DNA from: Nostoc punctiforme PCC 73102 | GTDB taxonomy: Bacteria; Cyanobacteriota; Cyanobacteriia; Cyanobacteriales; Nostocaceae | Length of the DNA stretch: 32,000 nucleotides | Assembly (NCBI RefSeq): GCF_000020025.1 | Contig: NC_010628.1 | Span: 5,610,001-5,642,000, forward strand | Reading direction: 5' to 3' | Shown: positions 1 through 32,000 of the stretch, piece after piece | Layout of the letters: each line of letters starts with the position of its first letter | Position numbering within the stretch: position 1 is the first letter of the stretch | Position numbers and translations under genes: made by a program | Notes under the pieces: generated by a model | Told to the model about the DNA's origin: nothing | What the model saw: the letters and a program-made list of their open reading frames with translations, nothing else | The model's database searches: none

Positions 1-312
1 GAAACTGCGATCGCCACTGTTGAATCTTGGCAACAAGATTTCGCTGCTTTGCCTTTAAGTCAATTCTTGCTTGCTTTACACCCAACAGAATCAGCTAGTT
101 TTGAGTTCCCAGATGTTGAACGACAATTGCGACTTTGGGCAGAAACCCGCAATTTATTAGATGTGGCTGATTTAATTCTCAAAAGTGCTGCTTTTAGAAC
201 CGAGAGCCGAGGCGGACACTACCGTTTAGACTATCCTCAACCAGACCCCAATTGGCAAGTTCACACACTTGTCCAAAGAAATCATTGGTGGAAATCTCCA
301 ATATTATCTTGA
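1..312 (+). CDS. nadB: L-aspartate oxidase, C-terminal fragment (gene starts upstream of the window)
   Basis: Frame 1 is open from base 1 to the TGA at 310-312; the tracked start at 49 is only an internal TTG. The C-terminal signature FRTESRGGHYRLDYPQ is typical of NadB-type flavoproteins. Confidence 0.75.
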   Translation, partial: ETAIATVESWQQDFAALPLSQFLLALHPTESASFEFPDVERQLRLWAETRNLLDVADLILKSAAFRTESRGGHYRLDYPQPDPNWQVHTLVQRNHWWKSPILS

Positions 313-552
313 ATATTCTTCTGTCCCGCATTCCTCGTCTATGTAATTATGAGCGGGGTTAGTGACAGCCCTCTTCTAGAATATTTTTAATAAACTACCC
401 TTGCTATCTCCCAAAGGAATAAGACTCGCTAGCCCTGTCGGCGGAAACTTCAGCCACTCTTTTTGGGGTATTTCCAAGGAACAGATTTGGTTTCTAAGAC
501 ATAAGCCGCTTTATAGCGCTGCTTTACCACAAACTAAAATCAAAAATGCCCA

Positions 553-789
553 TCAGCGAGTGCCACTACCATGCTGACTGTCAGGACCACCATAATTTGG
601 TGGGATATATGCGTCTTTTAAATTTGGAGAATTGACTTTGCGGGCGATTAAAGTATTGCTGCTAGTACTAACAACAGTATTAGCACTTGCAGTACCGAAT
701 AGACTTATGCAAGTGGCAAATTTCGGTAATAATATGTAAGCACTTATACATAGTATCATAATCTTTGTGAATCGGAAGTTGGTTTTCAT
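553..789 (-). CDS. Small secreted protein: signal peptide plus a ~40-aa mature peptide ending YIPPNYGGPDSQHGSGTR
   Basis: ATG start. The N-terminus has a signal-peptide layout: basic MKTNFRFTK, hydrophobic IMILCISAYILL, then GTASA as a likely cleavage region. The Pro/Gly-rich motif sits exactly at the C-terminus. No family match could be verified. Confidence 0.45.
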   Translation of the reverse strand: MKTNFRFTKIMILCISAYILLPKFATCISLFGTASANTVVSTSSNTLIARKVNSPNLKDAYIPPNYGGPDSQHGSGTR

Positions 790-902
790 TAGTTGCAGTA
801 AATTTACTAATTTTTCATTTCAAACGTATTATTATTGACCCACGTATATTTACTGGAGTTTTTGAAAAAAATATTTGAACTTTATTAAATTATTCCCAAT
901 AC

Positions 903-932
903 TTTACAAGTAATTGTGGTGTCTACTTGTAA
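903..932 (-). promoter_or_regulatory. Candidate shared upstream element, copy 1 (tttac-N4-aattgtggt-N4-acttgtaa)
   Basis: Lies ~115-145 nt upstream of the minus-strand start at 789. The same three blocks recur at 4061-4087, upstream of the CHASE2 gene. It overlaps an 8-bp inverted repeat tacaagta/tacttgta. Confidence 0.25.
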
Positions 933-1537
933 AACAACCTTAATTTGCTGGTATTAAATAGTTTTTATACTTAAGTAATATTCTTAATTAGTCATTTTTA
1001 CATCAGTCTAAAGTTAGATATGTTGATGGATTGCTATAAGCGTTTTGCTTAATTCATTATTTATTAATAATATCTTAATACTTTTAAGTATTAACACTAT
1101 GTTTGCTGAATCAATATTTCAAAATATATAAAAACATACTTATTTTCTTGTATAGTTATGTTTTTCTTTTAGTAAAGATATATAAAGTTAAAATAAAGAA
1201 ATTGTTATTTTATAAGGATTTCAAAAACTATTAAACTAGAAGCTCAGTAATAATCCTATATAGTAAAAGTATATTTTTGTAGGTAAAAATAAATACAAAA
1301 AAATTATTTTTATAATTAATTCTGATGATTAATTCCTTTTTCACCTATCTTCTTAGTTTTAGTCATCAGGTCAAAAAGCCTTGCAAAGTCTCCATCTTGA
1401 TTAAAAAACTACCTCTATGGATATAGGAAATGCTTTTTCAAGATAGTACCTTAGACATATTTAAAGTTCATACTCCTAATTGGCGGTAAAATTTTTTACT
1501 ATAGGTAGAAAAATCTGGAGACTTGGCTCTTAACTAA

Positions 1538-3748
1538 TTAAGCAAACTCGTAGCGATTTTTACCCAGGTGCTTGGCACGATACATTGCTGCATCTGCTTG
1601 TTTGATTAAATTTTCACTGTCTTGGCTATTGTATGGGTAGACACTTATGCCAATACTGGCAGAGATTCGGATTGCATAGCCATCCAAAACAATTGGCTTG
1701 GTAATACTGCTTAGGATTTTTTCGGCGACTTTAGCAGCTATCTGGACGTTAGGAATTGCCCGCAAAATTATAGTAAATTCATCGCCACCCAAACGAGAAA
1801 CTGTATCGCTAGCGCGTAAAGAGTTGCTGAGTCTTCCCGCGATAGTCATTAGCAAGCGATCGCCAGTCTCGTGCCCCAGAGTATCATTAACTTGCTTAAA
1901 GCCATCTAAATCAATAAACAGCAGTCCCAATAACAGGTTATTGTGTTGCGCCCAATGTAATGACTCGTAAAGTTGTTCGGCAAAAAATTTGCGATTGGAT
2001 AAACCGGTCAGGGGGTCGTGATACGCCAAATAACGCAAGTGATCTTCTTTGAGTTTTAATTCATTGTTAGACTGAAATAGTTCAGCAGCAGTGCGCTTAA
2101 GTTGTTCCTCCATCAGCTTGCGCTGAGTAATATCTCGGATGACCCCAACTAAAAAGAAATTGCCAGCTGCGTCTTTGTGGAGCGATCGCTTAGTGGCAAT
2201 TTGATGAGTCTGTCCATCTGCATTTGTAAATTCTTCTTCATGTTCCTGGGGTCTTTCAGTTCGGAACACAAGATCATCCTGTTGCCGAAACACATCAGCT
2301 TCATGTTTAGGGAAAAAGTCATAGTCTGACTTCTCAATTAACAACTTATTTGGATAACCGATAAATCGACAATAGGCTTCATTTAAAACAATCCACTGAT
2401 GTTGTTCATTTTTCACAAAAATTGGATCGGGAATCGTGTTGATTACGTGATGCAAAAATTCTTTAGAACGTTTCCACTCTTCCTGGATATGGGCAATATG
2501 ACTGATCATCCAAATAGCTGAACTGCCAAAGCTAAACAATGAGGGAAGGAGCGGTATCCAAAAACCGTATAAAAAAGCAAAGTATGTAGTCAGTGTCAAT
2601 ACAAAGCAAGAAACTAGGATACAAAGCAGACTTCTAGTAGCGTGCCGTATCCGCCATGTCGTCACGGCTCCCAGATAAGACCAGATAAAAATCCACAAGC
2701 ATTCCATCAAGTCAGACCAGAATCTGAATAATGGTCGTCCATCAAGAGCAGCAGATATTAACTCACTAATAAAATAAGCTTGCAGTTGAATTCCAGGTAC
2801 GGGCTTTGCCGTACCCATTAGACTGCTGGAGTAGGGAATAAATACAAAATCCTGAAGACTAGGTGCAGTAGAACCAATCAGTATAATCCGATCTTTGATT
2901 AAGTTTTCTTGGACTTTATCTGCCAGTACATCTTTTATCGATACCTGACGAAAATTACAAATTTCTCTAGATGAACTTTGACATTTCGGTTTGGGAAAAT
3001 TAGCCAAAATTTGATATCCTCTATCATCAGCCCCCACATAAGCACCATCATTAGCCTCGAAACGAGTAAATGCTGCCTTACCTAATTGCAAATACTTAGG
3101 GTTGTTTTTTGCTTTAGTAGGAGTAATTCCTTTTGGCTTTAAATACAATAAAGCCAACTTCAGGGCAAAACTTTCGTGTAACTGCTCATCAACGTGCCAA
3201 TACAACAAACTGCGACGTACTTTACCATCAAGATCGTATAGCACGTTATTAAAGCCAACTTGATCCTTATTCAGTCCCTGTGGAGGCAAAACACTAAAGT
3301 TTTTGTTTTTGTCATTTGCCAATAGTTCAATACCAATTAAATTGGGCATTGACTTATAAGTATTACGCAGTTCTTGATTACCAGGCTGTACTGGCAAATT
3401 TCTGTAGAGATCTAAGCCAATAGCACGGGGTTTGTGGACATTTAATTTTTGCAACAACAGTGCAATTTTCGCATCTGGAATCGGCCACAAACGTATTTCG
3501 TTCAAATATGCTTCATCAATGACTACGATCGTAATACGCTCTTCCGGTGGTTCATTTGGACGTAAGCGAAACAATTGATCCAAAGCTGCAAACTCCAAAG
3601 ATTGCAATAATCCAATGGAGTGCAACAGCACGACGCAGACTGCAACGCTGACGGCAGTAATCAATTCTCTGTGTCCTCGACTAAGCGATTGTTTTAGTCC
3701 AAAGATTAACTTTACAAAACGCTTGTCTAGCTGCTGATTCATTCCCAT
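1538..3748 (-). CDS. CHASE2-PAS-GGDEF sensor diguanylate cyclase
   Basis: 736-aa ORF. An N-terminal TM is followed by a CHASE2-type region (LEFAALDQLFRLRP...). Three hydrophobic helices follow, then a PAS region (INTIPDPIFVKNEQHQWIVLNEAY...). The GGDEF domain has an intact RLGGDEF motif and an RxxD I-site (RASD) at the canonical spacing. Confidence 0.9.
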   Translation of the reverse strand: MGMNQQLDKRFVKLIFGLKQSLSRGHRELITAVSVAVCVVLLHSIGLLQSLEFAALDQLFRLRPNEPPEERITIVVIDEAYLNEIRLWPIPDAKIALLLQKLNVHKPRAIGLDLYRNLPVQPGNQELRNTYKSMPNLIGIELLANDKNKNFSVLPPQGLNKDQVGFNNVLYDLDGKVRRSLLYWHVDEQLHESFALKLALLYLKPKGITPTKAKNNPKYLQLGKAAFTRFEANDGAYVGADDRGYQILANFPKPKCQSSSREICNFRQVSIKDVLADKVQENLIKDRIILIGSTAPSLQDFVFIPYSSSLMGTAKPVPGIQLQAYFISELISAALDGRPLFRFWSDLMECLWIFIWSYLGAVTTWRIRHATRSLLCILVSCFVLTLTTYFAFLYGFWIPLLPSLFSFGSSAIWMISHIAHIQEEWKRSKEFLHHVINTIPDPIFVKNEQHQWIVLNEAYCRFIGYPNKLLIEKSDYDFFPKHEADVFRQQDDLVFRTERPQEHEEEFTNADGQTHQIATKRSLHKDAAGNFFLVGVIRDITQRKLMEEQLKRTAAELFQSNNELKLKEDHLRYLAYHDPLTGLSNRKFFAEQLYESLHWAQHNNLLLGLLFIDLDGFKQVNDTLGHETGDRLLMTIAGRLSNSLRASDTVSRLGGDEFTIILRAIPNVQIAAKVAEKILSSITKPIVLDGYAIRISASIGISVYPYNSQDSENLIKQADAAMYRAKHLGKNRYEFA

Positions 3749-4060
3749 TACCTAGTAGGGAGAAATGTTCTCTATTTTATATAGCTATTCACTATCGGAT
3801 TAACATATCTTAAGGGAGAGCTAAATAGAGTTTCTAAGAGTTTTTTCAACTCAGCAAGTTTTTCAAGACATCCTGGCATTTGTGAATGTAATAACATAAA
3901 TTGAGGCTGATTTTCTGACCAAACGGCAACTGGGAGTTTTGTGGCTATCAGCACAGATTAATAAATTTGTTGAAAAGGAGTTTCAGTGAATTTAACACCC
4001 AAATGCTTGTCTGGCAAAGCTTATTCAATTCAAGTTGCACATTTGTAATCAATTAAGTAT

Positions 4061-4087
4061 TTTACTGAGAATTGTGGTAACTTGTAA
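4061..4087 (-). promoter_or_regulatory. Candidate shared upstream element, copy 2 (tttac-N4-aattgtggt-N1-acttgtaa)
   Basis: Lies ~315-340 nt upstream of the CHASE2 gene start at 3748. It matches 903-932 in all three blocks (5+9+8 nt), but the internal spacing differs. Confidence 0.25.
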
Positions 4088-4536
4088 CTTCTAACAGACA
4101 CACCTTTAGGTTTGGTGCTGATATGATTACATCCCAAGTAGCCCCCAGTGTGCTGTAAAAAAATTAAATTGTACATCAAATTAAAGTAAATATACTTTAT
4201 TAATTTCCTTAAACTTTAAAATATTTTCGGATGAAAGCCGCAGGAAAATTGGTAATTGGCTATTGGACAAGACCTATTATCTATTACCAAAAACAAAACA
4301 GCCAACTGGAAACAGACTTTGCTGTATTCATTCAGTTGACTATAATCAGCGCTATAGCAGTAGTGGGGCGTTTATTCTAGGCTGATTGGCAAAAAGCAGC
4401 CTGTATTGATTTAAGCTCCACGTAGGTAAACCTCAAGTAAAACAAGTGGCATGGCACTCTTTTAACTCAGCACTATTCATTTATGGGATGTGAGCTACAC
4501 CTTACTACTAGCTCGATGTAGCCTTCCTGAAGGTAA

Positions 4537-5520
4537 TTATTTGAAACGCTTGAAGTCGATAGGCCCTGTGTAACCAGAAACTTTTGCTAGTTCCTCTAAG
4601 TTTTGGACTCCGCTATAGCTTTTACCATTGATGATCCAAGTGGGGAAGCCTTCAATTTTTGCGGCTTTACACAGTTCTGGTTGAGCTTTGAGTCCATCGG
4701 GAGCGCACTCTACCTTAACATCTCTGTTGATTATTTCCTCGGCTTCTTTACCAAAAAGCAGCTTTTGTTCATGGCAGTGAGGACACCAGTAAGCAGTGTA
4801 TTCCTTCGCGCCTACCTTTGCTAGATGGCTTGCTAAGGCCATTTCTGCCTCGCCAGAAGTGGTGGTAACTTCCCAACCGAAGGCTGGGTTAGGATCTTCT
4901 TTGGGATTAAAGGTAATTTTAACGGGTTGTCCTGGTGTTCCAGATGTAACATCTGATTTATTCACGCCAGCATAAACGCCTAAAGTGCCAATCAGCGTTA
5001 CTATACCCACAATTAGGGCGGTAAAGAAGATTTGTCCAATATCCTCCCAAGTACGACCCATAATTGTTAGTACCAAAAGACTCACAGAAAACAAAGCTGA
5101 ACCAATACAGTAAGGACAAACAGCTTTAATTTGAGATGCCAACACGTACATTAAGTAACCGCTAAAGACAGACATAGCGATCGCACCCACCAGCAGCAGC
5201 CACCACGTCCAATTTTCTAATTGTTTGCGGCTATTGTTTTCCCCTGAGTTGAATACCAAGGGAGCTAAAGCAAATATCACCATACTGATGTACGCCAAAA
5301 ACCCAAACAAAGCTAATGGCTGACCAAGAACTGTTGCCCAAGGACTGGAAAGCACATCATTACAGCCCTTAGTACCAGCCTCTGCTACACAAGCTGCACT
5401 GCCTCCTGTTAACTTTTCTATGGTGAGATAACCTGTGATCAAAGCACCACATCCAGCGATCGCGGCAATCAATGGCCGTGACCATTTATGAATCCAAGGA
5501 GTAGAACGACGGCGAATCAT
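4537..5520 (-). CDS. Vitamin K epoxide reductase (VKOR) homologue fused to a thioredoxin-like domain
   Basis: 327 aa with multiple TM helices, a loop cysteine pair (AACVAEAGTKGC) and a CPYC motif in a TM helix. The C-terminal soluble domain carries WCPHC. This is the typical cyanobacterial VKOR-Trx disulfide-forming architecture. Confidence 0.85.
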   Translation of the reverse strand: MIRRRSTPWIHKWSRPLIAAIAGCGALITGYLTIEKLTGGSAACVAEAGTKGCNDVLSSPWATVLGQPLALFGFLAYISMVIFALAPLVFNSGENNSRKQLENWTWWLLLVGAIAMSVFSGYLMYVLASQIKAVCPYCIGSALFSVSLLVLTIMGRTWEDIGQIFFTALIVGIVTLIGTLGVYAGVNKSDVTSGTPGQPVKITFNPKEDPNPAFGWEVTTTSGEAEMALASHLAKVGAKEYTAYWCPHCHEQKLLFGKEAEEIINRDVKVECAPDGLKAQPELCKAAKIEGFPTWIINGKSYSGVQNLEELAKVSGYTGPIDFKRFK

Positions 5521-5526
5521 AAATAT

Positions 5527-5645
5527 TGGGGAATGGGGAATGGGGAATGGGGAACTTGTACTGAGCGTAGTCGTAAAGCCTGCGGCATAGCTACGCTTAG
5601 GGCGTAGCCTCTCGTAGAGAAGTATGGGGAATGGGGATTGGGGAA
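5527..5645. repeat. STRR heptamer array (TGGGGAA x4 ... x3) split by a 70-bp composite dispersed-repeat insert
   Basis: TGGGGAA copies sit at 5527-5554 and 5625-5645. The insert at 5555-5624 contains cttgtactgagcgtagtcg and gcctctcgtagagaagt, modules that recur elsewhere in the window (10361-10402, 14604-14668, 14756-14805). Confidence 0.8.
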
Positions 5646-5693
5646 TAATAATTAATTGTTCGCTTGCTCTCCCTACTCCCCACTCCTTACTTT

Positions 5694-6542
5694 CTAAGAA
5701 TGTAACTTTACTTGTTCTGCTGATTTGCTTTCACCTTTGGAGTTCCAACTGCGACGCGCGGCTTCGACAAATTGACTGACGCGAATTGGGTCAATTGGTT
5801 GCTCTATACGCCCGTGACGTTTCAGAGAACTGGAAACTATTACACCATCTGCGGCCTGCATCAATGTATCAATATTTTCCCAATTTGCCCCACTACCAAT
5901 GAACACTGGCGTGCCAGATGCTGCATCACAAGCTAGTTCCAAATCTTCTAAGTTAGGAGGGCTACCAGTAGCCCAACCAGACAAAATAACTCCGTCTGCT
6001 AAACCCCTTTCAATGGTGTCTTTAACGGCGACTGTGAGATTTGGAGAACTCAAAGGACGGGCGTGTTTTACCAACACATCGGCCAGAATTTTAACATCGC
6101 AGCCTAACTCCCGTCGATAGCGGAGTAGGTGATGGGCTTCTCCTTCAATTAATCCCTGATCGGTTGCCATTACTCCCGTGAGAACGTTGACGCGGATGAA
6201 TTGCGCTTGCACACAGCTAGCGATCGCCATTGCACTTTTGCCGTCGTTTCGCAAAACATTTAAGCCTATAGGCAAAGTCACCAAGTTTTGTATCCGTTGC
6301 ACCACAATGGTCATGGCACTCACAACCACGGGATCGACTTGGTTTTTGGTAAAGGGCGCGTCGAAAAAATTCTCCACAATCAAACCGTCAACCCCTCCGC
6401 TGGCAAGGGCTGCGGCTTCTTGTTCAGCTCGGTCAATCACCGCTTTTAAGCTACCTCCCCAACGGGGTGAGGTAGGCAGTGGTAGCAGGTGAACCACTCC
6501 AATAATCGGTGAGCGAGTTTTAAATAATTGATATAAGTCCAC
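5694..6542 (-). CDS. btpA: BtpA/SgcQ family protein (photosystem I biogenesis protein BtpA)
   Basis: 282 aa. The N-terminus IIGVVHLLPLPTSPRWGG and the motifs GVDGLIVENFFDAPF and LGLNVLRND are characteristic of the BtpA TIM-barrel family. Confidence 0.85.
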   Translation of the reverse strand: MDLYQLFKTRSPIIGVVHLLPLPTSPRWGGSLKAVIDRAEQEAAALASGGVDGLIVENFFDAPFTKNQVDPVVVSAMTIVVQRIQNLVTLPIGLNVLRNDGKSAMAIASCVQAQFIRVNVLTGVMATDQGLIEGEAHHLLRYRRELGCDVKILADVLVKHARPLSSPNLTVAVKDTIERGLADGVILSGWATGSPPNLEDLELACDAASGTPVFIGSGANWENIDTLMQAADGVIVSSSLKRHGRIEQPIDPIRVSQFVEAARRSWNSKGESKSAEQVKLHS

Positions 6543-6837
6543 GTCTTTAATCCGCCTCGCGGAGTCCAGAGTCTAGAATTTTTTGACTATTGATTATATG
6601 ACCCTTGACTCTTGACTTTTCATTAACTAGTCAAATGTGTTTTATGATAGTCGGTTTATTGCCTCCTTCCTCAGATGGAAATTGGCGTGAAACCTCCCAT
6701 AAGATATGTTAAGATAAAACCTGGCTACAAGAGGAGTTTGCCACTCACTAGACGCAAGGCAGCTTTCCGTGGTTTAGGCATCTTGTCCGCGCCCAGTTGC
6801 AGGACTTGCCAATCGCCAGGCTAGCATTACTGCTTTA

Positions 6838-6920
6838 TAGGCGTAGTCGCTTTCGTCGATTTCCCGGAGGGTAGCGACTTCTCACAACAAGCCCTTTGGG
6901 CGGCTTCCCGATGGGTAGAT
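6838..6920. repeat. Dispersed hairpin-repeat-like segment
   Basis: ggcgtagtcgc...gtagcgact forms a 7-bp inverted repeat and shares the ggcgtag core with the repeats at 5600, 14587 and 25214. The boundaries are uncertain. Confidence 0.35.
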
Positions 6921-7214
6921 TAACAACGCACACGCTATGGTAATGTAAAATACCAATAGGCGAATTGTTAAAAAAGATTACAAGTGTCAAATGTACCCAA
7001 AGACACTTCAATTTACCCTGGGGAACAGATTGATAGGAATATCATAACATGACCTCTATTTTTATTTATTGATAGGGTTATGAGTCCACGTACAGTTACT
7101 AGCAGTGATAATTTGCCACTGTGGTGTTTTGATGAGGATGCTGATAGCAAAAAAGCGAAGTTAGCGCTGGAATGTTTGACAACAAGAAGAAAAAAATGAA
7201 GATATTTTCAAAAT

Positions 7215-8534
7215 ATGGGTGACAAGCCAACAATTGCCATTTCTCACCTGGGCTGCGAGAAAAATCGAATTGATACAGAACACATGCTGGGAATGCTCGT
7301 AGAAGCAGGCTACGGTGTAGATACAAATGAAGAGTTAGCAGATTACGTTATTGTTAATACTTGTAGTTTTATTGAAGCAGCCCGGCAAGAATCTGTCAGA
7401 ACTTTGGTAGAACTGGCAGAGGCAAATAAAAAGATCGTAATCACTGGCTGTATGGCGCAACACTTTCAAGAACAACTTTTGGAGGAATTGCCCGAAGCAG
7501 TAGCCGTTGTCGGCACAGGCGATTATCACAAAATTGTTAATGTAATTGAGCGTGTTGAACTTGGCGAACGGGTTAAACAGGTTAGTATCGAACCAACCTA
7601 CATTGCCGACGAAACTACACCGCGTTATCGTACTACAACCGAGGGCGTAGCTTACCTACGGGTTGCCGAAGGTTGTGATTATCGTTGTGCATTTTGTATA
7701 ATTCCTCATCTTCGAGGGAACCAGCGATCGCGTACTATTGAATCTATAGTCGCCGAAGCCGAGCAGTTAGTTAGTCAAGGTGTAAAGGAAATTATTCTAA
7801 TTTCCCAAATCACTACTAATTACGGTTTGGATATTTACGGTAAGCCAAAATTAGCCGAATTACTTCGTGCTTTGGGGAAAGTAGATATACCGTGGATCAG
7901 AATGCATTACGCTTATCCTACGGGACTGACCCCAGATGCGATCGCGGCGATTCAAGAAACACCAAACGTCTTGCCTTATCTGGATTTGCCCTTACAGCAT
8001 TCTCATCCAGATATTCTCCGCGCCATGAACCGTCCTTGGCAAGGGCGGGTAAATGATGGGATTATAGATCGCATCAAAACGGCGCTACCAACAGCCGTAC
8101 TGCGGACAACATTTATTGTTGGTTTCCCAGGAGAAACACAAGAGCATTTTGAGCATCTACTAGAGTTCGTTCAACGGCATGAATTCGATCATGTTGGTGT
8201 CTTCACCTTTTCCTCTGAGGAAGGAACCCCAGCTTACAAGCTACCAAATCAGTTGGCCCAAGAAGTGATGGACGATCGCCGATACCAACTGATGGAACTC
8301 CAGCAACCGATTTCTCAAAAGAAAAATCAACAGGAAGTAGGCAAAATCGTCGATGTCCTGATTGAGCAAGAAAATCCTGAAAGTGGTGAACTAATAGGTC
8401 GTTCAGGTAGATTTTCCCCAGAGGTTGATGGTCTGGTGTATGTCAAAGGCCAGGCAAAGTTAGGAACCATCGTGCCAGTAGCGATTCACCACGCTGATAC
8501 ATACGACCTCTATGGTCAAGTAGTCAATAACTAA
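7215..8534 (+). CDS. rimO: Ribosomal protein S12 methylthiotransferase RimO (radical SAM)
   Basis: 439 aa with an N-terminal UPF0004-type start ([18 protein letters not shown]) and the radical-SAM cluster motif [10 protein letters not shown]-terminal TRAM-like domain is present, and the size and N-terminus fit RimO better than MiaB. Confidence 0.85.
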
Positions 8535-8535
8535 A

Positions 8536-8567
8536 TTGTCCTTTGTCTTTTGTCTTTTGTCCTTTGT
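8536..8567. repeat. STRR heptamer array (TTGTCCT/TTGTCTT, ~4.5 copies)
   Basis: Direct 7-nt periodicity immediately after the rimO stop codon. Confidence 0.8.
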
Positions 8568-8706
8568 TAAATGACCCTTAGAGATTTACCCTTATTTTAA
8601 GGTCAACGCTGCGTTAATGGCAGTTTTCATGAGGGTTTACCTGAAGTTCGCGGACTCTTTGGCATAGTCTCTCCAAGACTTGAGGCTTCGCTACCGCCCT
8701 TGGCTT

Positions 8707-8762
8707 ACTAATAACTAATGACTAATGACTAATGACTAATGACTAATGACTAAATGGCTAAT
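8707..8762. repeat. STRR heptamer array (ACTAATG x5 plus degenerate flanks)
   Basis: Five perfect ACTAATG units at 8714-8748, ending ~35 nt before the helicase start codon. Confidence 0.85.
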
Positions 8763-8796
8763 CCAAGAATCCTTACATAAAATTTAGGACGAATTA

Positions 8797-10326
8797 ATGA
8801 CTCTTTCATTCCAAGAATTAGGCATTTCCCAAGAACGTGTCGCACAACTAGAAAAAATCGGTTTTACCGAACCAACTAACATTCAAGTCCAAGCAATTCC
8901 CCAATTGCTGGGTGGTCGTGATGTAGTAGGTCAATCTCAAACTGGAACAGGCAAAACCGCAGCGTTTTCACTGCCTATTTTAGAGCGGCTAGATATTAAT
9001 CAAAAAGCCGTACAAGCCATAGTTTTAACACCAACTCGTGAATTAGCAATGCAAGTTCACGATGCGATCGCCCAATTCATCGGTGATGAAGGATTGCGGG
9101 TGTTAGCAATCTATGGTGGTCAATCAATTGACCGCCAGATGCTACAACTCAGACGTGGCGTTCACATGGTTGTGGGCACACCAGGACGGGTGATCGATTT
9201 ACTCGATCGCGGCTGTTTAAAGCTCGATCAAGTGAAGTGGTTTGTGTTGGATGAAGCAGATGAAATGTTGAGCATGGGCTTTATCGACGATGTGATAAAA
9301 ATCCTCTCGCAAGCGCCCGTAGATCGCCAAACAGCTTTATTCTCGGCAACAATGCCACCATCGATTCGGATGTTGGTGAATAAGTTCTTGCGATCGCCTG
9401 CAACTGTCACCGTCGAGCAGCCAAAAGCCGCTCCCAACAAGATTAATCAGGTAGCTTACTTGATCCCCCGCCACTGGACAAAAGCTAAAGCTTTACAGCC
9501 GATTCTGGAAATGGAAGATCCAGAAACAGCTTTAATCTTTGTCCGTACCAGACGTACAGCCGCAGAACTCACCAGTCAGTTACAAGGGGCTGGTCACAGT
9601 GTTGATGAATACCACGGTGACTTGTCTCAACAAGCACGGGAACGGTTATTAGTCAGATTCCGTAACCGTCAAGTCCGTTGGGTAGTAGCAACTGATATTG
9701 CAGCACGAGGGTTAGATGTCGATCAACTCTCCCATGTAATCAACTTCGACTTACCCGATAGCGTAGAAACCTACGTCCACCGTATTGGTCGTACTGGTCG
9801 TGCTGGTAAAGAAGGAACAGCAATTTCTTTAGTACAACCATTTGAGCGGCGCAAGCAGCAAACATTTGAACGTCATAACCGTCAAAGCTGGCAATTACTC
9901 TCAATTCCAACACGCGCACAAATTGAAGCGCGGCACATACTAAAACTGCAAGAACAGGTGCGGGAAGCTTTGACAGGTGAGCGTTTAGCTTCATTCTTGC
10001 CAATTGTTAGCGAACTAATTGAAGAATACGATGCTCAAGCGATCGCCGCAGCCGCATTGCAAATCGCTTACGATCAAACTCGTCCGGCTTGGTTGAGTTC
10101 AGATGTGGAAATACCCCAAGAGGAATCTTCTGCTCCCAAACCAAGATTGGGCAAGCGTCGTGAATCTTCCAGCGATCGCCCCCGTTCTGCGTGGAAATCA
10201 GATAGTAACAATGGTGAAGAAAGACATTCTTCTCCCAAGCCAAAACTGCGGACAAGTGGGCACGAGTCTTCTGCATCCCCTAGTAAAAAGATAGGTTCAC
10301 CTACAGCTAGAGAATCAGCTTCTTAG
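8797..10326 (+). CDS. DEAD-box ATP-dependent RNA helicase with a Ser/Lys/Arg-rich disordered C-terminal tail
   Basis: 509 aa with a Q-motif region, Walker A SQTGTGKT, VLDEADEM (DEAD box), SAT and HRIGRTGRAG. The last ~70 aa are low-complexity, rich in S, P, K and R. Confidence 0.92.
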   Translation: MTLSFQELGISQERVAQLEKIGFTEPTNIQVQAIPQLLGGRDVVGQSQTGTGKTAAFSLPILERLDINQKAVQAIVLTPTRELAMQVHDAIAQFIGDEGLRVLAIYGGQSIDRQMLQLRRGVHMVVGTPGRVIDLLDRGCLKLDQVKWFVLDEADEMLSMGFIDDVIKILSQAPVDRQTALFSATMPPSIRMLVNKFLRSPATVTVEQPKAAPNKINQVAYLIPRHWTKAKALQPILEMEDPETALIFVRTRRTAAELTSQLQGAGHSVDEYHGDLSQQARERLLVRFRNRQVRWVVATDIAARGLDVDQLSHVINFDLPDSVETYVHRIGRTGRAGKEGTAISLVQPFERRKQQTFERHNRQSWQLLSIPTRAQIEARHILKLQEQVREALTGERLASFLPIVSELIEEYDAQAIAAAALQIAYDQTRPAWLSSDVEIPQEESSAPKPRLGKRRESSSDRPRSAWKSDSNNGEERHSSPKPKLRTSGHESSASPSKKIGSPTARESAS

Positions 10327-10360
10327 TCAACAGTTAGAAGTTAATCAATTTTGGATTTTA

Positions 10361-10402
10361 GACTTGTCGTGAGCGTTACTTCGACAACGCTCAGTACAAG
10401 TC
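10361..10402. repeat. Dispersed hairpin repeat (gacttgt..gagcgtt / aacgctc..acaagtc) nested in a TTTTGGA/TCCAAAA inverted pair
   Basis: Imperfect 42-nt palindrome. Its arms match the module cttgtactgagcgtagtcg at 5555-5573. Flanking tttggatttt (10350) and aaaatccaaa (10432) are mutually complementary. Confidence 0.6.
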
Positions 10403-10471
10403 AGTTGAACGATTTTAGATTTTTTCTTCAATCCAAAATCCAAATATAAAATTGGAGAGTTGAGAGTTAAG

Positions 10472-10515
10472 AGTCAAGATTTTGGCTTTGGCTCTTGACT
10501 TTTTGGCTTTTTTGG
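10472..10515 (+). terminator. Candidate intrinsic terminator downstream of the helicase gene
   Basis: An 8-bp stem agtcaaga/tcttgact with a 13-nt loop is followed by ttttggcttttttgg. Confidence 0.4.
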
Positions 10516-10661
10516 TAACTTTTTCTACCAGTTTGCCGGAAGATCAATTAAAGATGCAATGACAAACTGACACTACCAGATTTACTGCCAGGTTGGGAGC
10601 TAGTAGTGTCAGAAATTTGGCCTCCTGTGTTTGGGAGTAGAGATGTTGCATTCCAACGTCT

Positions 10662-11609
10662 CTACAGCCAAGGACGACTAACTAGTTCTAACTCTCCAAT
10701 TTCATCGTCGCTCAATCTCCAGCCCAAAGCACCAGCATTCTGCCGTACTTGTTCGGCTGTCTTCACCCCAGCAATGGGAATAACGTTACCCTGAGCAATT
10801 AACCAGTTAAGAGCAACTTGGGCAGGAGTGCGATCGTATTTTTCCCCGAAGTTACGTAGCAAAGATATGACTGGGGAAATTTTTTGCAGACCTTCTTTCT
10901 TAAATCGCGAGTCTATTTTTCTCGCACCAGTGGGGGTTTCAGCACTATCAATACTGTACTTTCCTGTGAGTAATCCCTGTGCTAAAGGACTGTATGCCAA
11001 GATAGTCACACCCAACTCACGCGCAGTTGCCAAAATACCTTTGCTTTCAATTTGGCGACTGAGTAAAGAATAACGGACTTGGTTTACAGCCAAAGGCACT
11101 CCCCGATCCGCTAATATTTGATGCGCGTCTCGCATTTGCTCTGCTGAGTAATTACTCACACCGACTGCCGCAATTCTGCCCCGCTTCACTTCATCCGCTA
11201 AGGCATTCATCAAAGTTTGTTGACTTAAAAAGAAGGCAAAAGGCCAATGCACTTGATACAGGGCGATTCGCTCAAGTTGTAGCCGTTTGAGGCTGGCTGT
11301 TAAAGCATCAGAGACAGATTGGGCTGTAAATCGCCACGGTACGGGGCCAAATTTTGTGGCGATTTGTACAGGTTGTTGTGTGTGTTGCAGAAATTGCCCT
11401 AAAAATTCCTCGCTCTTTCCCATTCCGTAGATTTCGGCAGTATCAAAGAACGTAATCCCAGCTTCTAAGGCTGCGGTAAAGGCTTCTTGTAACTGTTCTG
11501 GACCGTAGCGATCGCCATAATTCCAAAATAGTTTATCACCCCAAGCCCAAGTGCCTATGCACAAGGGTGTAACAACTGGGCCATTCTGCCCCAATGTGAC
11601 ATTTTCCAC
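10662..11609 (-). CDS. Aldo/keto reductase family oxidoreductase
   Basis: 315 aa. The N-terminus LCIGTWAWGD, FFDTAEIYG, and the LYQVHWP and VGVSNY motifs are typical of the AKR family. Confidence 0.88.
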   Translation of the reverse strand: MENVTLGQNGPVVTPLCIGTWAWGDKLFWNYGDRYGPEQLQEAFTAALEAGITFFDTAEIYGMGKSEEFLGQFLQHTQQPVQIATKFGPVPWRFTAQSVSDALTASLKRLQLERIALYQVHWPFAFFLSQQTLMNALADEVKRGRIAAVGVSNYSAEQMRDAHQILADRGVPLAVNQVRYSLLSRQIESKGILATARELGVTILAYSPLAQGLLTGKYSIDSAETPTGARKIDSRFKKEGLQKISPVISLLRNFGEKYDRTPAQVALNWLIAQGNVIPIAGVKTAEQVRQNAGALGWRLSDDEIGELELVSRPWL

Positions 11610-11752
11610 GGTTGCAAAATTTAGTTTATTTACATTTCTTTACTTTTATAGTGTATCGTTACAGACAAGATTGGGTGTGGGTAAGTTGATCTAGTCTTAT
11701 TAAGGATCTTCACGGTGCGATCGCGATTTAAACCCTGAATCAAACGCGCATA

Positions 11753-11853
11753 AGGGACTTTCAGTTAAAAAAATATCTTGTTGTAGGGACGCAAAGCCTT
11801 GCGCTCCTAAAATCTATAAATAATTTGGGATAATTTATTTTTTGCAAGTCCCT
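11753..11853. mobile_element. MITE-like ~100-bp element with 8-bp terminal inverted repeats (AGGGACTT / AAGTCCCT)
   Basis: Terminal inverted repeats were read directly. An internal near-palindrome agggacgcaaagccttgcgctcct is present, the interior is AT-rich, and there is no coding capacity. Confidence 0.4.
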
Positions 11854-11858
11854 AAACA

Positions 11859-11892
11859 AGATCCCCGACTTCGTAAAAGTTGTCGGGGATCT
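11859..11892. repeat. Hairpin repeat agatccccgac-N12-gtcggggatct
   Basis: Perfect 11-bp stem read directly. It is of the GC-rich stem-loop type that is dispersed in Nostoc-like genomes (from memory). Confidence 0.6.
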
Positions 11893-11952
11893 ACGGGCTG
11901 CAATTCTCACATATCAAATAGGATTGCGATAGTTGAGTGTATTTACTTGTAA

Positions 11953-12177
11953 CTATGAACTAGATGGTTTCTCCTGCTTGACTTTTTTGATTAATTGCAT
12001 GTAGACATTAATTTCACTAATTTCTACATCATGCTCAACTCTGGTTACTTTCCATTTCTCTTTTTTTAGGTAAACTTCCTCTCCTACTCTGGGAGTAAAT
12101 TGAAGATCGTAGAACTTTTTTAGAAAATCTTTTTGATTTTCTTCCCATAATATTACTTTGACTGGTTCTTTACTCAT
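11953..12177 (-). CDS. Hypothetical small protein (74 aa)
   Basis: ATG-initiated ORF in an otherwise non-coding islet. Lys/Glu-rich, and no family was recognised. Confidence 0.35.
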   Translation of the reverse strand: MSKEPVKVILWEENQKDFLKKFYDLQFTPRVGEEVYLKKEKWKVTRVEHDVEISEINVYMQLIKKVKQEKPSSS

Positions 12178-12311
12178 TGCTTATGCCTTTTTGGTTACTA
12201 GATGAAGCTAAGTAGTTTGATGACATATAATACGGCAAGTTTATCTTACTAATTCAATGGAATAGCGTAGTTAAAACCACATTTTCATATTGATATTTTT
12301 ATCTGGCTTGA

Positions 12312-12512
12312 TTACGTCCGATAAAGTTACGGCGCGATACCAGAACTTTAATAAAAGCTACTATTAGATTTACTTTAAAATCTTTTATCAGTCAGGCAGT
12401 ATTTGCTGCTATTTTGGATATAAGTCTATCAACGGTTCAAAAGTGGGAAATCGTTCAGAAGCATCCCAGTGCCAATGCTTTTAAGCTGTTGTATCTAGTT
12501 AAGAAACCATAA
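12312..12512 (+). pseudogene. Remnant of an XRE-type helix-turn-helix antitoxin/regulator gene (no start codon)
   Basis: A stop-to-stop frame gives ...LKSFISQAVFAAILDISLSTVQKWEIVQKHPSANAFKLLYLVKKP*. This resembles the SQAVFA..LGVS..TVQ.WEQG.R.PSGAA..LL core of HigA/COG2944-like antitoxins. There is no ATG/GTG at a sensible position and no partner toxin ORF upstream. Confidence 0.45.
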
Positions 12513-12770
12513 TTGAATAGCGTGATTGATTAAAGGGTTAACCCTGGACGATTTGCATTTATAGTCAGAGTTTCTGCAAAGCTCAATGCTACTAATGATT
12601 TACGCTATAAACACAGCAAAAGATTACACAGCTACTTGATAGGATGTTTTAGAGCGTCGCACTTCTTTCTTCACAATATTTTGAATAAATATCATTATTG
12701 CTACTGATGCGGTTAGCAGTAATAGTTAGTGAAGCTAGAGAAGCATTTGAAGCTTGGATCGCAAAAAATT

Positions 12771-13244
12771 ATGTCTATTCCACAATTTCTTGCTGCTGCT
12801 AATGGCACAGCTCAGTTATGGTCTTCTGCTGACGGACAATTTTTAGGATTGCTATCAAGTGACCGATATGATATGAACTCCATTAGCAATCTTGATGGGA
12901 TTTATGGCAGTTTGCATGACACCTATAGTATTCGTAACCCGCATGGTTTATACGGAGGTATTCATGGAGGGCACAGTTCTTATAATCCTTACTGTGGCAA
13001 ACCACCTGTTGTTTCTTATCAAAATAAAATAGTGTTAGTTATTACTAGAAATACTAGTATTCAAACGAATGGATTACCAATAATTGATCCAGATTTTCTA
13101 TTAGGTGTATACATGCAACTTGGTTATTCACCAAATATATTTTACCCTACATCAACCCCAATGGATAGATTAAATCAAGCTGCTTGCAATACTCAGCAGT
13201 CTTTAAATCAATCAGCAGTAATTATTGCATCCATGTTTCGGTAA
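12771..13244 (+). CDS. Hypothetical protein with Gly/Tyr-rich N..YG..G repeats
   Basis: The tracked ORF starts at GTG 12729; ATG 12771 (MSIPQF...) is the more likely start. It has repeated NLDGIYGSLHDTYSIRNPHGLYGGIHGGHSSYNPY motifs followed by a beta-rich C-terminal part. The family is not identified with certainty. Confidence 0.5.
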   Translation: MSIPQFLAAANGTAQLWSSADGQFLGLLSSDRYDMNSISNLDGIYGSLHDTYSIRNPHGLYGGIHGGHSSYNPYCGKPPVVSYQNKIVLVITRNTSIQTNGLPIIDPDFLLGVYMQLGYSPNIFYPTSTPMDRLNQAACNTQQSLNQSAVIIASMFR

Positions 13245-13710
13245 TTGTTGTGTTATTTGTCTTCTGGAAAGGGAATAATTTCTCAGAGATCGATTACAAC
13301 AGGTGATTTAAAAGCCAAAGTAATAAGTAAAAGCTAGCGAGTTAAGCGTGCCGACGTAGAACAGTAAGTTGATAAAGTGTTTTGAATTTGTTGCTTAATT
13401 TTGCTGAATACTAAAGGTTAGAATTAATTTATTTCTAAAAGTTACTTATTATCTCGTCTAGCTTCTCAGATCCTTTGTCTCGTTCTTTAAAAACAGTAAG
13501 CGCTTGCAAATTTAGGTCAGGTCGATCTACTAGTTCGTTATTCATTAGTAGAAGTGCTATGCAAACTTTAGAGACTGGAGTCCCATCCTACCAAGTCCCA
13601 ACTGCGATGAAGTCATGAGCATTTAAATATGTAAGATTTCGGCGCGATCGCTCTAGAGACCATGAAAAGGCAATTGAGGATTTTAATCAAGCTCTCCTCA
13701 TTTTGCAAAA

Positions 13711-13756
13711 ATACAACAAAACACATAGAATGGACATTCTATGTGTTTTGTTGTAT
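13711..13756 (-). terminator. 46-bp perfect palindrome serving as a probable intrinsic terminator of the Rpn-like gene
   Basis: atacaacaaaacacatagaatg / cattctatgtgttttgttgtat are exact reverse complements separated by 2 nt. On the minus strand the hairpin is followed by TTTT (13707-13710). The TAG stop at 13739-13741 lies inside the right arm. Confidence 0.55.
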
Positions 13757-14560
13757 GGAAAGCTGGACAGCTTCTATATCAACATTGAGGTGTTGAGCAA
13801 TCTGCTCCACACTCATCCCTGTTTTTAGTAACAGAGGGACGGTAAGTTTCAACATTTCAGCTTCCCGTTCTTCTCGACCCTCTTCTCGACCTTCTTCTCG
13901 ACCCTCTGCTTTCGCTTCCTGATAAACCCTTGTTTGCTCCAAAGTCAATCCCAGCATAGCTTCAACTTCCTCTCTACTCAAGGTCGAAAACTTATAAACG
14001 GCGATTGTGGTTATGATGTCTAGTATTTCGTTTTTCGGCAGTGTGTCCGTTTCTTCTAATTTTACCCGCTCAATCAATTGCTTTGCTTGCTGTGCCATCA
14101 CTTCATCCGATGCTAGAGTCAACTGCATCAAGTTGATGCCTATTGGCTGCTGATTAGTCGCGCCTAATTCATCTAAATAGATTCGCTGCACTTGATCGCT
14201 GTTGAGAAATATTCGATGAGTTTTTTGATCGCTTGGTTCCAAAGAGCGTGATGAAAATATTACTACGCAGAACCAGTCATCGTACTGAGAACGATTCCGG
14301 TTCAGGTACATCAGCGATTCGGTAATGAACCGATGGTAGAGGGCTTCATCTTTTTGGAATTGAACTTCAGCAAAAAAGATCGCTCTGGATGTTGCATCCT
14401 CTGGAGGTAAAAACACACCATCCATGCGAAAAGCGGTTTCTTTGACTTCAACTGATTCAAATCGATAGTTTTGCCCTTGCAGAGGAGGATTATCAACTAG
14501 TTCAAAGAGTAACCCAGGAAAGCGCTTAAAAATTTGATAGTAAATAGAGTCTCGTTTCAC
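13739..14560 (-). CDS. Rpn-family recombination-promoting nuclease / putative transposase-like protein (PD-(D/E)xK N-domain plus DUF4351-like C-terminus)
   Basis: 273 aa. The N-terminus DSIYYQIFKRFPGLLFELV...FESVEVKETAFRMDGVFLP...FFAEVQFQKD matches a family that is highly paralogous in cyanobacteria (from memory). A (REEG)n tract is encoded by a 12-bp x3 tandem repeat at 13869-13907. Confidence 0.7.
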   Translation of the reverse strand: MKRDSIYYQIFKRFPGLLFELVDNPPLQGQNYRFESVEVKETAFRMDGVFLPPEDATSRAIFFAEVQFQKDEALYHRFITESLMYLNRNRSQYDDWFCVVIFSSRSLEPSDQKTHRIFLNSDQVQRIYLDELGATNQQPIGINLMQLTLASDEVMAQQAKQLIERVKLEETDTLPKNEILDIITTIAVYKFSTLSREEVEAMLGLTLEQTRVYQEAKAEGREEGREEGREEREAEMLKLTVPLLLKTGMSVEQIAQHLNVDIEAVQLSIQQNT

Positions 14561-14586
14561 TACTTCATCCTAAAATTCTCTCGTTA

Positions 14587-14681
14587 TCCGTAGGCGTAGC
14601 CCGCACTTCTCTACGAGACGCTCCGCGTAGCTTGCTTCCACGAAGTGGTACGACAAGCTCAGTGACCATCGTAGACATCGC
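14587..14681. repeat. Small dispersed repeat carrying a nested 65-bp insertion
   Basis: tccgtaggcgtagcccg (14587-14603) and tcgtagacatcgc (14669-14681) are contiguous in the uninterrupted 30-bp copy at 25214-25243. The intervening 14604-14668 holds other repeat modules (acttctctacgagacgc, cgacaagctcagtgac). Confidence 0.75.
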
Positions 14682-14755
14682 GGATTAGCAGCAAGCCATA
14701 AAAATTAATCCTAACTTGGCGCTAATCGAGGTCTATAACTGCTTGCCAAATAACT

Positions 14756-14805
14756 GCGATGCCTGTGGCGGGCGTTCGCGTAGCGTCTCGAAGAGAAGAC
14801 ATCGC
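14756..14805. repeat. Small dispersed repeat with gcgatg/catcgc termini
   Basis: It contains gcgtagcgtctcgaagagaagac, related in reverse complement to acttctctacgaga at 14605 and 5607-5623. Confidence 0.6.
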
Positions 14806-14901
14806 AACTTCCACTTTTCCTTAGCTGATTTTAAGCGGGTAGGGTTTATCTTTATTTAAAGAGAGAGATTAAATCCTAATAAACCATACGAAAAAATAGC
14901 T

Positions 14902-16335
14902 ATGGCAAGTGGTGAAGTATTTGATACCAAAACTAAATCCCTATCTCTGCCAAGGGTAAACCTGCTGACCATGTTCCGGCTGGGTTTATTTCAGATGGGG
15001 TTGAGCATGATGTCAATTTTGACTCTGGGCGTACTCAACAGAGTCATGATTCAAGAAATAGCAATTCCGGCGACGCTAGTATCAGTCGTTCTAGCACTGC
15101 CTTTATTTGTTGCTCCTTCCCGTGTTTGGTTCGGTCAGATTTCCGATGCCAAGCCGTTATGGGGATACCACCGCACAGCTTATGTTTGGGTGGGCGCGGC
15201 AATATTTGCGATCGCAGCATTTTTAGCTATACAAGTAATGTGGCAGATGAATCTTGCCGCTACTAGTGCAGGTGGTTGGACATGGACAACCCAAACAATT
15301 GGCTGGACAGCACTTTTAGCTTTGGTTTTTGCTGTCTACGGTCTAGGAATTTGTGCTAGCGGTACTGCCTTTGCTGCTTTGTTGGTGGATATATCTGAAG
15401 AAGATAACCGTTCCAAAGTAGTTGGTGTGGTTTGGTCGATGCTAATGGTGGGGATTATTGTTGGCGCGATTATCAGTGCCAGTTTGCTGAAACAGTTAAC
15501 GCCAGAGGCAACCTTAGAAACCTTACAGGCATCTATCACCAGGCTGTTTACTATCGTCCCAGCAATTGTATTTGGTTTAGCGATCGCCGCCACATTCGGC
15601 GTAGAAAAAAAGTACTCTCAATACTCAACCCGTTCTACACTGGTGAACCGGGAAGACAGTATTACTCTAGGCAATGCTTGGAAAATCTTGACAGCTAGCC
15701 CCCAAACAGGTATATTCTTCACCTTTTTATTGGTGATGACTATCAGTTTGTTTATGCAAGACCCGATTTTAGAACCTTATGCGGGTCAAGTGTTTAAAAT
15801 GCCTCTAGCGGGAAGTACCAAATTAAATATTTTTTATGGAACTGGTCTACTGATTGCCTACGGCGTTACGGGCTTTTATATTGTGCCGCGTTTGGGTAAG
15901 CGCAGAACTGCACGTTTAGGCTGTATGTTGGTAGCATTCTGTGCAATATTGCTAGGTATATCAGGATTCACCGCTAATGCAGCAGTTCTCAAACTAGGTT
16001 TGGTATTGTTCGGTTTAGCCACAGGTTTCTTAACTACAGCCGCAATTAGCTTGATGTTGGATCTTACCGCAGCGGAAGCCGCAGGTACGTTTATTGGGGC
16101 ATGGGGATTAGCGCAGTCCATCTCTAGAGGAATCGCCGTGGTAATCGGAGGTACAGTTTTGGATATTGGACGCAAGCTGCTACCAAGCCTAGAACTAGCT
16201 TATGGACTGGTATTCGTTCTAGAAGCCGTGGGAATGGTGCTGTCAATTTGGTTTCTGAATCGGGTGAATATCACAGAATTTCAAACAAGTACCAAGCAAG
16301 CGATCGCATCGGTTTTAGAAAGCGATTTAGACTAA
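14902..16335 (+). CDS. PucC/BCD-family MFS transporter
   Basis: 477 aa with ~12 predicted TM helices. The N-terminal signature MFRLGLFQMGLSMMSILTLGVLNRVMI...PLFVAPSRVWFGQISD is typical of the PucC/LhaA (bacteriochlorophyll delivery) family. Confidence 0.8.
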   Translation: MASGEVFDTKTKSLSLPRVNLLTMFRLGLFQMGLSMMSILTLGVLNRVMIQEIAIPATLVSVVLALPLFVAPSRVWFGQISDAKPLWGYHRTAYVWVGAAIFAIAAFLAIQVMWQMNLAATSAGGWTWTTQTIGWTALLALVFAVYGLGICASGTAFAALLVDISEEDNRSKVVGVVWSMLMVGIIVGAIISASLLKQLTPEATLETLQASITRLFTIVPAIVFGLAIAATFGVEKKYSQYSTRSTLVNREDSITLGNAWKILTASPQTGIFFTFLLVMTISLFMQDPILEPYAGQVFKMPLAGSTKLNIFYGTGLLIAYGVTGFYIVPRLGKRRTARLGCMLVAFCAILLGISGFTANAAVLKLGLVLFGLATGFLTTAAISLMLDLTAAEAAGTFIGAWGLAQSISRGIAVVIGGTVLDIGRKLLPSLELAYGLVFVLEAVGMVLSIWFLNRVNITEFQTSTKQAIASVLESDLD

Positions 16336-16342
16336 ACTGTAT

Positions 16343-16397
16343 GGGGCATTGGGCATGAGACCAATGACCAATGACAAATGACAAATGACTAATAACC
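16343..16397. repeat. STRR heptamer array (GGGGCAT, TGGGCAT, AATGACC/AATGACA/AATGACT)
   Basis: 7-nt periodicity fills the whole gap between the MFS stop and the ATG at 16398. Confidence 0.8.
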
Positions 16398-17204
16398 ATG
16401 AATGATTTTTGGACAACAATTCTAGATTTTGCCCAAACTACCACTACTAGAGTGGGCAAACAGCTAATGCAAGATTTTGGGCAAGTACAGGCTGACCAAA
16501 AAGCTGATGGAAGTTTGGTGACCCAAGCAGATAAATGGGCAGATCGGGAAATTCGGGATGCGATCGCTTCTACTTTCTCTGGTTACGGCATTTTGAGCGA
16601 AGAGAGCGATCAGTCTTTTCCCGGTACTGAGTGGTGCTGGGTAATTGACCCTCTAGATGGTACAACCAACTTCACACGCGGTATTCCCATTTGGACAATA
16701 TCTCTGGGTTTACTATATCGAGGTACACCAATTTTTGGGTATGTTTACGCACCAACTTTGAATCAAGCTTTTCATGGTTTCTGGGCAGGTTCATCTGGTT
16801 TAGCAACACCAACAGGAGCATTTCTCAACCACCACCCCATCCACACTAGTATTGATAGTCCCAGCAACAATCACTTTTTTAACCTCTGTTCCCGTAGTAC
16901 CGCAGCTATCAAAAACGGCTTTCCCTGCAAAATTAGGATGTTGGGTGTAGCTAGCTATAATTTTTTGACAGTTGCTACTGGGGCTACTCTCGGTGGGATT
17001 GAGGCGACACCAAAAGTTTGGGACTTAGCCGGGGCTTGGGTAATTGTTCAGGCTGCTGGTGGGGTATGGGCATCGCTTAAATCAGAACCGTTTCCGTTGT
17101 CATCGGGAGAAGATTATAGCGATCGCTCTTTTCCCACTTTGGTTGTCAGTCGTCCCGAATTAGTTCCGGTATTTCAACCTTTTCTAGATGGTGTAAAAAT
17201 CTAA
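16398..17204 (+). CDS. Inositol monophosphatase family protein
   Basis: 268 aa with the IMPase metal-binding motifs LSEES and WVIDPLDGTTNF, plus a WD.AAG-like motif (WDLAGAWVIVQAAGG). Confidence 0.88.
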   Translation: MNDFWTTILDFAQTTTTRVGKQLMQDFGQVQADQKADGSLVTQADKWADREIRDAIASTFSGYGILSEESDQSFPGTEWCWVIDPLDGTTNFTRGIPIWTISLGLLYRGTPIFGYVYAPTLNQAFHGFWAGSSGLATPTGAFLNHHPIHTSIDSPSNNHFFNLCSRSTAAIKNGFPCKIRMLGVASYNFLTVATGATLGGIEATPKVWDLAGAWVIVQAAGGVWASLKSEPFPLSSGEDYSDRSFPTLVVSRPELVPVFQPFLDGVKI

Positions 17205-17419
17205 TCAGCTGCTCTCACACTTCAAACAGTTATTTTTCAATCAGAGTAGTGAACACGGCGACATCCCGACATTAAAGTTAATAAAGCCCTAGTCAGACAG
17301 AGAATTGAGTATAAATAAAACTGGTAATAATCCTGATTTAAGTGCAAAACCAATGTAGTTACTAATTTAAGTACCGTTGTGGCTTATATCACACTGCTTA
17401 ATTTAGTATAAATAATTTT

Positions 17420-17992
17420 ATGTTGTCTAATCTAGATTTAATTCGAGAGTTTGTGCAAAACTCTATCCAGAAAAAAGAAATTTTGTTGTCAAATCCTGCT
17501 TTGACAGCGCAAACAGTGTATAAAACCAACCAATTGACAGCAAAAGGTGAAGGTGTGATTGCCACCTTCCAACTATCTAATACACTATTTGAATTCTTGA
17601 TTTCTCCAAAATCATCCCAGTGGGAATTAATAAATCAGGTATTAGCAGAATATAGTTATCTTCTCAAAGGAGAAGTAGATAGTCGGGGTTTTTATCAGTA
17701 TCAATACAGTGAAGTTCCCAAAGGCTATGAGATGCACTGTACTAAATCTGTACTTCTATGGCGAGCTTGGTGGAAATATCGCAAGTATACTTCAAGGCTA
17801 GGAATTCCCTTGGAACTTCTGATCAGGACGCGGGATTCATGGTATCCAATCCGAGATTTAATTATTAGTGATGGACTTCTTTATATCAAAACTTTAGGAA
17901 GCGAAATCGCGCTTGATTCAGAAGACTTAGTTACTTGGTTAAGCAAAATTGATGTAACTAAAACTAAAGAAATGCCTAGTACAGAGACATAA
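17420..17992 (+). CDS. Hypothetical protein (190 aa)
   Basis: Clean ATG ORF with a typical coding look and no overlapping alternatives. No family was recognised. A 7-bp hairpin ggcgtac-atct-gtacgcc follows at 18004-18021. Confidence 0.55.
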   Translation: MLSNLDLIREFVQNSIQKKEILLSNPALTAQTVYKTNQLTAKGEGVIATFQLSNTLFEFLISPKSSQWELINQVLAEYSYLLKGEVDSRGFYQYQYSEVPKGYEMHCTKSVLLWRAWWKYRKYTSRLGIPLELLIRTRDSWYPIRDLIISDGLLYIKTLGSEIALDSEDLVTWLSKIDVTKTKEMPSTET

Positions 17993-18098
17993 GTGTAGGT
18001 AGAGGCGTACATCTGTACGCCCCTATAGCCGATTAATTATTTTGCAAAGATTTTTAAAACTGGTATGACAACATATTAGGCAAAGGACGTGAAGAAAA

Positions 18099-19055
18099 AT
18101 GAAAGGACTTTGGCTCGAAAATAACCAGTTGCAACTACGTACAGATATTCCCATTCCTGAACCTCCACCAGGAGAAGCTTTGGTACGCGTCTTGCGTGCA
18201 GGTATCTGTAACACTGATTTGGAACTACTCAGAGGCTACTATCCTTACACTGGTATTTTGGGGCATGAATTTGTCGGCGTGGTTGAAAAAGGGCCAGAAC
18301 ACTTAGTTAACCAACGTGTAGTTGGAGAAATCAACGCTGTGTGTGGCCATTGTCGGTTTTGTCGGAGTGGACAACTAACTCACTGCGAAAATCGCACAGT
18401 TCTAGGTATTGTCAATCGGAATGGAGCCTTTGGTGAATATCTCTGTTTGCCGGTGGAGAACTTACATTTAGTACCTGATAATGTGCCCACCGAAGTAGCA
18501 ACATTTACCGAACCCATAGCAGCAGCTTTGGAAATTCAGCAGCAAGTACCATTGCATCCAAACGACAGGGTGCTAGTGGTTGGAGATGGCAAACTAGGGC
18601 AGTTGGTAGCACAGACACTAGCCTTAACTGGCTGCGAACTCTTGGCTGTGGGGCGACATCAAGAGAAACTTGCCAACTTAGAGGCACGGGGAATTAAAAC
18701 TGGTTTAGCTGATGCTGTCAAAGATGGATATTTCGATATCTCAGTAGAATGTACAGGCAACCCAGAAGGATTTGCGATCGCCCGGCGTGCCCTCCGTCCC
18801 CGTGGTACGCTTGTACTTAAAAGTACTTATGCTGGCAACCTCAGCCTAGATGCTTCTTCTTTAGTAGTGGATGAAATCACCCTCATCGGCTCCCGTTGTG
18901 GCCCCTTTACTCCAGCCCTCCAGCTACTAGCCACAGGACAAATTGACGTACAACCCCTGATTCATGCCACTTACCCCCTTATTGAAGGGCTTGCAGCTTT
19001 TGAACACGCCCAGAGTCGGGGTGTTTTAAAAATCTTGCTAGAAATTGGTCAATAA
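18099..19055 (+). CDS. Zinc-dependent alcohol dehydrogenase-like (MDR family) oxidoreductase
   Basis: 318 aa with GICNTDLE, GHEFVGVV, the structural-zinc cysteine cluster CGHCRFCRSGQLTHC, and the Rossmann motif VVGDGKLG. Confidence 0.88.
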   Translation: MKGLWLENNQLQLRTDIPIPEPPPGEALVRVLRAGICNTDLELLRGYYPYTGILGHEFVGVVEKGPEHLVNQRVVGEINAVCGHCRFCRSGQLTHCENRTVLGIVNRNGAFGEYLCLPVENLHLVPDNVPTEVATFTEPIAAALEIQQQVPLHPNDRVLVVGDGKLGQLVAQTLALTGCELLAVGRHQEKLANLEARGIKTGLADAVKDGYFDISVECTGNPEGFAIARRALRPRGTLVLKSTYAGNLSLDASSLVVDEITLIGSRCGPFTPALQLLATGQIDVQPLIHATYPLIEGLAAFEHAQSRGVLKILLEIGQ

Positions 19056-19060
19056 AAATA

Positions 19061-19090
19061 GTTAAGAGTTATGAATTAAGAGTTAAGAGT
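19061..19090. repeat. STRR heptamer array (GTTAAGA-type, ~4 copies)
   Basis: 7-nt periodicity just after the ADH stop codon. Confidence 0.65.
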
Positions 19091-19107
19091 GATTTTTGCT
19101 CATTCAC

Positions 19108-19395
19108 TTAATACAGATAAGGATTTGTCTTCGGTTGATAGTCAAGACAATCGATCGCTTCTTCTGTATTGGCAATAGATGGGCGTACAGTACATTTAAG
19201 ACGGTAATTGTCGGTAAAAAATTGGCAACCAGTACAGGGGATTTGATGCATTTGCTTGGCTGTAGTCACACTATCTCGCGCCGCCGTCCAGAGACTCAAA
19301 ACAACGAGAATAGTTACAGTCCAAGCAGTGATAAAGCATATTGGGATTAACAAAGGTTGAATCCCGTGAAGGAGGAAAGATATCAGTTCTAACAT
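19108..19395 (-). CDS. Hypothetical small membrane protein with a Cys-rich tail (95 aa)
   Basis: One or two hydrophobic helices (LLIPICFITAWTVTILVVLSLW) are followed by CTGCQFF...C...C. It lies immediately downstream of chlG on the same strand. Confidence 0.5.
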   Translation of the reverse strand: MLELISFLLHGIQPLLIPICFITAWTVTILVVLSLWTAARDSVTTAKQMHQIPCTGCQFFTDNYRLKCTVRPSIANTEEAIDCLDYQPKTNPYLY

Positions 19396-19412
19396 AGTAT
19401 GTCCTGATACAA

Positions 19413-19456
19413 ATTAGGAATTAGAAGTATATTAACTCCTAACTCCTAATTCCTAG
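19413..19456. repeat. Inverted heptamer pair (taggaattag / ctaattccta)
   Basis: 10-bp complementary arms separated by ~21 nt, located between chlG and the downstream small gene. Confidence 0.6.
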
Positions 19457-19478
19457 CTTCTTACTATAGAAGTATAAG

Positions 19479-20525
19479 TTAAACGCCAGCATGACCCAGC
19501 GCTAAACCTGTTACCAGCATTCCCAGCACTAGAAAAGGTTGGGCGCTAGCTTGGTACTTAACATCATTCTTCACAGGATCGCGCAAGAAATACATATCTT
19601 GCAAGGTGATTTGCGGGATGATTAATAGTACCAGGATTGCTGCATACAAATTCTCATGGATGCTGACGAGATAAGCTGCGATAAATCCTTGAAATACATC
19701 AATTGTCACTACACAGATCCATGCCGCAGTGGTGATACCAAACATTACGGGTAATGAATTTAATCCTAACTGGCGATCGCCTTCTACACTCTTAAAGTCA
19801 TTGACAATGGCAATACCCAATCCAGCCAAGCTGTAGAACATTGTCAAAATCACAATTGTGGAATTGAGATCGCCAAACAAAGCGTGTCCTGTAGACCAAG
19901 GTAGGGTGATATAGCTTGCACCTAAAGCGTAACTACCTAGCCAGCCGTTTTGCTTGAGTTTCAGGGGAGGTGCAGAATAAATATAGGCGATGAATGAACC
20001 GATAATTGCGATCGCTGTAATTGTCGGGAATTCATGACCAGACCACACATCGAGCGCAAACGCCAAACCATAGCCAGCAATCAGTAATACCCAAATCTGA
20101 ATAATTACCTGGGGTAGGGGAATTGCGCCAGAGGGAATCGGGCGATAGGGTTCATTGATGGCATCGATTTCGCGATCGTAGTAATCGTTAAGGATTTGGG
20201 TGTAACCCGTCATCAATGGCCCAGCCAGCAGCATACAGGTTAATACTTTCAACACATTTTCCAGTGTCCAAGTATAGTTACCCGAAGAAGCCGCACCACA
20301 GACTACGCCCCAAATTAGGGGAATCCAGGTAATCGGCTTCATTAGCTGCAAACGAATTTTCCAAATTGAAGTTTCCCCAGCAGCTGCACCTTTCATCCCC
20401 AGAAGCTGCCTAGTTTTCGCATTGCGATCGGCGGATGCGATCGCTTGCTCATTGGGATTATTTACCACTGAGTCTAATGCCTCGGATGGGTTAGGGTCTG
20501 GGGTAATGGGAGTTGATTCTGACAT
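19479..20525 (-). CDS. chlG: Chlorophyll a synthase (UbiA prenyltransferase family)
   Basis: 348 aa and polytopic, with the UbiA motif NDYYDREIDAINEPYRPIPSGAI. The length and N-terminal extension are typical of cyanobacterial ChlG. Confidence 0.9.
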   Translation of the reverse strand: MSESTPITPDPNPSEALDSVVNNPNEQAIASADRNAKTRQLLGMKGAAAGETSIWKIRLQLMKPITWIPLIWGVVCGAASSGNYTWTLENVLKVLTCMLLAGPLMTGYTQILNDYYDREIDAINEPYRPIPSGAIPLPQVIIQIWVLLIAGYGLAFALDVWSGHEFPTITAIAIIGSFIAYIYSAPPLKLKQNGWLGSYALGASYITLPWSTGHALFGDLNSTIVILTMFYSLAGLGIAIVNDFKSVEGDRQLGLNSLPVMFGITTAAWICVVTIDVFQGFIAAYLVSIHENLYAAILVLLIIPQITLQDMYFLRDPVKNDVKYQASAQPFLVLGMLVTGLALGHAGV

Positions 20526-20540
20526 AATTTTTACTGATTA

Positions 20541-20660
20541 ATTGGGAATTGGGAATTGGGAATTGGGCATTGGGCATTGAGAATTGGGCATTGATGATTA
20601 ACTTTTCCCCATTCCCTACTCCTTATTTCCCATGCCCCATGCCCTATGCCCCATGCCCAT
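20541..20660. repeat. Two opposed STRR arrays (ATTGGGA/ATTGGGC x8 versus CCCCATG/CCCTATG-type) forming a long potential hairpin
   Basis: The heptamers at 20541-20596 are largely complementary to those at 20607-20660. Confidence 0.8.
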
Positions 20661-20670
20661 ACCTGATAAC

Positions 20671-21771
20671 TTAAAACGAAATTATCAAATAATTATTCTG
20701 AAACTTTGCTCCAGCAACGGGTCTGCCACTTAGAGCCGGAGGTAAGGGAATATTCCGTCGCTGGTCTCCTGCTTCTACCGTGACTTCTGGCCCATATTGG
20801 GTGAGCTTAACTTGCTTTTTGTCAAATCCTGGCAAGAATAGGCGTACTTGACGATTGTGGATGTCTATTTCAATTGGTTTAGGAGCCTGTAAAGCTTGTG
20901 CTTCAAAGTTGGGTAGTGCGTCTATCAGTGCTTGCCAGTCAACTGTTGGCGAGTCGGGAACAACGCTCACAGGTAGGGGTATAAATTCCTCTGGCAGATT
21001 GACATTTGTCTCAGGAGATACAAGCAGAACACCACCGACAGTTAAACCAATTTGTTGAGCGCTACCCCATAAATAACGAGCATTTGCTACGTCAATTGGA
21101 TCTCCTGTGGTCACTAAGAAAGCAGCAAGACGCTTCGGATCGGCAAGAGCGGCTCTCCCTTTTTCCAAGAAATTATTGACTTGGTTGGTAGGCCCTGCAA
21201 AATTATCTGCTGTCCAGTTGATATTAAAAAAGCTGCTAATTAGCGGTTGGATTAAGGGCGATTCAGTAATAGTCTTACCCAAATCGGAGTTGACAAATAA
21301 TTGCCGAAATCGCCGGACATACCAACTGAGAGATTCTGGCAAACCCAACATTCGCAACGTTAAAGAGTCACCCGTGCCATCGTAGACGATCGCATCATAT
21401 TTGCCACTGGCATCATATTCGCGGATAGCATTGAGAGCTAGGGCGTTGTCCATCCCTGGCAATACTACCAGTTCTTGACCAAAAACATCTTTGAAGATGG
21501 GCGTGCGGAGATATTGTGCCTCCAGTTTTTTTACTTCGTCCCAGTTGCGCTCCAGCAGTACAGATGCTTGAAACTGTACCGCCTGTAACTTGGGAGCAAT
21601 CTCTTGAGGATCGGCAGCAATGGTAGTACCCAAAAGGATTGATAATGTTGGTTCTGCTTGTCCTGCTAGAAGTACGCGCTTGCCTTGACTTGCCAATAAT
21701 TTGGCGGCGGCGATCGCAATTTTGGTACGAGCGGTGCCGCCTTTGCCCAAAAATGTCAATATTAGAGCCAT
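20671..21771 (-). CDS. ArsA/Get3-like ATPase-fold protein with a degenerate P-loop and a C-terminal HSP20/alpha-crystallin-like domain
   Basis: 366 aa. The N-terminus reads LTFLGKGGTARTKIA where ArsA has GKGGVGKT. The C-terminal ~70 aa (IEIDIHNRQVRLFLPGFDKKQVKLTQYGPEVTVEAG...NNYLIISF) resemble the ArsA-associated HSP20-like domain. Confidence 0.7.
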   Translation of the reverse strand: MALILTFLGKGGTARTKIAIAAAKLLASQGKRVLLAGQAEPTLSILLGTTIAADPQEIAPKLQAVQFQASVLLERNWDEVKKLEAQYLRTPIFKDVFGQELVVLPGMDNALALNAIREYDASGKYDAIVYDGTGDSLTLRMLGLPESLSWYVRRFRQLFVNSDLGKTITESPLIQPLISSFFNINWTADNFAGPTNQVNNFLEKGRAALADPKRLAAFLVTTGDPIDVANARYLWGSAQQIGLTVGGVLLVSPETNVNLPEEFIPLPVSVVPDSPTVDWQALIDALPNFEAQALQAPKPIEIDIHNRQVRLFLPGFDKKQVKLTQYGPEVTVEAGDQRRNIPLPPALSGRPVAGAKFQNNYLIISF

Positions 21772-21891
21772 TATTTGATTCCTATTTTCACCGCCGATCT
21801 TTTCAATTCCAACTTAGCACTCAACAAAGATTCTCAGCCTGTGCTGGAAATTTTAAATGCCGAGAAAAACCCGAATCCGATCTCTTTACAA

Positions 21892-22080
21892 CTACACAGG
21901 TTTAATTTCATCTTCAAAAAACCAAGTGGAAGTATTGTCCTCAAACAGCACTACTACACCGATCCCAGCATCGATGACTTTGTAGCCTTGGATGATACCC
22001 ACTTGTCCTAGTTTTTTTACAATTGGGGGAGAAACGCGATCGCGCAAACGAAATACTTTAACCTTTTGTCCGATTTCCAT
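21892..22080 (-). CDS. DUF2862-like small SH3-fold protein, possibly cytochrome b6f-associated PetP
   Basis: 62 aa: MEIGQKVKVFRLRDRVS...WFFEDEIKPV. The length and terminal motifs match my recollection of the PetP/DUF2862 family, but this was not verified. Confidence 0.5.
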   Translation of the reverse strand: MEIGQKVKVFRLRDRVSPPIVKKLGQVGIIQGYKVIDAGIGVVVLFEDNTSTWFFEDEIKPV

Positions 22081-22265
22081 GCCTGATTACAATGCAACAA
22101 ACCAAGTCTCAGTGTAGCGGAATCCGTGACTCAACGGCCACTGATTCAGGGAGAGGTGAGGGGGATAAGGGAAATGAGGAAGAAAATTCCAGAATTTTAA
22201 CTTCTGCCCTAACAGAAAAATAACGGCTGCGATCGCAATCCTTGGCGGAACATTTGCGATCGTTA

Positions 22266-22470
22266 AAAATGGCAAGGGTGGGTATTTTGGTTAAATCCCA
22301 TAATGGCTATAGCTGAAGTTTATCGCGACTTAATTTTACTTGAGGAGGTTAAATATTGGAATGAATGGGGAGTTACTACTGCGATCGTTGCAATTTTATT
22401 TTGTCGGGGATTTTCGATATATAATTCCATCTATAAACAGTTAACCCCGGCGTTCGCTGAGGTACTGTAA
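22266..22470 (+). pseudogene. 3' remnant of a second ABC-2 (Wzm-type) permease gene
   Basis: It translates to VFWLNPIMAIAEVYRDLILLEEVKYWNEWGVTTAIVAILFCRGFSIYNSIYKQLTPAFAEVL*. This is collinear with the C-terminus of the intact permease (LVFWLNPIAAIAEVYRDIVLVGEVKHWGEWGVSSLIAVVVFFGGLWCYRRLRPAFADVL*). An in-frame TAA lies just upstream, and no upstream homology was found. Confidence 0.8.
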
Positions 22471-22483
22471 ACATCTTTGGTTA

Positions 22484-22534
22484 TGGTGTGGAAGTTTTGA
22501 GGATTGACAGCAAAAGCATGATAGAAGAAATTGC
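22484..22534 (+). repeat. Duplicated wzm-wzt junction, copy A
   Basis: ~43 of 49 aligned positions from 22486 are identical to 25254-25304. The match includes agttttgaggattgacagcaaaag, the ATG, and gaagaaattgc. Confidence 0.85.
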
Positions 22535-23756
22535 AATTCCCATCAAAAATCGTTTAGATGCACTAACTGCTCTGCGTGGTTTTGCATGTTTAATGGTAGT
22601 AGTTATTCACTGCAATCCTCCGAGAAATGCGATTTTTTATAAAGGTTACGATCTGAGTTAGCTAACATTTAGTTCCGGGCTGGTAGGTGTCTGGATTTTC
22701 TTTTCTCTGTCAGGATACTTAATGGGTAAAGCTTTTTACACTAAACGTTACACTGCTGATGTCCCAGGAGTTATCAATTTTTGGCGTAACCGATTGTTGA
22801 GAATCTGTCCTCTCTATTATTTTGCTGTATTGATTTCGGCTCTATTCGTTTATACCGATATTCTTAAAATAGAAAACTGGGGATATTTGTTTAGAATAAT
22901 TACGTTTACATACAATCATTCATTGCCACCAATATGGAATGGAGCGATGTGGTCTTTGTCAACAGAAGTACAGTTCTACATACTTGTTCCTTTCTTATAC
23001 ACTTTTCTATTACATCGTTTAGTCAGTAGAAAAGAGATTGTGGTTACATCTATTCTCATCATTTCTATTACTTTTTTTGTCAAGCTTATATTTTGGATTA
23101 CTTTCCGACATCAAATTAGTGAAGAACTTAAATATTTTAATAAATATTCCTATACTCAATTAGTGACAAACATGGATTTGTTTTTATGTGGTTTTATCGT
23201 TAATGGATTACTTTTTTATCAAAGCAAAATAATAACTAACTTTAAAAAGATTAAAGTCAATCAAACATATATGAAATATTTAGCTATTGTTTTGCTCATA
23301 ACTCTTTATATATTGACTGCTCATCATTTATACCATCAAGAGCTATGGAATTTACCAGAGCGTGCTGGCAAAGGTATGAGGACATCTACAACCTTTTTTA
23401 TTTGGCAACCAATAACTGCACTAATCACATCTTTTTTCATATTTGCATTTGAGTTTGACATTTATCAAGCTTCAATAAAAAATGAAGTTTTATCATTTAG
23501 CGTTATTTTAAGAAATCCATTAAGAGTAATGGAGTTGTTTGGGAATTTATCCTATGGTGTCTATATATGGCACATGCCAATTATCGCAAAAATTAATCCT
23601 ATATTTACATCACAAATTCCTATTGAGGCATTTTATATGAGATTAATTGCTACTCTTCTTTTATCAACTTTGTTAGCATCTATTACATATTTTGTAATAG
23701 AAATTCCATGCAGTAGGTGGAAGACCTACCAAAAGATTGAAATTGGAAACAATTAG
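22518..23756 (+). pseudogene. Acyltransferase family 3 (OafA/YrhL-like O-acyltransferase) interrupted by an in-frame TAG at 22659-22661
   Basis: ATG 22518 is in frame with the tracked ORF 22722-23756. The upstream part encodes MIEEIAIPIKNRLDALTALRGFACLMVVVIHC..., the typical acyltransferase_3 start. After the single TAG the frame continues LTFSSGLVGVWIFFSLSGYLMGKAF. The protein is polytopic, and the DNA is AT-rich (spot count 17 G+C in 23161-23220). Confidence 0.75.
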
Positions 23757-23767
23757 GCAATATTCAG

Positions 23768-24049
23768 ATGGCAACAGGTAGTAGAGAGCAGATGTATCAA
23801 CCAATTCCATGCCATTTGCCACAAGAGACCATGCCGACGATGTATGATTTACCTAGTGAATTAGTATGTGAATCAAATTTGCCAGACTAATTTCATTGCA
23901 TTCAGGCAGATTTGCTCAGTGAAACTTGTCAACCTCCCAACTACTCATCTGAGAAAATTTTAGTTTCTAGTGACTTTCGCAAGGAGTTTATCCAGTTGAT
24001 GAAAAATTCAGAAGTCAGAATTCAGGAGCAAAGCCAGAGGCTGAGATAA
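23768..24049 (+). pseudogene. Uma2-family (DUF820) endonuclease gene remnant
   Basis: It encodes MATGSREQMYQPIPCHLPQETMPTMYDLPSELVCESNLPD*FHCIQADLLSETCQPPNYSSEKILVSSD... The Uma2 N-terminal signature (MPTMYDLPSE...LPDEFH...LL..T..PPNY) is present. A TAA at 23888-23890 replaces the expected Glu codon, and the rest is truncated to ~90 codons. Confidence 0.65.
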
Positions 24050-24252
24050 GCAAAAACTTACCTTTTTCATAAAGAAAGCATCGTTACCGACAGAATTTAG
24101 ATTTTTAGTCAAAATATGCTCAAAAAAGTAGATTCATTGTATGATCGCCAAGACAATTTAGGTACTATTTTCTAGTAATGATCTATTCTTCAAGGAACAC
24201 AAGAGTGCTTTGCTCGCTATGAAAGCTTTATGAAAAATTAGGTGTATAAGTA

Positions 24253-25131
24253 GTGAACAAGGAAGCGACAATTGTACGAACGATCCGAAGTTTTGTACGT
24301 AAAGCAGGTAATATAAGGCGAATCCTGCCGATAAATGAACGGTTGTGGGCAAAGTTTGACTTGCTGAGAACTTTGGTGCGTCGGGATTTAGAGGCGCGTT
24401 ACAAGGGTTCTGTTTTGGGCAACTTGTGGCCTTTGCTAAATCAGCTATCACAGTTACTGATTTATACTTATGTTTTTTCCACCGTGCTGAAGGTGAAGCT
24501 AACTACTCTCAAGGGTTTACCAGCAAACGATTTCACCTTTGGTTTGTGGCTATTTGCAGGGTTACTTCCTTGGATTGCTTTTACGGGTGGTTTAATGCAG
24601 TCCGCTAATTCGGTACTTGGACAACCGAATTTAGTCAAGAAGGTGGTGTTTCCCCTAACTTTATTACCTCTAGTGCCAGTTTTGTCAACATTCATCGAGA
24701 GTTCTTTTGGTTTAATGGCATTGATTTTTTTCGTGGCGGTAAATACTCATACTTTACATGCTACCTTAGCGCTACTACCCTTGGTTTGGCTAACGCAGTT
24801 ATTGCTAACAGCAGGGTTAGGCTATTTAGCAGCAGCGCTAACGGTGTTTTTGCGAGATATTCCGCAGACTTTAGGAGTGATTTTAAATATTTGGTTTTAT
24901 GTGACACCCCTTGTTTATCCAGCATCAGCAATTCCAGAACAATGGCGGAGTTTGGTATTCTGGTTAAATCCAATAGCAGCGATCGCTGAAGTTTATCGTG
25001 ACATAGTTTTAGTTGGAGAAGTCAAACACTGGGGCGAGTGGGGAGTTTCCTCGCTAATTGCAGTTGTAGTGTTTTTTGGGGGATTGTGGTGTTATCGCCG
25101 CCTGCGTCCAGCATTCGCCGATGTATTGTGA
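24253..25131 (+). CDS. wzm: ABC-2 type polysaccharide export permease (Wzm/TagG-like)
   Basis: 292 aa with a GTG start. It has the LVRRDLEARYKGSVLGNLWPLLNQL signature and six hydrophobic helices, and sits directly upstream of the cognate ATPase. Confidence 0.85.
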   Translation: MNKEATIVRTIRSFVRKAGNIRRILPINERLWAKFDLLRTLVRRDLEARYKGSVLGNLWPLLNQLSQLLIYTYVFSTVLKVKLTTLKGLPANDFTFGLWLFAGLLPWIAFTGGLMQSANSVLGQPNLVKKVVFPLTLLPLVPVLSTFIESSFGLMALIFFVAVNTHTLHATLALLPLVWLTQLLLTAGLGYLAAALTVFLRDIPQTLGVILNIWFYVTPLVYPASAIPEQWRSLVFWLNPIAAIAEVYRDIVLVGEVKHWGEWGVSSLIAVVVFFGGLWCYRRLRPAFADVL

Positions 25132-25213
25132 ACTGACAGTTTGATAGGATGGAGTCATTTAGCTAGAGATGCCAGCATTAATTATGTAGTGACATCTGGC
25201 AAAATAAAATGAG

Positions 25214-25243
25214 TCCGTAGGCGTAGCCCGTCGTAGACATCGC
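25214..25243. repeat. Small dispersed repeat, uninterrupted copy (tccgtaggcgtagcccgtcgtagacatcgc)
   Basis: It is identical to the two halves of the split copy at 14587-14681, and lies in the wzm-wzt spacer. Confidence 0.75.
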
Positions 25244-25253
25244 ATTTTAGCTT

Positions 25254-25304
25254 TAGTGTGTGAGTTTTGAGGATTGACAGCAAAAGTATGGGTGAAGAAA
25301 TTGC
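25254..25304 (+). repeat. Duplicated wzm-wzt junction, copy B
   Basis: See 22484-22534. This copy contains the functional wzt start. Confidence 0.85.
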
Positions 25305-26634
25305 TATTTCCCTTAAGAATGTCTCGAAGTGTTTCAAACGGTATAGCCGACCTGTAGATAGGCTAAAAGAAGTTTTGCTACCTGGTAAGAGTAGAACAGA
25401 TGAATTTTGGGCACTTCGGGATATCAACATTGAGATTCCCAAAGGACAAACAGTTGGAATCGTTGGACGCAACGGTTCTGGAAAAAGTACATTGCTACAA
25501 ATTATAGTGGGAACCCTCACACCATCCAGTGGTGATGTGCGAGTCGTAGGTCGAGTTTCTGCTTTATTAGAATTAGGAAGTGGTTTTAACCCAGAGTTTA
25601 CTGGCAGGCAAAATGTCTTTTTTAACGGACAATTGCTAGGATTAAGTCAAAAACAAATCGAAGACAGATTTGATGATATTGTCGCTTTTGCCGATATCGG
25701 CGATTTCATCGAGCAACCTGTTAAAACTTATTCTAGTGGGATGTATGTCCGCTTGGCATTTTCTGTTGCAGTCAATGTCGATCCAGAGATTTTAATTGTT
25801 GACGAAGCACTTGCTGTTGGAGATGTTGTATTTCAACATCGTTGTATGCGGCGAATGCGTGCAATGATGGATTCTGGAGTTACAACATTATTTGTTTCCC
25901 ACGATTCAGGTGCCATCAAAACATTGTGTAATTCAGCCGTGATGATTCATGACGGAAAAATACATACGACAGGATTGCCTAATACCGTTATAATTGAATA
26001 TTTAAAATTAGTTACAGAACTTGAATTAGGTTTAGCACAAGATATTACAGTTAACTCCCAACAGCAAGTAAATCCTGTTGTAGATAACGCAATACAAGCT
26101 TCAGATTCTCCAAATTTTGATATTGAATCTCCGAGTTCCAATTTCAGCAAGGCAACACGCAGAGGAAGTGGAAAAGCCAGAATCGAAAGCGTAAAAATCC
26201 TGAATCAATTAGGTCATTATGCTGGCGAAAGTCCAATCTTTGCATTTAATGAAGAAGTAACATTAATTGTAAATTTAAAAGTTTATTACACCATCAAAAG
26301 TTGTATTGTTGGCTTTCATGTATGTGACAAAAATGGTAATGAGGTAATTGGTAGCAATACTTTAGAAGAAAATATCAAAATAGATAAATTAGAATCAGGG
26401 GAAGAAATAGAAATTAAGTTTAAATTTAATTTACCTCTTCGACCTAGTTCTTATAGCTTAACAGTTGCTGGGGCTGAAAGCTATGAATCTCTTAGCTTTG
26501 ACTGGATTGATAATATAATGGTTTTTCAAATTTTACCCCCAGACACTGGAAAGCTCATTCATGCTTTAGTCCATCAACCGATGGTTGTTAAAGTAAACAA
26601 AAAAGTTTTACCAACTGTAGTGACACCAGCTTAA
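25288..26634 (+). CDS. wzt: Polysaccharide ABC exporter ATP-binding protein (Wzt/TagH-like) with a C-terminal glycan-binding-type extension
   Basis: ATG 25288 (MGEEIAISLKNVSK) is preferred over the tracked TTG 25267. It has Walker A GRNGSGKST, the signature YSSGMYVRL, and Walker B ILIVDEAL. An extra ~150-aa beta-rich C-terminal domain (ARIESVKILN...FDWIDNIMVFQI) sits where Wzt carries its O-PS cap-binding domain. Confidence 0.85.
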   Translation: MGEEIAISLKNVSKCFKRYSRPVDRLKEVLLPGKSRTDEFWALRDINIEIPKGQTVGIVGRNGSGKSTLLQIIVGTLTPSSGDVRVVGRVSALLELGSGFNPEFTGRQNVFFNGQLLGLSQKQIEDRFDDIVAFADIGDFIEQPVKTYSSGMYVRLAFSVAVNVDPEILIVDEALAVGDVVFQHRCMRRMRAMMDSGVTTLFVSHDSGAIKTLCNSAVMIHDGKIHTTGLPNTVIIEYLKLVTELELGLAQDITVNSQQQVNPVVDNAIQASDSPNFDIESPSSNFSKATRRGSGKARIESVKILNQLGHYAGESPIFAFNEEVTLIVNLKVYYTIKSCIVGFHVCDKNGNEVIGSNTLEENIKIDKLESGEEIEIKFKFNLPLRPSSYSLTVAGAESYESLSFDWIDNIMVFQILPPDTGKLIHALVHQPMVVKVNKKVLPTVVTPA

Positions 26635-26662
26635 TTAATACACATATTAAAGTTAGATTATT

Positions 26663-29600
26663 ATGAATAAAGATTGGTCAAAAGATTATCCATCGGCTGA
26701 AAATCTTACAGAAGAAGGTTTGGGGGAAAACCACGTTTTGAGGAAAATGCTAAACCTCATTGGAGACAATCAGCGAGTAGTAGACTTTGGGTGTGCGACT
26801 GGTTACTTTGCTCAGTTACTTAGTAGAAAAGGCTGTATTGTCACAGGAGTAGAGATAAATCCAGATGCTGCTAAAGTTGCCGAAGAGTACTGTAAAGAGG
26901 TAATAGTTGCCGACTTGGATTTTGTTTCTGTTACAGAAATATTGCCTAGCCAGGAGTTCGATGTTGCAGTGTTTGGAGATGTTTTGGAACATCTGCGAAA
27001 CCCTTGGAGAATTTTGGAAGAAACCAAGCAGATATTAAAAAAAGATGGATATGTAGTTGCTTCTATTCCAAATATTGCTCACGGTGCAATTCGCTTATCT
27101 TTACTACAAGGTAAATTTGAATATACAGAATTAGGGATTTTAGATAATACTCATCTGAGGTTTTTTACCAGAAAAACGGTTGAGGAGTTATTTGAAATAC
27201 CAGGATATTTAGTAAATATTGCCGATCGGACAAAACTAGAAGTTTTTTCAGAGAGTTCTTTGATACCTCAAAATAAGAGAGAACAATTCGACAGTAATAC
27301 TATTAAACAAATTGAAGAAGATAAAGATGCTGACACTTTACAGTTTATTATTCGGGCAGATCCTTGGACTATAGAAGGAGAATATGCTGCAATGAGCGAA
27401 GGCTTCTCTAAGCTGTTGGAAGAATCGGAGCAATTGAAATCTCAACTGCATTCAACACAAGCAGAACTGGATCAAGCCCAAGCTCAATTACAGGAGAATC
27501 AGCTTCAGTTGGAGCAATCGCAGTCTCATCTACAGCAAACCCAGACAGAATTGGAGCGATCGCAGTCTCATCTACAACAAACCCAGACAGAATTGGAGCG
27601 ATCGCAGTCTCATCTACAGCAAACCCAGACAGAATTGGAGCGATCGCAGTCTCATCTACAGCAAACCCAGACAGAATTGGAGCGATCGCAGTCTCATCTA
27701 CAGCAAACCCAGACAGAATTGGAGCGATCGCAGTCTCATCTACAGCAAACCCAGACAGAATTGGAGCGATCGCAGTCTAAATTAATATATGCTCAAACTT
27801 ATATTACCGCAATGCAAACCAGTAAATTCTGGAAGTTAAGGACAGCTTGGTTCAGAGTTAAGGGTTTCCTGAATTTGGCTCCCGCCTCAGAAATGTTTAC
27901 ACATAACAACGAGTTAAACATAGTTAATAAAACAGAAGATATCCTGAAAACTTCTAACTCTCTTCAAGAAGATTTATCCACTGATAACAGGTTAAAAATG
28001 TTTGCTTTTATTAGTGGGTGTCCGGGAGATTCTTATCGTTATCGATGTCATCATCAAGCGGAAATCCTAAAGTACCTTGGCTATACAGTTGATGTATATG
28101 AACCAATGGTATTTTTATACAATGAACTTATCACTAAATATAAAATAATTATTGCTCATCGAGTTCCCCATACTGACGAATTTGAACAGTTTGTTTTCAA
28201 TGCGGAAAAACTAGACATAAAAGTTATTTTTGATACTGACGACTTAGTGTTTGATCCATCCCGTATTTCTCAAATTCATGCTTGTACGCTAATGGATCAA
28301 CAAGAGAAGACACTATACGAAAATGGAGTAAAGCGATATCGTAAATCCATGTCTTTATGTGACTACATAACAGTAAGTACCAACAAACTCCAGCAAGAAA
28401 TAGAACAAAGTTTTCCTAATAAAGTTTCGATAATTTTACGCAACCGTATAAGTAATGAGATGGAACAAGGAGCAATCGAAGCTCGTAAGAGTTATGTTCC
28501 TAATGATGGGATGCTTCGGATTGCCTATTTTAGTGGTACTAAAACACATGTTAAAGATTTTGCAGAATGTGTTTTAGCCTTAAAAAGCATTCTCACAGAA
28601 TTTCCTTATGTCCGCCTCATGGTAGTTGGACATCTGGATATCCCAGAAGCATTACAGGAAGTTGCCTCACAAATAGAGTGTGTTCCATATATGCCTTGGA
28701 GAGATTTACCAAAATTGTACCGGAAAGTTGATATTAACCTTGCACCCTTGGAAAAAAATAATGACTTTACTGAATCAAAAAGTGAACTCAAATATTTTGA
28801 AGCAGCGCTTTTATCTGTCCCAACAATTGCTTCGGATACAAGTAGTTTTCGTTTCGCTATTCAAGATGGAGTTAATGGACTACTGTGTAATAATTTGGAT
28901 GAATGGAAAGATGCTCTGTATCAACTGGTAACTAACCAGAAGTTGAGACAGGAAATGGGGCATAAAGCCTTTGAAGATGTAAATTCTCGCTATTTGACAC
29001 GGATTGCAGCCTCAGAAAGTATGCAGAAGTGGAAATATTTATTGGGGGGAAGTTTATCACCCAATAAACCTCTTTCAATTGCTTTTATTCTGCGAGCGCC
29101 GATTGCTCAAACGGGTGGAGGCTATAAGCATATTTTTAATTTAGCTTATTATCTGGCAGCTAAAGAACACACTGTCAATATCTATATTGAACCAATTGCT
29201 CATCTAACCAATTTTACTACTGAACAAGTAAGAGATTTTTGCGAGGAGAATTTTGGGAAGAGTAATGCTATCATTCATTGTGGTCATGCTGGAATTTTAG
29301 AATCAGATATAGCGATCGCTACAAATTGGCCTACAGCTTATGTTGTTGAGCAACTAGTTAATACCCGATTCAAAGCATACTATGTTCAAGATTATGAACC
29401 TTACTTTTATAAATCTGAAGAGGCTAACTTTACTCAAGCAGAAGCCACTTATAATTTACCTTTAAATATAATTACTTTAGGCAAGTATTTGGCAGAGGTA
29501 TTGAGCCAAAGAAATAAAATTGACTATCCGTATGTAGATTTTCCTTTAGGTGAAGTATTTTTAGCTGAAAATCCTATTTTGGATCGTCATTTAAGTACAA

Positions 29601-30121
29601 CAAAACCTTGTTCAATACTATTTTTTGCTCGTCCTCATATCCCCAGGCGTAATTTTACTTTGGGAGTAGAATCATTAAATAAATTGTATCAGCACAATTC
29701 TGATGTGCAAATCAAGTTGTATGGACTGGAAGAAGATTTAGAACTTCCATTTCCTTACGAAAATTTGGGAGTTTTAACTCAAGCTGAAACAGCAGAAGCA
29801 ATGCGCTCATCTGATATACATCTATCTTTTTCTATGACAAATATAAGCACAGTTGTTTTTGAAGCAATGGCTTGTGGCTGTGCCACAGTCGAAGTGGATG
29901 TACCTCCAGTACGATCAATGGTTAAGGAAGGAACTTGTCTATTATGTGAACCTAATTCACAAGCTGTTTTTAATGCATTAATGGATCTCATAAATAATGC
30001 TGGAATGAGGCAAAATATTGCTACATCCGGCTATGAATCAGTGAAGGATCTAACGTTACAAAATATGTGTCTGAAATTTGAGAAAATTCTTATGGAATAT
30101 AGCTTTAGAGTTAAAAGTTGA
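26663..30121 (+). CDS. Multidomain glycan assembly protein: SAM methyltransferase, long coiled coil, amphipathic segment, GT-B glycosyltransferase, and a WsaF-like GT-B glycosyltransferase
   Basis: 1152 aa. The methyltransferase motifs are VVDFGCATGYF, FGDVLEHL and KKDGYVVASIPN. A Q/E/L-rich helix spans ~aa 236-385 and includes 6x SQSHLQQTQTELER. It is followed by MQTSKFWKLRTAWFRVKGF. The first GT module carries ESKSELKYFEAALLSVPTIAS, and the second carries FFARPHIPRRNF and VVFEAMACGCATVE. Confidence 0.85.
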   Translation: MNKDWSKDYPSAENLTEEGLGENHVLRKMLNLIGDNQRVVDFGCATGYFAQLLSRKGCIVTGVEINPDAAKVAEEYCKEVIVADLDFVSVTEILPSQEFDVAVFGDVLEHLRNPWRILEETKQILKKDGYVVASIPNIAHGAIRLSLLQGKFEYTELGILDNTHLRFFTRKTVEELFEIPGYLVNIADRTKLEVFSESSLIPQNKREQFDSNTIKQIEEDKDADTLQFIIRADPWTIEGEYAAMSEGFSKLLEESEQLKSQLHSTQAELDQAQAQLQENQLQLEQSQSHLQQTQTELERSQSHLQQTQTELERSQSHLQQTQTELERSQSHLQQTQTELERSQSHLQQTQTELERSQSHLQQTQTELERSQSKLIYAQTYITAMQTSKFWKLRTAWFRVKGFLNLAPASEMFTHNNELNIVNKTEDILKTSNSLQEDLSTDNRLKMFAFISGCPGDSYRYRCHHQAEILKYLGYTVDVYEPMVFLYNELITKYKIIIAHRVPHTDEFEQFVFNAEKLDIKVIFDTDDLVFDPSRISQIHACTLMDQQEKTLYENGVKRYRKSMSLCDYITVSTNKLQQEIEQSFPNKVSIILRNRISNEMEQGAIEARKSYVPNDGMLRIAYFSGTKTHVKDFAECVLALKSILTEFPYVRLMVVGHLDIPEALQEVASQIECVPYMPWRDLPKLYRKVDINLAPLEKNNDFTESKSELKYFEAALLSVPTIASDTSSFRFAIQDGVNGLLCNNLDEWKDALYQLVTNQKLRQEMGHKAFEDVNSRYLTRIAASESMQKWKYLLGGSLSPNKPLSIAFILRAPIAQTGGGYKHIFNLAYYLAAKEHTVNIYIEPIAHLTNFTTEQVRDFCEENFGKSNAIIHCGHAGILESDIAIATNWPTAYVVEQLVNTRFKAYYVQDYEPYFYKSEEANFTQAEATYNLPLNIITLGKYLAEVLSQRNKIDYPYVDFPLGEVFLAENPILDRHLSTTKPCSILFFARPHIPRRNFTLGVESLNKLYQHNSDVQIKLYGLEEDLELPFPYENLGVLTQAETAEAMRSSDIHLSFSMTNISTVVFEAMACGCATVEVDVPPVRSMVKEGTCLLCEPNSQAVFNALMDLINNAGMRQNIATSGYESVKDLTLQNMCLKFEKILMEYSFRVKS
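27518..27778 (+). repeat. Tandem 42-bp repeat, 6 full copies plus 9 bp, in frame within the coiled coil
   Basis: The units begin at 27518, 27560, 27602, 27644, 27686 and 27728. I see only one substitution (cag to caa in unit 2). Each unit encodes SQSHLQQTQTELER and contains one HIP1 site (gcgatcgc). Confidence 0.95.
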
Positions 30122-30185
30122 ATTAAGTATAAATAAAGAAGGAAGCTATTGATTTTAAGTTTAAAAGTTGGAGTCAGTAGAAAAG

Positions 30186-30920
30186 ATGATTACTAGAGTA
30201 GATTATCAGTTAAATCGCTTGCAATTTTTAAATAAATTAGTGAATTTAGAAAATGCAGAAGGTTTAGAAATAGGAGCTTGCGATTTACCAACTGTTACCA
30301 AAGAGGTTGGCAAATGTGAGTTTGCCGATTTTCGTTCATCGGAAGAAATGATTGCTCTTTGGAACCTTCCTGCTGAAACAGTAATGCCGATCAAATATAT
30401 TCTCCAAAGAGATATTAAAGTTCACCTTCAAATTCACAAAAAATTTGATTTTGTAATTCTCTGTCATGTAATTGAGCATATTCCTAATGTAATTAGCTAT
30501 ATTAAAGATTTACATAATTTGCTGAAACCAGGAGGACTCCTAATTATTGCCTGTCCAGATAAGAGAATAACTTTTGATGCTTCAAGACCCTCAACCACAA
30601 TAGAACACTTACTCGACGATTATTACAATAACTGTAATTATCCTTCATTAGAACATATCTTGGAATTTGGCAAAGTTATATCTGAAGATTTAAAGCAGAA
30701 AAGCATAAAATCACCTAAAGAGTTTTATAAATGGGGATGCGAAAATTTTGAATCTGGATTTGCAGATCCTCATTGCCACGTTTGGACAGATGAAGAGTTT
30801 TTCACTCAAATGGAATACTTGATCGATGGGGATATTATTGAAGGCTTGGAAATTGTTGATAAACAATACAATGATGGTGCTTATAATGAATTCCTTATCG
30901 CTTTCAAATCTTCTGAATGA
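30186..30920 (+). CDS. Class I SAM-dependent methyltransferase (stand-alone)
   Basis: ATG 30186 is preferred over the tracked TTG 30168. It has LEIGACDLP (motif I-like), FDFVILCHVIEHIPN, and LKPGGLLIIACPDK (post-II/III region). Confidence 0.7.
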   Translation: MITRVDYQLNRLQFLNKLVNLENAEGLEIGACDLPTVTKEVGKCEFADFRSSEEMIALWNLPAETVMPIKYILQRDIKVHLQIHKKFDFVILCHVIEHIPNVISYIKDLHNLLKPGGLLIIACPDKRITFDASRPSTTIEHLLDDYYNNCNYPSLEHILEFGKVISEDLKQKSIKSPKEFYKWGCENFESGFADPHCHVWTDEEFFTQMEYLIDGDIIEGLEIVDKQYNDGAYNEFLIAFKSSE

Positions 30921-31041
30921 ATCCAGATATAATCAGAGAAATATCAATTTATAATGAAAGTAGTTTGTTACATTATCAATTCATTCAATATGTCACAATC
31001 GCGTTCCCTATGCATCGGTTTACTGTATAAGTATTACGCAA

Positions 31042-31971
31042 ATGAAGTCTCAGTATAAGATAGCAGCTTATATAACTGCTTATGAAGATCCAAAAGCAGT
31101 TATGGATTGTCTTAATGCTATTGCTTGCCAATCCTCCTTTGCGATTGACAAGTTGCTGATATTAGATAACTCCACAAAAAAGCCTTTATTGCATCTCACA
31201 AATAAAGAAAATATTTTAATCAAGTTTCATCCAGAAAATATAGGAATTGCGGCAGGATTAACTTGGGCAATCAAATGGGCTATCGAACAAGAATATGACT
31301 TTTTATGGTCTTTTGATCAAGATAGTGTTCCGGCTGCAAACTGTCTAGAAATTTTGCTGAAAACTTATTATCAATTGTCTCAACAAGATAATTATAAAAT
31401 TGGCATTATTGCTCCTACTCCTTCTGATCCTAGAACGAGTAAGGTTATAGAAGGTGCAGTTTTTTTTAACGATCATTTTCTAGCGCTTAAACATAATAGT
31501 AGTGTTGATTTTTATGAATGTGATTCACCGATTACATCAGGATCTCTAATTTCATTAGCTGCCGCTAAAACCATTTCTCCTCCTTGTGTTGACTTATTTA
31601 TTGATGGTATTGACCTTGATTATGGATTGCGATTAAGGCAAAAGGGCTTTCATAACCTAATTGCTACTAAAGCTATTATGCACCACAATTTTGGTAGTCC
31701 TATTCAAGTAAAATTTATGAATAAATATCGCTACATCCAACAATATTCAGCTTTACGTTATTACTATATCTGTCGTAATCATAGTTATTTGGAAACTCGC
31801 TTTTCTCAAGGTTACTATCACTTCACTAGCTTAATGCGGCGAATAAAATATATGCTGCTTCAAATTCTTTTTATTATGCTATATGATTTAGAAGATAAAC
31901 AATTAAAAATATGGGCTTGTTTATTAGGGACTTATCGGGGCTTAATTGGAAATATTAGTAAAACTTGGTAA
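31042..31971 (+). CDS. Glycosyltransferase family 2 protein (rhamnosyltransferase-like)
   Basis: 309 aa. The N-terminal AAYITAYED...LDNSS-type region, the DQDS acidic motif (FDQDSVP) and IDGIDLDYGLR are typical of GT2 GT-A enzymes in O-antigen loci. Confidence 0.8.
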   Translation: MKSQYKIAAYITAYEDPKAVMDCLNAIACQSSFAIDKLLILDNSTKKPLLHLTNKENILIKFHPENIGIAAGLTWAIKWAIEQEYDFLWSFDQDSVPAANCLEILLKTYYQLSQQDNYKIGIIAPTPSDPRTSKVIEGAVFFNDHFLALKHNSSVDFYECDSPITSGSLISLAAAKTISPPCVDLFIDGIDLDYGLRLRQKGFHNLIATKAIMHHNFGSPIQVKFMNKYRYIQQYSALRYYYICRNHSYLETRFSQGYYHFTSLMRRIKYMLLQILFIMLYDLEDKQLKIWACLLGTYRGLIGNISKTW

Positions 31972-32000
31972 TTGATACTTCTATATGACAGACTGCAAGA

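Follow-up and report, generated by a model that had tools for sequence, protein, structure and literature searches.

In Escherichia coli O8 and O9a, the methyltransferase cap enzyme of WbdD lies at the N-terminus, carried by a coiled coil of ~20 nm whose foot contains a membrane-binding region, and the cap is read by the binding module of Wzt (PMC5082667). The coil forms a trimer measuring about 200 Å, and insertions into it raise, and truncations lower, the modal chain length (PMC5082667). WbdD is without glycosyltransferase (GT) modules and recruits the separate polymerase WbdA; the O9a protein also contains a kinase. In WbbB from Klebsiella O12 and Raoultella, a terminator, a coiled coil and two polymerase GTs are combined in one protein, the terminator being a GT99 β-Kdo transferase rather than a methyltransferase, and the coil has been shown to be a ruler (summarised in PMC11231755). 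All characterised Klebsiella systems have the terminator at the coiled coil's distal end (PMC11231755). ORF6 of Klebsiella pneumoniae O7, which belongs to a rhamnose-containing polymer and whose gene has wzm, wzt and rml genes as neighbours, comprises a methyltransferase-containing terminator at its N-terminus, a coiled coil and, at its C-terminus, two polymerising GT modules; the study describing it reported cyanobacterial orthologues of its N-terminal part (PMC11231755). Geobacillus stearothermophilus WsaE, whose gene lies in a wzm-wzt-rml cluster, contains an N-terminal O-methyltransferase that makes a chain-ending 2-O-methyl cap and two rhamnosyltransferase domains (PMC2943079, PMC3898925).

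We analysed a window of 32,000 nucleotides from Nostoc punctiforme PCC 73102, in which an ORF with an ATG start codon encodes a protein combining elements of these systems (Table 1). The protein is a 100% match to ACC82896.1 / WP_012410857.1, and its gene follows the end of the wzt ORF after 28 nt. A preliminary description, made from the DNA letters, had proposed this spacing, the 1152-aa length and the domain order, all of which were borne out by ORF calls, Pfam, AlphaFold and Foldseek. AlphaFold models a methyltransferase fold (aa 25-234), a single helix (237-386), a further helix (388-402), a disordered linker (403-444) and two GT-B folds (445-795 and 805-1148), while Foldseek matched the protein to the methyltransferase 3cc8, to WsaF (2x0f) and to GT4 enzymes. 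Domain annotation thus gives a methyltransferase, a GT4 and a WsaF-like GT-B; a GT99 domain was absent from the protein in the Pfam scan.

Table 1. Features of the fusion gene and its neighbours, with positions in the window.
Feature	Position	Strand	Details
wzm, ABC-2 permease of glycan exporter	24253..25131	+	Pfam ABC2_membrane E 8e-22
wzt, ATPase with C-terminal carbohydrate-binding module	25267..26634	+	Pfam ABC_tran + Wzt_C
Fusion gene: methyltransferase, coiled coil, base motif, GT4, WsaF-like GT	26663..30121	+	1152 aa
Class I SAM methyltransferase domain, N-terminal; proposed chain-terminating cap enzyme	26735..27364	+	aa 25-234; Pfam, PDB, Foldseek
Continuous alpha-helix, predicted parallel coiled coil of ~22 nm, putative ruler	27371..27820	+	aa 237-386; AlphaFold, heptads
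Tandem array, 42 bp x 6.4 copies, 98% identity	27509..27778	+	TRF
Basic-aromatic base motif SKFWKLRTAWFRVKGF	27821..27868	+	aa 387-402; conserved
Variable, predicted-disordered linker, putative polymerase tether to ruler base	27869..27994	+	aa 403-444; pLDDT 31-40
GT-B module 1, GT4-like	27995..29047	+	aa 445-795; Pfam, AlphaFold, Foldseek
GT-B module 2, WsaF-like	29075..30106	+	aa 805-1148; Pfam WsaF_N, WsaF_C, Glyco_trans_1_2
Stand-alone class I methyltransferase, 250 aa	30168..30920	+	Pfam Methyltransf_23/11
GT2 glycosyltransferase, 309 aa	31042..31971	+	Pfam Glycos_transf_2

The methyltransferase domain matches Pfam Methyltransf_23 (aa 29-178, E 4e-21), as well as Methyltransf_11/12/25/31, and PDB 3cc8 both by sequence (E 5e-34) and by fold (Foldseek TM 0.75), and an alignment revealed that D41, G43, G47, G62, E109 and H110 are kept in orthologues. 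This SAM-binding domain is intact and is located at the far end of the 150-aa helix, whose near end bears the GTs. GT module 1 matches Glyco_trans_1_4 / Glycos_transf_1 (aa 617-770, E 5e-25) and, in Foldseek, MshA, PimA, BshA and HepE. In module 2, WsaF_N (aa 878-939) and WsaF_C (aa 985-1080) each exceed the Pfam gathering score, and the module matches WsaF by sequence (2x0d, E 3e-7) and by Foldseek (E 3e-12). WsaF residues D171, E173, F176, R249, R254 and E333 are kept in this module, a probable L-rhamnosyltransferase; as the donor-site residues K302, H326 and Y329 are not, the rhamnose assignment leans mainly on the rml genes of relatives.

Unlike O7 ORF6, a protein of 1414 aa with an extra kinase and an Ig-like binding module between methyltransferase and coil, the Nostoc methyltransferase passes directly into the coil at aa 234-237 and the kinase is absent. 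By the published description, with which the comparison was made, ORF6 adds a methyl-phosphate cap and has GT2 modules (GT-A fold), whereas the Nostoc GTs have GT4/WsaF-type GT-B folds. WsaF is a separate protein in Geobacillus, whereas the Nostoc C-terminal module, a member of the WsaF family by Pfam and fold, is fused; Geobacillus is moreover Gram-positive, and its glycan is borne by an S-layer protein. The fused methyltransferase has only marginal similarity to WbdD (E 2e-3), so it may resemble O8 WbdD in its working but is not a strict homologue. The suggestion of a WbbB-style machine with a WbdD-O8-style cap is supported by several independent lines of comparison, namely context, anatomy, head exchange and Wzt co-variation. 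The preliminary description also knew of no characterised fusion of this kind, particularly in cyanobacteria. This does not hold: the methyltransferase-coil-polymerase fusion is not new, as WsaE (2008) and O7 ORF6 (2024) had already been characterised (PMC2943079, PMC11231755), and there are hundreds of cyanobacterial homologues. Head-to-base spacing was compared in 69 homologues.

The predicted coil contains a 153-aa run free of Pro and Gly (248-400), the chance of which is ~2e-3 per protein of the same composition, and a QxxLxxx heptad register (a = Gln, d = Leu) without a break from about 252 to 392, confirming the ~150-residue heptad helix claimed earlier. Counting against a coiled-coil ruler are the polar core, with Gln at all a positions, and the low pLDDT of the helix (43-60) in the AlphaFold monomer model. 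The near-perfect tandem array accounts for about 90 residues of the coil; each of its units specifies 14 aa (SHLQQTQTELERSQ), or two heptads, and carries the cyanobacterial HIP1 octamer GCGATCGC, found at 42-bp intervals from 27556 to 27766. The array went unmentioned in the preliminary description. N. punctiforme has one unit more than Nostoc sp. LEGE 12447 and UIC 10630, and all full-length units differ from those of these two strains by a strain-specific CAT versus AAT codon. Two Nodularia sphaerocarpa assemblies are also one unit apart, yet show 0 substitutions over 15.5 kb. Among the 69 homologues, head-to-base spacing ranges from 63 to 242 aa; in 53 of them it is 1 mod 7 (p 3e-31), as it is in 18 of 31 when only distinct lengths are counted (p 2e-8). 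In six clusters of >90%-identical orthologues, all coil indels are multiples of 7 aa (7, 14, 28, 42, 70); they are the sole internal indels in five of the six, and some length variants are 100% identical elsewhere. Exceptions are the more divergent P0134, which also has head indels, and P0124, which differs near the C-terminus. Because so much of the coil is encoded by this array, we infer that it gains or loses whole two-heptad units, ~2.1 nm each, through unequal recombination or slippage. If so, the length of the ruler would evolve fast, and the modal length of the glycan presumably with it. A repeat-built putative ruler whose length differs between near-identical strains looks new; in the literature, we found no report of a WbdD coil built from tandem repeats.

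The domain at the head of the coil is exchangeable. Coil, base motif and polymerase stay the same while the head is a Sulfotransfer_3 domain (P0008, P0017, P0005), an extra GT4 (P0012) or one of two other methyltransferase types (P0003, P0009), and at the sulfotransferase-headed locus L085 an APS kinase gene lies between wzt and the fusion gene. Swap points fall at aa 253-258 and aa 405-412; in proteins that share the head and have another polymerase, homology stops at the latter, within the linker (aa 403-444) at which alternative polymerases are swapped. The Wzt binding modules of loci with the same head type are 72% (N. punctiforme versus Nodularia, with different polymerases), 70% and 54% identical, versus 17-26% between different head types, despite polymerases that are 53-75% and ATPase domains that are 63-72% identical. 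By sequence, then, the binding module co-varies with head type and not with polymerase type. Since the Wzt ATPase domain also follows head type somewhat (80-84% versus 63-72%), part of this co-variation could come from wzt being physically linked to the fusion gene's 5' end instead of from functional coupling.

Directly upstream of the fusion gene lie wzm, then wzt. The wzm start codon is uncertain (orthologue length 281 aa), and wzm occupies the same position at L001, L006, L082, L084 and L085. The true start of wzt is likely the ATG at 25288 (MGEEIAIS); its Wzt_C module spans aa 296-435 (nt about 26152-26571, Pfam E 4e-32), and, among solved structures, the protein is closest to full-length Aquifex Wzt (8dku/7k2t, E 2e-80). 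Downstream, orthologues of the stand-alone methyltransferase adjoin sulfotransferase-headed fusions at L084 and L085, and since clusters of any head type retain this gene, its product is less likely to be the cap enzyme than to act in-chain or on the adaptor. The GT2 is a probable adaptor or primer enzyme. The glycan cluster extends past the window end; in the syntenic relative L006, the GT2 gene is followed by GT2, GT4, rmlA-like, rmlC and rmlD genes.

Drawing on the domain anatomy, gene context, head exchange, Wzt co-variation and heptad-quantised coil variation observed here, we propose that the gene product is probably a polymerase, ruler and terminator in one, serving an ABC-transporter-dependent glycan. 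Its catalytic activities, the chemistry of its cap, its oligomeric state, its anchoring to the membrane and the ruler effect are taken by analogy from WbdD (E. coli O9a), WbbB (Klebsiella O12), Klebsiella O7 ORF6 and Geobacillus WsaE. The two C-terminal GT-B modules would alternately lengthen a chain linked to undecaprenyl diphosphate on the cytoplasmic membrane's inner face, with dTDP-L-rhamnose as the probable donor for at least one linkage formed by the GT4 or WsaF-like module. The base motif would fix the foot of a parallel coiled coil to the membrane or transporter, and the coil (~150 residues, 22 nm) would hold the SAM methyltransferase apart from the polymerase. Only chains able to reach the methyltransferase would be O-methylated at the non-reducing end; the methyl cap would end extension and be read by the carbohydrate-binding module of Wzt, leading to export via Wzm/Wzt.

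Alternatively, the fused methyltransferase could perform in-chain tailoring, such as O-methylation of rhamnose in each repeat, with the coil acting only in oligomerisation or as a scaffold and length being set by, for example, the transporter-to-polymerase ratio or a stand-alone methyltransferase cap. With two methyltransferases in the cluster, capping could fall to either, and cap chemistry has not been reported for any Nostoc glycan, a review of cyanobacterial glycans being silent on termination. However, with a sulfotransferase head the stand-alone methyltransferase stays while the fused one is replaced together with the Wzt binding module, and an in-chain enzyme has no obvious need for a 22 nm distance from the polymerase. 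The heptad phase between head and base, kept in 53 of the 69 homologues, points to a rigid, fixed-geometry spacer rather than a simple oligomerisation tag. Overall, we regard in-chain tailoring as very unlikely and favour a terminator. Whether the product of that terminator is an LPS O-antigen bears on the glycan and not on the mechanism. The same type of machinery may make a different glycan for export (exopolysaccharide in released or capsular form, sheath material or a protein-linked glycan), a possibility to which we give some weight while leaning against it: deletion of wzm, wzt or the cluster methyltransferase in Synechocystis altered exopolysaccharide and left O-antigen unchanged (PMC3769361), the nearest characterised enzymes, WsaE and WsaF, build an S-layer protein glycan (PMC2943079), and no waaL-type ligase gene was found within the window. 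Against this, the homologous polymerase at L086 of Allocoleopsis adjoins a Wzy_C / O-antigen-ligase-family gene, and several orthologues are named 'O-antigen biosynthesis protein' in source databases, although by annotation only.

Variation in repeat number could also reflect neutral drift in length or, in part, artefacts of assembly, with no meaningful effect on the glycan. A coil changed by any multiple of seven residues stays intact, which would make such drift tolerable, and the almost four-fold range of spacings suggests that absolute length is weakly constrained; modal chain length does, however, shift when residues are inserted into or deleted from the WbdD coil by engineering (PMC5082667). 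Short-read assembly errors may lie behind some copy-number differences: arrays of 270-480 bp built from 42-bp units are poorly sized by short reads, and the two Nodularia assemblies may represent the same strain. The protein occurs naturally in forms of 1124, 1138 and 1152 aa. Three independent assemblies nevertheless contain the 1138-aa form, that of 1152 aa is taken from the chromosome record of N. punctiforme PCC 73102, which consists of one 8.2-Mb contig, and strain-specific substitutions in all full-length units argue for concerted evolution and not an assembler product. We thus consider drift or artefact unlikely, and a functional ruler of variable length the better reading.

At the coil foot, the base motif, with its core SKFWKLR, directly follows the 150-residue helix and is modelled as a helix of its own. 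The preliminary description had called this segment basic-aromatic and amphipathic, of which the former holds, with a net charge of +5 over aa 385-404. The latter fails: as an ideal helix the segment has a mediocre hydrophobic moment (0.22, rank 579 of 1135 windows) and is not classically amphipathic, a point of difference from WbdD. Across 11 orthologues (alignment A1), S387, K388, F389, W390, R393, W396 and F397 do not vary, and the motif is almost invariant in an alignment spanning different head and polymerase types (A3). We propose that, at the ruler's foot, it may serve for docking or as a membrane-interface element.

The open reading frame that the preliminary description had claimed for the fusion gene, including its length and its start 28 nt past the wzt stop codon, was borne out, and its product is 100% identical to ACC82896.1 / WP_012410857.1 from Nostoc punctiforme PCC 73102 (member P0122 of a 90% protein cluster; P-numbers are handles for the homologous proteins compared). 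The closest solved relative of the Wzt encoded in front of it is the full-length Aquifex O-antigen transporter, while on its 3' side the fusion gene is followed by a stand-alone methyltransferase gene, a GT2 gene and the end of the window. The order proposed for the protein, a methyltransferase followed by a long helix, a GT-B module and a WsaF-like GT-B module, was recovered by Pfam, AlphaFold and Foldseek. The AlphaFold model, a single chain built from a 28-sequence alignment (mean pLDDT 76.9), contains both GT-B folds in complete form, with the helix of the coil modelled at low confidence in the monomer. Foldseek searches against the PDB returned 3cc8, a putative methyltransferase from Bacillus cereus, together with WsaF, including its complex with dTDP-beta-L-Rha, and GT4 enzymes.

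Features of the transporter genes, the fusion gene and its product (nt, window positions; aa, residues of the fusion protein)
Feature	Position	Strand	Source and remarks
wzm (ABC2_membrane)	nt 24253-25131	+	
wzt (ABC_tran + Wzt_C)	nt 25267-26634	+	28 nt upstream of fusion gene; Wzt_C E 4e-32
fusion ORF	nt 26663-30121	+	1152 aa
tandem array in the coil	nt 27509-27778		Tandem Repeats Finder; 42 bp x 6.4 copies, 98% identity
Methyltransf_23	aa 29-178		Pfam, E 4e-21
Glyco_trans_1_4 / Glycos_transf_1	aa 617-770		Pfam
WsaF_N	aa 878-939		Pfam, 28.3 bits vs cut-off 27
WsaF_C	aa 985-1080		Pfam, 50.2 bits vs cut-off 27
methyltransferase fold	aa 25-234		AlphaFold
uninterrupted helix	aa 237-386		AlphaFold
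short helix	aa 388-402		AlphaFold
disordered linker	aa 403-444		AlphaFold
GT-B fold 1, complete	aa 445-795		AlphaFold
GT-B fold 2, complete	aa 805-1148		AlphaFold

The N-terminal catalytic domain, or head, is thus predicted to be a class I methyltransferase with a conserved SAM-binding motif, placed at the opposite end of the coil from the polymerase, which consists of two GT-B modules on the same polypeptide. Separating the two is an extended predicted coiled coil, for which a Pro/Gly-free heptad helix of about 150 residues had been claimed. We found a Pro/Gly-free stretch of 153 residues, expected by chance with a probability of about 2e-3 in a protein of such composition, in which QxxLxxx heptads run unbroken over about 20 heptads, in agreement with the helix modelled by AlphaFold. 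With the canonical helix rise of about 0.148 nm per residue, this helix would span about 22 nm.

This anatomy matches that of the coiled-coil terminator systems of ABC-transporter-dependent glycan synthesis. In E. coli O9a, the capping domains of WbdD are held about 200 Å from the membrane on a trimeric coil, and changing the length of the coil changes the modal chain length (PMC5082667), while O12 WbbB and O7 ORF6 carry polymerase GT modules on the terminator polypeptide (PMC11231755). Comparative evidence favours the WbbB-style integrated machine that had been proposed, and we consider it probable that the fusion protein is a terminator, ruler and polymerase for an exported glycan, in which coil length would, by analogy, determine modal glycan length. 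The proposal of a WbdD-O8-style cap held in part: a machine that adds a methyl cap is supported comparatively, but the head is not a WbdD homologue, as the WbdD structures 4azw, 4uw0 and 4azs were matched at E 2e-3 to 4e-3 over about 100 residues, without the kinase domain, and more weakly than many unrelated class I methyltransferases. Membership in the WbbB family, which has a GT99 beta-Kdo transferase head, was likewise rejected since this position is occupied by a class I methyltransferase, with no GT domain preceding the coil.

The claim that a fusion of this kind had not been characterised, particularly in cyanobacteria, did not survive comparison with the literature and with protein databases. 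WsaE of Geobacillus stearothermophilus, described in 2008, joins an N-terminal 2-O-methyltransferase that caps the chain to two rhamnosyltransferase domains and is encoded in a wzm-wzt-rml cluster (PMC2943079); the likeness that we draw to WsaE is based on this published domain description. Klebsiella pneumoniae O7 ORF6 combines a methyltransferase-kinase with a coiled coil and a pair of GT modules; its biochemical characterisation was published in 2024 by authors who also noted cyanobacterial orthologues of its N-terminal part (PMC11231755). Furthermore, 548 proteins match the fusion protein at E <= 1e-20, most of them cyanobacterial proteins with the same methyltransferase-coil-GT architecture. 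The fusion protein therefore adds a new and as yet uncharacterised protein to a known class, set apart by its particular combination of a methyltransferase-only head that lacks a kinase with GT-B modules of the GT4 and WsaF type.

Proteins that share the coil, the base motif at its foot and the GT4-WsaF polymerase (53-75% identity) were found to bear other heads, namely a Sulfotransfer_3 domain (P0008, P0017 and P0005), a third GT4 (P0012) or methyltransferases of unrelated types (P0003, P0009 and P0016). The converse also occurs, as dozens of cyanobacteria combine the same methyltransferase, coil and base motif with polymerases of the GT2 type. Homology breaks off at residues 253-258 and 405-412, indicating that the coil and base motif form a common chassis. 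The base motif itself, SKFWKLRTAWFRVKGF, is strikingly conserved, also across head and polymerase types, and the coil of a spirochaete homologue ends in a degenerate form (SRSWRITR). This segment (aa 387-402) carries a net charge of +5 and four aromatic residues; its earlier description as amphipathic is not justified, as its hydrophobic moment as an ideal helix is ordinary (muH 0.22, rank 579 of 1135 windows). Given how conserved it is, together with its charge and aromatic residues, we infer that the base motif may act as a membrane-interface element, through its basic and aromatic side chains, or as a docking element for a partner.

Indirect support for a ruler comes from the spacing between the end of the methyltransferase (motif [TS][LIVM]QF) and the base motif in the 69 homologues having both. 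Although this spacing ranges from 63 to 242 residues, it equals 1 mod 7 in 53 of the 69 proteins (binomial p 3e-31), and in 18 of 31 cases when each distinct length is counted once (p 2e-8). Length is therefore free to vary about four-fold, with head and base remaining in the same heptad phase, as would suit a rigid, continuous coiled coil in which length is the parameter open to evolution. Heptad-quantised spacing is also independent evolutionary evidence for what would be a rigid spacer of fixed phase.

Wzt proteins were also compared between loci. N. punctiforme and Nodularia, which have the same head and different polymerases at the same chromosomal site, share 72% identity in the C-terminal carbohydrate-binding module of Wzt (CBM) and 84% in its ATPase domain (NBD). 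The corresponding values are 70% and 80% for two loci with a second methyltransferase type and 54% and 80% for two sulfotransferase-headed loci, versus 17-26% and 63-72% between head types. Judged by these identities, the binding module tracks the head and not the polymerase, a pattern to be expected of a module that recognises what the head produces. Part of this co-variation could stem from wzt being physically linked to the 5' end of the fusion gene; however, between head types the ATPase domain diverges much less than the binding module does (CBM/NBD identity ratio 0.25-0.39), while the ratio is 0.67-0.87 between species with a common head type.

In one of the sulfotransferase-headed loci (L085, metagenomic), an APS kinase gene lies between wzt and the fusion gene (L085 5389-5958), and the cluster otherwise matches that of Nostoc. 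As APS kinase supplies the donor PAPS, this arrangement implies that the locus would make a sulfate-capped version of the same polymer. The stand-alone methyltransferase is kept in the cluster whatever the head type, including in L085 and in the other sulfotransferase-headed locus, L084, so that in-chain or adaptor methylation is more plausibly the work of the stand-alone enzyme, and capping that of the fused one. In the window, matches of the stand-alone protein (30168-30920) to class I profiles cover only the C-terminal half of the profiles, and the matched part (aa 84-209) exceeds the profile region covered, suggesting an insertion. Exchangeable heads for methyl, sulfate (with APS kinase) and glycosyl groups, together with co-varying Wzt modules, amount to a natural parts list for glyco-engineering.

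The second GT module contains WsaF_N, WsaF_C and the WsaF fold (Foldseek 2x0e/2x0f, E 3e-12; phmmer, E 3e-7), and the GT4-WsaF pair recurs at 40-47% identity in Spirochaetes, Myxococcota, Binatia and Alphaproteobacteria. Of the WsaF residues that mutagenesis implicates in binding of dTDP-Rha or the acceptor, D171, E173, F176, R249, R254 and E333 are conserved, Y247 is conservatively replaced by F, and K302, H326 and Y329 are replaced by V, N and T, respectively, where positions after 322 were assigned by visual alignment starting from the EX7E motif. As this conservation is only partial, we rejected the active-site residues as proof of a dTDP-rhamnose donor. The assignment instead relies on the rml genes of related loci, foremost that of Nostoc sp. 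LEGE 12447, whose fusion protein is 94% identical and whose gene order from ubiA/arsA to GT2 is that of the window. There the cluster continues with GT2, GT4, RmlA-like nucleotidyltransferase, RmlC and RmlD genes, making a rhamnose-containing polymer likely.

This polymer may be an O-antigen or an exopolysaccharide. Synechocystis mutants of the homologous transporter and methyltransferase are altered in exopolysaccharide and not in O-antigen (PMC3769361), while in Allocoleopsis franciscana (CP003630) a homologous polymerase adjoins a gene of the Wzy_C / O-antigen-ligase family. This Allocoleopsis variant (locus L086, 3083-9834) is GT-headed, with three GT4 modules and a short coil, and is encoded behind a short Wzt that lacks the binding module. 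The variant may connect polymerases of this family with LPS, and its export may not depend on reading of a cap.

Within the coil, the 42-bp unit of the tandem array encodes a 14-residue, two-heptad sequence, SHLQQTQTELERSQ, so that each unit would add about 2.1 nm to the helix. The window array has exactly one unit more than those of Nostoc sp. LEGE 12447 and UIC 10630. All of its full-length units carry CAT (His) where those of the other two strains carry AAT (Asn), and the last unit, diverged in the latter, is homogenised in the window; both features are signs of concerted evolution. We compared coil indels within six clusters of >90%-identical proteins and found that they were multiples of seven residues in all six, and the only internal indels in five of the six. 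Fusion proteins of the N. punctiforme group are 1152, 1138 or 1124 residues long; in a Nostoc linckia / punctiforme group (99.5% identity) they are shorter by 42 and 56 residues, or 3 and 4 units. Differences elsewhere were 14 additional residues in Nodularia sphaerocarpa (100% identity) and in two further clusters (99.8% and 99.9%), 7 additional residues in another (99.9%) and 70 fewer in one more. P0134 (82% identity) has indels in the head as well, and P0124 differs near the C-terminus. Of 121 homologues, 41 have near-identical tandem units of 7, 14 or 28 residues in their coils, reaching a maximum of 14 copies in Lyngbya aestuarii.

Such differences in copy number can arise when arrays are mis-sized in short-read assemblies. 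Against this explanation, the 1138-residue form is present in three independent assemblies, the 1152-residue form is encoded in the chromosome record of N. punctiforme, which consists of one 8.2-Mb contig, and strain-specific unit sequences are not a product expected of an assembler. Two Nodularia assemblies differ by one 42-bp unit (11.4 vs 10.4 copies) with no substitutions over 15.5 kb. The cyanobacterial HIP1 octamer, GCGATCGC, occurs 35 times in the 32-kb window versus 0.19 times expected from base composition. Six of these copies lie inside the array at exact 42-bp spacing (27556-27766), encoding the E-R-S-Q of each unit, and the consensus unit of the Nodularia array likewise contains HIP1, which may play a part in array instability.

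A more speculative reading, which we put forward as possible and somewhat doubtful, is that the in-frame, HIP1-containing array forms a tuning locus that gains and loses units of two heptads more quickly than substitutions build up elsewhere in the locus and generates heritable, reversible ruler alleles, thereby shifting modal glycan length, with the coil and base motif serving as a hub for shuffling. If so, ruler alleles would differ in steps of about 2 nm across Nostocales populations, the resulting shifts could serve escape from phages, grazers or host lectins, and tandem-repeat variation would alter a measuring device in the cytoplasm instead of the surface molecule itself; heads, with the matching Wzt module, and polymerases would recombine at the hub. 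A full-text literature search found no description of a glycan ruler encoded by a hypervariable, heptad-quantised tandem repeat, but as a key survey on the subject lies outside the literature covered, an earlier description, also of the cyanobacterial fusions, may exist and we claim no priority. Ordinary by itself, the fusion protein matters more as an entry point to the control of glycan length in cyanobacteria, a subject that a 2015 review of cyanobacterial glycans does not cover for surface glycans. The near-identical Nostoc proteins of 1124, 1138 and 1152 residues and the one-unit differences between otherwise identical Nodularia loci provide a ready allelic series, with which the ruler hypothesis could be tested beyond Enterobacteria and without the need to engineer proteins. 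As N. punctiforme ATCC 29133 is genetically tractable, the possible tuning of glycan length by tandem repeats could be tested there through natural alleles.

The chromosomal site, with the order ubiA - arsA - tsr0524-like - wzm - wzt - fusion gene, recurs in Nodularia and Coleofasciculus, and in a metagenomic relative the order matches from arsA on, which is the extent of the stretch read. The glycan locus thus looks conserved in position and variable in cassette content. In the window, ubiA, arsA and the tsr0524-like gene (19479-21771) border the cluster, and heads and GT modules vary among the Nodularia locus (L082), L084 and L085; a cluster of fixed site and variable content resembles enterobacterial O-antigen loci. 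The GC content of the cluster is 0.31-0.39 versus 0.42-0.47 for the upstream housekeeping genes. A relic at 22298-22545, comprising the 3' end of a second wzm, an intergenic spacer and the first ~12 codons of wzt, is ~73% identical to 24963-25330 and runs straight into an acyltransferase_3 gene with an in-frame stop (22488-22661, then 22722-23756). The whole segment (22298-23756; local GC 0.31) is absent from two close relatives and looks like the scar of a cassette replacement. About 20 kb upstream of the glycan cluster, the window also encodes a CHASE2-PAS-GGDEF diguanylate cyclase (1538-3748, minus strand).

What the first reader, a model, noticed from the sequence alone, without database searches (positions are those of the whole stretch)
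27518..27778. Coiled-coil 'ruler' built from six near-identical 42-bp units: a potentially copy-number-tunable length module
Six head-to-tail 42-bp units plus a 9-bp partial unit, with a single substitution that I can see, encode SQSHLQQTQTELER x6. 42 bp equals 14 aa, exactly two heptads, so gain or loss of a unit keeps both the reading frame and the coiled-coil register. Each unit would change helix length by about 2 nm (14 x ~0.15 nm). Near-perfect DNA identity implies very recent expansion or ongoing concerted evolution. Each unit also embeds a HIP1 octamer (GCGATCGC), a sequence associated with recombination/repair in cyanobacteria. Inference: slipped-strand or unequal recombination could generate population heterogeneity in glycan chain length, e.g. 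for phage or grazer evasion. That would be a contingency-locus mechanism acting on a molecular ruler rather than on an on/off switch.
Basis: partly seen in the sequence, partly recalled or inferred. Interest (0 to 1): 0.7.

Follow-up and report, generated by a model that had tools for sequence, protein, structure and literature searches.

The report
Repeat-built coiled-coil spacer in glycan enzyme
A Nostoc punctiforme enzyme that builds and caps a cell-surface sugar chain has a rod-like spacer encoded by six near-identical 42-bp repeats, and relatives carry different repeat numbers, so the spacer thought to set chain length appears to evolve in fixed steps of about 2 nm.

Summary
There are six 42-bp units at 27518-27769 plus a 9-bp partial unit, with one synonymous substitution. 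The array is in frame in a 1152-aa ORF of Nostoc punctiforme PCC 73102.

The ORF reads methyltransferase, about 134-residue heptad-perfect helix (Leu at d, Gln at a), conserved SKFW motif, then two glycosyltransferase modules. It sits directly after wzm and a wzt that carries a Wzt_C cap-binding domain. This is the known terminator/coiled-coil ruler/polymerase format (WbdD, WbbB, Klebsiella O7 ORF6, WsaE).

What is new is how the ruler is built. Orthologues whose flanks are 96-99% identical carry 4, 5 or 6 units, each with strain-specific homogenised variants (His, Asn or Gln codon). In 73 of 99 family members the spacer length is ≡ 4 mod 7, forming a 7-residue ladder from 67 to 235 aa. Among close pairs with different spacers, 72 of 74 differ by multiples of 7. 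Microcystis and other Nostoc lineages show the same unit-number variation.

HIP1 is incidental, because arrays without it expand too. The effect on chain length and any within-population "contingency" switching remain untested. Several unit counts come from short-read drafts.

Verdict: a real feature and a new variant of a known kind.

The parts
24253..25131 (+). wzm, the ABC-2 permease of the glycan exporter
   Evidence: Pfam ABC2_membrane, E 7.8e-22. It occupies the same position in orthologous loci.
25267..26634 (+). wzt, the ATPase with a C-terminal Wzt_C carbohydrate-binding domain (the cap-recognising type)
   Evidence: Pfam ABC_tran E 6.8e-22 and Wzt_C E 3.7e-32 at aa 296-435.
26663..30121 (+). 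1152-aa multidomain protein (ACC82896.1 / WP_012410857.1): methyltransferase, coiled coil, SKFW motif, GT4 module, WsaF-like GT module
   Evidence: ORF; Pfam domains; exact-sequence look-up gives Nostoc punctiforme PCC 73102.
26747..27196 (+). N-terminal class I SAM methyltransferase domain (aa 29-178), the inferred chain-capping module
   Evidence: Pfam Methyltransf_23 E 3.9e-21. The best solved relative is 3cc8, E 4.6e-34. Similarity to the WbdD methyltransferase domain is weak, E about 2e-3.
27404..27805 (+). Heptad-periodic helix (aa 248-381, about 20 nm if straight), the candidate ruler
   Evidence: The register is uninterrupted, with Leu at d in 17 of 21 positions and Gln at a in 18 of 20. 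AlphaFold2 predicts a single helix over aa 234-405, with block-mean pLDDT 90-97 over about aa 251-380, for the isolated segment.
27509..27778 (+). 42-bp tandem array, 6.4 copies (six full SQSHLQQTQTELER units at 27518-27769), one HIP1 per period
27809..27871 (+). Conserved basic-aromatic motif A-x-Q-x-SKFWKxRxxWF (aa 383-403) at the proximal end of the helix; candidate membrane or partner anchor
   Evidence: These are nearly the only invariant residues of the whole linker region in the alignment of eight full-length homologues. In stand-alone methyltransferase/coiled-coil relatives the motif lies about 20 aa from the C-terminus. The simple hydrophobic moment is low, so an amphipathic membrane helix is not shown.
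27995..29032 (+). First glycosyltransferase module (GT4 type, aa about 445-790)
   Evidence: Pfam Glyco_trans_1_4 E 5e-25 and Glycos_transf_1 E 6.5e-19; alternating strand-helix secondary structure in the model.
29075..30103 (+). Second glycosyltransferase module (WsaF-like rhamnosyltransferase type, aa about 805-1147)
   Evidence: Pfam WsaF_N and WsaF_C (E 2.2e-6 and 3.1e-13) and Glyco_trans_1_2. PDB WsaF 2x0e, E 1.5e-6.
30168..30920 (+). Second, stand-alone methyltransferase of the cluster
   Evidence: Pfam Methyltransf_23 E 1.9e-11; conserved in orthologous loci.
31042..31971 (+). GT2 glycosyltransferase of the cluster
   Evidence: Pfam Glycos_transf_2 E 2.5e-6. In orthologous loci it is followed by a GT2, a GT4 and rmlA/C/D-type genes.

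Best explanation
The array encodes the central part of a long heptad-perfect helix, most likely a parallel homo-oligomeric coiled coil. In one polypeptide this helix separates an N-terminal methyltransferase from two C-terminal glycosyltransferase modules.

The gene belongs to a wzm/wzt (Wzt_C) cluster with dTDP-rhamnose genes. The protein is therefore most likely a combined polymerase and terminator of an ABC-transporter-dependent, methyl-capped, rhamnose-containing surface glycan (O-antigen-like). In this model the helix holds the capping domain at a set distance, about 20 nm, from the polymerase, so that only chains of sufficient length get capped and exported. This is the WbdD / WbbB / Klebsiella O7-ORF6 'molecular ruler' logic.

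The particular feature here is that the ruler is a minisatellite. Its 42-bp (two-heptad) units are gained, lost and homogenised by slipped-strand mispairing or unequal recombination. Related strains therefore carry rulers that differ by whole units (about 2.1 nm each) without breaking frame or heptad register.

What is shown:
- the anatomy of the protein and the locus context;
- the heptad continuity;
- unit turnover between strains;
- the family-wide 7-residue length quantisation.

What is inferred:
- the oligomeric state;
- that the N-terminal methyltransferase is the terminator;
- that spacer length sets modal chain length;
- the nature of the glycan.
For: 1. Architecture. The protein has a methyltransferase, a helical region, a GT4 module and a WsaF-like GT module. 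wzm and wzt with Wzt_C lie immediately upstream. Orthologous loci continue with a methyltransferase, GT2, GT2, GT4 and rmlA/C/D-type genes.

2. Literature. The coiled-coil ruler is described as 'a characteristic marker' of terminators in this pathway. K. pneumoniae O7 ORF6 is methyltransferase(-kinase)/coiled coil/two GTs, and cyanobacterial orthologues are noted (PMC11231755). In WbdD, insertions and truncations of the coiled coil raise and lower modal chain length (PMC5082667). WsaE is an N-terminal capping methyltransferase plus two rhamnosyltransferase domains, with the gene order wzm-wzt-wsaE (PMC2943079).

3. Helix. The heptad register is uninterrupted from F248 to I381, with Leu at d in 17 of 21 positions and Gln at a in 18 of 20. 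The isolated segment is predicted as one 172-residue helix with pLDDT above 90.

4. Turnover. Proteins in the same 90%-identity cluster are 1124, 1138 and 1152 aa long. At the DNA level the arrays have 4 units (FACHB-133), 5 units (LEGE 12447 and metagenome Ga0335394) and 6 units (PCC 73102 and SO-36), with strain-specific CAT, AAT or CAA variants in most or all units; UIC 10630, seen as protein only, also has 5. Flanks are 95.5-99% identical between strains. Units are 98.4% identical within PCC 73102 but only 85-91% identical between strains.

5. Family-wide pattern. The spacer between the LQF and SKFW motifs ranges from 59 to 238 aa. It is ≡ 4 mod 7 in 73 of 99 proteins and in 20 of 41 distinct lengths (binomial p = 1.6e-7). 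Among close pairs with different spacers, 72 of 74 differ by a multiple of 7. In 102 of 112 linkers the best internal period is a multiple of 7. Unit-number series also occur in Microcystis (1-7 units) and in Nostoc 2RC versus ZfuVER08 (9 versus 3 units).

6. Modularity. The same coiled coil/SKFW/polymerase unit is fused to three methyltransferase types, a sulfotransferase or an extra GT. Stand-alone methyltransferase/coiled coil/SKFW proteins also exist.
Against: - No experiment or read-level data link spacer length to glycan length in any cyanobacterium.
- The oligomeric state could not be modelled. The full-length monomer model has low confidence (mean pLDDT 64.9) and breaks the helix at residues 311-314, so a fold-back hairpin is not formally excluded.
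- The core is half polar (Gln at a), which is weaker than in classical coiled coils.
- The two orthologues from finished or complete genomes (PCC 73102 and SO-36) both have six units. The 4- and 5-unit counts come from short-read drafts that may collapse identical units. Short-read contigs demonstrably break at such arrays.
- Mutational bias toward whole-unit slippage could explain part of the mod-7 signal without any selection.
- A second methyltransferase in the cluster (30168-30920) could be the true capping enzyme.
- The SKFW motif is not clearly amphipathic.
Confidence: 0.6

Rival explanations
1. Neutral minisatellite in a tolerant linker. The helix only oligomerises or tethers the domains, its exact length does not matter, and unit gain or loss is selectively neutral slippage in a repetitive, Gln-rich sequence.
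For: Spacer length varies widely, from 59 to 238 aa across the family and from 67 to 179 aa within the Microcystis group. This is what a weakly constrained length would look like. Whole-unit slippage automatically preserves frame and heptad register, so the unit-sized steps alone do not need selection.
Against: Both mod-14 classes are populated: 48 proteins at 11 mod 14 and 25 at 4 mod 14. Internal periods of 7, 14, 21, 28, 35 and 42 residues occur, and almost none is outside multiples of 7. Register is therefore maintained beyond what slippage of one unit size would give. In the experimentally studied systems, coiled-coil length does change chain length.
Confidence: 0.25
2. Contingency locus. 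The array mutates fast enough to keep clonal populations heterogeneous in ruler length, giving bet-hedging against phages or grazers.
For: Units in PCC 73102 are 98.4% identical, with four consecutive units fully identical. This is the best substrate for slippage among the orthologues. Arrays differ between close strains. O-antigen is a cyanophage receptor in Anabaena (PMC4390846).
Against: No read-level or population data were available. The unit is 42 bp and there are only six copies, unlike classical 1-9 bp contingency repeats (general knowledge). Draft-assembly counts are uncertain.
Confidence: 0.1
3. HIP1-driven expansion. The GCGATCGC octamer in each unit is the cause of the array's instability or homogenisation.
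For: There is one HIP1 per period in PCC 73102 and in the 11.5-copy array of Nostoc sp. P10160.
Against: The 8.8-copy, 96%-match array of N. linckia z4 has no HIP1 in its units (LEHSQ). Four of the five units of the metagenome orthologue (LEQSQS, GAGCAATCGCAG), three of them identical, also lack it. The Microcystis units (LLESSQSELQQTKG) encode no Arg-Ser junction. HIP1 is simply the local coding of E-R-S-Q in a genome with about 0.9 HIP1 per kb.
Confidence: 0.05
4. Assembly artefact. The six-copy count is not real.
For: A short-read Logan contig of the same sequence breaks about 10 nt 3' of the array. Metagenome contigs start or end inside related arrays.
Against: The 270-bp array is shorter than a Sanger read, and the PCC 73102 genome is, from general knowledge, a finished Sanger-era assembly. 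The exact 1152-aa protein is the deposited ACC82896.1. The complete SO-36 genome also shows six units.
Confidence: 0.02

Closest known systems
K. pneumoniae O7 ORF6 and O12 WbbB (single-polypeptide terminator / coiled-coil ruler / polymerase)
   Same: A terminating module sits at the distal end of an extended coiled coil, with two GT modules C-terminal to it. The gene lies in a wzm/wzt cluster with rml genes. The coiled coil is regarded as the chain-length ruler (PMC11231755).
   Different: - There is no kinase or CBM domain between the methyltransferase and the coiled coil.
- The GT modules are GT4 and WsaF-like rather than GT2.
- No sequence match to WbbB appeared in the PDB search.
- The ruler here is a near-identical tandem DNA array with strain-to-strain unit turnover. 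I found no report of this for those systems.
E. coli O9a / K. pneumoniae O3 WbdD
   Same: Methyltransferase-containing terminator, about 20-nm coiled coil, proximal anchoring region, and a Wzt CBM that reads the cap. Experimental insertions or truncations of the coiled coil change modal length.
   Different: WbdD is a separate protein that recruits the WbdA polymerase and also has a kinase domain. Only weak methyltransferase-domain similarity is seen (E about 2e-3). Stand-alone methyltransferase/coiled coil/SKFW relatives of the Nostoc protein are the closer analogue of that format.
Geobacillus stearothermophilus WsaE (S-layer glycan)
   Same: An N-terminal capping O-methyltransferase plus two rhamnosyltransferase domains in one protein. 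The gene order is wzm-wzt-wsaE, rml genes lie downstream, and there is a WsaF-type GT (PMC2943079; Pfam WsaF domains).
   Different: The review describes no coiled-coil ruler for WsaE and states that an additional length-determining factor may be needed.
Intragenic VNTRs that change protein length (streptococcal M protein coiled-coil repeats, yeast FLO1; general knowledge; concept reviewed in PMC3899988)
   Same: In-frame near-identical units, copy-number variation between strains, concerted evolution within arrays, and a graded rather than on/off phenotype expected.
   Different: Those repeats are in surface-exposed adhesins or antigens. Here the repeat is in a cytoplasmic enzyme spacer, and its length would act indirectly on a polysaccharide.

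Membership tests
Coiled-coil-ruler terminator proteins of ABC-transporter-dependent glycan assembly (WbdD / WbbB / ORF6-O7 kind) | Encoded in a cluster with the wzm/wzt exporter | tested here: met
   wzm at 24253-25131 and wzt at 25267-26634 lie directly upstream. The arrangement is conserved in four orthologous loci.
Coiled-coil-ruler terminator proteins of ABC-transporter-dependent glycan assembly (WbdD / WbbB / ORF6-O7 kind) | Wzt carries a C-terminal carbohydrate-binding module that recognises the terminal cap | tested here: met
   The Wzt_C domain is present, E 3.7e-32. Only its presence is shown; ligand binding is not testable here.
Coiled-coil-ruler terminator proteins of ABC-transporter-dependent glycan assembly (WbdD / WbbB / ORF6-O7 kind) | A chain-terminating catalytic module at the distal end of an extended coiled coil | tested here: inconclusive
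   The methyltransferase domain at aa 29-178 is followed by a heptad-perfect helix at aa 248-381. That this methyltransferase caps the chain is inferred from WsaE, WbdD and ORF6.
Coiled-coil-ruler terminator proteins of ABC-transporter-dependent glycan assembly (WbdD / WbbB / ORF6-O7 kind) | Polymerase GT modules, or their recruitment site, and a membrane anchor at the proximal end | tested here: inconclusive
   Two GT modules follow the helix. The conserved SKFW basic-aromatic motif sits at the junction, but it has a low hydrophobic moment.
Coiled-coil-ruler terminator proteins of ABC-transporter-dependent glycan assembly (WbdD / WbbB / ORF6-O7 kind) | Parallel homo-oligomeric coiled coil | not testable with these tools
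   Only monomer predictions were available. Conservation of heptad phase across the family is consistent with it.
Coiled-coil-ruler terminator proteins of ABC-transporter-dependent glycan assembly (WbdD / WbbB / ORF6-O7 kind) | Changing the coiled-coil length changes the modal glycan chain length | not testable with these tools
   This needs LPS or glycan profiling of natural or engineered alleles.
WbdD sequence family (orthology) | Methyltransferase plus kinase catalytic domains homologous to WbdD | tested here: not met
   There is no kinase domain. WbdD chains match only the methyltransferase core, at E 2e-3 to 4e-3.
WsaE-like trifunctional methyltransferase-rhamnosyltransferase | N-terminal O-methyltransferase plus two GT domains, downstream of wzm-wzt, with rml genes in the cluster | tested here: met
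   Architecture and gene order are shown; the WsaE description comes from PMC2943079. Sequence identity to WsaE itself was not tested because its sequence is not held.
Intragenic VNTR / minisatellite under concerted evolution | In-frame tandem units that are more alike within an array than between orthologous arrays, with copy number differing between strains | tested here: met
   Mean unit identity is 98.4% within PCC 73102 versus 85-91% between strains, while flanks are 95.5-99% identical. Arrays have 4, 5 or 6 units. Caveat: the 4- and 5-unit counts come from draft assemblies.
Contingency (hypermutable, phase- or size-variable) locus | Repeat-number heterogeneity within clonal populations at high frequency | not testable with these tools
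   No reads were available. The short-read contigs simply break at the array.

The most novel reading that the evidence does not exclude
Cyanobacteria encode the chain-length ruler of their ABC-transporter-dependent surface glycans as a heptad-quantised minisatellite. Unit gain and loss would then provide a natural allelic series within species (Nostoc 3-11 units, Microcystis 1-7 units) that tunes glycan modal length in steps of about 2 nm. This would be an evolvable 'tuning knob' acting on a molecular ruler, possibly under diversifying selection by phages or grazers.
Probability: 0.35. Interest if true: 0.75.

Novelty: new variant of a known kind. Interest (0 to 1): 0.6.

Why it matters
The coiled-coil ruler model for O-antigen length rests on engineered insertions and deletions in two enterobacterial systems. 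If the cyanobacterial arrays do what the model predicts, nature has already made the allelic series. Strains with near-identical enzymes but 4, 5, 6 or more two-heptad units should show stepwise shifts in glycan modal length.

That would make the ruler hypothesis directly testable outside Enterobacteria, in a genetically tractable organism (N. punctiforme). It would add a quantitative, repeat-driven mode of surface-glycan diversification to the known on/off phase variation. It could also matter for phage and grazer susceptibility and for symbiosis in Nostoc and bloom-forming Microcystis.

There is a practical point as well. These arrays break or collapse short-read assemblies, so ruler lengths in draft genomes are unreliable.

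Tried and rejected
- Array-peptide search (81 aa) against the 5.8-billion-protein set, to see whether the unit also occurs in unrelated proteins. It gave only 3 short hits, probably because of composition-bias correction, so it was uninformative.
- Genome-contig scan with the protein. It gave 5 loci, and the only full-length orthologue was already known.
- Metagenome-contig scan. It gave 3 loci: one was a duplicate, one starts inside an array and one ends inside an array.
- Exact look-up of the window protein in the gene-position index. It is not on record.
- Full-length AlphaFold2 model. Confidence was low (mean pLDDT 64.9, pTM 0.34), so I ran no fold searches on it. Its helix break at 311-314 is not reproduced in the isolated-segment model.
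- Amphipathic-helix test of the SKFW motif with the Eisenberg hydrophobic moment. Values were low (0.12-0.25), so I describe it only as a conserved basic-aromatic motif.
- Mod-7 test on more distant methyltransferase-domain representatives. The signal is weaker, 10 of 31. Anchors are less reliable there and the linkers are much longer.
- Attempts to read Hagelueken 2015 and Williams 2017. Neither is held, so I relied on PMC11231755 and PMC5082667 for their content.
- Literature searches for natural tandem-repeat variation of such rulers. They found nothing.
- Rfam and tRNA scans of the window. Both gave no hits.
Full report
**Observation**

The 42-mer TCGCAGTCTCATCTACAGCAAACCCAGACAGAATTGGAGCGA occurs six times head to tail at 27518-27769. 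Five copies are exact. One has a single G->A change at 27577, which is a synonymous CAG->CAA. None is expected in shuffled sequence.

A 9-bp partial unit follows, ending at 27778. Tandem Repeats Finder places the array at 27509-27778: period 42, 6.4 copies, 98% matches, score 526. The nine extra upstream bases carry one more mismatch (CAA for CGA).

The array is in frame in ORF 26663-30121 (+, 1152 aa) and encodes SQSHLQQTQTELER six times. GCGATCGC occurs once per period, at 27556 and then every 42 bp to 27766. The window has 35 HIP1 sites in total, 29 of them outside the array. No ORF of 60 aa or more overlaps the array on the other strand. No Rfam family or tRNA is found anywhere in the window.

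**Source and gene**

The exact protein is ACC82896.1 / WP_012410857.1 of Nostoc punctiforme PCC 73102. Pfam finds the following:
- a class I SAM methyltransferase at aa 29-178;
- only coiled-coil-type noise hits across about aa 240-420;
- a GT4 module (best stretch aa 617-770);
- a WsaF-like GT module (aa 878-1128).

Directly upstream are wzm (24253-25131) and wzt (25267-26634). The wzt product carries the Wzt_C carbohydrate-binding domain (E 3.7e-32). Downstream are a second methyltransferase and a GT2. In orthologous loci the cluster continues with GT2, GT4 and rmlA/rmlC/rmlD-type genes.

By sequence, the methyltransferase domain is closest to the unpublished structure 3cc8 (E 4.6e-34). The last module matches WsaF (E 1.5e-6). 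WbdD matches only weakly (E about 2e-3), and there is no kinase domain.

**The helix**

With L262 set as a d position, the heptad register runs without a break from F248 to I381. Leu is at d in 17 of 21 positions and Gln at a in 18 of 20. The 14-residue unit is therefore exactly two heptads. Two older, diverged 14-residue periods precede the array.

AlphaFold2 on the isolated segment (aa 211-445) gives one continuous helix over aa 234-405, with block-mean pLDDT 90-97 over roughly aa 251-380. The full-length monomer model is poor (mean pLDDT 64.9). It breaks the helix at residues 311-314, which I read as a monomer fold-back artefact, although I cannot exclude a hairpin.

At about 0.148-0.15 nm per residue, aa 248-381 would span about 20 nm and one unit about 2.1 nm (arithmetic on standard helix geometry).

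The helix ends in a motif (A383, Q385, S387-K-F-W-K391, R393, W396, F397). These are nearly the only invariant residues of the linker region among eight full-length homologues. In shorter relatives that consist only of methyltransferase plus helix, this motif lies about 20 residues from the C-terminus, which is where WbdD has its membrane and polymerase-recruitment region. Its simple hydrophobic moment is low, so I call it a candidate anchor only.

**What is known about this kind of protein**

Kelly et al. [quoted passage not shown] The terminating module sits at the distal end. Formats range from WbdD (terminator only) to WbbB and O7 ORF6, where methyltransferase(-kinase), coiled coil and two GTs are in one chain. 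The paper mentions cyanobacterial orthologues of the ORF6 N-terminus.

For WbdD, insertions and truncations of the coiled coil raise and lower modal chain length, and the coiled coil is about 200 Å long (PMC5082667).

WsaE of Geobacillus is an N-terminal capping methyltransferase plus two rhamnosyltransferase domains, encoded after wzm-wzt (PMC2943079).

The Nostoc protein therefore fits a known kind by architecture and context. It is not a WbdD orthologue.

**Relatives: unit turnover**

The 90%-identity cluster of the protein has members of 1124, 1138, 1138, 1138 and 1152 aa, plus a C-terminally truncated SO-36 protein. The arrays at the DNA level are as follows:

| Strain or source | Units | Composition |
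|---|---|---|
| PCC 73102 | 6 | all CAT (His) |
| FACHB-133 | 4 | three AAT (Asn) units plus one diverged SQSQLRQTQAK unit |
| LEGE 12447 | 5 | four Asn units plus the diverged unit |
| JGI metagenome contig | 5 | all Asn, with GCG (Ala); four of the five lack HIP1 |
| N. cf. commune SO-36 | 6 | mostly CAA (Gln), one His unit, plus the diverged unit |

Flanking gene sequence is 95.5-99% identical between strains. Mean unit identity is 98.4% within PCC 73102 but only 85-91% between strains. Units have therefore been homogenised or re-expanded independently since these strains diverged. PCC 73102 and the metagenome allele have also lost the diverged terminal unit.

Two other lineages show 14-aa steps: 1070, 1084 and 1098 aa in one, and 1139 and 1153 aa in the other.

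Caveat: PCC 73102 (finished) and SO-36 (complete) both have six units. The 4- and 5-unit counts come from short-read drafts, which can collapse identical units. A Logan contig of PCC 73102 reads and two metagenome contigs break at such arrays. The differences in unit type cannot be assembly artefacts.

**Relatives: family-wide quantisation**

I measured the spacer between the LQF motif that ends the methyltransferase region and the SKFW motif in 99 homologues.
- The spacer ranges from 59 to 238 aa.
- It is ≡ 4 mod 7 in 73 of the 99 proteins.
- It is ≡ 4 mod 7 in 20 of 41 distinct lengths (binomial p = 1.6e-7 against 1/7).
- Those lengths form a ladder: 67, 74, 81, 88, 95, 102, 109, 116, 123, 130, 137, 144, 151, 158, 165, 179, 193, 200, 207, 235.
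- Both mod-14 classes are populated (48 and 25 proteins), so single-heptad steps also occurred.

Among pairs whose N-terminal domains are at least 88% identical but whose spacers differ, 72 of 74 differ by a multiple of 7. In 102 of 112 linkers the strongest internal period is a multiple of 7.

Other lineages show the same behaviour:
- A Microcystis group with 92-100% identical methyltransferase domains has spacers of 67, 95, 123, 137, 151, 165 and 179 aa, built from 1-7 copies of LLESSQSELQQTKG.
- Nostoc sp. 2RC and Nostoc sp. ZfuVER08 carry 9 and 3 copies of LEHSQFQLQDTQAQ.
- At the DNA level there are 42-bp arrays of 11.5 copies (Nostoc P10160), 8.8 copies (N. linckia z4), 5.1 copies (CCY 9925) and about 5 copies (a Nodularia MAG).

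The signal weakens in more distant representatives with much longer linkers, to 10 of 31.

The family is also modular. The same helix, SKFW motif and GT4-WsaF polymerase is fused to three different methyltransferase types, a sulfotransferase or an extra GT. This is what interchangeable terminators on a common ruler-polymerase chassis would look like.

**HIP1**

HIP1 here is simply GAG-CGA-TCG-CAG (E-R-S-Q) in a genome with about 0.9 HIP1 per kb. Arrays that lack it are equally long and homogeneous. Examples are N. linckia z4, the metagenome LEQSQS units, and the Microcystis units, which lack the Arg-Ser junction that codes HIP1 here. I found no support for a causal role.

**Best explanation and its limits**

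The array is the young, homogenised core of a heptad-perfect spacer in a combined polymerase-terminator for a methyl-capped, probably rhamnose-containing, exported glycan. The spacer most likely works as the chain-length ruler described for WbdD and WbbB. Its minisatellite construction lets its length change in two-heptad steps that preserve register.

Anatomy, context, turnover and quantisation are shown. The following remain inferred:
- the oligomeric state;
- which methyltransferase is the terminator;
- any effect of spacer length on chain length;
- the identity of the glycan (O-antigen or another surface glycan).

The main rival is a neutral minisatellite in a tolerant linker. It explains the wide length range but not the maintenance of heptad phase across unit types and periods. 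High-frequency contingency switching is possible but entirely untested.

**Novelty**

The ruler kind is known. I found no report of rulers built from variable tandem repeats, or of heptad-quantised ruler length ladders, in the held literature. I rate this a new variant of a known kind, with moderate to high interest because it gives a ready-made natural allelic series to test the ruler model.

Noticed in passing
window 22488-23756 (+), stop codon at 22659-22661: The acyltransferase_3 gene at the head of the glycan cluster is interrupted by an in-frame TAG where Nostoc cf. commune SO-36 has Trp (DLS*LTF versus DLSWLTF). It is likely a pseudogene or a truncated product in PCC 73102. FACHB-133 and LEGE 12447 lack the gene altogether.
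   Followed up: partly
window, intergenic: 5527-5554, 5624-5646, 8536-8567, 8707-8762, 16359-16398, 19060-19090, 19433-19455, 20540-20593, 20629-20658: There are many short arrays of 7-bp tandem repeats between genes (for example ACTAATG x7.9, AATTGGG x7.7, GACCAAT x5.7). They resemble the heptameric STRR repeats known from heterocystous cyanobacteria (general knowledge).
   Followed up: no
L003 (Nostoc cf. commune SO-36, AP025732.1), locus coordinates 6001-13293: Several genes of the orthologous cluster are split or truncated in this complete genome. The methyltransferase/coiled-coil/GT protein ends early at 1077 aa, and the stand-alone methyltransferase, a GT2 and a GT4 are each in two pieces. 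This reflects either real decay of the cluster or indel errors in a long-read assembly.
   Followed up: no
proteins P0003, P0005, P0008, P0009, P0012 (relatives, not in the window): The same coiled coil/SKFW/GT4-WsaF polymerase is fused to different N-terminal modules: two other methyltransferase types, a sulfotransferase, an additional GT1 domain, and an unannotated domain of about 400 aa. This suggests swappable chain-terminating chemistries.
   Followed up: partly
L005 (Logan SRR12750589_294) 1-30; L012 1-200; L013 2300-2502: Short-read contigs begin or end at or inside these 42-bp arrays. Ruler lengths, and even gene models, in draft cyanobacterial assemblies are therefore unreliable. One example is a 769-aa 'protein' that starts at the internal Met after the array.
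   Followed up: partly
window 1538-3748 (-): A CHASE2-PAS-GGDEF sensor diguanylate cyclase lies about 20 kb upstream of the glycan cluster. No link to the cluster was examined.
   Followed up: no
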